This document shows positions 1 to 64,000 of a stretch of DNA of 64,000 nucleotides, one piece after another (position 1 is the stretch's first letter; the number at the start of each line of letters is the position of its first letter). The notes below the pieces were generated by a model. It was not told the origin of the DNA and did no database searches. It saw only the letters and a list, made by a program, of their open reading frames with translations. The translations under genes and the position numbers were made by a program. Where the stretch lies: assembly GCA_965261085.1 (NCBI GenBank), contig OZ253442.1, forward strand, positions 512,001 through 576,000, written 5' to 3'. This stretch comes from a bacterium (GTDB lineage: Bacteria; UBA8248).

Positions 1-254
1 TCGTGGTGAATCTGGTGCCCGCTTTTCTGGGCGTGTCGCTTGGCGTCTACTTTATCGGCACGTTCCTGGGGATAATCCCCGGGTCGTTCGTCTTCGCCTC
101 GGTGGGCGCAGGGCTCGGCAGCTTATTCGAGGCGGGGGGCGAGTTCTCCGCCAAGGGAATACTCACGCCACAGGTCATCATCGCGCTGGTGGGACTCGCA
201 GCGCTCTCGCTCATCCCCGTGATCTACAAGAAGCTCAAGTCGAAAAAAGACTGA
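1..254 (+). CDS. C-terminal part of a TVP38/TMEM64 (VTT/DedA-like) membrane protein, truncated by the window edge
   Basis: Hydrophobic ORF NLVPAFLGVSLGVYFIGTFLGIIPGSFVF resembles the VTT-domain C-terminus; stop at 252-254. Confidence 0.75.
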   Translation, partial: VVNLVPAFLGVSLGVYFIGTFLGIIPGSFVFASVGAGLGSLFEAGGEFSAKGILTPQVIIALVGLAALSLIPVIYKKLKSKKD

Positions 255-261
255 CCCCGCC

Positions 262-1104
262 TCAGTGCGGCTTATCTGCCGTGAACAGGTACCTGTAATG
301 CGCGAAGAAATAAGCGCCCGCCTCGCCTTGTTCCCGCACGTCGTCCGCCCAGGCATCCACCTCTTCCTGCGTGAGACCAGTGCGCCCCGGGACGACGCCC
401 TGAATCAGGCGGATGAAGTGAAAGCTGAAGCCCTCGGGCCCGTAGACGGTGTTGAGAACGGGAATCGCGTGGGCGGAAGCATCGAGGAAGCCCGCCGCCT
501 CGAGCTTGGACTTGAGCGTGAGCGGAAGCCTCAGATGGGCGAAGCCCTCCAGCCAGCCAGCCATCACCCGCTCGCAGAGCGCCGCATCCTTACAGTGCCA
601 CGTCGTGGCGCCCCAGTCGGCGTCGCTGACCGCGAGTCGTCCACCGGGCTTCAACACGCGGTGAATCTCGCGCAAGGCCGCATCCACGTCAGCCACGAAC
701 TCGAGCGTCTGTACGCTCACGCAGGCGTCGAAATCCCCATCTTCGAACGGGAGTGATACGGCGTCGGCGATTTGAAAGTCGACCCAGGGTTTATCGGCGC
801 AGCGCGCCCGGGCGATCTCGATCATCGATTCGCTCAGGTCGACGCCGCGCACGCATCCGGTGGGGCCGACCATTTGCGCCATCTCATCGGCGAATAGACC
901 GGGGCCCGAGCCCACGTCCAGAACGCCCGCGCCGGCGGCGAGGCCTAACGCCTCTATCGTCCGCCGTCTGACCTCCACCATGTCCCGAGTCTGGTATATG
1001 GCTTCGGCCCGGCGCGAGGCGTTCTCATCAAAATCCATCGTGTCGCTCACAGGCGCGCTCCGGTCAGGGGGTTCATTATCTCTGGACGGGTTCGGTTTGC
1101 GCAT
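262..1104 (-). CDS. Class I SAM-dependent methyltransferase (UbiE/Methyltransf_11-like)
   Basis: VLDVGSGPG motif I, GVDLS, ADAVSLPFEDGDFD, RVLKPGG; the start could be 1050 or 1038. Confidence 0.9.
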   Translation of the reverse strand: MRKPNPSRDNEPPDRSAPVSDTMDFDENASRRAEAIYQTRDMVEVRRRTIEALGLAAGAGVLDVGSGPGLFADEMAQMVGPTGCVRGVDLSESMIEIARARCADKPWVDFQIADAVSLPFEDGDFDACVSVQTLEFVADVDAALREIHRVLKPGGRLAVSDADWGATTWHCKDAALCERVMAGWLEGFAHLRLPLTLKSKLEAAGFLDASAHAIPVLNTVYGPEGFSFHFIRLIQGVVPGRTGLTQEEVDAWADDVREQGEAGAYFFAHYRYLFTADKPH

Positions 1105-1110
1105 TCTCCC

Positions 1111-1138
1111 GTAGGGGCGGTTCGCGAACCGCCCCTAC
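1111..1138. repeat. Perfect 28-bp palindrome, GTAG-type REP-like element
   Basis: GTAGGGGCGGTTCG-CGAACCGCCCCTAC; related to elements at 6321, 57249 and 60128. Confidence 0.85.
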
Positions 1139-1191
1139 CTCTTTTCGGGAACCGCGATTGATTACCGGAGAAATCCGCCGGAGAGAACCTT

Positions 1192-1587
1192 CTACGCGTC
1201 CTTGAAATACTCTGTGTCCTCGGGCCGGGGCTTCCAGTTGGGGTTGGTGGGCCATTCCAGGTGGCGCGAAACCTTATCGCCGCCGTAGCGCACCCGGTAG
1301 AGCAGCGTGCGCTCCGAGCCGTTGGTGTATTCATGCGCCTCGCCCGGAGGGTGAACGATGAAAGAACCGGGGATGACGTCCACTTCGCCGGTGGGGGTCT
1401 TCATCCTGCCGCCGCCCTTGTAGCAGAAATAAATCTCCGTCGCGTGGGGGTGGCAATGGTAGGGGCTCACCTGCCCGGGCTCCCAGCAGGCCACCGTCAC
1501 GTCGCCCTCCTCGAAGCGGCCCAAAATCTTCTCCACGTGCTTTTCCTTGCTGAATTCCTTTTCTTTCTCCAGATCGAAAACGTGCAT
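1192..1587 (-). CDS. Cupin domain protein
   Basis: PYHCHPHATEIYF and PPGEAHEY cupin motifs 1 and 2. Confidence 0.85.
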   Translation of the reverse strand: MHVFDLEKEKEFSKEKHVEKILGRFEEGDVTVACWEPGQVSPYHCHPHATEIYFCYKGGGRMKTPTGEVDVIPGSFIVHPPGEAHEYTNGSERTLLYRVRYGGDKVSRHLEWPTNPNWKPRPEDTEYFKDA

Positions 1588-1651
1588 CTTCTTCTCCTGT
1601 GTGCGTGACTACAAAACAAGCCGCTCGATAAGCGGCCCTCATGAACTCCCT

Positions 1652-3016
1652 CTACAATTGGCTAAACTCCTCACATATCGCGGCCATCCACTTGGCCCCG
1701 TCTATCAAGTCTGCGATTTTCAGGTTCTCGTTCGCGCTGTGCGTGCGCGAGGTAATGCGGCCCACGCCGGTGGAAGACAGCGGCATCCCCAGATGCTTGA
1801 GGACAATCCAGGTCGGCGTGCTCCCGCTTCCAAACGGATTGATAATGGCGTCCTCCCCGTAAAGCCTCTGCGACGCTGCGTTGCACGCCTTGACGACCTC
1901 GGCCTCGGGGTCGCTCTTCGCCGGATAGGAGGTGAACAGAAGCTCCACGCCGATGTCCTCGAAGCCGTGCTTGTCCAGATGCGCGCGCACGCAGTCCCTT
2001 ATCTTGTAAGGGTCCTGGTTCGGCACGAGGCGACAGTCCACCTTGGCCCGCGCGCGGGCGGAGACGATGGTCTTCACCCCCTCGCCGGTGTAGCCGCCGT
2101 CAAAGCCCGCGATGTTGAAGGTGGGGTTCGCGAGATGGCGGCGGGGGAGGTCCTCGTCCTTGAGATCGAGGAGGAATTTACGCAACTCGAACTTCTCGAG
2201 CCGCTCGGCGCCGTTGTAGGGCGGCACGCGGCGGATGAGTTCGTCTTCTATCTCCGTGATGGGCAGCACGTCGTCATAAAAGCCCTCCACCAGCACGTTC
2301 TCGTCCCGGTCCTTCATGGTCGAGAGCGCCCACGTTATCCGCCAGGCCGCGTTCTCGTAAATCTGGGCGTTCGAGCTGTGGAAATCCACGTTCGCCGTCC
2401 GGCACGTGAGCTCCATGTAGCAAAGGCCCTTGTTGCCGAGCGAGAGCACGGGGATGTCCACCCGCGTGGTGTTGTCCTCCCAGACGCAGCCGTCCGCCGC
2501 GAGCAAATCCGCGTTTTCCTTCACGAAAGGCTCGAGCGAGGGGCTTCCCACCTCTTCTTCTCCCTCGATGATGTACTTGACCGAGCAGGGAAGCTCGCCG
2601 CGCACCGCAAGGAACGCCTCGAACGCCGCCAAGCGGCTCATGATGTTGCCCTTGTTGTCCGTCGCGCCGCGCGCGATGACGTGGCCATCGACCACCTCGG
2701 CGTCAAAGGGCGGGCTGCTCCACTCAGAAAGCGGTTCCGCCGGCTGCACGTCGTAGTGGTTGTAGAAGAGAAGCGTCTTATCCCCTCTTCCTTTAAGACG
2801 CGCGGTGAGAATCGGGTTGCCCCCCGTCTCATGGAGCGTCGTCTCTAAGCCCGAGCGCGCCACGCGGGCTTCCAGCAGGGCGGACATCTCCCGCACGCCG
2901 ACGTTGGTCGTCGAGATGCTCGGCTGGCGGCAGAGTTCCTGCAAATCCGCCACGAAGCGCTCCGCATTCGTATCGATATAGTCCAGCACGGCGCCGAAGT
3001 CTTTTCCCTCGCTCAT
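1652..3016 (-). CDS. M20/M25/M40 family metallo-peptidase/deacylase
   Basis: YNHYDVQP, ARGATDNKG, EGEEEVGS, THSANEN; start set at MSEGK after a GAGGAG RBS. Confidence 0.93.
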   Translation of the reverse strand: MSEGKDFGAVLDYIDTNAERFVADLQELCRQPSISTTNVGVREMSALLEARVARSGLETTLHETGGNPILTARLKGRGDKTLLFYNHYDVQPAEPLSEWSSPPFDAEVVDGHVIARGATDNKGNIMSRLAAFEAFLAVRGELPCSVKYIIEGEEEVGSPSLEPFVKENADLLAADGCVWEDNTTRVDIPVLSLGNKGLCYMELTCRTANVDFHSSNAQIYENAAWRITWALSTMKDRDENVLVEGFYDDVLPITEIEDELIRRVPPYNGAERLEKFELRKFLLDLKDEDLPRRHLANPTFNIAGFDGGYTGEGVKTIVSARARAKVDCRLVPNQDPYKIRDCVRAHLDKHGFEDIGVELLFTSYPAKSDPEAEVVKACNAASQRLYGEDAIINPFGSGSTPTWIVLKHLGMPLSSTGVGRITSRTHSANENLKIADLIDGAKWMAAICEEFSQL

Positions 3017-3194
3017 CACACACTCCTCTTTCCGCAAAATGTCCGCGGTTCGCTCTTCGGTTTGATTATCAGCGTGGAACAAAGATATGATCCTCAGCGC
3101 TTACATTCAACCCGAAAACCCGCATTCGCGCGACTTGAAACCGGGCGTTCATCCGCTCCGGCGCATACCGAATGCGGCCCAAAGGAGGACATTC

Positions 3195-4370
3195 ATGCCC
3201 GAAGCACCCGCGAACACGAACTGGTTCACATACTTTCCCGAGGACTACCGCTGGTCGGCCGCCATCTGCGGCATGGTGTCGAGCGCGCAGTGGGGCGGGA
3301 CCGAAATCGGCGAAGTCGACAAGGTCTGCCGCCGCCTCTACAAGAGCCTGGGCGACGACGACTTGTGGTTCGACGAGTGGGACCGCATGGGCGACATCGT
3401 GCGGGATCTGGGCCGCGCCGCCGAGGAGAAAAACCAGAACCTCTCCGCCGCCTCCCACTACAAGCGCGCCACCTGCTACTACCAGATGGCCGAGCGCTTC
3501 AGAACGCCCAAGGACGAGCGTGCGCTGGCCACGTTCGAGAAATCACTCGATTGCTTCCGCCGCTTCGCCCGCCTGACGGACAGACCCAGAATCGAGGCCG
3601 TGGAGGTTCCCTTCGAGGGCGGAAAACACCTGCCCGGCTATCTGGTGCACGCCGAGAACACGAACGAGAGCAAACCCCCCGTCGTGGTCTTTTTCGACGG
3701 GCTCGACGTGAACAAGGAACTCCAGTACACGCGCGGCGTGGAAGACCTCGTGCGCCGGGGCATGAGCTGTCTGGTGATGGACGGCCCCGGCACGGGCGAG
3801 GCCATCCGCCTGCGCGAGATCTACCTGCGCCCCGATTACGAGGTCGCTGGCTCGGCCGCGCTCGATTACTTAGAATCCAGGGACGACGTGGACGCGAACC
3901 GCGCGGGCGTCATGGCCATCAGCCTGGGCGGCTACTACGCGCCGCGCATCGCCGGCATGGAGCCGCGCTACAAGGCGTGTCTCGCCTGGGGGGCGATTTG
4001 GGATTACTACGCCACCTGGAAAAAGCGCATCGACGCCTCCTTCAAGGCGGAACTCTCCGTTCCGGGCCATCACATCCAGTGGATACTGAACGCGGACTCG
4101 CTCGATGACGCCCTGGCCAAGCTAGACGGCTTCCGGCTCGACGGCGTCGTGCAGAAGATGCGGTGTCCGTTCCTCGTCACGCACGGGGAGGACGACAAGC
4201 AGATTCCCTTAGAAGACGCGCAAGCGCTCTATAACGCCGTCGGCTCGGAAGACAAGACGCTTAGGGTGTTCACCGTGGAAGAAGGCGGCGCCCAGCACTG
4301 CCAGCGCGACAACTACGCCATCGGCGCGACCTACATGTTCGACTGGCTCCAGGAGAAACTCTGCGGGTAG
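3195..4370 (+). CDS. Alpha/beta hydrolase, 2,6-dihydroxy-pseudo-oxynicotine hydrolase/FrsA-like (paralogue 1)
   Basis: FDGLD, DGPGTGE, nucleophile elbow AISLGGYY, HGEDD, QHC; AGGAGG RBS before ATG 3195. Confidence 0.88.
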   Translation: MPEAPANTNWFTYFPEDYRWSAAICGMVSSAQWGGTEIGEVDKVCRRLYKSLGDDDLWFDEWDRMGDIVRDLGRAAEEKNQNLSAASHYKRATCYYQMAERFRTPKDERALATFEKSLDCFRRFARLTDRPRIEAVEVPFEGGKHLPGYLVHAENTNESKPPVVVFFDGLDVNKELQYTRGVEDLVRRGMSCLVMDGPGTGEAIRLREIYLRPDYEVAGSAALDYLESRDDVDANRAGVMAISLGGYYAPRIAGMEPRYKACLAWGAIWDYYATWKKRIDASFKAELSVPGHHIQWILNADSLDDALAKLDGFRLDGVVQKMRCPFLVTHGEDDKQIPLEDAQALYNAVGSEDKTLRVFTVEEGGAQHCQRDNYAIGATYMFDWLQEKLCG

Positions 4371-4482
4371 GAATGAGGTAACAGTCGTCATTTTTCTTTC
4401 TTTTAAGAGGCGAGCCTATCTAGGTTCTTCTAGATTGAAAGCACATCAGTTTTTTAACTGAGTCTCGGGAGCAATATGGTCC

Positions 4483-5106
4483 ATGTCTCTATCTCAAGCC
4501 ATTTCGCAAGCCAAAGACTTAGGAATATGGCTGCAAGAAAAAACAAACGGCAGAAACTTCGCTGTTGATAGAAGGGGAAAAGTGGCAGTAGCCCTCTTGC
4601 AGCACTCTTTGGATGTCGCCGACGCGATTATCATTTTAGCGACTAAACTGCCAGGACCTGCTTTGGCGCTTGCGAGGCCTCTATTGGAAAGTTTTGTTCG
4701 TGGTGTTTGGATGTTGAAGTGCGCGACTGATGAACAAATCGAGCGATTTGCCGAGGGGAACCCTCCAGGGTTTTCTGACTTATTACAGGCAATGAACGAT
4801 GACGACACAGCGAAAATTCATGCTTCTTGGATTCGCCAAAATATGGCAGCAAACAAAAAGTATTTTCACGATTTCACTCATGGCGGGATTAAACACGCCC
4901 TGCGGCGGATAGGCGAAACTGCGATTGAGCCAAACTATCCTGAACATGAACTGGAATACTTGGTAGGACTTGTAATCGAAACTTATATTCGCGTTGGTTA
5001 CGAGCTTTTTCTTTTTCTGGACGACAAAGAAGTAATTAAACAACTTGATGAAAAAATATCTACTCTTTCTCGCTCCCCTATCGAACAAGGTAATTCGCTG
5101 GAATAA
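4483..5106 (+). CDS. Hypothetical helical protein (DUF5677/DUF6988-like), AT-rich
   Basis: 207-aa ORF with ALALARPLLESFVRGVW and FHDFTHGG motifs; visibly lower GC than its neighbours. Confidence 0.65.
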   Translation: MSLSQAISQAKDLGIWLQEKTNGRNFAVDRRGKVAVALLQHSLDVADAIIILATKLPGPALALARPLLESFVRGVWMLKCATDEQIERFAEGNPPGFSDLLQAMNDDDTAKIHASWIRQNMAANKKYFHDFTHGGIKHALRRIGETAIEPNYPEHELEYLVGLVIETYIRVGYELFLFLDDKEVIKQLDEKISTLSRSPIEQGNSLE

Positions 5107-5166
5107 AAAAGGTCTTTATAGGGACAGGTCGCTGCGCTTACTGAGGGATGGCGAACAAATTGGAAC

Positions 5167-5333
5167 CACTCCCCCCTTGAGGGGGAGTCGCTGAAGCCGA
5201 GCGTTGTACGCGAAGGCTGATGCGGTGGGGGGAATGATTATCGAACGAAGCTCTCACAAAATAAAAAGTCCCCCCACCGGCGCGACTTCAGGCTTCGCCT
5301 TCGTCTTGCCGACTCCCCCTCAAGGGGGGAGTG
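5167..5333. repeat. MITE/REP-like hairpin element with perfect 24-bp terminal inverted repeats
   Basis: CACTCCCCCCTTGAGGGGGAGTCG (5167-5190) and its reverse complement (5310-5333); internal CGGTGGGGGGA/TCCCCCCACCG pairing. Confidence 0.85.
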
Positions 5334-5397
5334 ATTGGGGATGTGCCCAAATGAAGGCGATGAATCACGCGGACTCAAGATCCGCTTACAGCAGCCC

Positions 5398-6324
5398 ATG
5401 ACCCTCTTCCGCACCCACGTCATCGTCGACTGGTCGGCGCGCTCGACACCGAGCCCCGACCTTCCCGCCAAAGACGCCATCTGGTGGGCCGTCGCCCGGG
5501 ACGGCATTGTGGACGAACCCGCCTACGCCCGCACCCGCCACGACGCGGTGGAGCGCTTGGCCGCCCTCATTGCCGCAGAACTCGACGCCGCCCGCCAGGT
5601 ATTGATCGGTTTTGATTTTCCCTTCGGATACCCCGCCGGAGTCGCGGCGCACCTGACGGGCCAGGCCTCTGCCTTAGCACTCTGGAACTGGCTCGCAGTC
5701 CTCATCGAAGACGCCGGGGATAACACCAATAATCGTTTTGCAGTCGCGGAGGAGATCAACCGCGCCTATCCGGGGCTCGGGCCTTTCTGGGGCCGACCGG
5801 GAACCTGGCCATACCCGGAGGTGCCGACCCGCGAATCGAGCCGCACGGGCCGGGAGGCTCACCCTCCCGAGAGACGCATTGCCGATCGCCGCGCAATAGG
5901 AGCCAAGACCGTCTGGCAACTGTTCTACGCCGGGTCGGTCGGCTCACAGGTGCTACTGGGTCTCCCCGCTCTTAAACGCCTGATGGAGGACCCGCGCTTG
6001 AAAGGCCGTGCTGCCGTCTGGCCCTTCGATACAGGTCTCCGCGCGCCCCAAGCGCCCGCCGTGATCGCCGAAATCTATCCCTCCCTACTCAGGCGAGAGG
6101 TTAAAGAACGCAAGAATGAGGGCGAGATACCAGACGCCGCCCAGGTTCGCGTGAACGCGGAGGCCTTCGCCCGGCTCGATGCTCAGGAAGGGCTAGTCCC
6201 ATTGTTCCAAGGCGCTCCTTTTCTCGACGCCACCGAGCGCCGTATCATCGAAACCGAGGAAGCATGGATACTCGGCCTCGGCCATGAAAAGGAACTCAAA
6301 AAGGCGCTGGGCCAGTCTTGGTAG
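5398..6324 (+). CDS. DUF429-like / RNase H-fold protein (family often labelled CbiG or molybdopterin-guanine synthesis protein)
   Basis: IVDWSA, GFDFPFGYP, AEIYPS, PDAAQV acidic motifs. Confidence 0.65.
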   Translation: MTLFRTHVIVDWSARSTPSPDLPAKDAIWWAVARDGIVDEPAYARTRHDAVERLAALIAAELDAARQVLIGFDFPFGYPAGVAAHLTGQASALALWNWLAVLIEDAGDNTNNRFAVAEEINRAYPGLGPFWGRPGTWPYPEVPTRESSRTGREAHPPERRIADRRAIGAKTVWQLFYAGSVGSQVLLGLPALKRLMEDPRLKGRAAVWPFDTGLRAPQAPAVIAEIYPSLLRREVKERKNEGEIPDAAQVRVNAEAFARLDAQEGLVPLFQGAPFLDATERRIIETEEAWILGLGHEKELKKALGQSW

Positions 6325-6395
6325 GGCAATCCTTTCGGGTTGTCCTGCCGCCGTGGCTGCCCTTCGCAAGGACAGGCACGAGGACCTGTCCCTAC
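6321..6395. repeat. GTAG-type REP doublet
   Basis: GTAG-GGCAATCCtttcGGGTTGTCC ... GGACAGGcacgaggaCCTGTCC-CTAC; overlaps the upstream stop codon. Confidence 0.7.
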
Positions 6396-6500
6396 GATTT
6401 TACGATGTTTTGAAAAGAGCATGGATTTTAAACCTTCATGCCTGCGCTACAAACGTACGGTTTCATTCCGTGCTCACACCAATCTGATAGAGAGATGCCC

Positions 6501-6923
6501 TCACGCACCCGCCCACGGGTCTATCACATCAACCCCGGTTTCGGAGAAATCCCGGACGTTTCGCGTCGCCACGGCCATCCCGCGCGCGAGCGCGATCGCC
6601 GCGATCTGGCAATCCGACTGCGAGATCGGCCGTCCGGCAGCGCGGCGGGCGGCGGCAACCTCCGCATAGGCGCACGCCGCGCCGCTGTCAAACGGTAGAA
6701 CGCGGTCTGCGAACAAACTGCCGAGAGTTCGTTCGACGGCGTCCACAAGACCCCGGCGGCGTGCGCCTTCGGGCAAAAAAGCAATGCCGGTGCGGACTTC
6801 CGCCTCCGTAATCGCCGTCACGAACAATTCCCGGGATGGCTGGTTGTCCACCCAGGCAAGAACCTCCGGATTCGGGGAGACGAGCATCAAGTCGGACACC
6901 ACATTCGTATCGAGCAATACCAT
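6501..6923 (-). CDS. vapC: PIN-domain toxin, VapC/FitB family
   Basis: LLDTNVVS, TAITEAE, DCQIAAIA, ATRNVRDF. Confidence 0.93.
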   Translation of the reverse strand: MVLLDTNVVSDLMLVSPNPEVLAWVDNQPSRELFVTAITEAEVRTGIAFLPEGARRRGLVDAVERTLGSLFADRVLPFDSGAACAYAEVAAARRAAGRPISQSDCQIAAIALARGMAVATRNVRDFSETGVDVIDPWAGA

Positions 6924-6932
6924 CGCCGCTCC

Positions 6933-7178
6933 TCAATCGAAGCGGGGCGGTTCGCGCATCGGCTCGCGCGGCGGCAACTCCAACTCAACGCCGCCTAAGG
7001 GCTTGAACCGTTCGTGGATCGCCGTGCCCAGACCATTCGCGGGCACTTCTTCCCGCCCGACGGCCTCGCGCAGGATCTGGCGCGCCTCTTCTTCCATCGA
7101 GCGACCTTTCTCCGCCGCCCGCATGCGAAGGCGGGTTTTCACGTCATCGTCGAGATTGCGGATCGTGATGCTCGCCAT
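6933..7178 (-). CDS. Ribbon-helix-helix antitoxin, FitA-like
   Basis: MASITIRNLDDDVKTRLRMRAAEKGRSMEEEARQIL; directly upstream of the PIN toxin. Confidence 0.92.
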   Translation of the reverse strand: MASITIRNLDDDVKTRLRMRAAEKGRSMEEEARQILREAVGREEVPANGLGTAIHERFKPLGGVELELPPREPMREPPRFD

Positions 7179-7219
7179 GCTCATGCCCTCCCTCTGCGAC
7201 GCATTCTACCCTACTCGAC

Positions 7220-7234
7220 GATTGCAATGCAATC
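7220..7234. promoter_or_regulatory. Putative autoregulatory operator of the FitAB-like TA operon
   Basis: Perfect 7-1-7 palindrome GATTGCA-A-TGCAATC about 40 bp upstream of the antitoxin start. Confidence 0.5.
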
Positions 7235-7598
7235 ATCGAGTCAGGACACCCCCCGTGGTTACCTCTATAGTGAATGGTCGCGCTTACGATACCCTTACGG
7301 GAAATGGCAGCGCTTACGATAAATTGGCATCCGCTCAGCCGGGACACCCGGCCAAACCTCTCCGAGCCTTGGCGGCAGTACCGCGCTCAATTCGATAAAT
7401 GGTATCAATCCGCGGGAAAGGAACGCCTCTGGGAAGAGGCGCGGAAGTTGTGACGACGCAAGACCACTCCATTCAGCGGGTGAAGACGTATGCCGCGCCA
7501 GGGATTTTCGTGACACCATGAAGGTGATTGGTTTTACTGCTGATATGCTCACACAGTGGGTCTGTAGGTCGAGCTGAAAATCTTCCTGGATTTTGTCT

Positions 7599-7952
7599 CT
7601 ATTCTGTCGTTTCCGCCATCTTTCTCAAAGCCGGCAACAGGGCGGATATGTCTTCCTGAACGATGTTCCATATCAGGTCGCTATCAATCCCCAGGTATCC
7701 ATGAATAATGCGGTTACGCGCACCTATGATGGTTCGCCAAGGGATTTGCGGGTGGGCTTCCCGGATCGCATCCGGGATGTGGGTGGCCGCCTCGCCAATC
7801 AGTTCCAGATTTCGCAGGACCGCATCGTAAGTTCGTGAATCGGCGAGAAAATCAGATTGGTTCATTCCCTCCGTGTAGGCTTGAACCTTCTGGGAAAATT
7901 CGATCATGTCGTTCACGTATAGACGCCACTGCCGTTGTTCGGCGCTACACAC
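7599..7952 (-). CDS. hepT: HEPN ribonuclease toxin, HepT/DUF86 family
   Basis: DAVLRNLELIGEA, IPWR, RNRIIHGY (R-X4-H-X-Y). Confidence 0.92.
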   Translation of the reverse strand: MCSAEQRQWRLYVNDMIEFSQKVQAYTEGMNQSDFLADSRTYDAVLRNLELIGEAATHIPDAIREAHPQIPWRTIIGARNRIIHGYLGIDSDLIWNIVQEDISALLPALRKMAETTE

Positions 7953-8235
7953 GAACGGCTTCTTTCTCGATATACGGGCGCAACTCCGGACGCAGCGCCT
8001 TATCCGTCACCAGATCGACGGGGCGGCCCAGCAAATCCTCAAGGTAGAACTGGACGCCGAAAAATCGTTTGGACGTAGTGGGGCCGTCGAAGCGAACCAG
8101 AACGTCCACGTCGCTGTCGCTCGCCGCTTCATCACGGACAGTCGATCCGAAGAGCGCAATGTCGGCGACGCCGAACTGCTCCGCCAGTACGGACTTGTGC
8201 GCCCGCAACAGCGTCAGGGATTTGTCTTTATCCAT
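7945..8235 (-). CDS. mntA: Minimal nucleotidyltransferase antitoxin (MntA)
   Basis: LFGSTVRDEAASDSDVDVLV (GS-X10-DXD), GRPVDLVT; overlaps the HEPN gene. Confidence 0.92.
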   Translation of the reverse strand: MDKDKSLTLLRAHKSVLAEQFGVADIALFGSTVRDEAASDSDVDVLVRFDGPTTSKRFFGVQFYLEDLLGRPVDLVTDKALRPELRPYIEKEAVRV

Positions 8236-8527
8236 TGTATTCTCCGTCATCTTACGCTTACAAAATTTTCCACCTCTCAAAATACCGCGTCCCTCTCGCC
8301 CTGTCATCCGGCGTCTTGCAGCCACCTCCCCATTAACCGAACCTCTCCCCACCGGTGACGCAAAAACGATGCCGTGATATAAGTTTCGTAATTGGAACAA
8401 TGAAACGAGGAAGCACGAATTTCGAAGAAGTTCTGGATAAAAAAATCCGTTTTTCTCGATTTTCCCGCGCCACCCCTCAATAGATGCACGCACGATAACT
8501 TCTGATTTCCCGTAAGGAGAACGCCTC

Positions 8528-9712
8528 ATGGCAAAAGCCGCACAAGCCGTTCGCAAGGAACCATGGTTCGCATATTTTCCCAATGACTACCGCTGGTCCG
8601 CGGGGGTGAGCATCGCCTATTCCACGTCCTTCTGGGGATCGTCCACCATGGGCGAAGTCGACAGGGTCTGCCGGAAACTCAAGGGCAAGGAGGGGGACGA
8701 CGACGCCTGGTTCGATGAATGGGTGAGCGAGGCCGACAGGATGCGCTCTTTAGGCATGGCCGCCGCGCGGAAGAAGAACAATCTCTCCGCCGCCGCCTTC
8801 TTCAAGCGCGCGTGTTTCTACTACCAACTCGGCGAGCGGTTCAGGACGCCCAAGGACAAGGCGGCGAACGCCGCGTACCGTAAATCGCTGGACAGCTTCA
8901 AGCGCTTCGCCGCTCTCACGGACGCTCCGCGCATCGAGCACGTGGAAATTCCCTTCGAGGGCAAAAAGACGCTTCCCGGCATACTCGTTCACGCGCAGAA
9001 CACGAAAAAAAGAAAACCGCCCGTGGTGGTTTCTTTCGATGGTTTCGACGTTTCCAAGGAAATTCAATACATCATGGGCGCGGAAGACCTCGCGCGCCGG
9101 GGGATGAGCGTGCTGGCCGTGGATGCGCCCGGAAACGGAGAGGCCATCCGTTCGAGAAAACTCTACCTGCGCCACGACCATGAAGTCGCAGGCGCTGCGG
9201 CCCTCGATTATCTGGAGACGAGAACAGACGTGGACGCAAAGAGCGCCGGAGTCATGGCGATCAGCCTCGGCGGCTACTACGCGCCCAGAAACGCCAGCAT
9301 GGAGCACCGCTTCAAGGCGTGCGTGGCCTGGGGGGCGATTTGGGACTACCAGAAAGTCTGGCAAGACAGAATCGCCGCCGCCTACAAGACGGCCCTCTCG
9401 GTACCCGGCCATCACCTGACGTGGATTTTCAACTCCGATTCCACCGAGGAGTGCCTCGACATACTCGGGGACTTCAAGCTCGACGGCGTTGTGCAGAACA
9501 TGCGCTGCCCGTTTTTGCTGATTCACGGAGAAGGCGACCAGCAGATACCCGTAGCCGAGGCGCGCAAGCTCTTCAACGCCTCGGGCTCGAAGGACAAGAC
9601 CTTCCGAATCGTCAAGGGAACGGAAACAGGCTCCCAGCACTGCCAGATGGACAACGTGCCTCCCTATGCGCACGAGATTTTCGACTGGCTCAAACTGAAG
9701 CTGGGAGCGTAG
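8528..9712 (+). CDS. Alpha/beta hydrolase, DHPON hydrolase/FrsA-like (paralogue 2)
   Basis: WFAYFPNDYRWS, AISLGGYY, QHCQ; colinear with 3195-4370. Confidence 0.88.
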   Translation: MAKAAQAVRKEPWFAYFPNDYRWSAGVSIAYSTSFWGSSTMGEVDRVCRKLKGKEGDDDAWFDEWVSEADRMRSLGMAAARKKNNLSAAAFFKRACFYYQLGERFRTPKDKAANAAYRKSLDSFKRFAALTDAPRIEHVEIPFEGKKTLPGILVHAQNTKKRKPPVVVSFDGFDVSKEIQYIMGAEDLARRGMSVLAVDAPGNGEAIRSRKLYLRHDHEVAGAAALDYLETRTDVDAKSAGVMAISLGGYYAPRNASMEHRFKACVAWGAIWDYQKVWQDRIAAAYKTALSVPGHHLTWIFNSDSTEECLDILGDFKLDGVVQNMRCPFLLIHGEGDQQIPVAEARKLFNASGSKDKTFRIVKGTETGSQHCQMDNVPPYAHEIFDWLKLKLGA

Positions 9713-9739
9713 CGGGACCGGACTCTCCTCCATTGCCCA

Positions 9740-9783
9740 CTGCGGCGTCCCGGCTCTCTCGCGAGAGAGTCGGGACGCCGCAG
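9740..9783. repeat. 44-bp near-perfect palindrome (terminator-like or REP-like)
   Basis: CTGCGGCGTCCCGGCTCTCTCG-CGAGAGAGTCGGGACGCCGCAG with one G-T mismatch and no U-tract. Confidence 0.7.
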
Positions 9784-9831
9784 CAAACACCGTTTCAGCC
9801 GCTATTCTCGGCGGATGCGTCTTGCGTTCGC

Positions 9832-9860
9832 TTGACAACCCCCACCACAAGACTAACAAT
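9832..9860 (+). promoter_or_regulatory. Possible sigma70-type promoter for the exporter operon
   Basis: TTGACA at 9832 with an AACAAT-like -10 at 17-bp spacing. Confidence 0.35.
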
Positions 9861-10293
9861 TTCAATACGTAATAGGGGCAGGCACGTACTGAAGCCGGCG
9901 GCGCGCGCCGCCGATTACTTCGGGGAGACGATATCGGATGCTGGAACCGAAACCGGCGGATGATCGTTCGGGCGGGTAGGTACGCCCAATCGCTCGAATC
10001 GCCGCCTCGGACGTGGGCGATGCGCTCGACGCCCTCGGTCGATCGGAAGCCGCACGAAGAAACAGGACACGCAACGCCCAGGCGTGCATGTCCCCTGTTC
10101 GCGGCGGCCCCCGAAGGCTGAATCCCGAGACGTCTCCCGCGCGGGCAACGCTGAAAACCAAGACCACAGGAGCAGACTCAAGCCGCATCATCGGCGCTCC
10201 CGGATGAATCGTCTTTCGGCGGAAAGTAAACGAAAGACGCGCGATTCGCCCGTTCCGCTTTGCCTCCCAACCTGCAATTCCCGGTGATCAGGT

Positions 10294-11526
10294 GTGGAGA
10301 GACTGAATCTGTTCCGAAAAAAAGCGCTCGAACGTCTCTCGACGCCCGAGCGGCTCGACCGCACCCTATCGGTGACCTCGGCCAAGGGGTGGCTCGCGCT
10401 GCTCACCCTGATCGCGATAATCGCCGCAACACTCCTCTGGTCGTTCAAGGGCGAGGTATCGAGCTACGTCACCGCCCCCGGCATGCTGATTAGGCGCGGG
10501 GGGGCGCTCGTGGCGGCGGCCGCTGAGCGGGTGGGCGCGGTGACCGGGCTGATGCACGGCGTCAACGATAAAGTGAAGAGAGGAGACGTTCTCGCCATAC
10601 TCCTCAACAAGGAGTTGAAAGAGCGCCTTCGCGCCACGCGGGACCTGGTGCGTGAGCGCACCGGGACGCTGGCGACGTTCAAGGCGGCGGAAAAAGCCGA
10701 AACCGCCCTGATGAGCAGGAACACCGCCAGGCAGTACGCGCGCCTGGCGGAGATGGAGCGCAGCGCCCGCCAGATGCTCGAAACCTACCGCAGAGCGTAT
10801 GAGGAGAGCATCGTCGCCAAAGAGGCTATCGAGCGCAGCCGACAGGCTTTCGACGACGCCCGGCGCGCGCTTTTCGGCATCCTGCGCGAGCGCGACGAAC
10901 TGGAATTTGCAGAACTTCAGCGCCGCAACCGGAGCGAGGCCAGAATCATCGAAAAGCAAGCGAGTCTCGAGGCGGCCAAACGCGAAGCGAGCAGGCTCGA
11001 AACCCTCATCGACACCCACCGGATTCTGGCTCCGGTCTCGGGCCGCATAGCCGAACTCAAGGTGAGTGTCGGCGCCGTGCTCAAGGCGGGCGATTCCCTG
11101 CTCAGCATCAAGACGGGAGAGGAGACGCTCGAGGCGCTCATCTACGTTCCGCCCGAGAAGGGGAAAGACGTCGCGCCCGGCATGGAGGTTCTGGTCTCTC
11201 CCGCCAACACGACGAAAGAAGAACACGGCTACGTACTCGGACGAGTAGGAGAAATTTCCGATCTGCCGGCGAGCCTCCAGGGCATGATCGCCACCCTGCA
11301 AAACCCCGAACTCGCGCGGAGGTTCTCTGCGAGCGGGCCGCCATACGCCGCCCGCGTCATCCTCGAGCCCGATCCGTCGACGGCCAGCGGCTTCGCGTGG
11401 ACCTCGCCCAAGGGCGAGAGCCGGACGCTTTCTTTCGGCACGCTGGTGAACGTCGAGATAAAGACCGAAAAGCGCGCGCCCATCACCCTCGTCGTCCCCT
11501 CGCTCAAGGAGGTGCTGCGGCCTTGA
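10294..11526 (+). CDS. NHLM (nitrile-hydratase-leader) bacteriocin system secretion protein, HlyD family
   Basis: N-terminal LFRKKALERLSTPERLD, single TM helix, coiled coil, FAWTSPKG and RAPITLVVP C-terminus. Confidence 0.9.
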   Translation: MERLNLFRKKALERLSTPERLDRTLSVTSAKGWLALLTLIAIIAATLLWSFKGEVSSYVTAPGMLIRRGGALVAAAAERVGAVTGLMHGVNDKVKRGDVLAILLNKELKERLRATRDLVRERTGTLATFKAAEKAETALMSRNTARQYARLAEMERSARQMLETYRRAYEESIVAKEAIERSRQAFDDARRALFGILRERDELEFAELQRRNRSEARIIEKQASLEAAKREASRLETLIDTHRILAPVSGRIAELKVSVGAVLKAGDSLLSIKTGEETLEALIYVPPEKGKDVAPGMEVLVSPANTTKEEHGYVLGRVGEISDLPASLQGMIATLQNPELARRFSASGPPYAARVILEPDPSTASGFAWTSPKGESRTLSFGTLVNVEIKTEKRAPITLVVPSLKEVLRP

Positions 11527-11528
11527 GC

Positions 11529-13715
11529 GTGGACCTGAGGGAAAGGGCCAATATCCCGAGGCGCGGGGGCCGGCGCGCGACACCCGTCATCCTCCAGATG
11601 GAAGCGACCGAGTGCGGCGCAGCCTGTCTGGCGATGGTCCTCGCCCACTACGGACGCTGGGTGCCGCTCGAGGAATTGCGTGTTCGCTGCGGCGTATCAC
11701 GCGACGGCAGCCGGGCGGACAGCGTGCTCCGCGCGGCGCGCGAATACGGCCTCATCGCGAGCGGCTTCAGGTGCGAGCCGGAGGATCTGCGCAAATTCCC
11801 CTTCCCGCTCATCGTCTTCTGGAATTTCAATCACTTCATCGTGGTCGAGGGCTTCAGGAAAGGCCGCTACTACGTCGTAGACCCCGCGCACGGCCCGCAA
11901 CAGATGTCCGCCGAGGAGTTCGACGAGGGATTTACGGGCATATGCCTGGCGTTCTCGCCGGGGCCGGACATGCGCCGGGGCGGCTCGCGCCCCAGCGCCT
12001 GGCGCGGCATCTTCTCCCGCCTGGAGGGCGCGCGCGCCCCCCTGTTCTTCGCGATCCTGGCCACCCTGGCGCTCACGGCGCCGGCCCTCGCCACCGCGAC
12101 GCTCATCAAGGTGTTTATCGACAACGTGCTGATCCCCGGAAGCGACACCTGGGTCACGCCCGTGCTGGCGGGTCTCGCCATCGCCGCCGTTTTACAAGGC
12201 CTGCTCGTCTGGATGCAGCAGGTCTCCCTCGCCCGCATGGAGATCAAGCTCTCCCTCGTCATGACCACACGCTTTTTCTGGCATATCCTGACCCTGCCGA
12301 TGACTTTCTTCGGCCAACGCTTCATCGGCGACATCTCAAACCGCGTGGCGTTGAACGAAAGGGTCGCGCAACTGCTCTCGGGCCAACTGGCGACAAGTGC
12401 TCTCGGCGTACTCAGGATGGGCGCCTTCGCCGTCGTCATGTACGCCTACGACGCGCAATTGACGCTGGTCGCGTTCGCCATCGTCGTCATCAACCTCCTG
12501 GCGCTTCGTGTCGTCTCGCGCGCGAGGCAAAACGGCGTGCGACGCCTGCTCAAGGAACAAAGCAAGGTGGCGGGCGTGACGGTCAACGGGCTGTACATGA
12601 TCGAGACGGTGAAGGCCAACGGCTCGGAGGGGGAATTCTTCGCCCGCTGGTCGGGAATGAACGTCAACGCCCTCGTAGCCCAGCAGGAGCTGAGCCGCCT
12701 GACGGGGCTTCTCGGCCTGATTCCCCCGTTCCTCTCGGCGCTCGGCACGGTGGCTATTCTCGGCGTCGGGGGACTGCGCTTGCTCGAAGGGGAGATCACC
12801 GTGGGCTCCCTGGTGGCGTTCCAACTCCTCACGCAGCAGTTCCTCGCGCCCATTGCGGGAATCGTGCAGTTCGGCGCCAATTACCAGACGGCGCAGGGCG
12901 ATCTCGCCCGGCTGGACGACGTGCTGCGCTACGAACCCGACGAGCGGGCCGTGAAAGCCGTGAGCGGGCCGCCTCGGGAAGCGCCCGAGCCGATGCGGGG
13001 CCGCGTCACCTTCGAGAACGTCACCTTCGGCTACAACGCCCAGGAACCGCCGCTCATCAAGGATTTGAGCTTCTTCATCCCGCCCGGACAGCGCGTCGCC
13101 CTGGTCGGCGGTTCAGGAAGCGGAAAATCGACCGTCGCGCGGCTGCTGGCGGGCCTCATACATCCCTGGTCCGGAGAGGTCGCCATCGACGGGCGCTCGG
13201 TGGATGAAATTCCCTCGAGCCATTTTTCCGGAATGCTCTCCTACGTCGATCAGGATATCGCTCTCTTCGAGGGCACCGTGCGGGAGAACGTGACCCTGTG
13301 GAACCCGACCATCGAGGAAAACCAGGTCACGCGCGCCCTGCGTGACGCCGCGGTCCACGCCGAGATCATGTCCCGCCTCGGCAAGTACGACGCGCTGGTC
13401 GAAGAAGGCGGACGCAACTTCAGCGGCGGACAGCGCCAGCGCCTCGAGATTGCGCGCGCGCTCGCGAGCGACCCGGCCGTCCTCGTCCTGGACGAGGCCA
13501 CGGCGGCCCTCGACCCCGTAACCGAGACCGGCATCGACGATCACCTCCGCCGGCGGGGCTGCACCTGTCTCATCGTCGCCCATCGGCTGAGCACGGTGCG
13601 GGATGCGGATGAGATTATCGTTCTCGCGGAGGGCGCCGTCGTCCAGCGCGGAACGCATGAAGACCTCATCGCCGATAAGGACGGCGTCTACTACTCTCTG
13701 GTCACCTCGAGTTGA
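11529..13715 (+). CDS. NHLM-type ABC transporter with C39 peptidase domain (PCAT)
   Basis: QMEATECGAACL (catalytic Cys), NHFIVV, VDPA; GGSGSGKS, FSGGQRQ, LVLDEAT; start GTG 11529 or TTG 11523. Confidence 0.93.
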   Translation: MDLRERANIPRRGGRRATPVILQMEATECGAACLAMVLAHYGRWVPLEELRVRCGVSRDGSRADSVLRAAREYGLIASGFRCEPEDLRKFPFPLIVFWNFNHFIVVEGFRKGRYYVVDPAHGPQQMSAEEFDEGFTGICLAFSPGPDMRRGGSRPSAWRGIFSRLEGARAPLFFAILATLALTAPALATATLIKVFIDNVLIPGSDTWVTPVLAGLAIAAVLQGLLVWMQQVSLARMEIKLSLVMTTRFFWHILTLPMTFFGQRFIGDISNRVALNERVAQLLSGQLATSALGVLRMGAFAVVMYAYDAQLTLVAFAIVVINLLALRVVSRARQNGVRRLLKEQSKVAGVTVNGLYMIETVKANGSEGEFFARWSGMNVNALVAQQELSRLTGLLGLIPPFLSALGTVAILGVGGLRLLEGEITVGSLVAFQLLTQQFLAPIAGIVQFGANYQTAQGDLARLDDVLRYEPDERAVKAVSGPPREAPEPMRGRVTFENVTFGYNAQEPPLIKDLSFFIPPGQRVALVGGSGSGKSTVARLLAGLIHPWSGEVAIDGRSVDEIPSSHFSGMLSYVDQDIALFEGTVRENVTLWNPTIEENQVTRALRDAAVHAEIMSRLGKYDALVEEGGRNFSGGQRQRLEIARALASDPAVLVLDEATAALDPVTETGIDDHLRRRGCTCLIVAHRLSTVRDADEIIVLAEGAVVQRGTHEDLIADKDGVYYSLVTSS

Positions 13716-13719
13716 GGCC

Positions 13720-16641
13720 ATGGCGGCGATAGACGACATCATCAGGCAAATCCGGGGCAGACCCTTCGAGGCGGGCGCCCATCGTTCGCTCTCGCTCCAC
13801 GACCCCGAACAAGTCTACCTCGTCGCACAAGGGCATCTGGATATATTCACGGCCGAGTTCAAAGGCGAGGAGGTAGTGAGCCGAAGGCCCTTCACGACCC
13901 GCATCCCCGAGGGTTCGATAGGCTTCGGCGCGCCGCGCGCAAGCGGCGTGGAATCTGATTTCGGTTTCCTGGCCGTGCCGTCTCAGAACGCGGTTATCGT
14001 CGAGGGAGAGCGCGAGGGCCTGACCGAGGAGGGCATTTTCGACATCAACCTCATCCTCTCGCTCGACGAGTGGGTCTCGCGCCTTTCCGAGCTTCTGGTT
14101 CGCGCCTCACCACCGGTCTCGCGAGACGCCATGCTGCTCGAAGCCGACCCGGACGTGCCCTATCCGGGGGGCGCCACGCTGAGCGCGCACCACTCCGACG
14201 TCGTATGGATTTCGGCCGACCAGCCGGTGCGGCTCATGGGGCGTGAGGAGATGGTCCTGCCGGCGGGCGAGGTCTTGCCGCTTTGCGAGCGCACCTGGGT
14301 CGAGACCGGCGAGAAAGAAACCAGGGTGTCGGCCTCTCACACGCCGCGCCTCCTTGTCGACGAAATGCTCTGGCCCGCTCTCTACCGCTTCAGCGAGTCG
14401 ATTCTGCTCTACGCGGGAAGGATGCGCGAGGAGAGCGCCGCCGCCCTGAGCGAGCGTCATGAGGAGGTCCGCGAAGCCCATAGCGCCGCGGGCCGGATCG
14501 CGCGGTGGAACCTCGGAGGGGTGCTGGGGTCCGCCGAGGAGGAACGCGCGCGCGATGCGACCGGCCTCGCCGCCGCCGAGGCGGCGATGAGCCTCGTCGC
14601 CGAGTCGGTCGGCGCGGAAATCAATTTGCGCGGGGGGGAGGAGAAAAACGATGACCCGCTACAGGCTTTTGAGACGATTGCGCGCCGCTCCGGCGTGAGC
14701 GCCCGAGAGATCGCCCTCGCCCCTGATTGGTGGAAGCACGACGGTCCCTCCTTCGCCGGGGTGACAAAAGACGGGAAAAGCCCGATTGCCGTGCTCTCGA
14801 ACGGAGGCGGCCGCTATACCGCCGTCGATCCGGCGACGAACCACTCCTACGCCGTCGGGCGCCGCAACGCCGCCCAGATCGAAAACCGGGGCGTGATGCT
14901 CTATGCGCCTTTCAAGGCTGAGGTCCGCGACGGGTCCTCGGCGCTGCGCGACGTGATGCGCAGGCGAACGAGAGACATCCATAGCATGTTCTCCATGAGC
15001 CTGCTCGCAGGCCTGGTGGCTCTCGTGACGCCGCTGCTGACCGGGCGCCTGCTCGCCGACATCATCCCGCGCATCGACATGCCGATGTGGATCGCCGCCC
15101 TGGGTGCATTGCTGTTCGCCGCGCTGGGCGCCACCGCCTTCCAACTGGTGCGCTCCTACGCGATGCTGCGCGTCGAAGGGCGGCTGGGCGAAGATCTGCA
15201 AAGCGCTCTATGGAGCCGGCTGCTGGCGCTCTCTGTGAGATTTTTCCGTCTGTATTCCGCCGCCGATCTGGCCGACCGGCTGGGCGGCGTGACGCGGATG
15301 CGGATGATGCTGGCGGGCGGGGCCATGAACGCCATCATGAGCGGCATTTTCTCCGTCTTCAGCTTCGCCCTGCTGCTCTACTACAGTTGGCGACTCGCGC
15401 TCGCCGCCGCCACGATGGTATTGGCGCTGCTGCTGGCGAGCGCCCTCTTCTCCTATTTGCAAATGAAGCGCCATCGCGCAGCCTTTGCGATGAAGGGCAC
15501 CATCGACGCGACGATCTTCCAGACCATCACCGGCCTCGCCAAACTCCGCATGGCGAACGCCGAGCCCTACGTCCTCGCGCGCTGGGCCGAACAATTCGCC
15601 GGGCAGCAGCGCGAAACGCTGAGCGCGCGCAAATGGGCGGCGGCCCAGTTCGCCTTAAACGGCCTGTTCATCCCGATGGCCTCATTCGTGCTGCTCGCCA
15701 TGATCTGGCATCTGCTGGTCGACGCCGCCTCGCCCGCGTCGTTCGGCCTGCTCGACTTCCTCGTCTCCTTCACCGCCTTCGGGCAACTGGCGGGGGCGAT
15801 GGCGGGGCTGACGGGCGCGGCGGCGACGGTGATCGCCGTGATTCCCCTCTTCGAGCGCGTGAAGCCGGTGCTCGAGGCGGAACCGGATACCGCCATGGGT
15901 GACATCGATCCGGGGGATTTGACCGGCGAAATCGAACTCTCCGGCGTCTCCTTCCGCTATCACCCCGATGGCGAAAACGAGCTGACGAACATATCGCTGC
16001 GGATTGAGCCGGGCGATTACGTGGCGATCGTCGGCGCGTCGGGTTCGGGCAAATCGACCATCTACCGCTTGCTCCTCGGCTTCGAGCGTCCCGATTCGGG
16101 AGCGATATTATTCGACGGCCATGACTTGTTGAGCCTCGACCTGGGCGCGGTGCGCAGCCACATGGGGGTCGTCCTCCAGAACGGTCAACTCATCGCCGAC
16201 AGCATCTACAGCAACATCGCGAGTTCTTCGCAGTTGAGCATGGAGGACGCATGGGCGGCCGTGCGCGCGGCGGGTCTCGAAGAGGATGTCCAGGCGATGC
16301 CGATGGGGCTGCACACGGTGCTCCACGAGGGAGGCGGCGGACTCTCCGGCGGCCAGAAACAGCGCCTGCTCATCGCCCGGGCGCTTGCCCGCAAGCCTCG
16401 CATCCTGATGTTCGACGAGGCGACCAGTTCTCTGGACAACCGCACCCAGGCCATCGTTCAGGAGGCGCTGGGCAAGCTGAGCATCACGCGCCTGGTGATC
16501 GCCCATCGGGTGAGCACCGTGCGCGAGGTCGACCGCATCTACGTGCTGGACAAAGGCGGGATCGTCGAGAGCGGAAACTACAACGAACTCATGACCATAG
16601 ACGGCGCTTTCGCGAAACTGGCCAAACGCCAGTTGACGTAA
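13720..16641 (+). CDS. NHLM-type ABC transporter permease/ATP-binding subunit with long N-terminal extension and no C39 cysteine
   Basis: GASGSGKS, LSGGQKQ, MFDEATSSLDN; third member of the canonical trio. Confidence 0.9.
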   Translation: MAAIDDIIRQIRGRPFEAGAHRSLSLHDPEQVYLVAQGHLDIFTAEFKGEEVVSRRPFTTRIPEGSIGFGAPRASGVESDFGFLAVPSQNAVIVEGEREGLTEEGIFDINLILSLDEWVSRLSELLVRASPPVSRDAMLLEADPDVPYPGGATLSAHHSDVVWISADQPVRLMGREEMVLPAGEVLPLCERTWVETGEKETRVSASHTPRLLVDEMLWPALYRFSESILLYAGRMREESAAALSERHEEVREAHSAAGRIARWNLGGVLGSAEEERARDATGLAAAEAAMSLVAESVGAEINLRGGEEKNDDPLQAFETIARRSGVSAREIALAPDWWKHDGPSFAGVTKDGKSPIAVLSNGGGRYTAVDPATNHSYAVGRRNAAQIENRGVMLYAPFKAEVRDGSSALRDVMRRRTRDIHSMFSMSLLAGLVALVTPLLTGRLLADIIPRIDMPMWIAALGALLFAALGATAFQLVRSYAMLRVEGRLGEDLQSALWSRLLALSVRFFRLYSAADLADRLGGVTRMRMMLAGGAMNAIMSGIFSVFSFALLLYYSWRLALAAATMVLALLLASALFSYLQMKRHRAAFAMKGTIDATIFQTITGLAKLRMANAEPYVLARWAEQFAGQQRETLSARKWAAAQFALNGLFIPMASFVLLAMIWHLLVDAASPASFGLLDFLVSFTAFGQLAGAMAGLTGAAATVIAVIPLFERVKPVLEAEPDTAMGDIDPGDLTGEIELSGVSFRYHPDGENELTNISLRIEPGDYVAIVGASGSGKSTIYRLLLGFERPDSGAILFDGHDLLSLDLGAVRSHMGVVLQNGQLIADSIYSNIASSSQLSMEDAWAAVRAAGLEEDVQAMPMGLHTVLHEGGGGLSGGQKQRLLIARALARKPRILMFDEATSSLDNRTQAIVQEALGKLSITRLVIAHRVSTVREVDRIYVLDKGGIVESGNYNELMTIDGAFAKLAKRQLT

Positions 16642-16742
16642 GCGGCTCAGATCGTGATTACAATGGGAACACGGGCGCGCGTCGAGCCGGACGCCTTCTA
16701 ACGCCGGCGGGAATACTCACACAACAAGGGGGCGGACTCCAT

Positions 16743-17528
16743 ATGAATTATGAGAACATACGCACCGAAATGGACGGTGAGCTGCTCATCGTCACCCTTC
16801 ACTGGCCAGAGCGGCGAAACGCCATGACCCACCAGATGCGGGTCGACCTGCTCGATTGCGCCCGCCGCGCCGAGACCGACGATTCGGTGAAGGCCATCGT
16901 CTTCACCGGACATGGGGACAAATCTTTTTGCGCAGGCGCCAACATCCCCGAACTCGAACAACGCACGCTGGTCTCGGAAATGGGACCTTCGGCGACGCTG
17001 CGCAAGGAGTTGCCGACCGCCATCGAGCGCCTCGGCAAGCCGAGCGTCGCCGCGATCAACGGCTACTGCTTCGGCGCGGGTCTCGAATTCGCCATGGGCT
17101 GCACCATCCGCATCGCGAGCGAGAACGCCCAACTCGCGCTGCCGGAGATCAACCTGGGTCAAATCCCTGGCAGCGGCGGCACGCAGCGCCTCTACCGGTT
17201 CGTGGGACTTGGCTGGGCCATGCAGATGGTGCTGACGGGACAGCGCGTCGGCGCGCCAACCGCAAAAGAGATCGGCCTGGTCACCGAGGTCATGCCGCTC
17301 GCCGACCTGATGCCCCGCGCGAAGGAACTGGCGCGCGCGATGGGGGCGCAATCCCCCATGGCCTTCGCCGCCGGGCGCGACGCCGTCCTCCGCTCGACGG
17401 AAACGGAACTTCTGGCGGGTATCGACTATGAGCGCAAGCTCTACGCCATCTGTATGGCGACCGAAGACAGCCGCGAGGCCCTGAAAGCCTACGCCGAAAA
17501 ACGCGCCCCCGAATACAAGGGCCGCTAA
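16743..17528 (+). CDS. Enoyl-CoA hydratase/isomerase family protein
   Basis: FCAGANI, AAINGYCFGAGLE, LPEINLGQIPGSGGTQRL. Confidence 0.95.
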   Translation: MNYENIRTEMDGELLIVTLHWPERRNAMTHQMRVDLLDCARRAETDDSVKAIVFTGHGDKSFCAGANIPELEQRTLVSEMGPSATLRKELPTAIERLGKPSVAAINGYCFGAGLEFAMGCTIRIASENAQLALPEINLGQIPGSGGTQRLYRFVGLGWAMQMVLTGQRVGAPTAKEIGLVTEVMPLADLMPRAKELARAMGAQSPMAFAAGRDAVLRSTETELLAGIDYERKLYAICMATEDSREALKAYAEKRAPEYKGR

Positions 17529-17542
17529 TCCGGGAACCAAGC

Positions 17543-19150
17543 ATGAAGCCATCCTTGCTGGACAAAGAAAAAATAGAGGCCTACCTCGCCGCAGGATACT
17601 GGACGCGCGAGACGATGGTGGAGCGTTACGCCGCCTATGCTCGGGATTTTCCCGAAAAAATCGCCTGCCGTGATTCGCAAGAAGAGATCACCTGGCGGGA
17701 ACTGGATGAACTCACCGACCGCATCGCCGCGAACTTGATCGCCAAGGGAATCGAGCGTGACGCCCGCGCCCTGGTGCAGATGGCATCCTCAAACCGCGAG
17801 ATGATCCTCCGAATCGCCTTCAAAAAAGCCGGTATCATCGGCTGTTTCGCCCCCATGCAGTGGCGGCGCAAGGAACTCGGCCACGCCTTTGGGGAACTCA
17901 CGCCGGGGGTCATCTTCGCCTCGCCCGAATCGGTGGAGAAGAGCCGACCCACCTGGCTGGATGAGGCCGGAGCCGAAAGTGCCCTTCGCGTCGATCTCTC
18001 GGGAGAATCTCCCGAAGGGTGGCTCCCCTGGAGCGAGCTAATCAAACCCCCGCTAGACGCAGGTGCGCTCGTAGAGATCGCCTCCCGGGCTTTCCGCTTC
18101 GATGAGATTTCCCTCATCACGGTCTCGAGCGGCTCCAGCGGCTTTTCGAAGCTGTGCGAATGGCCCGAAGGGGCGCAAATGTGTCTCGCCCGCGCAAACG
18201 GCGCGCGATTGTGTATCAGCGAGGACGACAACATCGGCGTTTTCGCGCCGATGGCGGGGGGCGCGGGGCTGCTGGTTTGGGTGACGTCGGGCATGACGCC
18301 GTGCGCCTTCACGTTCCCCGAAACCTATAACGCGCGCGCTTTATTGGCGCTCATCGAGAGTGCGAAGATCACGGTGGCGACGACCGTGCCCGTCATCTTA
18401 AACCGTCTGGCGCAAGAAGATTTGGGCTCATTCGACCTGCGCTCGCTGCGCGCCATACGCATCGGCACGGCGGCGGCGAACCTCGATGCGGCGCGCCATG
18501 TGGAAAGCCTCACCGATTGCCGCGTCGTGGTCGCGGCGGGTAGCATGGAAACCCCCGGTTTCGCACACGCGCACTTCAATGAGCCCGCAGCGCTCAGGCT
18601 CAACGGCAGCGTCGGCTTGCCGCACCGGGGGGCTGGCTGGCGGATCGAGGATGAGGAGGGGAACGAGCTTCCCCCGGGCGGAATCGGCCATTTCAAACTC
18701 TCGGCCCCTTATGCGTCTTCGGGCTACTGGAAGGACCCCGAAGCCACGGCGGCGGTCTGGTCGGAAGGCTGGAACGCGACCGGCGACATTGCGACAATCG
18801 ACGAGGACGACCGGTTGAGATTGTTAGGCCGCAGCAAGGAGGTCATCAATCGCAGCGGCCAGAAGATATTGCCGGTCGAGGTCGAACGCGAGATCGCCAA
18901 ACACCCCGACGTTTTCGAGTGCGCCGTCGTCGCCGCGCCCGACCCCGAATACGGCGAGGTGCCCTGGGCGTTCGTCCAGACCCATGACGGGAAAAGCCTC
19001 GACACGCAATCTTTGGCCGATGCGCTTCGAGCGAGCGGCCTCGCCACCTACAAGATACCGGCCCGGTTCATCGAACTCGGCGAATTCCCCCGCGTCGCGA
19101 GTGATAAGATCGACAAGAAAGCGCTGCTGCAAATGGCGCTCGCTGAATAG
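17543..19150 (+). CDS. Class I adenylate-forming enzyme (acyl/aryl-CoA ligase)
   Basis: SSGSSGFSK P-loop variant, TGD, GRSKEVINRSG, DPEYGE, DKIDK. Confidence 0.9.
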   Translation: MKPSLLDKEKIEAYLAAGYWTRETMVERYAAYARDFPEKIACRDSQEEITWRELDELTDRIAANLIAKGIERDARALVQMASSNREMILRIAFKKAGIIGCFAPMQWRRKELGHAFGELTPGVIFASPESVEKSRPTWLDEAGAESALRVDLSGESPEGWLPWSELIKPPLDAGALVEIASRAFRFDEISLITVSSGSSGFSKLCEWPEGAQMCLARANGARLCISEDDNIGVFAPMAGGAGLLVWVTSGMTPCAFTFPETYNARALLALIESAKITVATTVPVILNRLAQEDLGSFDLRSLRAIRIGTAAANLDAARHVESLTDCRVVVAAGSMETPGFAHAHFNEPAALRLNGSVGLPHRGAGWRIEDEEGNELPPGGIGHFKLSAPYASSGYWKDPEATAAVWSEGWNATGDIATIDEDDRLRLLGRSKEVINRSGQKILPVEVEREIAKHPDVFECAVVAAPDPEYGEVPWAFVQTHDGKSLDTQSLADALRASGLATYKIPARFIELGEFPRVASDKIDKKALLQMALAE

Positions 19151-19179
19151 AAACGACAAACCATGACGGAGGGAGAAAC

Positions 19180-19983
19180 TTGACGATGGAACACGACGAA
19201 GACCTGCACGGCGCCAGTTTCGACGGCTTCACGGTCGAGGTGGACGCAGAGCAACAGCGCGGCGACATCATTCTCGACCGCGGCGAGATGAACACGATCA
19301 GCATGGGCCAGCGCGAGGAGTTGCGCGCCGCCTTCGAGAACCTCGACCGCGACGAGCGCGTGCGCGTTATCGTGCTGCGCGCCTTAGGCCCCAATTTCTC
19401 CTCTGGCGGATTCATTCGCGGCTTCATGGAGGCCTCGCCCGAGCACGTCTCGAAACTCGCCGACAACATCGCCGCGCCCACGCGGTGCGAGAAACCGACC
19501 ATCGCCGCAAACCGCGGCTATTGCTTCGGGGTCGGCTTCGAGGTCTCGCTCGCGTGTGATTTTCGGGTCGCGTCCGAGACGACGCGCTACGCCCTGCCCG
19601 AGCAGCGCCTGGGGCAGATTCCGGGCTCGGGCGGCTCTGCGCGCTTACAGAAGATGATCGGCATCACACGGACGAAGCACATCGTCATGCGCTCAAAACG
19701 CATCAGCGGCAAACAGGCCTATGAGTGGGGCATCGTGACGGAAGTTGTCGCAGACGAAGAGCTCGAAGCCGCCACGGACGCCCTCGTGGCGGAGCTATGT
19801 CAGTTCGCCCCGCTGGCGCAGCGAACGGCCAAGCGCCTGCTCAACGAGACGGAAGACACCTTCTTGTCCTTAGGCATTCAACTGGAGGGTCATTGCTACT
19901 CGCGGCTTCGACAATCGGATGATTTCAAAGAGGGCGTGGAGGCCTTTCACGAGAAGCGCAAACCCAATTTCAGGGGGAGTTGA
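19180..19983 (+). CDS. Enoyl-CoA hydratase/isomerase family protein
   Basis: FSSGG, GYCFGVGFE, LPEQRLGQIPGSGG. Confidence 0.93.
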   Translation: MTMEHDEDLHGASFDGFTVEVDAEQQRGDIILDRGEMNTISMGQREELRAAFENLDRDERVRVIVLRALGPNFSSGGFIRGFMEASPEHVSKLADNIAAPTRCEKPTIAANRGYCFGVGFEVSLACDFRVASETTRYALPEQRLGQIPGSGGSARLQKMIGITRTKHIVMRSKRISGKQAYEWGIVTEVVADEELEAATDALVAELCQFAPLAQRTAKRLLNETEDTFLSLGIQLEGHCYSRLRQSDDFKEGVEAFHEKRKPNFRGS

Positions 19984-20213
19984 GGAACGTTCGGCTTCTC
20001 TCGGAAATTCCGCCCCACCTTGATGTGTGCATGAGGCGTTTCTCCCTTTCCTCCGCGTACGGCTCGCCCCTTCCAGTGGGGCGTTTCGTGCCCCGTAAAG
20101 AGATTTGTGCTACACTGCATTCACATCTCGTACATGAAGGTTCCGGTACGGGCGCCATCCCGAAAGACGGTTGGCCCGCAAGGTTTTCTCAAGACCAAGG
20201 GGGGGAGATCGTC

Positions 20214-20684
20214 ATGTTAGGTCCCATGCACCATTCCAGCAGAACGGTTTCGGACATCAAAAAGTCCATCGTGTTTTACCGCGACATTCTGGGCTTCGAA
20301 GTGGTGGAGGACATCAGCTCCGACGAGGAGGGGATTCAATACGCCTCGACCACGCCCGACAGCCGGCTTCGGATCGTCATGCTCCAGGCGGGAGGTGCGA
20401 TCGTGGAGCTCATCCAGTTCCTGAAAGCGGAGGGGAAAACCTACGACAATCCGCCGGCCCTAAACGACGTGGGCAGCAGCCACATCGCCTTCGAACCCGA
20501 AGACCTGGACGCCGCCTATGCGGATCTTGTTGACAAGGGCGTGCGCTTCGCCACCTCGCCCCAGGTGACGTGGCGAGGCCCGGGCCGTTACTGGAGGGCC
20601 GCCATTTTCTATGACCCGGACGGCTTCGACTTGGCTCTTTTCAAAATGTATGAGGGCGAGCCCGCCGAAACTGTTTCCGGCTGA
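20214..20684 (+). CDS. VOC/glyoxalase family protein
   Basis: HHSSRTVSD, VELIQF, HIAF, YDPDG. Confidence 0.85.
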   Translation: MLGPMHHSSRTVSDIKKSIVFYRDILGFEVVEDISSDEEGIQYASTTPDSRLRIVMLQAGGAIVELIQFLKAEGKTYDNPPALNDVGSSHIAFEPEDLDAAYADLVDKGVRFATSPQVTWRGPGRYWRAAIFYDPDGFDLALFKMYEGEPAETVSG

Positions 20685-20713
20685 GTCCGCAACCTTATGG
20701 AGGAAACGACGCC

Positions 20714-21487
20714 ATGATGCTGAGCGACCTGACCTGGATGGAAATCCGCGACCTGATTCCCGAGAACCCCGTCATCATCCAGCCCGTGGGCTCGACCGAG
20801 CAGCACGGCCCCCACCTGCCGGTTCAGGTGGACATATCGAGCTCGTTTGAAGTCGCAAAGGCCGTCGGCGACAGGACGGGCTGCCTCGTCGCCCCGCCGC
20901 TTCCCTACGGCTACTCGGAAGTCTGGGAGAATTTCCCCGGCACCATCAGTTTGACGGCCGAAACCTTCATGACGTGCGTCGCCGAGATCACCGAAAGCCT
21001 CGTGCGCAACGGCTTCAAGAGGATTCTCTTCTTAAACGGCCACAACCCCAATCTGCCCCTGCTCCAGACCATGATGTTCAAGCTCATGGACCGCTACGGC
21101 CGAAGCGGGGATAGGCTTATCGTCGCCGGTAGCTATTTCATGGTGGACAAGGAGACGTGCGACGCCATCGGCGACAACTTCCGCGAGGGCACCCACGCGA
21201 ACGAGTTCGAGACGTCCTTCATGATGCACATCCGCCCGGACATGGTGCACGTGGATCGGCTGGGCGATTGGGAGTACAAGCCCGAACTGGTGCTCTCCTT
21301 TCAGCACGGGGTGACGTCGATCGTGCGCCTGCCCGACAGCCGGGTGCACAACGGCGTCTACGGAGACCCGCGCCGGGCCACGCCGGAGAAGGGCCGCCAA
21401 TACTTCGAGGCCTGCGTGAACAAGGTGGCCGAGATAGTGGAGAACTTCAACCCGGAATATTTCGGAATACAGGAAGTCTACACGTAA
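20714..21487 (+). CDS. Creatininase (creatinine amidohydrolase) family protein
   Basis: GSTEQHGPHLP, FPGTISL, NGH, HANEFETS, GDPRRATPEKG. Confidence 0.92.
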   Translation: MMLSDLTWMEIRDLIPENPVIIQPVGSTEQHGPHLPVQVDISSSFEVAKAVGDRTGCLVAPPLPYGYSEVWENFPGTISLTAETFMTCVAEITESLVRNGFKRILFLNGHNPNLPLLQTMMFKLMDRYGRSGDRLIVAGSYFMVDKETCDAIGDNFREGTHANEFETSFMMHIRPDMVHVDRLGDWEYKPELVLSFQHGVTSIVRLPDSRVHNGVYGDPRRATPEKGRQYFEACVNKVAEIVENFNPEYFGIQEVYT

Positions 21488-21590
21488 GAGTCCAGAGAGC
21501 GTTGCAGGATTATCGGGTTCAGGCCGTTTCGGGAGGAGTGGGTGAGTGCCTCCGTTCACCCCGCTTCGTCCTGCTCCGTTCAGCGCAGTA

Positions 21591-22682
21591 TTAAATGGCT
21601 AGTTGGGACTCGGCGTCGAAGAAGTAAAGTTTGTCCTCGCGCATCTCCACTCTGGTCTCATCCCCCATGTCGACCCTGAAGGTGGAGGCGGTGCGCGCCA
21701 TCAAGGAGATATCCTCGAAGGCGAGTTCCAGAACCTGATCCGCCCCGTAAGGTTCCAGGAGCAGCACCTTGCTCAGGTGGCCGTCCTCATCTCCGCTCGA
21801 CTTTACGATGACGTCTTCGGGGCGAATCCCCAGAATCACCTTCTCCCTCGTCTCTTTTTCAAGGATTTGCCGCTGCTCCGGCGGAGGCTCCACGACGAAG
21901 TTCCCGTAGCGAAAGCATAGTCTTCCGTTTTCCTGCTCCAAGGCGCCGGGCATGAGGTTCATGGGCGGCGTGCCCACGAACTGCGCCACGAACGTGTTGG
22001 CCGGCTCGTGATAGACGGAATAGGGAGAGGCGTATTGCTGGAGCACACCGTCTTTTAGGAGCGCGATTTCATCCGCCATGTTCAGGGCTTCCACCTGATC
22101 GTGGGTCACGTAGATCATGGTGGTCTCGAGGCGCCGGTGGAGTTTTTTGAGTTCGGCGCGCATCTCGACCCGGAGCGCCGCGTCCAGGTTCGAGAGCGGC
22201 TCATCCAACAGAAACGCCCAGGGTTCGCGGACGATCGCCCGGCCCAGCGCCACCCGCTGGCGCTGCCCGCCGGAGAGTTCGCGGGGTCTGCGGGCCAGAA
22301 GCTCCTCGATGTTCAGCGCCTCGGCCGCCCAGAGGACTTTTTCTTCGATTTCCGCCTTGGACATCTTCATCATCCGCAAGGGAAAGGCCAAATTGTCCCG
22401 CACTCTCAAATGGGGATAGAGGGCGTAGCTCTGGAACACCATGGCCATGTTTCTTCGGTGGGCCGGAATATAGCGCACGTCCAGCCCGTCGATGAGAATC
22501 GCGCCCTCGGTCGGATCCAGCAGACCCGCGACCACGTTCAGGATGGTGGTTTTCCCGCATCCCGATGGACCGAGTAGGACGACGAATCTGCCGTCTTCGA
22601 TTTCTAGGTTCACGTTGTCGACCGCGACCACATCGCCGTAATTCTTACTCAAATTCTCCAACACGACCTTCGCCATTCTCAC
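21591..22682 (-). CDS. Sugar-type ABC transporter ATP-binding protein (MalK/UgpC-like)
   Basis: GPSGCGKT, VFQSYALYPH, LSGGQRQ, DEPLSNLDA. Confidence 0.95.
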   Translation of the reverse strand: MRMAKVVLENLSKNYGDVVAVDNVNLEIEDGRFVVLLGPSGCGKTTILNVVAGLLDPTEGAILIDGLDVRYIPAHRRNMAMVFQSYALYPHLRVRDNLAFPLRMMKMSKAEIEEKVLWAAEALNIEELLARRPRELSGGQRQRVALGRAIVREPWAFLLDEPLSNLDAALRVEMRAELKKLHRRLETTMIYVTHDQVEALNMADEIALLKDGVLQQYASPYSVYHEPANTFVAQFVGTPPMNLMPGALEQENGRLCFRYGNFVVEPPPEQRQILEKETREKVILGIRPEDVIVKSSGDEDGHLSKVLLLEPYGADQVLELAFEDISLMARTASTFRVDMGDETRVEMREDKLYFFDAESQLAI

Positions 22683-22702
22683 TTGCTCCTATCGAAAACC
22701 GG

Positions 22703-23647
22703 CTAGCCCTTCACCGCCCCCGCCGTCAGCCCGCGCACGAAGTAGCGCTGGAAGATGAGAGCCAGGACGACGGGAATCACGACGCAGGCGACGCCCGCGG
22801 CGTTCATCCGCGCGTAGCTCACCGAAAACTCGGAGACGAAATCAAGCAGCGTCACCGTGATGGGCCGGGTATTCATCGTCTGGGTCAGGACGAGCGGAAA
22901 GAGGAACTCGTTCCAGCTCGTGAGGAACACGAACACCGCCGCCGTGACGATCGCAGGCGCAGAAAGCGGCAGAATCACCCGCCAGAGCGTCTGGAAGCGG
23001 TTGCAGCCGTCCACGCGGGCGGCGCTTTCGATCTCCTTCGGGACAGTCTCGAAATAGGCGACCAGCACGAAGATCGCCAGGGGCAGCGAAATGGGAATAT
23101 AGGCCACGATGAGCCCCATATAGGTATCCAGCAATCCGATCCCTCGGATCATCAGATAAAAAGGAACTATCAGGGACACTTCGGGCACGATTCGAGACGC
23201 CAGCACGACGTAGAAAAGGTACTGCTTTCCCGCGAAGCGAAGCCGCGCGAAGCCGTATGCGGCCAGACAGCCCAATATGACGTTGATGATGGTGACGCCC
23301 AACGCCACGACGAAGCTGTTCCACATCGAGGGCAGCACGTCGGCCGTGGGAAACGTGGAATATCCGGCCATGCTCTTATCGAACTCGACGCTCGTGTCGG
23401 CGGGTTTTCTGAGGAGGATCTCCGTGTAGTTGCCGAAGTTGACCTCGGGCGGAAGCCAGTTGGGCGGAACCGACACCACGTCCTTTTCGAACTGAAGGCT
23501 CGAATTGACCATCCAGTAGAAGGGCGAGATGGCGTAGAAGAGCATGGCGGCGACGATCAGGTAAAGCGCGACCCGCCCGACGAGGGCGGCGCGGCGGTAT
23601 CTTTGCACCGATTGAAGGGTAGGGACGGTAGACGTCGACGCGGCCAT
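22703..23647 (-). CDS. Carbohydrate ABC transporter permease
   Basis: EIESAARVDG EAA loop, SWNEFL. Confidence 0.93.
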   Translation of the reverse strand: MAASTSTVPTLQSVQRYRRAALVGRVALYLIVAAMLFYAISPFYWMVNSSLQFEKDVVSVPPNWLPPEVNFGNYTEILLRKPADTSVEFDKSMAGYSTFPTADVLPSMWNSFVVALGVTIINVILGCLAAYGFARLRFAGKQYLFYVVLASRIVPEVSLIVPFYLMIRGIGLLDTYMGLIVAYIPISLPLAIFVLVAYFETVPKEIESAARVDGCNRFQTLWRVILPLSAPAIVTAAVFVFLTSWNEFLFPLVLTQTMNTRPITVTLLDFVSEFSVSYARMNAAGVACVVIPVVLALIFQRYFVRGLTAGAVKG

Positions 23648-23651
23648 GACG

Positions 23652-24605
23652 TTAGCCCTCCTGAGGCCTGTAGAGAATCTTGATGTAGCCGATCGCCAGG
23701 ATGAAGGTGGCGATGGCGATCACGTAGGAAATCGACGCGCCGGAGCCGAACTGCAGGTTCCGGAAGGTCTCCACGTAGGTGTACCAGGAGACGAGGGCGG
23801 TCGCGTCCCCCGGTCCTCCCTCGGTGAGGATGTAGACCAGATCGAAAGTCTTGATGGAGATGATCGAGGAGTAGACCAGCACCAGCAGAAAGGCCAGCTT
23901 GAGCGCAGGCAAGGTGATGTGCATGAAACGCCTCGACGCGCCGGCCTGATCCACCTTCGCCGCGCTGTAGAGATCCTCAGGAATGGCCTGGAGCGCCGTG
24001 AGGAACAAGACGGTGGCGATGGGAACCTCCTTCCAGACGAAGGCGTTCACGAGGGTATAGAGCGCGCGTGCAGGGTTGCTGAGCCATGTCTGGTATTTGT
24101 CGATGACGCCGAGGGCAACCAGAAACCCGTTCAACACCCCGTAGTCCGAATGGTAGATCCACTCCCAGATGAGGCCGTTCGCCACGTAGGGCACCGCCCA
24201 GGGGACGAGGATGAGCGGCACCACCCACCTTCGCACGCCCGCTCCCAGCTCATTGAGCGCCAGGGCGAAAACGAGGCCGAGCAGGGCCACCGCAATCACC
24301 GACACCACGACGAAGACGATCGTGTTCGTGAACGCGTTGTAGAAATCCTCGCTCTCCAAAAACGTGATGTAGTTCTCAAAACCCACATAGGGGTTTTTGT
24401 GAGGCCTTTTCAGGTTATAGACGTGAACGCTGACGTAGAAGGAATGCAGGATGGGATAGATGTTGAGCAGGACCATCAAAAGCAGCGCCGGCCCTACGAA
24501 GAACGCCGCAATTCCGCCTTCGGTTTGCATTCGCCGGGTGAACCAGCCTCTCACTCCCGTTGCGGCGGCGGGTTCTGCCCCTTCGGCGGACAGGGAATTC
24601 GCCAA
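23652..24605 (-). CDS. Carbohydrate ABC transporter permease
   Basis: VGFENY, DLYSAAKVDQAG, LTEGGPG. Confidence 0.93.
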   Translation of the reverse strand: MANSLSAEGAEPAAATGVRGWFTRRMQTEGGIAAFFVGPALLLMVLLNIYPILHSFYVSVHVYNLKRPHKNPYVGFENYITFLESEDFYNAFTNTIVFVVVSVIAVALLGLVFALALNELGAGVRRWVVPLILVPWAVPYVANGLIWEWIYHSDYGVLNGFLVALGVIDKYQTWLSNPARALYTLVNAFVWKEVPIATVLFLTALQAIPEDLYSAAKVDQAGASRRFMHITLPALKLAFLLVLVYSSIISIKTFDLVYILTEGGPGDATALVSWYTYVETFRNLQFGSGASISYVIAIATFILAIGYIKILYRPQEG

Positions 24606-24620
24606 AGAAAACCTCCATCG

Positions 24621-24654
24621 CGCCTCCCCCGGCTACACATGGCCGGGGGAGGCG
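24621..24654 (-). terminator. Intercistronic hairpin after the binding-protein gene (mRNA stabiliser or attenuator)
   Basis: CGCCTCCCCCGGC-tacacatg-GCCGGGGGAGGCG. Confidence 0.6.
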
Positions 24655-24665
24655 GTAACCTGCGG

Positions 24666-26003
24666 TTAGCTGTAACGCCGTTTAAGTTTGTTCCACTGCT
24701 TGGTTAGGGTCTTGAGCGTGCCCTCGATGTCGGCCTGACCCAGGATCGCCTTGTGGACGCGCGGACGCATGTACTGATCCCACTCGGCGTACCACACGGC
24801 CTTCTGCCCGTCCTTGGGCTTGCTGAGCGCCATCTGGCTCTCGAACAGCTTCGCTTCGCCCCATTTGTTCGCCGCCGCGATGATGTCGGGGTCCTTGAAC
24901 AGCGGCGCGTGGCCGAAGCCCAGCCCGAAATCGGTGAACCACTTCTTCGCGGTGCGGTAGGTGCCCGACTTGTCCTTGCCGCCCAGGAAGTCCACCATCT
25001 TCCAGGCCATCGCCTTGCGCGCAGGGTCCTTCGCGGCCGAGGCGGTCATGCTGTAGGCCCGAGTCCAGCCGCAAACGTGTGGCTTGGCGTTGTTGGCGGT
25101 GGGTATGAGGGCCATCTTGATCTTGCCGGCCACCTTGGAGGATTTGGGTTCGTTCGCCGCCCGCAGCCGGTAGTTCGGCAGGATGGCGAAGCTGCCCGTG
25201 CCGCTGCTGAAGGACTTGAGCGCGGCGACTTCGTTGAGCTCCATGAAGCCGGGCTGCGTGATCTTGTGCTTCTTGGCCGCGTCGATGATCCACTGGATGG
25301 TCTGCGCCGCGGCGGAACCCGGTTTGTCGTAGTTCATGACGTTGTATTTCTCGTCGACGAACCTCCCGCCCCGGCTGTACATCATGGTGAAGAGCACCTC
25401 GCCCATCCAGAAGTCGGCTTTCAGGAACTGGAGGAAAGGATACTCCTGAATCCCCTTGCTCTTGATCTGGAGGCTCTGCTGGACCACCTCGTCCCAGGTC
25501 TTGGGAGGAGCGCCGATGCCCGCTTTCTCCAGATGCTCCTCGTTGTACAAGAACGCCATGTGGCCCACATAGTAGGGTAGGCCGTAGAGCTTGCCGTTGT
25601 AGGTGAGCGCATCGGCGGTCGGGCCGATGAACTCTTTTCTGTACTCGTCCACCCTCGGGAACTCGTCGATGGGATACAGCCAGCCCGCTTCCACGAACTC
25701 GGCGAGGTGTCCGTCGATCATATAGATGACGTCTAGGGGGGTTTTACCCGAGAACTTCACGACCAGGGCGTCGTGGTACTTGCTGCCCGGCGTGTTGCCG
25801 TAATTGATCTTGACCTTGGCGAGTTTCTCGAATTCGGTGATGCGCTGCTTCACGAAGCTGATGCCGTAGGTCCAGCTATAGAAGTTGAGCGTTTTCACCA
25901 TCGCCGCCGAGGGCGTCGCCCGCGAGACGGGCAAGGCCAGGGCGGCCGTTCCAAGTGCGGCATTGCGAAGGAGTTTCCGACGACTCAATCCGAGTTCTTT
26001 CAT
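24666..26003 (-). CDS. Extracellular solute-binding protein (family 1) with Tat signal
   Basis: SRRKLL twin-arginine motif, GKLYGLPY, PKTWDE; GGAGG RBS before 26003. Confidence 0.92.
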   Translation of the reverse strand: MKELGLSRRKLLRNAALGTAALALPVSRATPSAAMVKTLNFYSWTYGISFVKQRITEFEKLAKVKINYGNTPGSKYHDALVVKFSGKTPLDVIYMIDGHLAEFVEAGWLYPIDEFPRVDEYRKEFIGPTADALTYNGKLYGLPYYVGHMAFLYNEEHLEKAGIGAPPKTWDEVVQQSLQIKSKGIQEYPFLQFLKADFWMGEVLFTMMYSRGGRFVDEKYNVMNYDKPGSAAAQTIQWIIDAAKKHKITQPGFMELNEVAALKSFSSGTGSFAILPNYRLRAANEPKSSKVAGKIKMALIPTANNAKPHVCGWTRAYSMTASAAKDPARKAMAWKMVDFLGGKDKSGTYRTAKKWFTDFGLGFGHAPLFKDPDIIAAANKWGEAKLFESQMALSKPKDGQKAVWYAEWDQYMRPRVHKAILGQADIEGTLKTLTKQWNKLKRRYS

Positions 26004-26288
26004 GGTCAACCCTCCATCGTCGCCCAAGGAGAACTTGCGCTCCCCGTGGCACGGGCGATCCGCCATCGGGGGCAGAACCAAACCATAACGTCAAACCAGA
26101 AACCCTAAGCCGGGTCTCTCGGTTTACTCGGATAATAAGGCGAAGAGATGGGAGGTTGCGTTCCCCAGCCAGGAGGCGAAACGGGTCAAGAAGGTCCTGG
26201 AGGAGACGATGCTACCGGTTCGCGATTCCCACTCTCCAGCGCTCAAAAATCCTCAAACAACCTTACATGGTCTTACAAGTATGGAAAA

Positions 26289-26317
26289 ACCCTAGCAGGG
26301 TTTCCCCGGGCTGTCAA
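26289..26317 (-). promoter_or_regulatory. Possible sigma70 promoter of the sugar ABC operon
   Basis: TTGACA-17-TAGGGT with extended TG on the minus strand. Confidence 0.45.
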
Positions 26318-26388
26318 TTTTGCGCTTTTCGGCAGGTCCCGGGAATCCCCGCCCGGCGGACCGTCGCCCAAGAACCGGGGTTCACAGC

Positions 26389-26781
26389 CTACCCGCGCGA
26401 TACGAGTTCGATGCTGATGTCGTCCGGCCCCCGGATGAAGGCGATTTTCATACCCGGGCCGATCTCCCACGGATCGCAGATGAAATCGGCCCCTTTCGCG
26501 CGCAGGTCGCTCTCGGCCTTGTCCATGTCGTCGACGACGAGGCCGAAATGGTCCAGTCCGTAGCGGGGGTCGCTCGTCGTGTGGACGGGGTTTTCGCCCT
26601 CCGCGCGTCCTGAAACCAGAAAGTGCATTCCGTTCAGATCGAAGCTGAAAAGAGGCGAGCCGCCCAGGTCGCCCTCGTCCACCACCCGCGCTCCGAACAT
26701 CTCCTCCCAGAATTTTCTGGCGGCGTGGGGGTCTTCGCTTCGAAAGTGCAGGTGATCGTAACCGTAGGTGGGCATGGACAT
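26389..26781 (-). CDS. VOC/glyoxalase family protein
   Basis: YDHLHFRS, LDHFGL, FIRGPDDISIEL. Confidence 0.88.
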   Translation of the reverse strand: MSMPTYGYDHLHFRSEDPHAARKFWEEMFGARVVDEGDLGGSPLFSFDLNGMHFLVSGRAEGENPVHTTSDPRYGLDHFGLVVDDMDKAESDLRAKGADFICDPWEIGPGMKIAFIRGPDDISIELVSRG

Positions 26782-26862
26782 CGTTTCCCCTCCAGAAAAA
26801 GTGAGCCGAAAAGAGGAGGTCCCCCCTCTCGCCTAACCGGTCGAACGTGTATAGATAGCTGA

Positions 26863-26893
26863 ATTATAGAAGCGTCCCCGGCGGGATTGTCAA
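26863..26893 (-). promoter_or_regulatory. Sigma70-like promoter upstream of the VOC gene
   Basis: Consensus TTGACA and TATAAT on the minus strand with a 19-bp spacer. Confidence 0.45.
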
Positions 26894-26962
26894 GAAGGGA
26901 GATCCGGGTTTGAGACAGAAATCCGTGTTAAGGCATGGGCGGAGATGAGACACTGCGCCCCC

Positions 26963-27340
26963 TCAACCCCCCGGCAGGATGACGTAGAGGTCCTCCCCGT
27001 CGACTTCCACGGGAAAGCGCTGGACTTTTCTCCTCCGGTTGGCGAGGCATTCCCCGGTTCTAATCTCGAACTCCCAGCCGTGCATGGGGCACGCGACGAC
27101 GTCCGCCTCATCGCGCGCGTAATGCTCGCGCACCCTGCCGTCATCCTCAACGTAAGCCGTCACCTCGCGAAAGAGGTTCCCCGAGCAGACGGGGCCTTGC
27201 TGGTGGGGACACTTATCCTCCAGCGCGAAAAACCCGTCGCTCAGCCGGAATATCCCGAGCTTAAAGCCCTCCAGTTCGAGGCGAATCCGATCGCCGGGGC
27301 CTATCTCGGACGCCCGCGCCGCCCAGAGCCTCCGCGCCAT
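26963..27340 (-). CDS. Rieske [2Fe-2S] ferredoxin
   Basis: CPH and CPMH motifs followed by GWEF; ATG overlaps the upstream stop (TAATG). Confidence 0.92.
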   Translation of the reverse strand: MARRLWAARASEIGPGDRIRLELEGFKLGIFRLSDGFFALEDKCPHQQGPVCSGNLFREVTAYVEDDGRVREHYARDEADVVACPMHGWEFEIRTGECLANRRRKVQRFPVEVDGEDLYVILPGG

Positions 27341-28485
27341 TAAGCGCTCACCTCTAAATTCACGGTCTGCTCCGTGAAGCGGAAGACGCCGAGCGCGTTC
27401 TCGCCCATTATCTTCCGGCGGCCCGCATCGCTTAAGAAGGGAAGATCGGCGATGGCCGAGGGTTCGTCGTAATCGAAATGGGGCCAGTCGCTCGCGAACA
27501 GGAAGGTGTTCTCCGCATCGAGTATCTCGAAGAACATCCGGAGTTGTTTTCTCGGCATCTCCTCCATCGGCTGGGTGCCGAAGTAGAAATCCTTGATGTA
27601 TTCGCTCGGCAGCTTTCTGAGCAGGGGGGCCTCCACCCGCCGTCTCATGTATTCGGTGTCCAGGCGGTACATGAGGCCCGCCACCCAGGTGATGCCGCTT
27701 TCCTGAAAAACGATCTTGATATCCGGGAACCGCTCGGGCACGCCCTCCATCACCATGCTCACCAGTTGCACCTGGTTGCACCACGTCATATCCAGCGCGT
27801 GGCTCTCGACGAAGGAGGGAAACTTGGCGAAGCTCGAAAGGTCCGGCCCCAGGAAGTTCGCGTGCAAGACGATGGGTAGCCCGTGTTGCTGCGCCGCCTC
27901 GTAGATGGGGTTGTACGCCTCGGACCCTAAGGGAAGCTCCACGCTTCCGAGCATCTCCACCCCGCACACGGCGGGCTCTCCCGCCACGCGGTCTATCATC
28001 TTCGCTGCGCGCTCGGGGTCGCGCCCCGAGGCCACCAGCAGCGTGTAGACGCCGGCTTCGGGCGCGCACACGCCGTCGAGCATATAGTCGATGTAGCCGT
28101 TGCAAATATCCATCGCGTGGTTCGGGTTGCGCACGAACTCGACCATGAGCATGTAGGTGGGAATCATGACGATGGTGTCGATGCCGAAGCGCTCCATCAC
28201 GACGGGGATGTCGGCGGGACTGGACATGCCGAGCATCTCGTCCTGATCCCCTTTGCCTGCTTCGGCGCCCCGCACGGTGCGGCCGTGGAGCATGACGTCG
28301 TACTGATCCCCCACCAGGGCCGGCATGTGGTATTGCCCGCTCCAGTCGGCGAAACGCTCGGCGGCGGGGCCTTTCAAGTATTTTGCGAAATCCCGGATTT
28401 CCTCGAGATAGTGCGCGTCGGCGTCCACGACGTGCATTCCCCGATAGCCCATGACTTTCTCCTCGAGCTTCCAGTCGATTTTCAT
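27340..28485 (-). CDS. Amidohydrolase-2 (TIM barrel) protein, candidate dinuclear metallo-oxygenase
   Basis: VVDADAH, VLH, QESG, FASDWPHFD. Confidence 0.88.
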   Translation of the reverse strand: MKIDWKLEEKVMGYRGMHVVDADAHYLEEIRDFAKYLKGPAAERFADWSGQYHMPALVGDQYDVMLHGRTVRGAEAGKGDQDEMLGMSSPADIPVVMERFGIDTIVMIPTYMLMVEFVRNPNHAMDICNGYIDYMLDGVCAPEAGVYTLLVASGRDPERAAKMIDRVAGEPAVCGVEMLGSVELPLGSEAYNPIYEAAQQHGLPIVLHANFLGPDLSSFAKFPSFVESHALDMTWCNQVQLVSMVMEGVPERFPDIKIVFQESGITWVAGLMYRLDTEYMRRRVEAPLLRKLPSEYIKDFYFGTQPMEEMPRKQLRMFFEILDAENTFLFASDWPHFDYDEPSAIADLPFLSDAGRRKIMGENALGVFRFTEQTVNLEVSA

Positions 28486-28558
28486 AGAGTCTTGTCGATG
28501 ATAGCATTCCCCTTAATTCCTGAACACGCTGGCGAACACTTCATTCTGAGGATTTCCC

Positions 28559-29770
28559 ATGAACGATGAAAAAACCGCGCACATGCCGCTTGCGGGCGTG
28601 CGGGTCGTGGACATCTCGAACTATCTGGCGGGGCCGCTCTCGACCATGTATCTCTCCGATTACGGTGCTGAGGTCGTCAAGATCGAAAACCCGAAGGGCG
28701 GAGACCCCATGCGCCTCTGGGGCCACAACAAAAACGGCGTGGGCCTCTACTACAAGATGATCAACCGCAACAAGAAAAGCGTGACGCTCGACCTGAGAAC
28801 CCCCTTCGGCGTGGAGGCGGTCAAAAAACTCGTGAAAGAGGCCGACGTCGTGGTGGAGAACTACCGCACCGGCGTGCTCGAAAAATGGGGGCTGGACTAC
28901 GAGGCGCTCAAAGAGGTAAACCCCGCCGTCATCATGCTCTCCATCACGGGATTCGGCAGAACGGGGCCTTATAAGAACCGCCCCGGTTTCGGCTCTCTGG
29001 CCGAGGCTTTCGCGGGCTTCAGCCACATCAACGGCTACGCGGACGGCCCGCCCCTGAGCCCCTCCTGGGGGCTGGGGGATTGCTCCACGGGCATCGCGGC
29101 GGCGTTTTTGGTGATGGTCGCCCTGTTCGAGCGCGAGCGAAGGGGCGGCGCGGGCCAGCAAATAGATCTGGCGATTTACGAGCAGTTGCTCACCATGCTG
29201 GGCCCCCAGGTAATCTATTACGATCAACTCGGCTTCATCCAGGGCAGAAGCGGCTCGCGCCTCGAGTTCGCGGTGCCCAGAAACAACTTTCAGACCGCAG
29301 ACGGCCAGTGGGTGCTCATCGCTGGCTCGAACCAGTCCATCTTCGAGAACATCTGCAAGGGTCTGGGGCGCGAAGATTTAATCGCAGACCCCAGGTTCGC
29401 GAACAACCGGGAACGCATGAAGAACGCGGACGCCATCGAAGAAGAACTCCAGAAGACGCTCAAGACCCTGACGCTCGATGAGGTGATGGAGCGATTGACG
29501 GCCTTCGAGGGCGCGGCCACCCCCATCAACAACGTGGAGATGGTGGTGGAGAACGAGCAGGTCATCGCGCGCGGGAACATCACCGAGGTGGAGGATGCGG
29601 AACTCGGAGGCCCGGTGCGGATGCAGGAGGCCTTCGGCAAGCTATCGCGCACGCCCGGCAAGGTCCGCCACGCGGGCGAGCCTTTAGGCAACAGCAACCG
29701 CGAGGTATTGAGTGATCGCCTGGGCTACTCGGAGGAAAAGCTCAAAAGCGAGGGAATCGACTTAGGCTGA
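28559..29770 (+). CDS. Family III CoA transferase (CaiB/BaiF)
   Basis: PLAGVRVVD, GAEVVKIE, NRNKKSVTLDL, VENYR. Confidence 0.95.
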   Translation: MNDEKTAHMPLAGVRVVDISNYLAGPLSTMYLSDYGAEVVKIENPKGGDPMRLWGHNKNGVGLYYKMINRNKKSVTLDLRTPFGVEAVKKLVKEADVVVENYRTGVLEKWGLDYEALKEVNPAVIMLSITGFGRTGPYKNRPGFGSLAEAFAGFSHINGYADGPPLSPSWGLGDCSTGIAAAFLVMVALFERERRGGAGQQIDLAIYEQLLTMLGPQVIYYDQLGFIQGRSGSRLEFAVPRNNFQTADGQWVLIAGSNQSIFENICKGLGREDLIADPRFANNRERMKNADAIEEELQKTLKTLTLDEVMERLTAFEGAATPINNVEMVVENEQVIARGNITEVEDAELGGPVRMQEAFGKLSRTPGKVRHAGEPLGNSNREVLSDRLGYSEEKLKSEGIDLG

Positions 29771-29794
29771 CCGAGGGCCGCCCTCCCGCGCTTC

Positions 29795-30787
29795 CTAGAA
29801 CCGCACGGCCAGCTCATCCACCGCCTGGCTGGTGCGGGCGTCCTCATCCACCAGAAGCCACTCGGGCGTAGGCGTCTTCTTGAAGCTCTTGCCCGCCTTT
29901 AACACCGTGCCGTGTAAGGGCGCTTCCATGGCGGCGGCCAGCTTTTCCGCCAGGCCGATCAGGGCGTCGACGTTCACGCCCGTTTCCACTTCCATCAGCC
30001 AGAGCATGTGGGCCAGATCCTCGGTGGATATGTTGCCCGAAGCGTTCGGTGCGAAGGGGCACCCTCCGATGCCGCCCAGAGAACCGTCCAGCACGTCCGC
30101 TCCCGCCTGCATCGAGGCCAGGGCGTTGGCGAGGCCCATGCCGCGCGTGTTGTGGAGGTGCACGACGAGGCCCTTCTCCGGCCAGCGAGCTTTAAGTTCA
30201 CTCACCATGCGCGCCATCCGCGCGGGATCGCCCATGCCCATCGAATCGCACAGGAAAAATTCATCCACGCCCAGTCCGTCGTATTTCCCGGCGATGTCGT
30301 AGACCACTTCTTCCGCCACGCGCCCGGTGTAGGGACACCCCGTCGAGAGGCTTATCGCCCCGCTGAAGGGGATGCCCGCGCCTTTCACGATTTTCGAGAT
30401 TTTGGCCATCTCATCGAGGCTCTGCTTGACGGAGCGGTTCACGTTCGCGCGGTTGTGGACGTCCGTGATGGAGATGACCTGCTGCACCCCGTCGCTCCCT
30501 GCGTCCACCGCCCGTCGCGCGCCTCGCTCGTTGGCGACCAGGCTCTCGTAGGTGACGCCCGGCTTTCTCTTGATGCGGCGCATTACCTCGTCGGCATCCG
30601 CGGTGGCGGGAACCGCCTTTGGGTTCATGAAGCTCGTGGCCTCGATGCGGCGAATGCCCGCATCCGCGAGTCCTTCGATGATCTCGACTTTCAGTTCGGT
30701 GGGCAGCACCTGTTTCAGGTTCTGGATGCCGTCGCGCATGACGACGTCGCGCACCAGAACGTTCGGGGGAAGTTCGGGGTTCGACAT
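29795..30787 (-). CDS. Hydroxymethylglutaryl-CoA lyase family (DRE-TIM)
   Basis: RDGIQN, HLHNTRG, GGIGGCPFAPNASGN. Confidence 0.93.
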   Translation of the reverse strand: MSNPELPPNVLVRDVVMRDGIQNLKQVLPTELKVEIIEGLADAGIRRIEATSFMNPKAVPATADADEVMRRIKRKPGVTYESLVANERGARRAVDAGSDGVQQVISITDVHNRANVNRSVKQSLDEMAKISKIVKGAGIPFSGAISLSTGCPYTGRVAEEVVYDIAGKYDGLGVDEFFLCDSMGMGDPARMARMVSELKARWPEKGLVVHLHNTRGMGLANALASMQAGADVLDGSLGGIGGCPFAPNASGNISTEDLAHMLWLMEVETGVNVDALIGLAEKLAAAMEAPLHGTVLKAGKSFKKTPTPEWLLVDEDARTSQAVDELAVRF

Positions 30788-30812
30788 GGGAAGTACCCTC
30801 CCACCAGGGGCG

Positions 30813-31742
30813 CTAGTCGGCCAGGCGCTTCATTCTCGGGTCGAGCACGTCGCGCAGCCAGTCGCCCAGAATGTTCACGCTCAACACCGTGAGCATGAGG
30901 ATGAGGCCCGGGAAGAGAGCAATCCACCAGGCCGTGTCGAGAAAACTCCTGCCGTCGGCGAGCATTCCGCCCCACGTCGGTGTGGGAGGCGGCACGCCCA
31001 GCCCCAGGAAGGAAAGAGCGGATTCGATGATGATCATCCGGCCCAGGTACAGGGTGGCGATGACGATGGTCGTAGAAGCCACGTTCGGGAAAAGATAAAT
31101 GAACAAAATCCGCAGCGTGCCGCAGCCCGTGGCCCTCGCTCCCGTGATGAACTCGTTCTCCTTGATGGAGAGAACCTCCGCGCGCACCACCCGCGCGTAG
31201 ACGAGCCAGGTCCTGAGCGCGATGACCAGAACGATGTTCTGAAGGCTCGGCCCCAGTATCGCCACCAGGCTGATGGCCAGGAGGATGAAGGGAACGGCCA
31301 GCGCCGTATCGATGATGCGGCTGATGACGGTGTCCACCCAGCCGCCGAAATAGCCCGCGAAGATGCCCACCGTGATGCCGATGACCCCGCTCACGATGAC
31401 GGCGGCGATGCCCACGATGAGCGAGATGCGCGAACCCCAGATGATGCGGCTCAGGATGTCGCGGCCCTGCTGGTCCGTACCCAGCCAGTAGACGTCGCCC
31501 GCCTTGTCGACGAAGCCGGGTGCCTTGAGGTATCGCCCCAAATCCTGCGAGAGCGGGTCCAGCGGGGAGAACAACCCGGGCACGAGGGCGAAGATGATGA
31601 CGAGGACGAGGAAGACCGCGCCGAAGACCGCCGGCGGCCTGCGCTTGAGTTCATGCATGGCGAGTTGAAAATCACTCGGCCCGCGTTCCATGTCCTCATC
31701 GATTTCGATGTTGAGCGTCGCCGCCCTGTCGTCGACAACCAT
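30813..31742 (-). CDS. Peptide/nickel-type ABC permease (DppC/OppC-like)
   Basis: LGTDQQGRD, ESALSFLGLG, GDWLRDVLDP. Confidence 0.94.
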   Translation of the reverse strand: MVVDDRAATLNIEIDEDMERGPSDFQLAMHELKRRPPAVFGAVFLVLVIIFALVPGLFSPLDPLSQDLGRYLKAPGFVDKAGDVYWLGTDQQGRDILSRIIWGSRISLIVGIAAVIVSGVIGITVGIFAGYFGGWVDTVISRIIDTALAVPFILLAISLVAILGPSLQNIVLVIALRTWLVYARVVRAEVLSIKENEFITGARATGCGTLRILFIYLFPNVASTTIVIATLYLGRMIIIESALSFLGLGVPPPTPTWGGMLADGRSFLDTAWWIALFPGLILMLTVLSVNILGDWLRDVLDPRMKRLAD

Positions 31743-31758
31743 AAGACGTTCCTATTCC

Positions 31759-32778
31759 CTAGCTATAAGAAATTCTCGGGTCGAGCCATGCGTAGAGTAT
31801 GTCCACCACGAGATTCACGAAAACGAACACGAACGCCAGCAGGGCCACCGCCGCCTGAACGATGGGGTAGTCCTGGTTGTTGATGGCGTCCACCACCAGA
31901 AAGCCCACGCCCGGCCACGCGAAGACGGCTTCGGTCACCACCGTGCCGCCGAGCAGAATGCCCAGTTCGAAACCCACCAGGGTGACGACGGGAATCGATG
32001 CGTTCTTCAGGGCGTGGCGAACCACCACGAGCCATTCCACGATTCCCTTCGAGCGCGCCGTGCGCACGTAGTCCATGCCCAGCACGTCGAGCATCTGGGA
32101 GCGCACCAGGCGCGTGATGCGCGCGGTGGCGTACAGGCCCGCCGTGACCGCCGGCAGGATGATGTAATACCAGGCGTCAAACCCCGACGTGGGCAGCCAG
32201 CCCAGGTACACGGCGAAGACGATGATGAGCACAAGGCCGAGCCAGAAGTTCGGCATCGACTGGCCGAACATCGCCCCGATCGAGCTGGTGTAGTCGATCC
32301 ACGTGTTGCGGAAGGTGGCCGATAAGACCCCGGCGGGTATGGAGATCACCACGGCTATGAGCACCGCCACCAGGGCGAGGAGAACCGTGTTGGGGAAATG
32401 CTCCAGCACGAGGCCCATCGCCGGAATTTCGTGCCTGTAGGAAAAACCGAAATCCCCTCGGATCACGCCCTTGGTTCTGACAATCTTGGGCGCGTCGTTG
32501 TCTCGGTCGGCCTCGTCGATCTGCACCTTCGGTCTCTCGGAGCCGAGCAGATCGTCCACCAGATCCGAGCCCAGTATAAACTTGGCGAACTGAATCGGTA
32601 TGGACTGATCGAAGCCCATCTCCTTGCTGAAGGCCTGGATATCCTCTTCCGTGGAATCGAGCGGCATCAACACGGCGGCGGGGTTCCCGGTAATCTGGAG
32701 CATCGAGAACACGATGACCAGTATCGCCGCAAAAACGATGAAACTTTGCAGGCAGCGTCTGATGATATAAGTGCGCAT
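31759..32778 (-). CDS. Peptide/nickel-type ABC permease (DppB/OppB-like)
   Basis: GDFGFSY, DYVRTARSKG, EAVFAWPG, LDPRI. Confidence 0.94.
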   Translation of the reverse strand: MRTYIIRRCLQSFIVFAAILVIVFSMLQITGNPAAVLMPLDSTEEDIQAFSKEMGFDQSIPIQFAKFILGSDLVDDLLGSERPKVQIDEADRDNDAPKIVRTKGVIRGDFGFSYRHEIPAMGLVLEHFPNTVLLALVAVLIAVVISIPAGVLSATFRNTWIDYTSSIGAMFGQSMPNFWLGLVLIIVFAVYLGWLPTSGFDAWYYIILPAVTAGLYATARITRLVRSQMLDVLGMDYVRTARSKGIVEWLVVVRHALKNASIPVVTLVGFELGILLGGTVVTEAVFAWPGVGFLVVDAINNQDYPIVQAAVALLAFVFVFVNLVVDILYAWLDPRISYS

Positions 32779-33040
32779 GGCTGAACCTTTACTCAAAAAC
32801 GATTGAAAACACCGACTTTATATGAAGTACCATTTATCCCTTTCTTTCCCCGGCTCGTCAAGAGCCATGCCTCTATGCTCCCTTGCGCGCGCACTTCATC
32901 CCACAGACCTCCACATGCCGGACAACTCCCCCGCATCATGGACAACCCGCGCTTTCCTTCTGTAGGATGCGGAAATTGCGATGCGCGTCCCCCCATACAT
33001 ACGCCATTCTTTATTATTCAGTCATAAAAAGGAGACCTCC

Positions 33041-34024
33041 ATGAAACTCGCCACCTACCGGAATCTCTCGCCGGGCGCCACAGGAGACCGCCTGGGAGCC
33101 GTCCTGGCCGACGGGAGAACCCTCGACCTGCGGCTCGCCTACGCGAGCTATCTCGTCGAAAAAGAGGGCGAAGGACGCCCCTACGCCATGGCGAACGCGC
33201 GGATTCCCAGGGACATGCGCGATTTTCTCTGCGGAGGAGAGCCGGCCCTCGCCGCCGCGGGTGCGGCGATCGGCCACGCGGAGGCCATCATCGCATCGGG
33301 CGGAGACCCTGCGGGGCCGGATGGAGAGCTCGCCGCCCTGAAGGACAGGCACGTGCGCTTAAAAGCGCCGATTCCCCACCCCGGCAAGTTTTTTCACACC
33401 GGGCTCAACTCGAACAAGCACGTCGCGAACACGGGCCATGCGGTTCCCGAAAACGTGCCGGGCGCGCCGCGCTTCGACACCTCGCTCGTCGGCCACGAGG
33501 AGCCGGTACTCTATCCCAAACAAACCAAAATGCTCGACTACGAGGTGGAGGTCGGCATCATCATCGGTAAATACTGTAAGGACGTGAAGCCGGAGGACGC
33601 CTTCAACGTCATCATGGGCTATACGGTCTACAACGACATCACGGCGCGCGAGGTGCAGCGAACCCCCGCTCTGGGCGGCGTGTTCCTCGGGAAAAACTTC
33701 GACACCACCAACCCCATCGGCCCCTACATCGTCACGGCGGACGAGGTGCCGAACCCCGAATCGCTACGCGTGCAATGCCGGGTGAACGGCGAGACGCGCC
33801 AGGATGAGCTGTTGACCGACATGATCTTCAAGATACCCGAGCTCATCGCCTTCTACAGCCAGATGTCGTTGGAACCCGGAGACATCATCTCATCGGGCAC
33901 GTTCTGCGGCGTGGCCTTAGAGCAGGAAGACCCTGAGCCGTTTCTTCTCAAGCCGGGAGACGTGGTGGAGTGCGAGGTCGAGCACGTGGGGGTCCTGAGA
34001 AACCCCATCGTCGCTCAGGACTGA
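33041..34024 (+). CDS. Fumarylacetoacetate hydrolase family protein
   Basis: LDYEVE, YNDITAR, GKNFDT, PGDIISSGT. Confidence 0.93.
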   Translation: MKLATYRNLSPGATGDRLGAVLADGRTLDLRLAYASYLVEKEGEGRPYAMANARIPRDMRDFLCGGEPALAAAGAAIGHAEAIIASGGDPAGPDGELAALKDRHVRLKAPIPHPGKFFHTGLNSNKHVANTGHAVPENVPGAPRFDTSLVGHEEPVLYPKQTKMLDYEVEVGIIIGKYCKDVKPEDAFNVIMGYTVYNDITAREVQRTPALGGVFLGKNFDTTNPIGPYIVTADEVPNPESLRVQCRVNGETRQDELLTDMIFKIPELIAFYSQMSLEPGDIISSGTFCGVALEQEDPEPFLLKPGDVVECEVEHVGVLRNPIVAQD

Positions 34025-34027
34025 GGA

Positions 34028-35011
34028 TCAGACGGAAACGCCAAGCGCCTTGCGGACCGCGGCGATGACTTTCTCCGTGCTGGGGAGCACGAATTTTTCG
34101 AGTTTGGTCTGAACGGGTATGGGCGCCATGAGCGCGGCGACGCGCCCGATGGGGGCGTCCAGGTATTCAAAAACCGATTCCTGTATGGTGGCTGAAATCT
34201 CGGCCGCCACCCCGCTTCTCAAGTGGCCTTCTTCCACGATGACGCAGCGGCTCGTCTTGCGCACGGAATTCGTGATGGTCGCAACGTCCAATGGCGAGAG
34301 CGAGCGCGGGTCGATGACTTCGCAATCTATCCCCTCTCCCGCCAGAGCCTCCGCCGCCTCCAGGCAATGGCGCATCTGGTAGCCGATTCCCACAATGGTG
34401 ACGTCGCCTCCTTCGCGCTTCACGTCGGCCACCCCGATGGGGATGGTGTAATCGCCTTCTGGCACCATTTGTTTCGTCTTTTGCGCGTAGAGCAGCCTGT
34501 GTTCGATGAACATAACGGGGTTGTCATCTCGAACGGCGGCCTTGAGCAGCCCCTTGGCGTCGGGCGGGCAGCTTGGATACAGGACTTTCAGTCCCGGCAC
34601 CTGCATGAACCACGCCTCGAGCGATTGTCCGTGCGTCGCGCCATACTGAAGGCCCGCGCCGCTGGGTATCCTCGCCACCATGGGAACGGAAAGCTGTCCG
34701 CCCAGCATGTAGCGGAGTTTCGCCGCCTGGTTCACGATGGGATCCAGCGCATAGGTGGCGAAATCCATGAAACGCAAATCCACGATGGGCCTGAAGCCCG
34801 CCATCGCCGCGCCCACGCCCGCCCCCGTGAAGCCGAGTTCACAGATGGGCGTATCGCGCACCCGGTCCCGTCCGAAGCGATCGGCCAGCCCCGCGCACAC
34901 GCCGAAATAATCGAACACCACGTCCTCGCCCATCAGGAAGACTTTCTCGTCGCGCTCCATCTCCTCATGGAGCGCCTCGTTCAAGGCTTCGACATAGGTG
35001 CGTTCCGGCAT
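34028..35011 (-). CDS. ThDP-dependent dehydrogenase E1 beta subunit (AcoB/PdhB-like), copy 2
   Basis: MGEDV, RDTPICE, NQAAK, THGQSLE. Confidence 0.94.
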   Translation of the reverse strand: MPERTYVEALNEALHEEMERDEKVFLMGEDVVFDYFGVCAGLADRFGRDRVRDTPICELGFTGAGVGAAMAGFRPIVDLRFMDFATYALDPIVNQAAKLRYMLGGQLSVPMVARIPSGAGLQYGATHGQSLEAWFMQVPGLKVLYPSCPPDAKGLLKAAVRDDNPVMFIEHRLLYAQKTKQMVPEGDYTIPIGVADVKREGGDVTIVGIGYQMRHCLEAAEALAGEGIDCEVIDPRSLSPLDVATITNSVRKTSRCVIVEEGHLRSGVAAEISATIQESVFEYLDAPIGRVAALMAPIPVQTKLEKFVLPSTEKVIAAVRKALGVSV

Positions 35012-35022
35012 TTCAAAATTCC

Positions 35023-35991
35023 TCAGGCGAAAATGTCCTCGAGCGCCACGCTTTCATCGGGCTCGGGGCTGTTCTCCGCAAACTCGACCGCTTGGCTTAT
35101 CTCCGCTTCCACCGCATCGGCATGCGCTTTTTTTTGCTTCTCCGTCATCTTGAGCATATTCTCGCACACGATGAGTGGGTCTCTTTCTTTCCACTCCTGC
35201 CATTCCTCTTTCGTGCGGTACACGCCGTAGTGCGGATCGCCGCGCGAGTGGCCGAAAAACCGGTACGTCTTCGCTTCGATCAGGCTCGGACCTGCGCCGC
35301 GCCGCGCGTGGGCCACGGCCTCGCGGCTCGCCTCGTACACCGCCACCACGTCCATGCCGTCCACCGTCAGGCCGGGGGCGTCATAACCTTTCGAGCGCAC
35401 ACTGATGTCGTCGACTGAGGTGGAATACTCCGCAGGCACGCTGACGGCGTACTGGTTATTCTCGCAGAAAAAGACGACCGGCAGCTTCCAGATGGCGCAC
35501 AGGTTCATCGCCTCGTGAAACGCCCCGTTGTTCGAAGCCCCGTCGCCGAAGAAAACCACCGCCACGCGGTCTTTCCCCTCGAGTTGATACGCGAGGCCGA
35601 TGCCCGCCGCCATCGGCATGTTCGCGCCCACGATGGAATGCGCGCCGTAGTGGCCCCTCGATACGTCGGCGATGTGCATCGAGCCACCTTTGGAGCGGCA
35701 AAGGCCGGTCACCTTTCCCATCAGCTCGGCCAGCATCTCGGGCAGGCGCGTTCCCTTGGCGATGGAGTGGCCATGCCCCCGGTGAGTGGTGAGCACGGCG
35801 TCATCTTCTCTTAAGGCCGCGCACACGCCGGCCGAACACGCCTCCTGCCCGATGCTCACGTGCACCCCACCCACCACCTTGCCCGCCATGTAGAGATCAT
35901 CCGCCGTCTCCTCGAAGCGGCGGATTCTCAGCATGGTGCGATACATTTCGCCCAATCGTTTTCGGGACAACCTGGAAGTCGACCTGGCCAA
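35023..35991 (-). CDS. ThDP-dependent dehydrogenase E1 alpha subunit (AcoA/PdhA-like), copy 2
   Basis: HVSIGQEA, THRGHGH, KGGSMH, GDGA...N ThDP motif, GHS; probable TTG start. Confidence 0.93.
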   Translation of the reverse strand: MARSTSRLSRKRLGEMYRTMLRIRRFEETADDLYMAGKVVGGVHVSIGQEACSAGVCAALREDDAVLTTHRGHGHSIAKGTRLPEMLAELMGKVTGLCRSKGGSMHIADVSRGHYGAHSIVGANMPMAAGIGLAYQLEGKDRVAVVFFGDGASNNGAFHEAMNLCAIWKLPVVFFCENNQYAVSVPAEYSTSVDDISVRSKGYDAPGLTVDGMDVVAVYEASREAVAHARRGAGPSLIEAKTYRFFGHSRGDPHYGVYRTKEEWQEWKERDPLIVCENMLKMTEKQKKAHADAVEAEISQAVEFAENSPEPDESVALEDIFA

Positions 35992-36001
35992 GACAAACCC
36001 T

Positions 36002-36973
36002 CTAAGAAAGTATCTTTTTCGCCGCCGCAACGATTTTCTCCGTGCTGGGCAGGACGATAGCTTCCAGTTTCGTGTGAACCGGCACGGGAACGTCGAGAGC
36101 TGCTACGCGAATAATAGGAGCTTCGAGCGCGCTGAAGGCCACCTCCTGGATCGAGGCGGCTATTTCAGCACCCACCCCGCCGCTCTTGTGCCCTTCTTCG
36201 GCAATGACGCACTTGCCCGTCTTCCGGACTGAGGCCGCAAGCCCTTCCACGTCCAAGGGGTTGATGGTTCTGGGATCCACCACTTCGGCGTCGACGCCCT
36301 CCTTGGCGAGTACATCCGCCGCCTCCAGGCAATTGCGCGCCTGGCTTCCCACCCCGATGAGGGTAATGTCCGAGCCCTCTCTTTTCACCGCCGCCACCCC
36401 GATGGGCTCGGTATGATCCCCCTCCGGCTCGGGGCCTTCCAGGGAGTAGAGCGCGCGGTACTCCACGAAGAGCACGGGGTTGTCCTCCCTGATGGCGGAT
36501 TTCAAAAGCCCCTTCGCGTCCGCGGGGTCGCTCGGCACGATGACGCGCAGCCCCGGCACCTGGATGAACCAGGCCTCGAGACACTGGCTGTGCGTCGGGC
36601 CGTTCTGGGAGCCGCCGCCCTCGGACGCCCTGATCACCAGGGGCACGCTCACCTGGCCGCCGAGCATGTAGCGCAGCTTTGCCGCCTGGTTCGCGATGGG
36701 GTCGATGGCCAGCATCATGAAATCGATGCGCCGTATGTCGAGCACGGGCCGGTAGCCCGCCATCGCGGCGCCGACGGCGGCGCCGGTGAAACCCAGTTCG
36801 CTGATGGGCGTGTTGCGCACGCGCTCGTGTCCGAACCTGTCGCCCAGGCCCGCCGTGGCGGGAGAGATGGAAGAAAGCGTCACGTCCTCACCCATCAGGA
36901 ATACTTTTTCATCGCGCTCCATTTCCTCATGGAGCGCCTCGTTAATCGCAGTCGAAAATGAAATCGTACGCAT
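36002..36973 (-). CDS. ThDP-dependent dehydrogenase E1 beta subunit, copy 1
   Basis: RNTPISE, NQAAK, THSQCLE. Confidence 0.94.
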   Translation of the reverse strand: MRTISFSTAINEALHEEMERDEKVFLMGEDVTLSSISPATAGLGDRFGHERVRNTPISELGFTGAAVGAAMAGYRPVLDIRRIDFMMLAIDPIANQAAKLRYMLGGQVSVPLVIRASEGGGSQNGPTHSQCLEAWFIQVPGLRVIVPSDPADAKGLLKSAIREDNPVLFVEYRALYSLEGPEPEGDHTEPIGVAAVKREGSDITLIGVGSQARNCLEAADVLAKEGVDAEVVDPRTINPLDVEGLAASVRKTGKCVIAEEGHKSGGVGAEIAASIQEVAFSALEAPIIRVAALDVPVPVHTKLEAIVLPSTEKIVAAAKKILS

Positions 36974-36980
36974 CTTCACC

Positions 36981-37949
36981 TCAGGCGTATAGATCCTCAT
37001 ACACATCTTCGGGTTCAGGCTCGGGACTTTGCCGCGCGAAGGCGAGCGCATCTTTCAACTCATCCTCCACCGCTTCTAAGTGCGCTTTTTTCTGCGCATC
37101 GCTCACGCCGAGTATTTCCTCCGCCACGAGCAGGGGGTCTTTCGCCTTCCACTCGTTCCACTCATGTTCCGTCCGGTACGGCCCGAACTGCGGGTCTTTT
37201 CTCGAATGGCCGAAATACCGGTAGGTTTTCGCCTCGATCAGGCTGGGCCCAAGGCCCCTCCTCGCGCGATCCACGGCCTCGACCATCACCTCGTAAACCG
37301 CCAGCACGTCCATGCCGTCCACGGTCACGCCGGGAATATCGTACCCGCCCGCGCGCGCGCTGATGTCCGCCACCGAGGTGGCGTACCCCACCCGGGTGCT
37401 CGAGGCGAAATGGTTGTTCTCGCAAAAGAAGATGACGGGGAGTTTCCATATCGAGGCCAGATTCACCGACTCATGAAAGCTGCCCTCGTTCGCTGCGCCG
37501 TCGCCGAAAAAGACGACGGCCACCTGGCCCTTTCCCTCGAAATGAAAGGCGAGGCTGATTCCCACCGCCATCGGCATGTTCGAACCCACGATGGAATGCG
37601 CGCCGTAGTGGCCCTTCGATACGTCGGCGATATGCATGGAGCCGCCCTTGGCGTGGCAAAGGCCGGTCGCCTTGCCCAGAAGTTCCGCCATCATCTCGGG
37701 CAGACGCGTGCCCTTGGCGATGGAATGGCCGTGGCCCCGGTGGGTGGTGAGAATCGCATCGTTATCCTTAAGCGTACTGCACGCGCCGACCGAGCAGCCC
37801 TCCTGCCCGATACTCACGTGGATGCCGCCCACGACCTCCCCCTTATCGAACAACTCGAACGCCGTTTCCTCGAACCTTCGTATGCGCAGCATGTCGCGGT
37901 ACATCCCCTGCATGCGCTCATCGCTCAAAGACGCTTTTTCTTCAGCCAA
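36981..37949 (-). CDS. ThDP-dependent dehydrogenase E1 alpha subunit, copy 1
   Basis: HVSIGQE, THRGHGH, GDGAANEG, ENN; TTG start after AAGGAG. Confidence 0.93.
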   Translation of the reverse strand: MAEEKASLSDERMQGMYRDMLRIRRFEETAFELFDKGEVVGGIHVSIGQEGCSVGACSTLKDNDAILTTHRGHGHSIAKGTRLPEMMAELLGKATGLCHAKGGSMHIADVSKGHYGAHSIVGSNMPMAVGISLAFHFEGKGQVAVVFFGDGAANEGSFHESVNLASIWKLPVIFFCENNHFASSTRVGYATSVADISARAGGYDIPGVTVDGMDVLAVYEVMVEAVDRARRGLGPSLIEAKTYRYFGHSRKDPQFGPYRTEHEWNEWKAKDPLLVAEEILGVSDAQKKAHLEAVEDELKDALAFARQSPEPEPEDVYEDLYA

Positions 37950-38035
37950 AAGGTATTCTCCTTCACGCGGGAAGATGGTTTTTTTCTCGTCCGGAGGCCC
38001 TAAGGTTCTCACAAATCACCCCGTCGGGCCAGCGC

Positions 38036-38443
38036 TCAACCGGATTTCGCCTTCTCTTCCTCGGCCTGCTCGTCGGCGATGCGCTTAAGAGCGTAGAGAC
38101 CCTCCATCAACACGGGCGCGCCGCCGCCGATGCTCGCCACCTCGAACGCCTCGAGCGCCTCTTCCATCGTCGCGCCCAGGCGCAGCGCCTTTTTCGTGTG
38201 GGTGTAGACCTCGTGCTTCATGCCCTTGAAGGCGAGGAGGCCGATTTCGATGAGTTCGCGCGTCTTGGGCTCCAGATGGCGCGGCTTCTCCTTGAAAAAC
38301 CCCCAGTGCATCTCTGAGTAGACCTCGAAATAATCCGGGTCCAGTTGCGCGCCGAAGCCGAGCACGTCATACACGAACCCCCTGTCGCCATGAATCTTCT
38401 CCGTTATGCGCTTTACCTTTTCTTCTCTGGTTTCTTCCGCCAT
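38036..38443 (-). CDS. Carboxymuconolactone decarboxylase (CMD/AhpD-like) family protein
   Basis: LEPKTRELI, HTKKALRLGATMEE; no CxxC. Confidence 0.85.
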   Translation of the reverse strand: MAEETREEKVKRITEKIHGDRGFVYDVLGFGAQLDPDYFEVYSEMHWGFFKEKPRHLEPKTRELIEIGLLAFKGMKHEVYTHTKKALRLGATMEEALEAFEVASIGGGAPVLMEGLYALKRIADEQAEEEKAKSG

Positions 38444-38516
38444 TTTCTTCTCCTTATGGGAACAAGATAAAGGCGGAGGTCTCCGAGCCAGGATACCCCC
38501 GCCTGAAAAAGCAGTC

Positions 38517-39701
38517 CTACGCCGAGGCGAACCTGTCCATCCACCAGTCCGCAATCCAATTGCCGCACATCGCCAGATTGTCGAACACGCAGTGCTGGCT
38601 CCCGCCGTCCTCGACGGTGAAAATTTTGAGTTCTTTTTCTTTCGAGCCGCACGCCTCATAGAGCCTGTAGGCCATATCGACCGGCACGATGTTGTCGTCC
38701 TGCCCGTGGGTGATGCAGATGGGCATGCGTATCTTCTCCGCGACGCCCGCCAGCGTATAGGCCCTGCATTTTTCCATCGCGGAATCCATGTCCGGCGTCC
38801 CGAGCACCCACGGCAACTGCCAGATGGCCGAAGAGGAGATGGTGCCGCCGCTCTCCAGCACCTTTCTCCTGTGCTCCCAGACTTCGTGATAGTCGAAATG
38901 CGCCCCCCAGGTGAGACACGCCGCGTAGCGGTGCTCGAAAGCGGCGATGCGCGGCGCGTAGTAGCCGCCCATGCTCATGGCCATGAGGCCGATGCGCCCA
39001 GAATCCACCTCGGGGCGCGCGTCCAGATAATCGAACGCCGCCGTTCCTGCCACTTCGTAATCGAACCTGCTCGGTATCTTCCGGAGCCTGAGGGTCTCGC
39101 CCTGCCCCGGCCCATCCACGCAGAGCACCCCGACGCCGCGCTCTATCAGGGCGAGCGCGCCCCACAAAACGGTAATCTCCTTCGAGCCGTCCAGTCCATC
39201 GAAAAAAGCGACGTAAGGATCGCTGCCCGTCGGGTTTTTCGGCGGAAGCAGGTACGCCGCCAGCGGCCCTTCTTGGTAGGGAACTTCCACGCGCTCGAAC
39301 CCGGGAACGCGGTATTTCATCCCCTTCTCGTAGTGGGGCAGGAGTTTTTTGTAGGAATCCGATTTCCTCGGGTCCTCGGGATGAACGAAACGCTCGCTCG
39401 CGTAGCGATAAATCGCGCATCGCACAAAAGCCGCCATGGAGGTCCGCTCATGGCCCCTGCGTTCCTCGTCCTCGGCAAGGGCGAGCGTTTTGTCGGCCAT
39501 CCAGGCCCAGGCGTCGTGCCAGGCCTCGGCGTCGCCCGCCCGTCCGCTCAACTGCTTGCCGATCTGATCCAGTTCGTGGAAATTCGAGCCCCCCATCGGG
39601 GTAATGTTGATTTGCCCGCTCATCAACTGCGACCAAAGATAGTGCTCGGGGAAATACCGGAACCATGAACCGATTACGTTCTCTACCGCCATTACCGCCA
39701 T
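38517..39701 (-). CDS. Alpha/beta hydrolase, DHPON hydrolase/FrsA-like (paralogue 3)
   Basis: WFRYFPEHYLWS, FDGLD, DGPGQGE, AMSMGGYY, QHC. Confidence 0.88.
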   Translation of the reverse strand: MAVMAVENVIGSWFRYFPEHYLWSQLMSGQINITPMGGSNFHELDQIGKQLSGRAGDAEAWHDAWAWMADKTLALAEDEERRGHERTSMAAFVRCAIYRYASERFVHPEDPRKSDSYKKLLPHYEKGMKYRVPGFERVEVPYQEGPLAAYLLPPKNPTGSDPYVAFFDGLDGSKEITVLWGALALIERGVGVLCVDGPGQGETLRLRKIPSRFDYEVAGTAAFDYLDARPEVDSGRIGLMAMSMGGYYAPRIAAFEHRYAACLTWGAHFDYHEVWEHRRKVLESGGTISSSAIWQLPWVLGTPDMDSAMEKCRAYTLAGVAEKIRMPICITHGQDDNIVPVDMAYRLYEACGSKEKELKIFTVEDGGSQHCVFDNLAMCGNWIADWWMDRFASA

Positions 39702-39879
39702 GAAAAGCCTCCTTTTTTTACATATTCATGAATTTCGCGATGGGAGGAACATACACGCAACGCCTGCGCGTTCACAAGCAAACCACACCAGAAGAAAACC
39801 CCTCTTTTCGCTTTGACGCTATATTCGCATCCATGATAAGTTCACGCATCTAATCGCGGAAAAATGAGAAAAATGAAAT

Positions 39880-39900
39880 ATCACAAAAGGTCTTTGCGAT
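39880..39900. promoter_or_regulatory. Imperfect inverted repeat in a divergent AT-rich promoter region (possible operator)
   Basis: ATCACAAA-aggtc-TTTGCGAT. Confidence 0.3.
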
Positions 39901-39972
39901 TAAAAAGATGGATTTTCGATCTTCACCAGAGCAGTTTTTTTCACCCTAGCTTTTCCTATAGGAGGAAAACCG

Positions 39973-41502
39973 ATGCGCAAGTTTTTTGTAATCCTGGCCG
40001 CCTTCGCCATCCTGGCGGTCGGCGCGCCCGTGACGGCTGACGCGAAAAGCACCGTCACCATCGCCCTCTCGGGCGAACCCCCGACGATGGACCCGCACCG
40101 CGTCTCGAACTTCGTCGGCGCGATGGTCTGGCGTTGGAGCTACGACACCCTTCTTCACGCCGAGACCGGAACGGGCGAGAAAAAGCCCTGGCTCGCCACG
40201 AAGTGGGTGCAACTCTCTCCCCTGAAGTGGAAGTTCAGCCTGAGAAAGGGCGTCAAGTTCTCGGATGGCACACCCTTCACGGCGGAAAGCTTCAAGTACA
40301 CCATCAGCCGCATCAGGAAGTCCGCGCGGCAAAGACAGTACTTCAAGAACATCGATAAAATCGAAGTCATCGACGATCACACCTTCATCTATCACAACAG
40401 AGAACCCGACGGCGGCATGTGGAACCGCCTGACCCGCTGGGCCGGCCCCATCAGCCTGAAGACCAAGGGCATGGAACTCGCCCACATCTCACGCAACACC
40501 TACGGCACGGGCCCCTACATTCTGAAATCCTGGACCAAGGGCCAGAAGATGGTATTCGATGCGAACCCGAACTGGTGGAACAACAAGAACTTCCCGAAAC
40601 GACCGCAGCGCGTCGTTCTCCGCCGCATCCGCGAGAGCGCCACGCGCGCCAAGGCGCTTCAGGCGGGCGAGATCGACGTGGCCTGGGGTATCATGCCGCA
40701 ATTCATCCCCCAGCTCGAGAAAAACCCGAAGACGAAAGTCGCCGTCGTCCCCGCCGTGCGCATCATGCACATGGGCTTCTTCACGACGCACGGCGGCCCG
40801 ATGGCCAACGTGAAGGTGCGTAAGGCAATCAACTACGCCATCGACGCGGAAGCGATTCGCAAGACCATCCTGGGCGGACGCGCCGACCTCTTCGGTCAGA
40901 TGCTCCACCCCTGGAACTACTCGGGCTACAACCCGAAGAAAAAATGGTACGGCTACGACCCGGCCAAGGCGAAGACTCTCCTCAAGGAAGCCGGCTACGG
41001 CAAGGGTTTCAAGATGGAAGTCATCGCCACGAACGGCCGCTACCCGGGCGACAAGGCCACGTGTGAGGCCATCGCCGGCATGGTCAAGAAAGTCGGCGTG
41101 AAAGCTACCTGTAACTCCCAGCGTTTCCCGCTCTTCAAGAAGCTGCACCGCGCCTACAAGGCCGGCAAGAGAAAAGGCGCTGCGGCCTATTACATGGGCT
41201 TCGGCAACGGCCAGGGCGACTCCACCTCCGTGCTTCGCGGAACGTCGGGCTGCAAAGGCCCTTGGAGCGGCATGTGCTACAAGGAGCTGGATAAGGCGAT
41301 CGACGCGGCCACGGCCACCGTCGACCCGAAAAAACAGCAGATGGCATTCGAGGGCGTGACCGACATGATGAAAGAACTGGTCACGCACAAGATCGTCGTG
41401 AAGATCCACGACGTGCTCGGCCATGGCTCGAACCTGAAATGGATCCCGCGCCACGACGAAACACTCCTCCCCTGGGAAATCGGAGTGCTCGGCATGAACT
41501 AA
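39973..41502 (+). CDS. ABC transporter substrate-binding protein, family 5
   Basis: Signal peptide, LRKGVKFSDGTPFTA, GTGPY, VRKAINYAID. Confidence 0.95.
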   Translation: MRKFFVILAAFAILAVGAPVTADAKSTVTIALSGEPPTMDPHRVSNFVGAMVWRWSYDTLLHAETGTGEKKPWLATKWVQLSPLKWKFSLRKGVKFSDGTPFTAESFKYTISRIRKSARQRQYFKNIDKIEVIDDHTFIYHNREPDGGMWNRLTRWAGPISLKTKGMELAHISRNTYGTGPYILKSWTKGQKMVFDANPNWWNNKNFPKRPQRVVLRRIRESATRAKALQAGEIDVAWGIMPQFIPQLEKNPKTKVAVVPAVRIMHMGFFTTHGGPMANVKVRKAINYAIDAEAIRKTILGGRADLFGQMLHPWNYSGYNPKKKWYGYDPAKAKTLLKEAGYGKGFKMEVIATNGRYPGDKATCEAIAGMVKKVGVKATCNSQRFPLFKKLHRAYKAGKRKGAAAYYMGFGNGQGDSTSVLRGTSGCKGPWSGMCYKELDKAIDAATATVDPKKQQMAFEGVTDMMKELVTHKIVVKIHDVLGHGSNLKWIPRHDETLLPWEIGVLGMN

Positions 41503-41525
41503 GCGGGTGTTTTCGCTGCATCACG

Positions 41526-41562
41526 CCGCGGGGGGTGGCTGAACGCCCCCCGCGGTTTTTTT
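41526..41562 (+). terminator. Rho-independent terminator
   Basis: CCGCGGGGGG...CCCCCCGCGG followed by a T7 tract. Confidence 0.85.
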
Positions 41563-41600
41563 ACACCTTCACGGATAAAACGTTTTTTTGAGGTTCAGAC

Positions 41601-42611
41601 ATGAAATTCGGCATCTTTTTGTCCGCGCAACAGACCCTGGACGCCAATCTGATCGACGCGTTCCGCTCTCAAATCGACCTGGTTCGCCTGACGCGCGACA
41701 AGGGTTGGGATTCTTTTTTCACCGGCCAGCACTACCTGAGCGAAGGCAACGTGCAGCACTTGCAAAACCTGCCCTTTCTCGCGCGCTTAAAGGCGGAGGC
41801 GGGCGATATGATGCTCGGCATCGGCGTTTTGCTCATCAATCTGCACAATCCGGTCTACGTGGCGGAGACCGTCGCCACCATGGACGTCATCGCCGAGGGC
41901 AACATGGCCTTCGGCGTCGGCCTCGGCTACCGCGACGTGGAGTTCGACGCCTTCGGCGTCCGGCGGGGCGAGCGGGTGAAGCGCTTCGTGGATTGCCTCG
42001 AACTGGTGAAGCGCCTCTGGACGGAAGAATCCGTATCGTTCGAGAGCGAATACTGCACGCTGAAAGACGTGCGCATGAACATGCGCCCCGTGCAGAAGCC
42101 CCATCCACCCATCTGGTTCGCGGCGAACAGCGACCCGGCCGTGAAGCGCGCGGCGCACCTAGGCGACACGCTCTTCATTAACCCGCACGCAACCACGCAG
42201 ACCATCGCGCGCCAGATGGACGTCTACCGCGAAGGCCTGGCCGAGGCGGGGAAATCCTTTCCAGAGGATCTTCCCTGCATGAAAGAGGTCTTCTGCGCCA
42301 AGGACAGAAAAACGGCGCTCGAACTCGCAGGCCCCTATCTCGGCCAGAAGTACAAGGACTACGCCCGCTGGGGTCAGGACAAGGCTCTGCCTGAGGATGA
42401 AACCTTCGACCAGCCCTTCGAGGACTTACTCAAGGACCGCTTCGTCATCGGCTCACCGGAGGATTGTTACGAGCAACTAAAGCCCTACAAGGACATGGGC
42501 GTGAACCACCTCATCATCCGCACGCACTGGATCGGCATGCCCGCCTCGTCCGCACTGGAAAGCGCGCGGCTCATCTCCGACGAACTCATGCCCGCGCTGA
42601 AAGGAAGCTAG
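41601..42611 (+). CDS. LLM-class flavin-dependent oxidoreductase
   Basis: MKFGIF, GQHY, GVGLGYR, RPVQKPHPPIW, IGSPE. Confidence 0.92.
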   Translation: MKFGIFLSAQQTLDANLIDAFRSQIDLVRLTRDKGWDSFFTGQHYLSEGNVQHLQNLPFLARLKAEAGDMMLGIGVLLINLHNPVYVAETVATMDVIAEGNMAFGVGLGYRDVEFDAFGVRRGERVKRFVDCLELVKRLWTEESVSFESEYCTLKDVRMNMRPVQKPHPPIWFAANSDPAVKRAAHLGDTLFINPHATTQTIARQMDVYREGLAEAGKSFPEDLPCMKEVFCAKDRKTALELAGPYLGQKYKDYARWGQDKALPEDETFDQPFEDLLKDRFVIGSPEDCYEQLKPYKDMGVNHLIIRTHWIGMPASSALESARLISDELMPALKGS

Positions 42612-42667
42612 GAGGTGAGCAGAAAAAGCGAATTCATTTCAACTCTTGATGAAAGAAGAGATCGGAA

Positions 42668-43321
42668 ATGAATTATACGAAGCCCCTTGAAGTTTGCGCC
42701 ATCGACGTTGAAACTACCGGACTAGACCCCGAGAACGACAGGATCGTAAGTGCGGGTCTTGTTAGAATCACGATCGCCGTGAATGAGAATTTTGCAGACG
42801 GCGAGACGATGGAAGTAATGGTTAATCCTGGGGTTTCCATTCCTCGGAGGGCATCTGATGTTCATGGGATTTATGACCGTGATGTTAAGGATCACGCGTC
42901 TTTTGAAAAAGTGGCCCAACAAGTGAGAGATTTTATTGGGAACCGGGTATTAGTAGGCCACAATGTGTCTTTTGATAAGGCGTTTTTAAGCGCTTCATTC
43001 AAGAGAGCTGGTCTCAAATCTTTACACCGCAATCGAAGCATCTGCACCATGTTAAGGATGAAAGAATTGAGAGGAGATTTTGGGGCTGGATACATAAATA
43101 CCAGTCTCGACGATACTGCTTTACTTTTGGGGTTTGGAGGAAGAAAAAGAAAAAAGCACATAGCCCTGGAAGATGCTCTGTTGTCCCTGAAAATAGCGGG
43201 CTGGTTCCTGAGATACGAAGCAGGAATCGGGGAATTAAGTGACGATGATTTACAGAATGCCTTCAATCTGTGGAAATCGGAGGAAGGAAAAGAACTTCTT
43301 CGAAGAGAGTTGAAAAGATAA
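42668..43321 (+). CDS. Stand-alone DEDDh 3'-5' exonuclease (DnaQ-like), AT-rich
   Basis: IDVETTGL (ExoI), GHNVSFD (ExoII), HIALEDA (ExoIII). Confidence 0.9.
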   Translation: MNYTKPLEVCAIDVETTGLDPENDRIVSAGLVRITIAVNENFADGETMEVMVNPGVSIPRRASDVHGIYDRDVKDHASFEKVAQQVRDFIGNRVLVGHNVSFDKAFLSASFKRAGLKSLHRNRSICTMLRMKELRGDFGAGYINTSLDDTALLLGFGGRKRKKHIALEDALLSLKIAGWFLRYEAGIGELSDDDLQNAFNLWKSEEGKELLRRELKR

Positions 43322-43352
43322 AACGCTCGCGAACCCAAAAGGAGACACCAAC

Positions 43353-44543
43353 ATGGCCTCGCTGAAAGACCACCCCCGCTACCCGAAAGCCGAATACGCC
43401 CGACGCTACCGCGAGATCAGAAAAAGAATGCGCGCGCGGGGAATCGACGTCCTCATCTTCTACGGGGATTCGGGGATGCAGGGCGGCAACCAGGCCAACC
43501 TCAAATACGTCACGAACTACAAGGACCCGGTGAGCAGTTTCTTCGTCTTTCCGCTCAGGGGCGCGCCCGCCCTTTTCATGTCGAACCGGCTCTACCTCCC
43601 CTACGCGAAAAAGATGAGCGTGATCAATAAAACAGAAGCCGTGGACTATGAGCCGGGTCTCAAGGTCGAAGGACGCATTCGCGAACTGGGGCTCGAGAAA
43701 GGGACCATCGGCCTGGTCGGCTTTCGCGGCATTCTGCCCGTGTCCATGCCGTTCAGCGTGGTGGACCACTGGCGGAAAACCTTAAAAGGCGCGAGCTTTA
43801 CGGACGCTTCGGATATTCTCGCCGAAGTGCGGCTCATCAAGAGCCCCGAAGAACTCAAATGGTTCAGGCGCGGGGCGGCGCTCACGGATCTGGCCTTCGA
43901 GGCCCTGGACAAAAAAGCGAAGATAGGCATGAGCGAGTTCGAACTCGCCGCCGTCATCTCCGGCGCATACGTGCCCAAAGGCGGAAGCCCGCAGCTCATA
44001 TTCGTGGGTTCGACCTCCATGGCGAGACCGCAGTTGATCTTCCCCAACCAGTTTCCATCGCACCGGAAGATCAGAAAAGGCGACATCGTGCTGACGGAGC
44101 TCTCCGCCGATTACGAGATGCACCCCGGACAGGCGCACCGGCCCATATCCGTGGGAGTGGAGCCGAAACCCATCTACCAGAAACTCTACGAGGTCGCCGT
44201 CGAGGCCTACGAGCGGATATTCAAGGCCTTGAAACCCGGCAACACGCACGAGGACATAAAGCGCGCGGGCTCCATCATTGAAGAGGAGGGCTTCACCACC
44301 TTCGACACCACCTTCCACGGGTGGGGCCTTCTCATCGAAAACCCCCGCGTCGACGTGGGCGCCACCATTCTCAAACGACCGCAGAACGAAATCACCTTCA
44401 AAGAAGGCATGCTCATGGTGATTCAGCCCAACGTCTGCACGGCGGACGGCAAACGCGGTCTTCAGGTAGGAAACCTCGTGGAAGTCACCAAAACCGGCGC
44501 GCGCGCCCTCCAGAAATTTCCCATGAAGTTCATGCGCATATAA
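43353..44543 (+). CDS. M24 (pita-bread) family protein, creatinase/Xaa-Pro peptidase-like
   Basis: Creatinase-type N domain, RLIKSPEE, FHGWG, GMLMVIQPN. Confidence 0.88.
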   Translation: MASLKDHPRYPKAEYARRYREIRKRMRARGIDVLIFYGDSGMQGGNQANLKYVTNYKDPVSSFFVFPLRGAPALFMSNRLYLPYAKKMSVINKTEAVDYEPGLKVEGRIRELGLEKGTIGLVGFRGILPVSMPFSVVDHWRKTLKGASFTDASDILAEVRLIKSPEELKWFRRGAALTDLAFEALDKKAKIGMSEFELAAVISGAYVPKGGSPQLIFVGSTSMARPQLIFPNQFPSHRKIRKGDIVLTELSADYEMHPGQAHRPISVGVEPKPIYQKLYEVAVEAYERIFKALKPGNTHEDIKRAGSIIEEEGFTTFDTTFHGWGLLIENPRVDVGATILKRPQNEITFKEGMLMVIQPNVCTADGKRGLQVGNLVEVTKTGARALQKFPMKFMRI

Positions 44544-44574
44544 AAAACCGCCCCGCGGGGTCCCTGCGGGGCGG
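44542..44574 (-). terminator. Terminator hairpin between convergent genes
   Basis: A-tract then CCGCCCCGCGGG/CCCTGCGGGGCGG stem; U-tract on the minus strand. Confidence 0.75.
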
Positions 44575-44592
44575 CTCTCGTACTCAGAAAAA

Positions 44593-45036
44593 TCAGTTGG
44601 CGGGCATAGCCGCGATCCTCGCCCCCAGATCCTCGGCGAGGGGAGAACCCAGGCTCTTGAGCTTTTGCAAATCCGCCAGGGCGGCCGCCTTGTTCCCGGC
44701 CATGACGTGGGCGACACCCCTATATTCCAGAGCGGGCGCATAGTCGGGCTTGATGGAGAGCGCCTTATTATAGGCGGCGATGGCCTCTTTCGCCTTGCCC
44801 ATCTTCCGTAAGGAATAACCCAGCATGTTCAGGGCCTTGTAATGCTGCCCGTCTTCTTCTATCACCTTCCGAAACAGCGCCGCCGCTTCTTCCCATTTTC
44901 CCTGCCGCGCTTTTTCCTCTCCTTGAGAATAATTCTGCCCGGCCATCTGGGGCTTGGGGTCGCCCGCCGGGTGGGAGGGCGCCGCCAGGGCGAGCGACAT
45001 CACGAACGCGATAACAACGACGGACAAGATTTTCAT
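44593..45036 (-). CDS. Exported tetratricopeptide repeat protein
   Basis: Signal peptide MKILSVVVIAF; TPR helices ALNMLGYSLRKMG and ALEYRG. Confidence 0.85.
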   Translation of the reverse strand: MKILSVVVIAFVMSLALAAPSHPAGDPKPQMAGQNYSQGEEKARQGKWEEAAALFRKVIEEDGQHYKALNMLGYSLRKMGKAKEAIAAYNKALSIKPDYAPALEYRGVAHVMAGNKAAALADLQKLKSLGSPLAEDLGARIAAMPAN

Positions 45037-45151
45037 GGCATCATCTCCTATGAAACAAAACGTCCACTTGAGACGGCATCTTTCGGATGGCCACGCCTGC
45101 TGCACCATCTGCTCAAGGCGCGGTTTTCGGCTTCAGGCTCAGGTATATGAC

Positions 45152-45196
45152 AAAAAAAGAGGGCTGTCATTCACCCCTTCGGGTAAGCGACAGCCC
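45152..45196 (-). terminator. Rho-independent terminator of the atp operon
   Basis: GGGCTGTC/GACAGCCC stem with an A7 tract on + (U7 on -). Confidence 0.75.
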
Positions 45197-45212
45197 CCAT
45201 GCGAGATATCCG

Positions 45213-45638
45213 CTAGTTGTTGAGGCCGCTTTGGTTCGCCACGGAAACGCGGGAAATAGCGCGCTTCAAGGACAACTCGGCCCGGTCGAAATCGAGTTCT
45301 TCCTCGCTCTTCTGGCCCGCCATGCGCTCATGCGCACGCTGGCGCGATTCCTGCGCACGTGCGGCGTCGATGTCTTCGGCCCGCTCGGCGCTCTCCGCCA
45401 AGATGGTTATCTTCTCAGGTCCCACCTCGGCGTATCCCTCGATGATGGAGACGAAATACCGTGCGCTGCCCGTGCGGTAGCTGAGCACGCCAACCCCAAG
45501 CTGGCACAGATAGGGCGTGTGCTGGGGCAATACGCCGAACTCACCATAAAACCCTGGAGCCGTCACCTCGTCCACTTCTGCGGAAATGAGCTTGCGTTCC
45601 GGTGTTACGATGTCGAGCATCATCTTGCCTTCAACCAT
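45213..45638 (-). CDS. atpC: F1 ATP synthase epsilon subunit
   Basis: IVTPE, GEFGVLPQH, IDAARA. Confidence 0.96.
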   Translation of the reverse strand: MVEGKMMLDIVTPERKLISAEVDEVTAPGFYGEFGVLPQHTPYLCQLGVGVLSYRTGSARYFVSIIEGYAEVGPEKITILAESAERAEDIDAARAQESRQRAHERMAGQKSEEELDFDRAELSLKRAISRVSVANQSGLNN

Positions 45639-45642
45639 CTTG

Positions 45643-47121
<1,479 letters not shown>

Positions 47122-47150
47122 TCAGGGGTGATTTCTCGCTTTCGAATCCT

Positions 47151-48032
47151 TTACGCCAGCGCCTCGGCGCCGGCGACCACTTCGAGCAACTCCGTGGTGA
47201 TCGACGCCTGCCGCACGCGGTTCATCTGCAACGTCAGCGCCCCGATCATCTCTTCCGCGTTTCTGGACGCGTTGTCCATCGCCGTCATGCGGGCGCCGAA
47301 CTCACTCGCCTCCGCATCGAGAAGCGCCCTGTAAATCTGCACCCGCACGTGCCTCGGCAAGATGCTGTCCAGAAGGCCCTCCATCGAGGGTTCATAAATA
47401 TACTCCGCCGCCACGGGCTCGCCTTGCGCGTCGAGCGAATCTGGCACTGGAGGCGCCAGAGGCAGAAGACGGGACAGTCTCGGCCTTTGGCTCAGGATCG
47501 TCCTAAACTCCGTGGTGATGATGTGGACCTCATCGAAGCCCTCTTCGAGATACGCCCTGGTCATGATTTCAGCCAGTTGAGTAGCCAGGGAGAAGTCGAT
47601 TTTACCGTAGACGTCCGTGAACTGCTCTTTGAATGCAAACTCCCTGCGGGCCAGGAAATCGCGGCCCTTGCGGCCGACGACGATGATTTCTGTTTCCTTG
47701 CCCTCTTCATCGCGCTTCCTCAGGAACTGAAGCGCCTGGCGGAGCAGGTTCGTGTTGTAGCCGCCGCAAAGGCCCTTGTCCGAGGTGATGACGAGAAGAA
47801 GCACCCTGTCGTCCTTCATGTCGTCGCGAAGAAGGGGGTGCGTATCCGCCGAAACTTTCGCGGCCAGCGAATTCACCAGCTCTTCCATCTTCTCGCCGTA
47901 GGGCCGGGCGCTCTCGATGCGCTCCTGCGCCCTCCGCACCTTGGAAGCCGCCACGAGCTTCATCGCCCGCGTAATCTGCTGGGTATTCTTGACGCTGCGT
48001 ATGCGGCGCTTGAAATCTCTTGTAGACGCCAT
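47151..48032 (-). CDS. atpG: F1 ATP synthase gamma subunit
   Basis: ITRAMKLVA, DKGLCGGYN, RQASITTE. Confidence 0.99.
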   Translation of the reverse strand: MASTRDFKRRIRSVKNTQQITRAMKLVAASKVRRAQERIESARPYGEKMEELVNSLAAKVSADTHPLLRDDMKDDRVLLLVITSDKGLCGGYNTNLLRQALQFLRKRDEEGKETEIIVVGRKGRDFLARREFAFKEQFTDVYGKIDFSLATQLAEIMTRAYLEEGFDEVHIITTEFRTILSQRPRLSRLLPLAPPVPDSLDAQGEPVAAEYIYEPSMEGLLDSILPRHVRVQIYRALLDAEASEFGARMTAMDNASRNAEEMIGALTLQMNRVRQASITTELLEVVAGAEALA

Positions 48033-48039
48033 TTTCTAC

Positions 48040-49578
<1,539 letters not shown>

Positions 49579-49616
49579 GGATTGCCCCCTTGATCCTTCA
49601 AGTGGTTCTTAGAGTA

Positions 49617-50159
49617 TCAACTCGTAATCAACGTATTCCGTAAGTTGCGAAGCTGGTTGCTGACACTGCCGTCCATGAGGACGCCGCCCACGCGGCAGAC
49701 CAGCCCGCCAATCAGTTTTTCATCCGTCTCCACTTCCATGAGCACCTCGCTGCCGGTGATCTCGGAGAGTTTTTCACGCAGCCTCTCGGCGGCCTCGGCA
49801 TCCAGGTCGTACGCCGTGGTCACATGGGCGCGAACGCGGCCGCGCTTCTCATCCGCAATCTGCTGGTAGCTGTGCGCCATGTCGGAGAGTTCGCCGATGC
49901 GGTCTTTCTCGGCCACCACGCGCACGAAATTCCGCAACAACTCACTCGCGCCCGATACGGTCATGATTTCGTCCAGTATCTTCACCCGCTCGCTTCGCGC
50001 GAAACGCGGGTTGAGCAAAACGCGCCGCAACTCCTGGTTTCCCTGAAACTGGTTCGCTATCTCCGCCAGCGCCTCTCCGGTCTCATCCAGAACGTCCCTA
50101 CTCTCGGCGATATTCACCAATGCCCGCGCGTAGCGGAGCGGCGCCTCGCCACCAGTCAC
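49617..50159 (-). CDS. atpH: F1 ATP synthase delta subunit
   Basis: RYARAL, LIGGL, DGSV. Confidence 0.96.
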   Translation of the reverse strand: MTGGEAPLRYARALVNIAESRDVLDETGEALAEIANQFQGNQELRRVLLNPRFARSERVKILDEIMTVSGASELLRNFVRVVAEKDRIGELSDMAHSYQQIADEKRGRVRAHVTTAYDLDAEAAERLREKLSEITGSEVLMEVETDEKLIGGLVCRVGGVLMDGSVSNQLRNLRNTLITS

Positions 50160-50758
50160 CGTGAACCTCCGTTTCTATCGTCGATGTTGGCGAGATAGTT
50201 CTCGACGAACCTTTCCTGATCCGCCTCGCCCAGTTCTTTTTTGAGCATCTCCTCGGCCAGGTTCAACGCCAGACTCGCCGCCTGGTTCTGGAGTTCCGCG
50301 CGCGCCTTCGATGCCTCGAGTTCGATGGTCGTTCTCGTCTGCTCGAGCAGGCGCTGCGCCTGGTTCTCCTGTTCTTTTTCGAGTCTTTCCTGCATCGCGG
50401 CGCGCTCTTTCTTGCCTTGATCTCGAACACGCATGAGTTCGGCTTCGAGATCCGCCACCTTGGAGCGTTGCTCGGCAAGCTGCTTTTCCGCCTCCTCGCG
50501 GGCCGCCCGGGCTTCCTCGAGCGCCTTGCGAATCCCCTCTCTCCTGTCCTTCAGGAAGTTCTTGATGGGGTTAAAAGCGACTTTGTAGAGAATGCCCACG
50601 ACGATGAGTGTATTGACGAGCTTGAAGAGCTCCTCAGTAAAACTGAACGCCTTGGCGTGCGCGCCGGCATCCGCAGCCAGAACCCATTCTGCGGAAAGCA
50701 GGGCCGCCCCAAAAATCAGAAGGCTGAAAAGGCTACTATATTTTTTTTCTAAAAACAC
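50156..50758 (-). CDS. atpF: Fo ATP synthase subunit b
   Basis: TM helix plus coiled coil, position before atpH. Confidence 0.92.
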   Translation of the reverse strand: MFLEKKYSSLFSLLIFGAALLSAEWVLAADAGAHAKAFSFTEELFKLVNTLIVVGILYKVAFNPIKNFLKDRREGIRKALEEARAAREEAEKQLAEQRSKVADLEAELMRVRDQGKKERAAMQERLEKEQENQAQRLLEQTRTTIELEASKARAELQNQAASLALNLAEEMLKKELGEADQERFVENYLANIDDRNGGSR

Positions 50759-50773
50759 GGCTCTTCACATCCT

Positions 50774-51352
50774 CTATGCGATACTGCGGCCGGCAAGCCT
50801 GGTGGCGATTTCACACGCCAACCGGCTGGCGCCGCTTTCGAGTTCGGAAGCCGCCTGTTTCGCCTGCGCAGCGATGGACTGGCGCGTCTCCTCGACCTCG
50901 CGGCTCGTTCTCTCGCGAATCTCATCGAGACGTTTGCGGGTCGCCTCGGTCATCTCCTGTTGGAACGCGATGAGGGCTTCGGTGTTCTCACGTTGAATTT
51001 CCGCCAGCGCATCCTCGTACTGACTGATGTAGCCTGCCGCCTCGCTTCTATCGCGCTTGGCGGTTTCGAGGTCGCCGGTGACCTGCGCGTCGCGCGATTC
51101 CATGTGGCTCAACAAAGGTTTAATCAGAATCTTGTTGAGGACAACCAGCAAGATCAGAAAATTGGTCCACTGAATCAGGATGACGACCGGGTTGATGACG
51201 AGAGCGCCGCTTCCCACGTTGAAGCTCGCGAGCCAGGCGCCGAAGCCGCTTTGGGGGGCGCTTGCCGCCCAGGAGACGGACGGCGCTACCAACAGCATGA
51301 GAATCGGCGTCAAACCGAACGCCAATCGTTTCAAACGAAAAAGGCGGATCAT
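50774..51352 (-). CDS. atpF2: Fo ATP synthase subunit b' (second b paralogue)
   Basis: IQWTNFLILLVVLNKILIKP plus coiled coil; RBS before 51352. Confidence 0.9.
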   Translation of the reverse strand: MIRLFRLKRLAFGLTPILMLLVAPSVSWAASAPQSGFGAWLASFNVGSGALVINPVVILIQWTNFLILLVVLNKILIKPLLSHMESRDAQVTGDLETAKRDRSEAAGYISQYEDALAEIQRENTEALIAFQQEMTEATRKRLDEIRERTSREVEETRQSIAAQAKQAASELESGASRLACEIATRLAGRSIA

Positions 51353-51497
51353 CTCTCCCTCTGCCTTCACGCCCCATGCCGGGCGCAAAACCACCCCCAT
51401 GAGGTCAGGCGCTTCCACGAAAACCGTCGGGGAATGGCGTATGAATTCATTTGGTTTTCAGGGACATGGCTTGAGATCCGGCCCCGAAAAACGCTTA

Positions 51498-51526
51498 AAA
51501 CTACCCACAGGCATGTCCGAAGTCAA
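51498..51526 (-). promoter_or_regulatory. Possible sigma70 promoter of the atp operon
   Basis: TTGACT-17-TAGTTT on the minus strand. Confidence 0.45.
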
Positions 51527-51676
51527 GCCCCTGAAGGATTTTTTATAACTTATTGGATTCACGATGTTTGGTCTTTGGTTTTCGGCGCGCTCCGCCTCCT
51601 CGCGCGAGAGGAATTATGCTATTTTCCAGACAATCTGAAAACTATCACGTCGTGGTTCTTATTCACGGAGACAGGC

Positions 51677-52669
51677 ATGAAATTCGTTACGTTTGAAGTC
51701 CCCACCCCCCTTGGAAACATCTCGCGCGCCGGCGCTCTGGCCCAGGTAGGCGACGGCCAGGTCGTGCTCGACCTCGCCCACGGCTACGCCGCGCTCCTTC
51801 AGGAAGAGGACGAGGAGCCGCGCTTTCACGAATACGCAGACTTCAGGCTTCCCCAGGATATGTGCGAACTCATGGCGGGGGGGGAACCATCTCTCAAAGC
51901 CGCCCGGGCGGCGCAGGAATTCATACTGGCAAATCCGGCCAGACGCGGGCCGAATGGGGAGCAACTCGCCTTCTCCTTTTCTGAAGCGCGGTTGCGCCCC
52001 CCGGTGCCGCAGCCCGTCACGTTTCGTGATTTTCTGATCCACGAGGGCCACAAGGCCGCAGGCGCGCGGCGTCGGAACACCACCATCGACCCCGTCTGGT
52101 ACGAACTGCCCTCCTGCTACAAGGGAAACCGCTTGACCATCATCGGTCCTGAGGATGAACTCAAATGGCCCCACTACTCCGAAAAACTCGATTATGAGCT
52201 CGAACTCGCCATGTTCATCGGAAAGCGCGGCAAGGACATCACACAAGAAGACGCGATGGATCACGTCTTCGGCTTCAGCGTGCTGAATGACTTCAGCGCA
52301 CGCGACATTCAGATCAACGAGATGAAAAACTGGCTAGGGCCGCACAAGGGCAAGGATTTCGGCACAGCCATAGGTCCGTGCGTCGTTACGGCGGATGAGT
52401 TCGACCCTACCGACGCGGTGATGATCGCCCGCGTCAACGGCGAGGAGTGGAGCCGTGGCAACGCTGGCGACGCCTACTTCTCCTGGAACAAGATGATCGA
52501 GTATGCATCCATGGAAGAAGAACTCGTTCCGGGCGAGATGTTCGGCTCGGGTACCGTGGCCACGGGCTGCGGGGCGGACCTCGACAGATGGATACAGCCT
52601 GGCGACGTCATCGAACTGGAAATCGAGGGTATCGGCGTTTTGAAGAACAAGATTGTGAGAGAGGCCTAG
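51677..52669 (+). CDS. Fumarylacetoacetate hydrolase family protein
   Basis: FRDF, LDYELE, NDFSARD, GKDF, GSGT. Confidence 0.93.
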   Translation: MKFVTFEVPTPLGNISRAGALAQVGDGQVVLDLAHGYAALLQEEDEEPRFHEYADFRLPQDMCELMAGGEPSLKAARAAQEFILANPARRGPNGEQLAFSFSEARLRPPVPQPVTFRDFLIHEGHKAAGARRRNTTIDPVWYELPSCYKGNRLTIIGPEDELKWPHYSEKLDYELELAMFIGKRGKDITQEDAMDHVFGFSVLNDFSARDIQINEMKNWLGPHKGKDFGTAIGPCVVTADEFDPTDAVMIARVNGEEWSRGNAGDAYFSWNKMIEYASMEEELVPGEMFGSGTVATGCGADLDRWIQPGDVIELEIEGIGVLKNKIVREA

Positions 52670-53193
52670 TTTAAAGCCGACCATTCGCGTAATTCCAACT
52701 CCCCGTTCCACATGAGGCCGTGCCGGGGGTAGCCGAGCCTGGTTGGAGGCCCCAGGACGCAGACGCGGACTCCTTCTAGCAAGAGCAAGACCTCGACGAT
52801 TCTACTCTCGTATTTCTGAGGGTCGATGCCGTTCGGGTTTCCCCAGGCGGCCAGTACCACGTCCGCGCCTTTAAGACTCTCTTTGATCCACGTATCGTTT
52901 TCCCTACCCACCATCACCCGGTATGGATGGACATTCAACTCCTCGGGATAAGGGGAGCGAAGCGCGAAGAGGTTCACGTACCTGATGCGCCCGAACTTGT
53001 TCTTCCGCGCCCATGCCTCCACTTTCCCCACGGTGGGGTCGCTTCTCTCGGCAGACGCCGTGGAGGGGTTCTTTAAGACGACGGTGAGTGTTCCGGCGCG
53101 TTCGTCTGAAACCCGCACCTCCAGAAAATACCTGTACCTCCCGTATTTCCGGGGCGCGCACTCCGTCACCTCCCTCACCTTTTTCGGTGACAT
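52666..53193 (-). CDS. DUF1643 family protein
   Basis: YRYFL, KNPSTA, DPTV, NLFALRS, AAWG, PRH. Confidence 0.85.
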   Translation of the reverse strand: MSPKKVREVTECAPRKYGRYRYFLEVRVSDERAGTLTVVLKNPSTASAERSDPTVGKVEAWARKNKFGRIRYVNLFALRSPYPEELNVHPYRVMVGRENDTWIKESLKGADVVLAAWGNPNGIDPQKYESRIVEVLLLLEGVRVCVLGPPTRLGYPRHGLMWNGELELREWSALN

Positions 53194-53258
53194 GCTTTTC
53201 CTTCCCCTGAAAAGAGAAATACAATGCGCGCTCAAGCTACCCAAGAGAAAGGACGACC

Positions 53259-54035
53259 ATGCCATACGAAAACGTGCTGTATGAAGTCGATGGGCCACTC
53301 GCCCTGATCACCATCAACCGCCCCGAACGACATAATGCCATATCCCTCGCCACGCTGGATGACCTCCACGCCACAATCGCCGAGGCCGCCGGGGACGAGG
53401 CAGTCCGCGCCATCGCCATCACCGGAGCGGGCGAGAAGGCGTTCGCCTCGGGCTCAGATTTAGGGGAAGTCGAACACAGAAACCTCGCGGTCGCCCTGAC
53501 CCCTCTGGTGCAGGGAGTAGCGGAGCGTCTGGAGAGAACGCCCAAGGCGACGATTGCCGCCATCAACGGCTATTGCATGGGCGGCGGGCTGGAGGTGGCG
53601 CTCGGCTGTGACGTGAGGATAGCCACGCCCCAGTCGAAATTCGCCACGCCAGAGGGGAGAATCGGCATCATCCCCGGTGGGGGGGCCACGCAGCGCCTGC
53701 CCCGCCTCATCGGGCGCGCCTGGGCGATGGAGATGCTCCTGATGGGAGAAACCATCGACGCTGCGCGCGCGCTCGAGGTCGGCCTCATCACCCGGCTTGT
53801 CGAGCCTGAGGAACTCATGCCCACCGTCAGGAAGATGGCCGGGAAACTCGCGGCCTACGCGCCTTTCGTGCCCCAGTTCATGAAGGCGATGGTGCACTAC
53901 GGCATGGAGGGCAGCATGACGGCGGGACTGGCGCTCGAGAAATTCGCCCAGGGCGCGCTCTGCGAAACCGAGGACAAGGCCGAAGGCCTGCGCGCCTTCC
54001 TGGAGAAGAGAAAGCCCGAATGGAAGGGCAGATGA
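53259..54035 (+). CDS. Enoyl-CoA hydratase/isomerase family protein
   Basis: AFASGSDL, GGGLE, PEGRIGIIPGGGATQRL. Confidence 0.95.
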   Translation: MPYENVLYEVDGPLALITINRPERHNAISLATLDDLHATIAEAAGDEAVRAIAITGAGEKAFASGSDLGEVEHRNLAVALTPLVQGVAERLERTPKATIAAINGYCMGGGLEVALGCDVRIATPQSKFATPEGRIGIIPGGGATQRLPRLIGRAWAMEMLLMGETIDAARALEVGLITRLVEPEELMPTVRKMAGKLAAYAPFVPQFMKAMVHYGMEGSMTAGLALEKFAQGALCETEDKAEGLRAFLEKRKPEWKGR

Positions 54036-54036
54036 G

Positions 54037-54459
54037 TTGAGCCTTAAAGTCGCTGGCGTCCTGGAAACGTGTATCTACGCCGAGGATCTCGAAGCGGCGG
54101 AAGCGTTTTACCGCTCCGTCCTGGGGCTGGAGGCGTTCCAGAAAGCGCCCGGCCGCCATGTTTTCTTTTATTGCGGGCCGCATGCGGTCTTCCTCGTATT
54201 CAACCCGGAGGCGACCGTCAGGTCCGACATGAAGCTCGGCGTACCGACGCACGGCGCGGCGGGGCCGGGGCACGTGACGTTCTCCATACGCGAGGCCGAG
54301 ATGACCGACTGGCGGGAGCATTTGGGTTCCGAGGGAATAGCCATCGAAAAAGAAGTCGACTGGCCCGGCGGGGGACGCTCCATCTATTTCAGGGACCCGG
54401 CGGGGAACAGCGTGGAACTCGCCTCTGCGCGCATCTGGCGGCTGGAGGAGCCGTCATAA
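54037..54459 (+). CDS. VOC/glyoxalase family protein
   Basis: LETCIYAEDL, HGAAGPGHVTF, YFRDPAGNSVE. Confidence 0.9.
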   Translation: MSLKVAGVLETCIYAEDLEAAEAFYRSVLGLEAFQKAPGRHVFFYCGPHAVFLVFNPEATVRSDMKLGVPTHGAAGPGHVTFSIREAEMTDWREHLGSEGIAIEKEVDWPGGGRSIYFRDPAGNSVELASARIWRLEEPS

Positions 54460-54659
54460 AACCCTAACTCATTGTAAATGCTTTTGTTCTGTTTCTATGC
54501 CGCCGATTTTATTTATCGAAAAACATCGTGAATTTATCGTATTTTTCAGGAATTCGCTCGGCTCCGAACGTGCCGACTCGCGGGGAAATCCCGCCACGCT
54601 CCCAGGCTTTCGGCATGATGCCAAATGCGGGGAATTGCGTGGTCAAACGCGACAGATCA

Positions 54660-56181
54660 GGGGTTGTTGAAAAACCCCTGACTCTATGCTTGGATGTATG
54701 GATATTACGCGCCCGAGAAGGGAATATCCGCGATGTTGGGACGCAAGAACCGCGCCCAGATGGATTTGTTCATCACCGGTTCGCTGGAGAGGTTGATTCC
54801 CGAGGATCACATATTGGCCCGCGTGAACCGCGTTCTGGACCTGAGTTGGCTGCGCGAGGAAGTGGCGGATTGTTATTGCGCGGACAACGGCCGTCCTGGG
54901 ATCGACCCCGAAGTGGCGGTTCGGTTGATGTTGGCGGGCCTTCTGCTGGGGTTCGTGCACGACCGTCGGTTGATGCGCGAGGCGCAGGTGAACATCGCGA
55001 TCCGGTGGTTCATCGGTTACGGGCTGGAGGATCGGCTGCCGGATCATTCGAGCCTGACGCGGATACGGCAGCGCTGGGGGGAGGCCCGGTTCCGGGAGAT
55101 ATTCCGCCGCACGGTCCGTGCGTGCCTGGATGCGAAGGTGGCCAAGGCCGAAGTCGTGCACGTGGACGCCTCATTGATCCGCGCGGACGTGAGTTGGGAG
55201 AGTCTGGTGGAGCGTCACGTGGACGAGGTGATAGCGGAGAACCCCGTCGAGGAGGAGGCCGGGAAGAAGGGTGGAGGAGGCCGCCGTGGCGGGGGTTCCG
55301 GGAAGGTGAGCCGGACGGACCCGGACGCGCGGCTGGCGAGAACGGGCGGGGGATTCGAGCCGAGCTACAAGCAGCACGCTGTGGTGGACGACACGCGCGG
55401 GGTGGTGCTCGACGTATCGGTGACGGAGGGTACGGTGAACGAGCGTGAGGTGCTCGAATCGCAGGTGGAAGCGGTATGCGAGGTATCGGGGCGCGCGCCC
55501 GCGATGGTGACGGCGGACTCTGGCTACGCCTACTCGAAGGTCTACGCGGCCCTGGAGCGCCGGGGTGTGGCCGCGCTCATTCCGGCGAAGAGGGAACCCT
55601 CGCAGAGCCGTGTTCCGTTGCGCCTGTTCCGCTACGACGCGCGGCACGACATCGTGAAGTGTCCGCGCGGCAAGATACTGAGCCCCCGTCGGCCCGCAAA
55701 GGGGGGGCGTTATTATCGTTCGAAGACCCGTGATTGCGCGGGCTGCGCGCTTCGCGAGGATTGCCTGCCGAAGGCGTGGTCGAGCAAGGTGGTGTTGGTT
55801 CCGCATGCGTATCCGGCGCTGTTGCGCGCGCGCCGGCGCCATGCGCGATGGAGGGAGGAGGAGCGGCGGATGTACCGGCGTCATATGTGGCGCTCGGAGG
55901 GCTACCACGGCGAGGCGAAGACCTGGCACGGGCTTGCGCGCGCGGTGCGGCGCGGTCTTGAGAACATGAAGATACAGTCCTACCTGACGGCGGCGGCGAT
56001 CAACCTCAAGCGGCTCTCCGCCGCACTTGCTGCAAGGTTATTCGCCCTCTGGAGGGCCTGGTCGGCCCGGGAAGAGCCTCTGTGCGTCCATCGCGGCCTC
56101 GCAAGCTGCGTGGGCTTCCTGTCCGCCGCCGCGTGACCCTCCATACCGCCCGCTCCCGAAACCGGGTTATTCAACAACCCC
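54660..56181 (+). mobile_element. IS1182-family insertion sequence, apparently intact
   Basis: 18-bp terminal IRs GGGGTTGTTGAAAAACCC / GGGTTATTCAACAACCCC (1 mismatch); 5-bp direct repeat GATCA at 54655-54659 and 56182-56186. Confidence 0.92.
54733..56136 (+). CDS. IS1182-family DDE transposase
   Basis: GRPGIDP, LPDHSSL, VDAS, TDPDA, ADSGY, Cys cluster, AAAINLKRL. Confidence 0.93.
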   Translation: MLGRKNRAQMDLFITGSLERLIPEDHILARVNRVLDLSWLREEVADCYCADNGRPGIDPEVAVRLMLAGLLLGFVHDRRLMREAQVNIAIRWFIGYGLEDRLPDHSSLTRIRQRWGEARFREIFRRTVRACLDAKVAKAEVVHVDASLIRADVSWESLVERHVDEVIAENPVEEEAGKKGGGGRRGGGSGKVSRTDPDARLARTGGGFEPSYKQHAVVDDTRGVVLDVSVTEGTVNEREVLESQVEAVCEVSGRAPAMVTADSGYAYSKVYAALERRGVAALIPAKREPSQSRVPLRLFRYDARHDIVKCPRGKILSPRRPAKGGRYYRSKTRDCAGCALREDCLPKAWSSKVVLVPHAYPALLRARRRHARWREEERRMYRRHMWRSEGYHGEAKTWHGLARAVRRGLENMKIQSYLTAAAINLKRLSAALAARLFALWRAWSAREEPLCVHRGLASCVGFLSAAA

Positions 56182-56265
56182 GATCAGGGAGCGATTGCGG
56201 TTTCCGGCCGGGGAGCTCGGGCTTCCCCGATGAGCGGGAACCGCGAAAACCACGTTTCAACCACT

Positions 56266-56287
56266 GGGTCAGGCCGCGACCTGACCC
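56266..56287 (-). terminator. Hairpin just downstream of the FGE-family gene
   Basis: GGGTCAGG-ccgcga-CCTGACCC. Confidence 0.5.
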
Positions 56288-56296
56288 TGCCGCCCA

Positions 56297-57139
56297 TCAC
56301 CCTCCTCCCGCGCCGGTCCTTCTCACCACCCCCACCACCGCCGGTCGGGCGCAGCGGAACCCCACCCCGTGGTTCGACTCATAAGGCGCGTAGCCGGTGC
56401 GAAAGGCGGAGCGCATCAGAAAGCGGCTGTTGAACCACGCGCCGCCGCGCAAGACTTTCACGCTGCCCGCACCCGGTCCTTTCGGGTTTTTCCCGGGCAT
56501 GTGCGCGTAGAAATTCCCCCGGTACCAGTCCGCCACCCACTCCATCGCGTTTCCCGCCATGTCCATCGCGCCGTAAGGACTCGCTCCCAGCGGCCTGCCG
56601 CCTACGCTCCATGTGGCGAACCCCTTGCTGCAGGAGGGAATCTCACCGCCCATGACGGCCCGCGCGCACGTCGCCCGCTCGTTTCCCCACGGGTAGATGC
56701 GCCCATCGCTACCGCGCGCCGCCTTTTCCCACTCCGCCTCGGTGGGCAGGCGCCTGCCCACGCGCGCGCAATAATCGCGCGCCTGAAACCAGGTGACGCC
56801 CACGACGGGCTGCTCGGGTTCTTCGAACGAACCCGCGTAGCGATCGGCCGGAGCAAAGAACTTGCGGAAGCGCCGGTTGGTCACCTCGTATTTGTCGATG
56901 TAGAAGGCTTTCAGGTATATCCGGCGGCGCGGCGTTTCGTTGTCGCCGAAAATGTAGCCGCCCGGAGCCGAACCCATCACGAATTCTCCCGCAGGCACGA
57001 GAACAAGTGGCGCGCCGTCTGTGCCTGTGATTTGTTTAGGCAGCCCCGCGCCTCGGGCGATGCCCACAAATGCCGCCGTCAAGACGAGCGCGAGGAGAGA
57101 GGCAAGCAGAATCGAGTTTTGGGGGTCTCGGCGCATCAT
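56297..57139 (-). CDS. Exported FGE-sulfatase/SUMF1 family protein, non-catalytic type (full-length copy)
   Basis: Signal peptide, FVMGS, YEVTN, RLPTEAEWE, DMAGN, RGG, GFRC; lacks the FGE catalytic Cys pair. Confidence 0.9.
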   Translation of the reverse strand: MMRRDPQNSILLASLLALVLTAAFVGIARGAGLPKQITGTDGAPLVLVPAGEFVMGSAPGGYIFGDNETPRRRIYLKAFYIDKYEVTNRRFRKFFAPADRYAGSFEEPEQPVVGVTWFQARDYCARVGRRLPTEAEWEKAARGSDGRIYPWGNERATCARAVMGGEIPSCSKGFATWSVGGRPLGASPYGAMDMAGNAMEWVADWYRGNFYAHMPGKNPKGPGAGSVKVLRGGAWFNSRFLMRSAFRTGYAPYESNHGVGFRCARPAVVGVVRRTGAGGG

Positions 57140-57248
57140 GAACGCTCACAAGGCGGTAAGTATCCTCTCCTTTTTATATTATAGACGATGACAGACTTGA
57201 AAACGGGGCGCGGAGTTCGATGTGGGATAAGGTACGTCCCGAACAGCC

Positions 57249-57376
57249 GTAGGGGCGGGCCCCCGTGCCCGCCCGTGTAATATGAGGACGCCACACAGAA
57301 CGCCACAGGGACAACACGCCATGTTTGTCCCACTCCGAGCGGCGCGAGCAGGACAGACTCAGAGGCCTGTCCCTAC
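57249..57376. repeat. GTAG-type REP doublet with spacer
   Basis: GTAGGGGCGGGCCCCCGTGCCCGCCC ... GGACAGACTCAGAGGCCTGTCCCTAC. Confidence 0.75.
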
Positions 57377-57395
57377 GGGTGGATGGTTCTCCTTC

Positions 57396-57422
57396 GTCAT
57401 TCCGGCGGATGCCGGAATCTAG
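57396..57422. repeat. CGTC-type REP-like palindrome
   Basis: CGTC-ATTCCGGCggatGCCGGAAT-CTAG; a degenerate partner CTGGATTCC lies near 57445. Confidence 0.5.
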
Positions 57423-57582
57423 GCGGACGAGAGTCACATCAGTTCTGGATTCCGACCTTGAACTGGGGAATCGATTTCATAGTTGAGCAAGGTTGGTAGA
57501 ACGCCAGGTTTTTTGACACAATAGCATAACAATAGTGGTGTTCATGATGAGTAGAAACGGTTAACTCGAAGGCAGTATAGAT

Positions 57583-58752
57583 ATGGTCGAGCGAATAAGA
57601 GCTTCCAATATCGGGCCAGTCAATGAAGCGGATATCCGCTTCGGTGACGTTACAATATTCGTCGGCCCGCAGGCGACCGGAAAAAGTATCTTCTTGCAAC
57701 TCCTGAAACTGCTTGTAGACAAAACTGCAATACACAAGACCATGAAGCACTTCGGCTTGGCGCAGCGCGGCCGCGGCAATGCGAGCACCTTTTTCGATCT
57801 GTATTTCGGCGAAGGCATGGCATCGATCTGGTCGGAGGAGAACAGCAAACTGCTCTTGGGGCAGGCAAGCAAGCCTACTGATCTAACGGTCTACACACGC
57901 CCAAGCCGGCTCGATATTTCGGAAAAACTCTTTTATATACCCGCTCAACGGGTCATGAGCCTGCGCGACGGCATGACCCGTCCGTTTACGGATTACCGGG
58001 CAGGTGACCCCTTCGTTCTGCGGGATTTCAGTGAAAAGCTGCATGGCATCGTACAAAACGAAATCGGTCTCGATGAAGATGTCTTCCCACGCCCGCAACG
58101 TTTGGCGGCGACACTGCGAGAGCCTTTGGAAAAACATATTTTTGGGGGTTTCGGGTTGCGCACGGATACGTCGGGGCACCAGGGGCGTCTGGTTCTGAAT
58201 CAGAGTAACGGTCGCAATCTGCCTTACCTCGTATGGTCGGCCGGGCAGCGTGAATTCGTGCCGCTGTTGCTTGGGCTTTATTGGCTTCTACCGCCGTCCA
58301 AAACGCCGACCCGCGACGATATTGAATGGGTTGTGATCGAAGAACCGGAAATGGGGCTACATCCGAACGGAATCGGAGCAGTTCTCAACCTTGTCATGGA
58401 ATTGCGGTTGCGCGGTTACCGCGTTTGCATTTCCACTCATTCGCCCCATGTCCTCGATGTCATATGGGCGCTGCGCTTCTTTCAGGAGAACGGCGGAGAA
58501 ACCGGAGATGTTCTGAAGCTTCTCGGCCTTGCTCGCAATAACAAAACGCGGAAATTGTCTGGTGCTGCTCTAACGAGCGAGTTCAGAACATATTATTTCA
58601 AACGGGACGGCTTTGTTCATGACATATCCGACCTCGATCCCGGATCGGATGATATCGCTGAAGGAGGCTGGGGTGGTCTCACCGAATTCTCCGGCAATAT
58701 AGGGGACATTGTCGCTGAAGTCGCTAACCGCCTGCCGACCGATGCGTCATGA
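57583..58752 (+). CDS. Soluble ABC-type ATPase (AAA_15/AAA_21 class)
   Basis: NIGPV, GPQATGKS, YIPAQR, SAGQ signature, IEEPEMGLHP, STHSP; lower GC. Confidence 0.9.
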   Translation: MVERIRASNIGPVNEADIRFGDVTIFVGPQATGKSIFLQLLKLLVDKTAIHKTMKHFGLAQRGRGNASTFFDLYFGEGMASIWSEENSKLLLGQASKPTDLTVYTRPSRLDISEKLFYIPAQRVMSLRDGMTRPFTDYRAGDPFVLRDFSEKLHGIVQNEIGLDEDVFPRPQRLAATLREPLEKHIFGGFGLRTDTSGHQGRLVLNQSNGRNLPYLVWSAGQREFVPLLLGLYWLLPPSKTPTRDDIEWVVIEEPEMGLHPNGIGAVLNLVMELRLRGYRVCISTHSPHVLDVIWALRFFQENGGETGDVLKLLGLARNNKTRKLSGAALTSEFRTYYFKRDGFVHDISDLDPGSDDIAEGGWGGLTEFSGNIGDIVAEVANRLPTDAS

Positions 58753-59231
58753 CCTTCAAGAAGGCGGTCGAGGCCGCGCCGCCCCCGGTGAATCTCGCGT
58801 ATTGTCCCGGGAAACAGGCCTTGGAGAACAGACATCGCGGACTAGTGACATGCACCGATTCACGACGGCTGACCGGGAGTATCTATCTGGACTCGGCCTT
58901 GGCGCAAGAGCCGGGTTACACCGATAAACCGCGTTGGGATTACAGTCTCGGCTACAAGCCACAGAACGGACGGGAACACGCGGTATGGGTAGAAGTGCAC
59001 TCGGCGACGACAAAAGAAGTTTCTGCGGTTCTCAAGAAACTGCAGTGGCTACGGGACTGGTTGAATAGCGAAGCCGAGCAACTCAAGAAGATGACAGATT
59101 TCGCCAAAAACGACATTCGTTTCGTGTGGATTGCCAGTTCCAGTGTCAAAATTCTTCAGAATTCCCCTCAAGCCCGGCGGCTCAGCCAAAGCGGTATCCG
59201 AGGTGTGAAGAAGTGTCTTAAGTTGCCATGA
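58749..59231 (+). CDS. Hypothetical basic protein, possible restriction-endonuclease-like fold
   Basis: ATGA overlap with the ATPase; RWDYSLGY ... WVEVHSA motif. Confidence 0.7.
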   Translation: MTFKKAVEAAPPPVNLAYCPGKQALENRHRGLVTCTDSRRLTGSIYLDSALAQEPGYTDKPRWDYSLGYKPQNGREHAVWVEVHSATTKEVSAVLKKLQWLRDWLNSEAEQLKKMTDFAKNDIRFVWIASSSVKILQNSPQARRLSQSGIRGVKKCLKLP

Positions 59232-59290
59232 TTTGTCACCACCCCTCGGATAGAGATTGCCATTGGACGAGGACGACTCTCTTTATGGAT

Positions 59291-60040
59291 TCATCGAACG
59301 GTGCGAAAGGCGGAGCGCATCAAAAAGCGGCTGTTAAACCACGCGCCGCCGCGCAAGACTTTCACGCTGCCCGCACCCGGGCCTTTCGGGTTTTTCCCGG
59401 GCATATGCGCGTAGAAATTCCCCCGGTACCAGTCCGCCACCCATTCCATCGCGTTTCCCGCCATATCCATCGCCCCAAAAGGACTCGCGCCCAGCGGCCT
59501 GCTTCCCACGCTCCAGGTGGCGAACCCCTTGCTGCAGGAGGGAATCTCACTGCCCATGACGGCCCGCGCGCACGTCGCCCGCTCATCCCCCCACGGGTAG
59601 GTGCGCCCATCGCTACCGCGCGCCGCCTTTTCCCACTGCGCCTCGGTGGGCAGGCGCCTGCCCACGCGCACGCAATAATCGCGCGCCTGAAACCAGGTGA
59701 CGCCAACGACGGGCTGCTCGGGCTCCTCGAACGAGCCCGCGTAGCGATCGGCCGGAGCAAAGAACTTGCGGAAGCGCCGGTTGGTCACCTCGTATTTGTC
59801 GATGTAGAAGGCTTTGAGGTATATCCGGCGGCGCGGCGTTTCGTTGTCGCCGAAAATGTACCCGCCCGAAGCCGAGCCCATTACGAAATCCCCCGCCGGA
59901 ACGAGGAGCAGGGGTGCGCCGTCCAGGCCGGTGATCTGCTTGGGTAACTCCGCGCCCCGGGCGACGCTCACCCACGCCGCCGCGAGAAAGAGTGTTAGGT
60001 AAACGGTGAGTGGAAAATGGTTCTTGCGACCCTGAAACAT
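59291..60040 (-). pseudogene. 3'-truncated duplicate of the FGE-family gene
   Basis: About 12 aa differences from 56297-57139 over the mature domain; ends RSAFRTVR-stop and lacks the GFRC terminus; start 60040 inferred from alignment. Confidence 0.75.
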
Positions 60041-60127
60041 CGTGGATACCCGCAAGGCGGAAAGTATTTTCATCCTTCATATTATAGACGATGAACGGCC
60101 CCTACTTGGTAAATGAACAAACGGATT

Positions 60128-60279
60128 GTAGGGGCGGACCTGTGTGTCCGCCCGCGCGGGGCAATCGCGAACCATGCCGACGCAACCGGGGCAGGATTCG
60201 CGGCAAAGATACGCCGTCGGCGAGCCTCCGCCAAAACCGCGCGAACGCAAACAGGGCGGACACACAGGTCCGCCCCTAC
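60128..60279. repeat. GTAG-type REP doublet with perfect 26-bp terminal inverted repeats
   Basis: GTAGGGGCGGACCTGTGTGTCCGCCC / GGGCGGACACACAGGTCCGCCCCTAC. Confidence 0.88.
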
Positions 60280-60350
60280 TCCAAAATAAAAGCTCCCCCC
60301 CACCGGCGCGACTGTGGAATTCCCCTCTTCGGTCGGAATTGACCCCCCTG

Positions 60351-60379
60351 TTGCAATTCCCCGCCCCGCCTTCTAGGAT
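60351..60379 (+). promoter_or_regulatory. Possible sigma70 promoter of the peptide ABC operon
   Basis: TTGCAA-17-TAGGAT. Confidence 0.4.
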
Positions 60380-60444
60380 ATTCCGCGTTCGCGCGCACCC
60401 GCGCCGCGAACTTATCACCCTTCCAAAAACGCGAGGATACAAGC

Positions 60445-62142
60445 GTGAAAACCGCACTGACCCTCATCGCCACCCTTTGTGTTTTCCTCATGGCGCAGTC
60501 TACGCATGCCGCGCGCGGAGCAGACGGGCGCCTGCGCATCATCTATTGGCAGGCGCCCTCCACCATGAACCCCTATCTATCGGGCGGCACCAAGGAGATA
60601 GAGGCCGCATCGCTGGTCCTGGAGCCCCTCGCGCGCTACGACCAGAACGGCGACATGAGACCCTGGCTCGCCGTACAAGTTCCCACGCTGGAAAACGGCG
60701 GCGTGGCGGCGGATTTGCGGAGCATCACCTGGAAACTCAAGGGCGGCGTCAAATGGGCCGACGGGACGCCGCTCACGGCGAAGGACGTGGTTTTCACGTG
60801 GAAATACTGCACGCATCCCCAGGGGGGCTGCTCCCAAAGCGAGAAATACAACGACGTGAAAAACGTGGAGGCCTTGGGCCCGCGAACGGTGCGCGTGACC
60901 TTCGGCGTCGCGAAACCCTTTCCCTACGGGCCGTTCGTCGGCGCGCAAGCCCCGATCATCCAGGCCGCGCAGTTCGCCGACTGCCTGGGCGCCAAGGCGC
61001 CGCGCTGCACCAACGCCAACTTCAAGCCCGTGGGCACGGGGCCGTTCGTCGTATCTGAATTCCGCCCGAACGACGTCATCTCCTTCGCCGCCAACCGCCA
61101 CTACCGCGACCCGGCCAAGCCGGCCTTCGCGCGGGTGACCTTCAAGGGAGGCGGCGACGCGGCGGCGGCGGGCCGCGCGGTGCTCGAGACCGGCGAGTTC
61201 GACTACGCCTGGAACCTGCAACTCGCCCCGGACGTGCTGGCGAACATGCGCAAGGCGGGCAAGGGGGTGGTCATCTCCTCGTTCGGCACGCTGGTCGAGC
61301 GTATCATCATGAACCTCACGAATCCGGATCCTAAACTCGGCAAGGAGCGATCCACCGCCAAACACCCCCACCCGTTCTTATCGGACATCCGCGTGCGCAA
61401 GGCGCTCTCGATGGCCATCGACAGAAAGCTGCTTGTGGAGATCGGCTACGGCGCGGCGGGCAGGCCGACGTGCAACATCCTCCCCGCCCCCGCCATTTAT
61501 AAGTCCACCGCCAACGATGCGTGCCTCAAACAGGACATCCCCGGCGCGAACAAGCTGCTCGATGCGGCGGGCTGGAAGCGCGGGGCAGGCGGCGTGCGGC
61601 GCAAGGGGGGCGTGAAACTCTCGATTCTCTACCAGACTTCCACCAACGCCGTGCGCCAGGATTTTCAGGCGCTCATCAAGCAGTGGTGGTCCAAGATCGG
61701 GGTCGAGACGGAGCTCAGGAACATCAGCGCCTCGGTGTTTTTCGGCGGCGACCCGGGAAGCGGGGACACGTTCCAGAAATTCCGCGCCGACGTGCAAATG
61801 TACGCGAATAACTTCGACGGCACCGACCCTGAATCCTACATGGCGAACTGGGCGTGCAAGGAAGCGCCTCGTCCCGCCACCCAGTGGCAGGGCAACAACA
61901 TGCCGCGCTACTGCGACGCCGCCTACGACGCGCTCGTCGCCAAGATGGCGCGCGCGGGCGCGCTTAAAGAGAGGGCCCGTCTCGCCAAAGCCATGAACGA
62001 CAAGCTCATGCAGGCCTACGCCCTCATTCCGCTTGTCGACCGCGGCCGCGTATCGGCCCATGCCAAAACGCTGGGCGGCGTCATCCTCAACACCTGGGAT
62101 TCGGAATTGTGGAACATCGCCGACTGGCGCCGCGTCAAGTAG
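60445..62142 (+). CDS. Peptide ABC transporter substrate-binding protein, family 5
   Basis: Signal peptide, WQAPSTMNPYL, GVKWADGTPLTA, GTGPF. Confidence 0.95.
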   Translation: MKTALTLIATLCVFLMAQSTHAARGADGRLRIIYWQAPSTMNPYLSGGTKEIEAASLVLEPLARYDQNGDMRPWLAVQVPTLENGGVAADLRSITWKLKGGVKWADGTPLTAKDVVFTWKYCTHPQGGCSQSEKYNDVKNVEALGPRTVRVTFGVAKPFPYGPFVGAQAPIIQAAQFADCLGAKAPRCTNANFKPVGTGPFVVSEFRPNDVISFAANRHYRDPAKPAFARVTFKGGGDAAAAGRAVLETGEFDYAWNLQLAPDVLANMRKAGKGVVISSFGTLVERIIMNLTNPDPKLGKERSTAKHPHPFLSDIRVRKALSMAIDRKLLVEIGYGAAGRPTCNILPAPAIYKSTANDACLKQDIPGANKLLDAAGWKRGAGGVRRKGGVKLSILYQTSTNAVRQDFQALIKQWWSKIGVETELRNISASVFFGGDPGSGDTFQKFRADVQMYANNFDGTDPESYMANWACKEAPRPATQWQGNNMPRYCDAAYDALVAKMARAGALKERARLAKAMNDKLMQAYALIPLVDRGRVSAHAKTLGGVILNTWDSELWNIADWRRVK

Positions 62143-62181
62143 GCCCGCGCGCCGCTTAGGGCCACCGAGGCTTACCAACCG

Positions 62182-63189
62182 ATGGCGACCTACACGTTCA
62201 GGCGGCTGCTCATCGCCGTACCCACGCTCATCTTCATCAGCCTCGTCATATTCCTGCTCTTAGACCTCGCGCCAAGCGACCCGACGGCGAACCTCCCCCT
62301 CACGATTCCGCCCGAGGTGCGCCAGAAAATCCGCGAGTCCCTAGGATTAGGCGAGCCCATCCACATCCGCTATCTGCTGTGGTGCAAGCAGTTTTTCATC
62401 AACGAACCGCTGAACGTGCTCGACGCCCTGCTCGGCCACGCGGGCGACTCCGAGCGGCTCCGCGTGTTGAGTTGGCAGACGCGCTCCCCGGTCGTCGACT
62501 TGATCGTCGAGCGCTTGCCGCAGACGCTTTGGGTCGTGGGGCTCTCCTACGTCATCGGCGTCTTGATCGCGATACCCATCGGCATCTTCTCGGCCTACCG
62601 ACAATATAGCTGGTTCGACCAGATAGGCACTTTCGTCTCCACCGTGGGGTTTTCCGTGCCGACGTTTTTCACCGGCGTGTTGCTGATCGTGGTCTTCTCT
62701 GTAGGACTCGGCTGGTTCCCCTCCATCTATGACACCACGCACCGCGTGACGGACTGGAGCAGCTTTCTCGTCCAGGTGCGCCAGATGGCCATGCCGGTCT
62801 TCGTACTCGCCCTGTACAACGCAGCGCAAATCAGCCGGTTCATGCGCGCCTCCATGCTCGAGAACTTAAGCCAGGACTACGTGCGCACCGCCCGGGGCAA
62901 GGGCTTTCACGAGCGGCGGATTCTCTTCGTCCACGTCCTGCGCAACTCGATGATTCCCGTCGTCACCATCATCGCGCTGGGCGTGCCGCAGGTGTTCGGG
63001 GGGGCGATCATCACCGAGCAGATCTTCAAGGTGAACGGGCTGGGGCAGTTGCTCATCGTCGCCATCCAGGGGGGGGATCTCCCGACCGTCCAGACGCTGA
63101 CCTTCATCTTCGCGGTGCTGATCGTGGCGTTCAACCTCGTCGCCGACATCCTCTACGGGGTTCTGGACCCCACCATCCGCTATGACTAG
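62182..63189 (+). CDS. Peptide ABC permease (OppB/DppB-like)
   Basis: DYVRTARGKG, ITEQIF, LDPTIRYD. Confidence 0.95.
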   Translation: MATYTFRRLLIAVPTLIFISLVIFLLLDLAPSDPTANLPLTIPPEVRQKIRESLGLGEPIHIRYLLWCKQFFINEPLNVLDALLGHAGDSERLRVLSWQTRSPVVDLIVERLPQTLWVVGLSYVIGVLIAIPIGIFSAYRQYSWFDQIGTFVSTVGFSVPTFFTGVLLIVVFSVGLGWFPSIYDTTHRVTDWSSFLVQVRQMAMPVFVLALYNAAQISRFMRASMLENLSQDYVRTARGKGFHERRILFVHVLRNSMIPVVTIIALGVPQVFGGAIITEQIFKVNGLGQLLIVAIQGGDLPTVQTLTFIFAVLIVAFNLVADILYGVLDPTIRYD

Positions 63190-64000
63190 CCTACGGCGCG
63201 GGGTCTGGGCGCAGTTCCGCACCCACCGGGGAGCGATGATAGGGGCGGGGATCCTGCTCATCGCAGCGCTCGCCGTGGTGTTCGGCCCGCATCTGTGGAG
63301 CATCGACCCGCACCTCATCGACATACCCGCGCGCAATCAGGGCCCCGGCCTCGCCCATCCGCTCGGCGCCGACCGCCTGGGCCGCGACACCCTGGCCCGC
63401 ATGCTCGCGGGCGGGCAGGTCTCGCTCGCGGTGGCGGGCGCCGCCATGGGCCTGGCCCTTTCCCTGGGCGCGGTCATCGGCGTGGCGTCCGGCTACTTCA
63501 GGCGGCTGGACGGCCCGCTCATGCGGCTGACGGATCTCTTCTTAGCACTTCCGCTCCTGCCCCTTCTGCTCGTGATCATCGCGCTGTTCCGCGACGCCCT
63601 GCGCTCCGCCTTCGGCCCTGAGACCGGCATCTTCATCCTCATCGCCTCGGTCATCGGCGCGACCTCCTGGATGAAGACCGCCCGCATCGTGCGCGGAGAG
63701 GTGCTCACTCTCAAAGAGCGCGAATTCGTCCTCGCCTCGGGCGCGGTGGGAGCGCCCACGAAGCGCATCATCTTCCGCCACATCCTGCCGGGCGTCGTCT
63801 CGCCCATCATGATCTCCGCCGCCCTCGGGGTGGGCGACGCCATCATCACAGAATCCGCGCTCTCGTTCCTGGGTCTGGGCTTTCCGCCGGATTTCCCCAC
63901 CTGGGGAAGGCTGCTTTACGATTCGACCGATTACCTCCAGCAATACCCGGAGCGCGTGCTGTGGCCCGGCCTCGCGATTTCGCTCACCGTGCTGAGCATC
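63182..64000 (+). CDS. Peptide ABC permease (OppC/DppC-like), runs off the window
   Basis: ATG 63182 overlaps the previous gene; HPLGADRLGRD, TESALSFLGLG read directly from the sequence. Confidence 0.9.
   Translation, partial: MTSLRRGVWAQFRTHRGAMIGAGILLIAALAVVFGPHLWSIDPHLIDIPARNQGPGLAHPLGADRLGRDTLARMLAGGQVSLAVAGAAMGLALSLGAVIGVASGYFRRLDGPLMRLTDLFLALPLLPLLLVIIALFRDALRSAFGPETGIFILIASVIGATSWMKTARIVRGEVLTLKEREFVLASGAVGAPTKRIIFRHILPGVVSPIMISAALGVGDAIITESALSFLGLGFPPDFPTWGRLLYDSTDYLQQYPERVLWPGLAISLTVLSI

Follow-up and report, generated by a model that had tools for sequence, protein, structure and literature searches.

Homologues of the protein discussed here are named in databases as 'amidohydrolase family protein' or 'predicted TIM-barrel fold metal-dependent hydrolase', and the question raised by this locus is whether a protein so named, whose gene overlaps that of a Rieske ferredoxin, is a hydrolase at all. 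The window (the whole stretch of bacterial DNA that was analysed, 64,000 nucleotides) contains both genes on the reverse strand, and the analysis leads to the answer that the "amidohydrolase" is almost certainly an O2-activating two-metal oxygenase fed by the adjoining Rieske protein. It is referred to below as the ARO, for the 'amidohydrolase-related dinuclear oxygenases'. The elements of the pair are the following:

27340..28485, reverse strand: ARO gene, with the translation read; longest ORF of 381 aa; PF04909, 3.5e-29
ARO product: predicted metal ligands D23, H25, H208, E262, D333 and H336, with D338 in the second sphere
ARO product: γ residues γ1 A24, γ3 A331, γ4 F337 and γ5 Y339
28459..28464, reverse strand: ribosome-binding site GAGGAG, 6 nt before the ATG of Met12 (28452-28450)
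26963..27340, reverse strand: gene of the Rieske [2Fe-2S] ferredoxin, predicted electron donor; 125 aa; PF00355, 5.2e-13
Rieske product: ligands C44, H46, C84 and H87 (C44-P-H46 and C84-P-M-H87), with a third conserved cysteine, C52
27338..27342, reverse strand: TAATG overlap, where the ARO stop TAA (27342-27340) and the Rieske ATG (27340-27338) have one base in common
27349..27354, reverse strand: ribosome-binding site GAGGTG, 8 nt before the Rieske ATG and within the 3' end of the ARO gene

The true start of the ARO is probably Met12 at 28452, giving a product of 370 aa, since GAGGAG precedes this ATG and the database protein 99% identical to the ARO is 370 aa long, as is another one 83% identical; inspection of the sequence upstream of the ATG at 28485 revealed no GAGGAG-like site. 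A 514-aa ORF at 26963..28507 was considered as a fusion protein and rejected, because it is not in the frame of the ARO gene and resembles a Rieske protein only over its final 125 residues: in this G+C-rich DNA the Rieske frame simply meets no stop across the upstream gene.

The ARO matches PF04909 (Amidohydro_2) in Pfam with 102.9 bits (cut-off 26.4), and no NCBIfam model matches it. Its translation contains D21-A-D23-A-H25, H208 within IVLHANF, E262-S-G264 and S332-D333-W-P335-H336-F-D338. The DxDxH, central His, ESG and SDWPHFD motifs of a first-pass annotation of this DNA, and the TAATG stop/start overlap that it described, are thus all read in the sequence. In an alignment of 74 sequences, formed by the query and 73 of the 120 homologues listed, ten of these positions (D21, D23, H25, H208, E262, G264, D333, P335, H336 and D338) are invariant in 74/74, which indicates that the motif features are not due to chance. 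In the available text of PMC13154177, AROs are defined by an N-terminal D-x-H and, after ~200 residues, a C-terminal D-x-P-H-x-D/E, and the characterised PF04909 hydrolases and decarboxylases described there carry neither motif. In the present protein we find the PF04909 TIM-barrel fold, D-x-H, D-x-P-H-x-D/E, and the central His and strand Glu, which would bring the predicted site to three His and three carboxylates.

Sequence matches in the PDB, the best of which are orphan AROs, SfbO and AibH2 and span overall E values from 4.3e-52 to 3e-30, comprise 8sm7 (4.3e-52, over residues 19-370), 8sm6 (SfbO, 1.9e-40), 8sm8 (9.1e-36) and AibH2 (2.2e-32). Weaker matches are PtmU3 (3.1e-7) and the decarboxylases (5e-11 to 9e-4), LigW (5.4e-11) and ACMSD (2.4e-5) being among the latter. 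Pairwise alignment places H25, H208, E262 and D333-x-P-H336-x-D338 opposite identical residues of 8sm7, the last of these motifs being identical also in SfbO, 8sm8 and AibH2. H208 and E262 lie opposite a His and a Glu in 8sm7, SfbO and AibH2, and E262 faces a Glu in 8sm8 too. D23-A-H25, which sits in a predicted strand (20-26), aligns with D-V-H of 8sm7 and 8sm8. By reference to the published description of the SfbO site (PMC10811679), H208 and E262 may well act as metal ligands. The model of the ARO (pLDDT 89.6, pTM 0.90) finds ARO chains at all of Foldseek ranks 1-20 (TMt 0.77-0.88), the best being 8sm7 (TMt 0.87, 31% identity), with decarboxylases below rank 20 (TMt 0.67-0.78). For the fold itself, the comparison with solved AROs gives TMt 0.85-0.88.

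The Rieske partner has a feature of its own, the 37 residues that separate H46 from C84, as already counted in the first-pass annotation between CxH and CxxH. When compared with biphenyl dioxygenase ferredoxin (2e4p), residues 55-77 of the query face only chain residues 54-56, which amounts to ~20 inserted residues by comparison with Rieske ferredoxins of the usual kind. In the model this insertion forms a β-hairpin at approximately residues 55-83, with strands 55-64 and 70-83 (pLDDT 95.4). By fold the protein comes closest to ferredoxins of oxygenases, namely CarAc, T4moC and BphA3 (TMq 0.66-0.74); among the top fold matches, of 102-114 residues and covering ~70% of the model, no solved Rieske ferredoxin with such a hairpin was found. 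The idea that this spacing is peculiar to the present gene was rejected, because CxH and CxxH lie 34-38 residues apart in 65 of the 67 ARO-linked Rieske ORFs, and the long spacing characterises the partner ferredoxins as a family. The 51 aligned partner ferredoxins share C44, H46, G49, P50, G54, C84, P85, H87 and G88 as invariant residues.

The linkage on which the first-pass annotation had made its reading depend is kept among homologues, with a same-strand Rieske ORF at 67 of 80 homologue genome loci and no Rieske ORF at 13/80. The ARO and Rieske ORFs abut, with a gap of 0-1 bp, at the nearest of these genome loci (L001-L005, L008, L010 and L011). Of 18 genomes from the same genus, 12 have the locus. 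Among seven metagenome loci analysed, five have a Rieske ORF, the two lacking it (L085 and L089) being short contigs. A third protein of roughly 100 residues occurs in 50/80 more distant cassettes, whereas the coupling of ARO and Rieske genes is direct here, without a third protein. Modelling of the ARO-Rieske complex, also suggested in the first-pass annotation, gave a median ipSAE of 0.71 (runs of 0.71, 0.76 and 0.66) against 0.00 for the best of three controls; 0.71 is a mark reached by 116/157 solved complexes and 2/215 mismatched pairs, in a calibration that is rough for custom alignments such as those used here. The runs have at least 76% of contacts in common, with a partner pLDDT of 91. 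The modelled interface comprises ARO residues 66, 68-71, 309, 337-341 and 343-344 and Rieske residues 46-49, 54-55, 57, 83, 85-88 and 90, and the model supports a placement of the Rieske cluster loops on the ARO metal loop. This agrees with the AlphaFold3 picture of SfbO and its ferredoxin in the available part of PMC13154177, where γ5 is seen between the clusters of the two proteins. No ARO-Rieske complex was present among the PDB matches of the sequence and fold searches with both proteins.

Motifs, sequence and fold thus show that the protein belongs to the family, and to these come the conserved linkage of the genes and a supported docking model. Altogether, the published motifs of the family, the rankings by sequence and by fold, the Rieske gene kept beside the homologues and a model of the complex whose controls are clean make the 370/381-aa protein very probably a Rieske-coupled, low-potential L-type ARO with the partner ferredoxin as its donor, and they uphold the first-pass proposal of a two-metal oxygenase akin to PtmU3 and AibH rather than a hydrolase.

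The AROs were named in 2024 by a logic of Rieske neighbours, with 3,307 Rieske-linked candidates (PMC10811679), and membership later rose to ~17,000 according to the accessible text of PMC13154177. Single-subunit AROs such as SfbO are already solved and assayed (PMC10811679). Published work (2021-2026) therefore already covers the class, its forms with one subunit and the use of Rieske neighbours to find it, and the ARO-Rieske pair is not a new kind of system; the ARO is an uncharacterised new member. Its closest solved relative is 8SM7, an entry titled 'G. y4 TruffO'. PMC10811679, which names a candidate of Geobacillus strain Y412MC10 (UniProt D3EI84), describes 8SM7 as an orphan found via its Rieske neighbour, and the D3EI84 candidate is classed as an L-ARO in the text available of PMC13154177. 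Both proteins are single subunits with a DxDxH start, a central His, an E-x-G strand and an S-D-[YW]-P-H-[WF]-D-[FY]-D loop, but 8SM7 has Val at γ1 (IIDVDVH) where Ala is found here, identity is ~31%, and no function can be transferred because 8SM7 is itself an orphan.

SfbO, the sulfonate β-monooxygenase of Litorilinea aerophila (PDB 8SM6, 9BUA), works with the Rieske ferredoxin SfbR and catalyses O2-dependent C-H hydroxylation (PMC10811679). It resembles the present ARO in its single subunit, neighbouring Rieske gene, same six-ligand site, aromatic γ4 and γ5, and the position of γ5 at the docked interface. On the other hand, γ1 and γ2 differ, and the sulfonate-binding R232 and R235 lie opposite A230 and M233 here; the sulfonate substrate of SfbO was rejected for the present ARO, both binding arginines not being conserved, and a different substrate is expected. 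The AibH1H2-AibG-AibF system of Rhodococcus wratislaviensis (PDB 6M1W, 8FUL-8FUO) hydroxylates 2-aminoisobutyrate (PMC7782822, in its accessible part). Its catalytic AibH2 (E 2.2e-32), Rieske gene in the operon and O2-dependent hydroxylation of an aliphatic C-H bond at a Mn/Fe site make it comparable, but the same source describes a heterotetramer with a non-catalytic amidohydrolase-fold subunit and an operon reductase, AibF, in contrast with the single ARO gene found here. These AibH1H2-type features, the second degenerate amidohydrolase-fold subunit and the operon reductase, are absent from the window, where Pfam detects no second PF04909 gene; AibG has 169 aa and the present ferredoxin 125 aa.

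PtmU3, the diiron hydroxylase of platensimycin (PDB 6OMP-6OMR, an H-type ARO), shares D-x-H, D-x-P-H-x-D/E and the fold (TMt 0.75), but it is distant (E 3.1e-7). In the available text of PMC13154177 it has Ser at γ1 and a metal-binding Glu ending the C-terminal motif, and its class is largely devoid of Rieske neighbours, whereas the last motif residue is Asp here and a Rieske gene is coupled. Judged by sequence, the CoA-ester enzyme PtmU3 stands much further from the present ARO than AibH2, SfbO and 8SM7 do. The non-redox decarboxylases (LigW 4ICM, ACMSD 2WM1 and γ-resorcylate decarboxylase 2DVT) share the PF04909 TIM-barrel (TMt 0.67-0.78) but, as described in PMC10811679 and the accessible part of PMC13154177, use one metal or none and lack both ARO motifs. 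LigI and LigJ are further members of this non-redox group of decarboxylases and hydrolases.

In the alignment, γ1 is Ala in the query and in 62/74 homologues, and I108, a hydrophobic residue, lies opposite the γ2 Thr of SfbO in a pairwise alignment made without superposition. On the octanol scale Ala is slightly positive, that is, hydrophilic. This scale is the measure of hydrophobicity applied to γ residues in the text available of PMC13154177, where γ1 of characterised L-AROs, the Mn-using type, is hydrophobic (Val or Ile) and γ2 hydrophilic. Because of Ala at γ1 and I108 opposite the SfbO γ2 Thr, the ARO sequence does not seem to follow clearly the three-residue rule for Mn dependence given in that text. 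The fourth and fifth residues look familiar: γ4 is aromatic in 63/74 aligned sequences and γ5 in 74/74 (here F337 and Y339), and in the same partial source the Rieske-linked L-AROs have an aromatic γ4 (Table 1) and a usually hydrophobic or aromatic γ5 at the ferredoxin interface.

Metal occupancy, O2 chemistry, the direction of electron flow, substrate and reductase are parts of the scheme that we infer as follows. The TIM-barrel would hold two metals (Mn/Fe or Fe2), site 1 being formed by D23, H25 and H208 with E262 and D333 among the bridging carboxylates, and site 2 by H336, while D338 would hold a metal-bound water. The Rieske H46 and C84-P-M-H87-G loops would dock on F337-D338-Y339 of the ARO, and the ferredoxin would hand over two electrons singly. 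The reduced cofactor would then bind O2 and oxidise a C-H bond in some small organic compound that the cell imports. Hydroxylation is the likeliest outcome, and spontaneous dealkylation may follow it. The reductase serving the ferredoxin would depend on NAD(P)H and have its gene elsewhere. In this regard, a Pfam scan of the 62 ORFs of the window found no ferredoxin-reductase domain, in agreement with the first-pass annotation. The host genome encodes four AROs and three partner ferredoxins, the other three AROs lying more than 1.4 Mb away, and inspection of the four neighbourhoods found no reductase linked to any of them. No PF14759-type ferredoxin reductase is present in the genome (96.27% complete), whose single PF00175 protein lacks a ferredoxin domain and lies at ~3.124 Mb, 2.6 Mb off.

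A first alternative keeps the ARO and its Rieske donor but gives the net reaction as oxidative decarboxylation, desaturation or N-/O-dealkylation via an unstable hydroxylated intermediate. The content of the locus fixes no reaction outcome, and the published repertoire is wide: PMC10811679 and the available part of PMC13154177 describe hydroxylation (AibH1H2, PtmU3, DitZ) and the dealkylation of PIPES by SfbO through collapse of a hemiaminal, and the latter adds oxidative decarboxylation by BarH, LynB7, DolJ and E0U9F9. The oxidative decarboxylases named there are H-type AROs without Rieske partners, however, and the assayed Rieske-associated and closest relatives, AibH2 and SfbO, both begin with C-H hydroxylation, so this alternative is doubtful.

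A second alternative concerns the substrate and requires the neighbourhood to be considered:

28559..29770, forward strand: family III CoA-transferase, PF02515, 3.1e-117; divergent, 73 bp from the longest ARO ORF
26863..26893, reverse strand: TTGACA-19 nt-TATAAT with perfect hexamers, read directly, between the Rieske stop and the VOC gene
26807..26831, reverse strand: G+C-rich hairpin followed by a T-run, ~130 nt past the Rieske stop
26389-26781: gene of a VOC/glyoxalase-fold protein, next after the Rieske gene

The hairpin could end a two-gene transcript, which its position fits; it is the sole site of this kind in 26000-28700 against 2.3 expected in shuffles, a count that alone is not significant. 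The promoter scan accepted spacers of 16-18 nt only and hence did not list the 19-nt site, a putative promoter that hints at a separate transcription unit for the VOC and ABC-transporter genes. Among the 80 genome loci the Rieske gene is the sole conserved neighbour: homologues of the CoA-transferase occur in 8, of the enoyl-CoA hydratase in 11 and of the FAH-family gene in 6, and those of the VOC and solute-binding genes in two, both near-identical genomes. Copies 42-38% identical (Alicyclobacillus, haloarchaea) are flanked by IclR, RraA-like, MFS, SDR, aldehyde dehydrogenase and ThDP enzymes. Neighbours other than the Rieske gene thus vary between loci, and no substrate can be called from them.

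In the first-pass annotation the substrate was said to be possibly CoA-linked, given the divergent CoA-transferase; on this alternative it would be a CoA thioester made by that enzyme, as for PtmU3. The adjacency itself holds, since the gene lies 73 bp off on the other strand, keeps the same place in loci 83-98% identical (L001, L002, L084, L085 and L088) and is followed by an HMG-CoA-lyase-like gene (287.9 bits against an NCBIfam subfamily cut-off of 246). That subfamily excepted, NCBIfam gives only sub-threshold matches to the neighbours, and the CoA-transferase falls below all equivalog cut-offs. The wider claim is weak: the CoA-transferase is found at just 8/80 homologue loci and, among close relatives, stands beside copies 83-92% identical but not beside those 76% and 71% identical (L086 and L087), in the first of which the ARO gene comes after OppB/OppC-type permease genes with a 20-bp gap. 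Moreover, PtmU3 is a distant H-type relative, and the CoA-transferase and lyase could equally act downstream of the oxidation. A CoA-linked substrate is accordingly improbable, and the CoA-transferase is kept as context only, not as a demonstrated part of the system. Finally, one might read the ARO as a common non-redox PF04909 enzyme whose site takes a single Zn or Mn ion, be it a decarboxylase, a hydratase or a hydrolase, and its Rieske neighbour as unrelated. The hydrolase-type names of homologues, the zero NCBIfam matches and the lack of a nearby reductase are in line with this, but such a reading is scarcely credible when both ARO-specific motifs are invariant, the solved AROs 8sm7, SfbO, 8sm8 and AibH2 outrank decarboxylases, and a translationally coupled Rieske gene is kept at 67/80 loci with a complex model that passes controls.

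Within the preferred reading of a Rieske-coupled ARO, a bolder proposal, possible though rather unlikely, is that of a distinct clade with γ1 Ala, direct ARO-Rieske coupling without a third protein and no dedicated reductase. The published predictor of Mn versus Fe2 would not cover such a clade, whose cofactor is perhaps intermediate or cambialistic. Its substrate would be an imported compound, either peptide-like or an organic acid, and the oxidised product would pass to FrsA-like hydrolases or to the CoA-transferase and HMG-CoA-lyase-like enzyme. What the locus adds to the ARO field is small: a sizeable clade with Ala at γ1, a position tied to metal preference in the text available of PMC13154177, and a two-gene minimal form as compared with three-gene forms carrying a small extra protein. 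The presence of four AROs and three ferredoxins in one genome without a recognisable dedicated reductase sharpens the question of who reduces such ferredoxins. Automatic annotation as an amidohydrolase or metal-dependent hydrolase hides an oxygenase, and the right name alters the reading of the catabolic island in which it lies.

The gene pair proposed in the first-pass annotation, with its TAATG overlap, was confirmed on the minus strand, where sequence inspection and a sequence scan also revealed nearby signals:

27340..28485 (-): ORF of 381 aa, Pfam PF04909 (Amidohydro_2), 3.5e-29, a predicted amidohydrolase-related dinuclear oxygenase (the window ARO)
26963..27340 (-): Rieske ORF of 125 aa, 3' of the ARO ORF, Pfam PF00355, 5.2e-13
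27342-27338 (-): TAATG, stop TAA and start ATG with one base in common
26893-26863 (-): TTGACA-19 nt-TATAAT, perfect hexamers, 5' of the hairpin and the VOC gene
26831-26807 (-): hairpin and T-run between the Rieske and VOC genes (sequence scan)

A GAGGTG precedes the Rieske start by 8 nt and a GAGGAG lies 6 nt 5' of the Met12 ATG (28452) of the ARO gene, with no comparable site in the sequence upstream of the ATG at 28485; database proteins 99% and 83% identical to the window ARO are 370 aa long, and the true start is probably Met12 (28452). The TTGACA-TATAAT element was missed by a consensus promoter scan because of its spacer length. Given this element and the hairpin between the Rieske and VOC genes, the ARO-Rieske pair may constitute a two-gene transcription unit.

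The motifs listed in the first-pass annotation are all found in the window ARO: D21-A-D23-A-H25, H208, E262-S-G264 and S-D333-W-P-H336-F-D338. AROs were named by Liu et al. 2024 (PMC10811679), the source of the 8sm-type structures, who found them through PF04909 genes adjoining small Rieske genes. In Liu et al. 2026 (PMC13154177), the superfamily is defined by two motifs, N-terminal D-x-H and C-terminal D-x-P-H-x-D/E, both present here, and comprises about 17,000 members, 3,307 of them obtained via Rieske neighbours; it is split there into 'L' (low-potential, Mn-using, Rieske-linked) and 'H' (high-potential diiron) enzymes. A literature search for further characterised AROs found the family name itself in only three papers. 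A phmmer search of the PDB with the window ARO placed five dinuclear oxygenases at the top of the ranking.

PDB matches of the window ARO (phmmer E values)
8sm7: orphan ARO, 4.3e-52
8sm6: SfbO, 1.9e-40
8sm8: orphan ARO, 9.1e-36
6m1w_B / 8ful: AibH2, 2.2e-32
8sm9: orphan ARO, 3e-30
4icm: LigW decarboxylase, 5.4e-11
6omp: PtmU3, 3.1e-7
2wm1: ACMSD, 2.4e-5

The fold gave a similar order: with the AlphaFold2 model (pLDDT 89.6, pTM 0.90) as query, Foldseek ranks 1-20 were all ARO chains (TMt 0.77-0.88), followed by decarboxylases and PtmU3 (TMt 0.67-0.78). Moreover, D21, D23, H25, H208, E262, G264, D333, P335, H336 and D338 are invariant in all 74 aligned sequences, namely the query and 73 of the 120 homologues listed, fragments and many near-duplicates having been left out by hand.

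Regarding metal preference, the rule in PMC13154177 requires for Mn-dependence a hydrophobic residue at γ1, a hydrophilic one at γ2 and an aromatic one at γ4. The γ4 residue of the window ARO is Phe (F337), aromatic as in this rule, whereas γ1 is Ala (A24) instead of the Val or Ile of the characterised L-AROs (PMC13154177). Ala is also frequent among relatives, with γ1 being Ala in 62, Cys in 8, Ser in 2, Phe in 1 and Ile in 1 of the 74 aligned sequences, while of the best 80 of at least 605 loci 49 have Ala there, 15 Ser and 5 Cys. On the octanol scale, Ala is slightly hydrophilic.

In the Rieske protein the cluster ligands lie in C44-P-H46 and C84-P-M-H87, with 37 residues between. Homologue loci were taken from genome contigs as the best 80 of at least 605 confirmed ARO matches, and their ORFs were searched with an iterated profile seeded with the window Rieske protein. 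In 67 of these 80 loci the search detected a Rieske ORF, in every case on the same strand as the ARO gene; in the other 13 it detected none. A simple pattern gave a CxH-to-CxxH spacing of 34-38 residues in 65 of the 67 linked Rieske ORFs, the exceptions being locus L052, in which the pattern had no match, and locus L031, in which it picked up an earlier CxH. The 37-residue spacing singled out by the first-pass annotation is thus present, and as a family trait seen in partner ferredoxins generally. In 51 aligned partner ferredoxins C44, H46, G49, P50, G54, C84, P85, H87 and G88 are invariant, and conservation reaches at least 90% at C52 and W86; position 86 is Met in the window Rieske protein. 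In its model (pLDDT 95.4) the extra residues fold as a β-hairpin (strands 55-64 and 70-83). Among solved structures, the closest folds belong to ordinary oxygenase ferredoxins 102-114 residues long (CarAc, T4moC, BphA3 and TodB), which cover about 70% of the model and therefore lack the hairpin.

Modelling of the complex, as suggested in the earlier annotation, gave with both alignments three runs at 0.71, 0.76 and 0.66 (median 0.71) versus 0.00 for the best of three controls. In the calibration of the tool, 116 of 157 solved complexes attained this mark, as did 2 of 215 mismatched pairs, counts that are only rough with self-made alignments. At least 76% of contacts were common to the runs, with a partner pLDDT of 91. 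The modelled interface comprises the cluster loops of the Rieske protein (46-49, 54-55, 57, 83, 85-88, 90) and ARO residues 66, 68-71, 309, 337-341 and 343-344, including γ4 F337 and γ5 Y339. The same geometry is described in PMC13154177 for an AlphaFold3 model of SfbO with SfbR. Sequence and fold searches with both proteins returned no solved ARO-Rieske complex; the predicted model supports a putative binding between the two proteins.

As the first-pass annotation indicated, no reductase was found among the window ORFs scanned. The genome has a single FNR-like protein, far from the pair, and PF14759 is absent from it (96% complete). Three further ARO genes occur on its contig C1:

about 3342459-3343646 (+): ARO gene
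3387440-3388585 (-): ARO gene
2034242-2035354 (-): ARO gene

They carry D-x-D-[VI]-H and D-Y-P-H-W-D motifs, and no reductase lies beside them; near two of them there are Rieske genes whose spacing is 32 residues. Neighbouring genes encode TRAP/TctC transporters, an amidase, a cupin and an enolase-superfamily protein, or else a LysR regulator.

The window pair is placed in a catabolic island. Upstream lie a divergent family III CoA-transferase, an HMG-CoA-lyase-like gene and OppB/OppC-type permeases; downstream, on the minus strand, a 130-aa VOC protein and a CUT1-type ABC transporter (solute-binding protein, two permeases, MalK-like ATPase). Among the best 80 of at least 605 loci this neighbourhood is kept in near relatives only. 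In metagenome loci the CoA-transferase is kept beside an ARO copy 83% identical, and OppB/OppC stands directly 5' of a copy 76% identical. Both copies (L085, L086) have, directly beside the pair, FrsA-like hydrolases 62-77% identical to the first two of three window paralogues, all FrsA-like/S9-type α/β-hydrolases:

3087-4370 (+): first paralogue
8528-9712 (+): second paralogue
38517-39701 (-): third paralogue

This arrangement hints at a functional link between these hydrolases and the ARO-Rieske pair. The sulfonate-binding arginines of SfbO (PMC10811679) are not conserved in the window ARO.

Elsewhere in the window, two tandem 2-oxoacid dehydrogenase E1 α/β pairs are followed by a carboxymuconolactone-decarboxylase-family gene (34028-38659, -), with no E2 or E3 component among the ORFs scanned against Pfam. 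What looks like a peptide/bacteriocin export module (10294-16641, +) comprises an HlyD-like protein, a C39-peptidase ABC exporter and an ABC protein of 1012 aa whose N-terminal extension is long. At 57583-59231 (+), PADLOC candidate defence proteins are matched by an AAA_21 ATPase (PDC-M56A, 3e-140) and the overlapping ORF after it (PDC-M56B, 2.4e-45), beside a DDE transposase (54694-56136) and FGE-sulfatase-domain ORFs (56297-57139, -; 59291-60073, -); a DUF6988 protein (4483-5106, +) matches the candidate single-gene system PDC-S52 (2.4e-17).

In 50 of the best 80 of at least 605 loci (within L009-L079) the pair comes with a conserved protein of about 100 residues, which lies between the ARO and Rieske genes, in either gene order, in all 30 loci checked, for example:

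L043:7270-7602: protein of about 100 residues
L077:8901-9254: protein of about 100 residues

Its C-terminus reads T-A-T-E...L-x-A-x-N-L-x-x-F-[DE]-L-[AG]-[LM]-W-like. Neither the window nor its closest loci (L001-L008, L010-L014) carry this protein, and it is absent from all ORFs of at least 70 aa of the window's own genome at E up to 0.01; the window locus is thus a minimal two-gene form.

Of 18 same-genus genomes searched, 12 carry an orthologue at least 91% identical to the window ARO; another has only an 87% identical fragment of residues 8-76 (G001:C1:75132-75338), probably what is left of a lost gene. Outside the genus, the best match in 12 genomes has 37% identity and was seen in 4 of them. 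The gene is therefore accessory within the genus. Altogether, motifs, sequence and fold ranking, Rieske linkage and the complex model support the initial reading of a dinuclear oxygenase with a Rieske donor, with the window ARO as an uncharacterised new member of an enzyme kind in print since 2021-2026.

Follow-up and report, generated by a model that had tools for sequence, protein, structure and literature searches.

Introduction

A main theme of bacterial immunity is the pairing of an ABC ATPase with a nuclease, as in Septu, PARIS, Gabija and HEC-02. Septu (PtuAB), PARIS (AriAB), Gabija (GajA) and the OLD family with retron Eco8 follow a common logic, in which a sensor ATPase is joined to a nuclease. 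The nuclease component is of the HNH type in PtuB of Septu, and of the TOPRIM type in AriB, GajA and the OLD nucleases. In HEC-02, the available part of the source describes an ABC ATPase gene and a PD-(D/E)xK (NERD) gene that are both needed for defence (bioRxiv 10.1101/2024.01.29.577857). In the portion available, the same preprint lists 145 "phage defence candidates" (PDCs), which it declares untested; PDC-M56 is one of them and was catalogued through guilt-by-embedding (Payne et al., bioRxiv 10.1101/2024.01.29.577857). Two studies have put other candidates to the test, one obtaining no protection from 4 of 8 and the other none from PDC-M63AB and PDC-S04; M56 was not among the candidates tested in either. 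Our literature search did not find the name "PDC-M56", nor anything on the pair.

The pair described here lies in a window of 64,000 nucleotides, by which we mean the whole stretch of bacterial DNA analysed. The original prediction presented it as a candidate new system, made of an ABC-type ATPase and a small putative nuclease. We discuss how this locus compares with the systems above, what the two proteins may do together, and which other readings the evidence allows.

The pair and its place in the catalogue

The cassette consists of the following features.

57583..58752, + strand: gene A, a soluble ABC-type ATPase of 389 aa (PADLOC PDC-M56A; Pfam AAA_21/AAA_15)
58749..59231, + strand: gene B, a basic protein of 160 aa (PADLOC PDC-M56B), for which the model suggests a restriction-endonuclease-like fold
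57419..57582, + strand: AT-rich DNA upstream of A, moving together with the cassette (DNA homology with other loci)
57395..59310, + strand: cassette DNA common to the three same-genus loci that carry the cassette (blastn)

The two open reading frames had been proposed as a coupled pair at 57583-58752 and 58749-59231, and these coordinates proved exact. The genes lie on the same strand with a 4-nt overlap, A's stop codon and B's start codon both being contained in the ATGA at the junction.

The pair is an intact, full-length member of the PADLOC phage defence candidate PDC-M56, the adjacent, overlapping genes matching both profiles of the family. Gene A matches PDC-M56A with an E-value of 3e-140 and 465.5 bits (its residues 3-382 align to positions 2-379 of the 382 in the profile), and gene B matches PDC-M56B at 2.4e-45 and 152.1 bits (residues 2-155 on positions 7-147 of 151). 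PDC-M56B is the sole PADLOC match of B at E <= 1, and B is the single match to that profile across the whole genome. Since both genes match PDC-M56 near full length, the window holds a new instance of a listed pair and not a new system. The anatomy given in the original prediction stood, while its claim of novelty fell with the positive PADLOC check. The copy in the window is solo rather than embedded in another defence system. We infer a phage-defence function for the pair, as the catalogue likewise does.

The composition is also as first described, the cassette being lower in GC (0.49-0.58 over 57400-59399) than its surroundings (0.655-0.693 over 55000-56999 upstream, 0.66 over 59400-59999 downstream). 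The interval 57400-57799, at 0.492, is the lowest in the whole table of 50-64 kb. GC3 is 0.59 for A and 0.63 for B, and 0.78-0.89 for most neighbouring genes. Upstream of A there is a run, TTTTTTGACACAATA, with a TTGACA-like hexamer, which is conserved in same-genus, Binatia and Terriglobia loci; the upstream DNA homology starts at 57419 in L001, at 57488 in L007 and L009, at 57503 in L006 and at 57538 in L005. For this region we can only infer the role of cassette promoter, since a consensus promoter scan upstream of A gave no + strand promoter. An Rfam scan of 57100-59400 returned only a sub-threshold isrK match (24 bits vs 50), which we take as chance.

Proposed working of the pair

The reading we consider most likely, and on the whole probable, is that of an ATPase-controlled nuclease conflict module, horizontally mobile and belonging to PDC-M56. 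Protein A would be a small SMC/Rad50-type ABC ATPase, dimerising on ATP and acting as sensor or gatekeeper. Protein B would be a small, basic phosphodiesterase of the restriction-endonuclease fold, with a metal ion held by D64 and E82, and with H84, in the usual place of the Lys, and K97, on the following helix, completing the site. By analogy with HEC-02, Septu PtuAB and PARIS AriAB, the ATPase may keep the nuclease in check until an infection cue leads it to license the cutting of nucleic acid, whereby the phage or the infected cell would be stopped. A prediction of the complex of A and B, with alignments A2 and A1, scored 0.01 against a mark of 0.32 and is evidence neither way.

If this reading is right, PDC-M56 would add a minimal version to the theme of ATPase and nuclease pairs, namely a 389-aa ATPase with a modelled, stand-alone, Can2-like nuclease of 160 aa that has His for the catalytic Lys. 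The family is large, strongly conserved and phylum-crossing, and B lacks a Pfam entry, which makes the pair a good and cheap target for a defence assay; it is also suited to structural study of the way in which a nuclease is controlled by an ABC ATPase. The value of the window's own instance is modest, as one more copy of a catalogued pair.

The ATPase

Every ATPase motif named for A is present and invariant across 23 aligned sequences, and its description as a soluble ABC-type ATPase of a defence-associated clade is upheld. The motifs are Walker A (GPQATGKS, residues 28-35), the Q-loop glutamine Q122, the signature SAGQRE (219-224), Walker B (VVIEE, 250-254) and STHSP with the H-loop residue H286. 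Pfam AAA_21 matches at E 6e-15 (56.5 bits vs a cut-off of 27). After PDC-M56A, the next-best PADLOC matches are AriA, HEC-01A, NsnB and Old, with E-values of 1e-16 to 1e-12; individually, AriA gives 3.6e-16, Old 1.6e-12 and GajA 8e-8. The dN/dS of 0.10-0.27 indicates that gene A is under purifying selection.

The model of A (pLDDT 77.6) has 124 Foldseek matches in the PDB at E <= 1e-3, the leading folds being the retron Eco8 effector (6e-7), PtuA of Septu and of retrons, Rad50, GajA and SMC heads. The ABC ATPase fold is thus common to A and the ATPases of Septu, PARIS, Gabija and the OLD family with retron Eco8 (Foldseek E 6e-7 to 2e-5). However, the TM-scores are low (0.34-0.43), and A is shorter, at 389 aa, with its own inserts and a C-terminal extension. 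An NCBIfam search of the pair gave nothing close to any cut-off, PtuA reaching 13 bits with A against a cut-off of 500. The original prediction also named AbiE-like systems; neither A nor B matches the AbiEii or AbiEi profiles, and it is merely the Pfam description of AAA_21 that bears the name.

HEC-02 has the same architecture as the present pair in the part of its description available, a small ABC ATPase with a separate protein of the PD-(D/E)xK superfamily, to which B would putatively belong. Its HEC-02A profiles match residues 1-290 of A at E 2e-8, but with 32 bits, compared with 465 for M56A.

Distribution and neighbourhood

That the pairing is more than chance is borne out by 24 loci from other genomes of many phyla. 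In 23 of them gene A immediately precedes B, the contig being cut in the 24th, and 17 of 22 loci retain the 4-nt overlap. The PDC-M56 family comprises 824 clusters at 50% identity. Among relatives, the cassette is present in 3 of 22 other same-genus genomes (L001, 57419-59307, 91%; L002, 57395-59273, 87%; L003, up to 59310, 91%; blastn), and in none of 38 further relatives. Loci in Terriglobia, Binatia and Thermodesulfobacteriota match its DNA at 80-82% identity, and the dS is only 0.5-0.8. By these DNA matches, the cassette is patchily distributed and horizontally spread. A search of 50,697 phage records gave no homologue of B; among plasmids there is one, on a mobilizable Opitutaceae plasmid (44.5% identity).

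Defence or toxin-antitoxin (TA) genes lie within about 5 kb in 7 of the 24 loci. In L021, a type IIG RM-like methylase stands on one side of the pair and an HKD+Snf2 helicase on the other, and two PDC-S01 genes are present as well. In the window, the cassette has no other defence gene near it, the nearest PADLOC match being 49 kb away.

A part of this setting may also be read as that of an addiction module, in which B would act as a nuclease toxin with A as the ATP-dependent antidote to it, the two stabilising the mobile DNA that carries them, so that blocking phages is not the main effect. We regard this as unlikely. It would fit the cassette standing alone among housekeeping genes in the window and in 13 of the other 24 loci, where neither defence nor mobile genes occur within about 5 kb, and equally the mobile-element genes found close by in 7 of the 24 and in the window. 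TA genes (PIN, HepT, HipA and AbiE) are frequent neighbours, and the coupling of the two genes through the ATGA overlap is tight. However, A, an enzyme of 389 aa in which every catalytic ABC motif is conserved, is unlike a simple antitoxin, and degraded copies exist which strong addiction would select against. In L011, A is frameshifted and B is kept, and in P0248, one of the representatives, residues 1-217 of an A-like protein are joined to B by a deletion. Additionally, addiction and defence by abortive infection are not mutually exclusive. P0248 was considered as a designed fusion and rejected, being a deletion remnant; P0246 is without an A-like part, and longer fused forms of B were absent from a word-based search, which is a weak test.

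Flanking repeats and mobile surroundings

The surroundings of the cassette hold the following features.

56297-57139, - strand: upstream FGE-sulfatase-domain gene (Pfam FGE-sulfatase, E 1e-51)
59291-60073, - strand: downstream FGE-sulfatase-domain gene, shorter (Pfam E 4e-46; profile match ends at 236 of 255)
56395..57191, no strand: upstream copy of a direct repeat, covering most of the first FGE gene
59299..60094, no strand: downstream copy of the direct repeat, over the second FGE gene
57249..57275, no strand: REP-like palindrome, rich in GC and of the GTAGGGGCGG type, located after the first FGE copy and before the cassette
54694..56136, + strand: IS transposase gene (Pfam DUF772, DDE_Tnp_1 and DDE_Tnp_1_6)

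Duplicated genes had been noticed at both sides of the cassette, and they are indeed two FGE-sulfatase-domain genes that have a 798-bp direct repeat in common, its copies being 88% identical. The accompanying view that the cassette is bounded by REPs is right on the upstream side only, where the palindrome at 57249 stands; those at 60093, 60128 and 60267 lie beyond the second FGE copy. The palindrome motif occurs 9 times in the window, where 1.9 matches would be expected. The IS transposase gene, 1.4 kb upstream of the cassette, does not belong to the pair but to the mobile setting around it; homology to the syntenic locus L003 has a gap between 54652 and 56295.

Taking the window together with the 24 other loci, long direct repeats of host DNA surround the cassette in 4 of 25 contexts: 798 bp at 88% in the window, 1222 bp at 94% in L004, 2429 bp at 99% in L006 and 245 bp at 91% in L009. 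Comparable repeats enclose 2.6% of the window's own genome (binomial P 0.004, from a test defined after the pattern was seen, with the background of one genome and with some loci being kin). The other 21 contexts are without such flanking repeats.

These repeats invite comparison with RM systems, for which insertion accompanied by a long duplication of the target has been described, in the available part of the source for systems of all types (Furuta et al. 2010, PMC2853133). Like those insertions, as that part presents them, the cassette has no recombinase of its own and sits between direct repeats of host DNA, and both repeats around it align to one and the same stretch in a related genome that lacks the insert. 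The differences lie in length (245-2429 bp here, against 46 to about 420 bp for the RM insertions in the accessible portion of PMC2853133), in divergence, the repeats here being 88-99% identical, and in frequency, with only 4 of 25 contexts showing them.

On this ground, the pair could be a selfish, self-mobilising element or a recombination and repair pair of the Rad50/Mre11 or RM type, whose breaks drive its own insertion with long target duplications. This is improbable in our estimate. The absence of any integrase or transposase within the cassette would suit it, as would the Rad50 and SMC heads among the fold matches of A. Against it stand not only the contexts free of repeats, but also L001 and L003, where the cassette occupies the same site and no second FGE copy is present, so that the duplication need not stem from insertion. 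Homologous recombination with flanking host DNA would account for the repeats with no activity of A or B. A broader version, in which PDC-M56 is a transposase-free selfish element whose ABC ATPase and unusual D-ExH-K endonuclease combine conflict with invaders and insertion of the cassette itself with kilobase-long target duplications, in line with an earlier proposal for RM systems, is more doubtful still; it would account for the cassette lying between long host repeats in unrelated bacteria (the window, L004, L006 and L009).

The putative nuclease

The RWDY and WVEVH motifs reported for B are present, and B is basic as described, with a pI of 9.77; the pI is above 8 in 133 of 137 members of its family. 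Five polar residues, S44, D64, E82, H84 and K97, are invariant in these 137 relatives, down to 33% identity. The dN/dS of 0.12-0.43 points to purifying selection on gene B, as on gene A.

The model of B (pLDDT 97.7, pTM 0.92) places D64 at the start of strand 65-69, E82-x-H84 within strand 77-86, and K97 in helix 88-108, which comes next after the strand with E82 and H84. In the model, this order of elements and residues fits that of PD-(D/E)xK enzymes, which have an alpha-beta-beta-beta-alpha-beta core with an Asp where strand 2 begins and (D/E)xK within strand 3, and, together with the structural matches, it supports the proposal that the D...ExH motif sits on a restriction-endonuclease-like fold. 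From the strand order, D64, E82 and H84 would be equivalent to a known active site. His in the Lys position of a PD-(D/E)xK site is unusual.

A structural search of B against all PDB representatives with VIA-align gave VC1899 (Z 6.4, 126 residues aligned), Card1 (6.4) and Can2 (6.1 and 6.0) as leading matches, all matches of B being below the Z of 8 under which the tool itself warns that a likeness may mean merely a common arrangement. Further top matches are Upx, an XisH-like protein, AF1548, Cdn1, NucS, Cfr10I and Cap4, and nearly all of the top matches, with 6.4 as the best Z, are PD-(D/E)xK nucleases. In a second structural comparison, Can2 and Cdn1 reached Z 6.3, over 126-128 of 160 residues with an rmsd of 3.5-3.6. 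The nuclease domains of the CARF effectors Can2, Card1, Cdn1 and VC1899 are thus the best structural matches of B and would have the restriction-endonuclease-like fold in common with it (Z 6.0-6.4, 122-129 of 160 residues, rmsd 3.5-3.9, identity 5-14%). However, B is a stand-alone protein of 160 aa without a CARF domain that aligns to the nuclease halves only, for instance Can2 129-359, and in B His would stand at the usual Lys position.

Other searches were less productive. Foldseek gave no PDB match at E <= 1e-3 (best E 0.07) and no match among the BFVD viral models. Pfam has no family for B, and none is common to more than 5 of the 137 members; a profile of these relatives against PDB sequences reached E 0.69 at best, a chance match. 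In the ESM Atlas, B falls near unnamed clusters only, the nearest named one being PDDEXK_11 at 0.77, which is a lead only. The earlier statement that B lacks an HNH, TOPRIM, helicase or nucleotidyltransferase signature agrees with Pfam and PADLOC, and with Pfam on the 137 members. This sets B apart from PtuB, as it has no HNH match, and from PARIS, Gabija and OLD, as neither A nor B matches TOPRIM or DUF4435 and the structural matches of B are not TOPRIM. As for HEC-02B and NERD, no such profile is matched by B (PADLOC at E <= 1, Pfam), and the NERD site, in the part of the source available, is (D/E/Q)xK, compared with ExH in B.

There is a slim chance that B is no nuclease and instead binds nucleic acid as an adaptor or regulator, its endonuclease fold being degenerate, any effect then coming from the ATPase. 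The replacement of the canonical Lys by His, the fold-match Z of only about 6, the basic character of B and the lack of a sequence-family link to any nuclease (Pfam, PDB-sequence profile search) would be in keeping with this. However, the invariant polar residues, together with two acidic residues that the model puts at canonical metal-ligand positions, are typical of an active site and not of a binding surface.

The gene neighbourhood downstream

The SBP_bac_5 binding-protein and permease genes 1.2 kb downstream of the cassette would allow A to be the ATPase subunit of a peptide-type ABC importer (60445-64000), but this has next to no chance of being right and is refuted by the family assignment, A matching AAA_21/AAA_15 and not ABC_tran, and by the syntenic empty site, the locus upstream of the binding-protein gene being without the cassette in G021. 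All five of the same-genus genomes without the cassette that were examined retain the binding-protein gene, most of the 24 loci have the pair but no transporter with it, and in the window the oppositely oriented downstream FGE gene stands between A and the transporter genes.

Identity and Composition of the Cassette

The two-gene cassette is real, intact and conserved, and it is a previously catalogued phage defence candidate, PDC-M56. The upstream ABC-type ATPase (A) matches the PADLOC-DB profile PDC-M56A at E 3e-140 (profile positions 2-379 of 382), and the small basic partner (B) matches PDC-M56B at E 2.4e-45 (positions 7-147 of 151), with no other PADLOC match for B at E <= 1. The pair had been proposed as a new system, for which the lack of a PADLOC hit would have spoken; that novelty is lost. 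According to the available text of the preprint that described them, such candidates were placed in PADLOC by the preprint's authors (bioRxiv 10.1101/2024.01.29.577857), and passages there suggest that the "M" stands for multi-gene. The name PDC-M56 was not found in the literature searched, nor is it among the candidates assayed in the portions available of two studies that tested some PDCs.

Both reading frames lie where the original prediction placed them and overlap by ATGA, and every motif that it named in either protein was recovered.

57583-58752, plus strand: gene A, 389 aa ORF
58749-59231, plus strand: gene B, 160 aa ORF
54653-56294: IS lying 1.4 kb away from the cassette; its transposase gene (DUF772/DDE_Tnp_1) is at 54694-56136

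The low GC of the cassette was borne out (0.49-0.58 over 57400-59399, against 0.655-0.693 over 55000-56999 and 0.66 over 59400-59999), the lowest value in the table covering 50-64 kb falling in the 400-base interval just upstream of A. A and B have GC3 values of 0.59 and 0.63, compared with 0.78-0.89 in most of the window's genes. The IS interrupts synteny with a same-genus locus, L003, where homology ends at 54652 and restarts at 56295, and is apparently a genome-specific insertion.

The best-supported reading of the cassette, a plausible one in which we infer every functional step, is a putative ATPase-gated nuclease. Protein A would sense a cue and control B through ATP binding or hydrolysis, and B would then cut nucleic acid. 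The logic resembles that of Septu, PARIS and Gabija, which also join an ATPase to a nuclease, but their nucleases are HNH or TOPRIM proteins.

Pairing, Selection and Spread

Among 24 PDC-M56 loci from species-representative genomes, 23 have a homologue of A running up to the start of B, and the remaining locus is a contig with only 159 bases upstream of B. Seventeen of the 22 loci examined retain the 4-nt overlap, and comparison with the window copy gives a dN/dS of 0.10-0.27 (A) and 0.12-0.43 (B). By their labels, the hosts span Alpha- and Gammaproteobacteria, Thermodesulfobacteriota, Binatia, Terriglobia, Blastocatellia, Verrucomicrobiota, Bacteroidota and Planctomycetota. Four loci from Terriglobia, Binatia and Thermodesulfobacteriota (L005-L007, L009) share 80-82% DNA identity with the window at a dS of just 0.5-0.8, which indicates recent transfer across phyla. 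Two decayed copies were also seen: a second, partial cassette in L009 (2651-3884; A starting at residue 134 and B at residue 6), and L011 (5819-6978), where A is split into two frames and B is intact.

Among the relatives of the host, the pair was found in three of the 22 other genomes of the genus and in none of 38 further relatives searched; within host-phylum genomes of at least 90% completeness, the figures are three of the 20 others in the genus and 0 of 25 from other genera. The phylum is sparsely sampled, with 46 genomes at that completeness, 21 of them within the host's genus. In one cassette-free genome of the genus (G021), 330 bp separate the FGE-sulfatase-domain (FGE) gene from the downstream gene for a binding protein of the nearby ABC importer; the DNA upstream of the binding-protein gene differs in the other four cassette-free genomes examined. 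The family assignment of A and the empty site rule out that it is a subunit of that importer.

Genomic Neighbourhoods

Of the neighbouring ORFs called by a crude script, 177 lying no more than about 4-5 kb from the pair were searched with Pfam; PADLOC was run on 51, most of which had no obvious housekeeping assignment. Defence or TA-type genes lie near the pair in 7 of 24 loci, as listed here.

L007: PIN
L010, 2513-5056, adjoining the pair: two ORFs matching the two halves of a class I (short) pAgo profile (E 1e-112 and 1e-50), probably one split or frameshifted gene; then an AbiEii/AbiEi pair whose ORFs span only about half of their profiles
L015: Fic/SoFic-like
L019: PDC-S24
L021, 218-15290, Verrucomicrobiota contig: type IIG RM-like methylase (1138 aa), PDC-M56 pair, two PDC-S01 genes, HKD+Snf2 helicase (PADLOC C3a139, E 1e-81; DrmD-like), HIT-family gene
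L022: HepT
L023: HipA

The L021 string is co-directional with the pair nested inside, and exemplifies the kind of embedding by which the candidate was defined. Mobile-element genes occur near the pair in 7 of 24 loci (L006, L007, L011, L012, L015, L016, L022) and in the window, and 13 of 24 loci have neither kind. No second PADLOC system lies within 49 kb of the window cassette; at that distance, a 212-aa ORF (7945-8583, minus strand) matches PDC-S09 over its C-terminal 95 residues (PADLOC, E 3.5e-28). The defence-island link of the pair is real and moderate, which fits the remark, in the available text of the preprint, that embedding-derived candidates are less associated with other systems (bioRxiv 10.1101/2024.01.29.577857). 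It is unlikely that the pair acts instead as a TA-like addiction module.

Flanking Repeats

Of 25 contexts, the window included, four have the cassette enclosed by long direct repeats of host sequence.

Window, 56395-57191 and 59299-60094: 798 bp, 88% identity, FGE genes
L004, 5577-6798 and 8523-9742: 1222 bp, 94%, two FGE-domain genes
L006, 2753-5181 and 10507-12935: 2429 bp, 99%
L009, 5891-6134 and 9265-9509: 245 bp, 91%

The duplicated genes reported to bound the cassette are the two FGE genes of the window, on the opposite strand; those of L004 are unrelated to them, sharing just 30% protein identity. REPs had been placed at the borders as well: one palindrome (57249) does abut the cassette, and the remainder lie beyond the second FGE copy (9 matches to the GC-rich REP-like motif in the window, 1.9 expected). 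Comparable repeats enclose 2.6% of positions in the window's genome (binomial P 0.004, from a post hoc test whose background is a single genome and whose loci include kin). Same-genus loci L001 and L003 carry the cassette without a second FGE copy. These contexts resemble the "insertion with long target duplication" reported for RM systems (PMC2853133); the repeats may equally have come from homologous recombination with donor flanks. That the pair serves a selfish or recombination function is improbable, a gated nuclease being preferred.

The Small Partner Protein

Protein B is basic, as predicted (pI 9.77), and has no family in Pfam or NCBIfam; its 136 aligned relatives have no consistent Pfam family. 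The family is large: 338 word-sharing candidates fall into 286 clusters at 90% identity, and an exhaustive search (E <= 1e-3) gives 824 clusters at 50% identity. In the alignment of B with 136 proteins of 145-182 aa, chosen by length from 268, no change occurs at S44, D64, E82, H84 or K97, even in sequences only 33% identical. The structural model (pLDDT 97.7, pTM 0.92) has D64 opening strand 65-69, E82-V-H84 within strand 77-86, and K97 on the next long helix. This arrangement fits the PD-(D/E)xK-like site with His for Lys that had been proposed.

Foldseek, which the original prediction had called for, gave no significant match (best E 0.07), its weak list holding many restriction enzymes, MUS81, EndoMS and HamA. 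An exhaustive structural search placed VC1899 and Card1 (Z 6.4) and Can2 (Z 6.1, 6.0) on top, followed by Upx, an XisH-like protein, AF1548, Cdn1, NucS, Cfr10I, SfsA and Cap4; in a second look, 126-128 of the 160 residues aligned with Can2 and Cdn1, both at Z 6.3. Since every value lies below the Z of 8 taken as safe for this tool, the modelled restriction-endonuclease-like fold is likely rather than proven. Its active-site residues are putative. A non-catalytic B is very improbable.

The ATPase

A, the proposed gate of this putative nuclease, belongs to AAA_21/AAA_15 (Pfam). Its Walker A (GPQATGKS), Q-loop (Q122), ABC signature (SAGQRE), Walker B (VVIEE) and H-loop (H286) are invariant among the window protein and 22 relatives translated from other genomes, leaving out L011 (frameshifted) and L024 (cut contig). 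The AlphaFold model (pLDDT 77.6) has 124 PDB matches at E <= 1e-3 in Foldseek, with the retron Eco8 effector, PtuA (Septu, retrons), Rad50, GajA and SMC heads at the top. Their TM-scores are low, 0.34-0.43, so the core is common to these structures and the inserts are not. Residues 81-120 and 301-340 are least conserved. The available preprint text proposes that variable inserts of such ATPases determine trigger specificity (bioRxiv 10.1101/2024.01.29.577857), and these two regions could be inserts of that kind.

A strongly conserved C-terminal motif, LDPGSDDIAEGGWGGLTEFS, occupies residues 352-370 (window ~58636-58692), with D352, W363, G364, G365, F369 and S370 invariant. The model is poorest here (pLDDT < 50 at 358-368), and the motif may form a flexible loop for contact or sensing.
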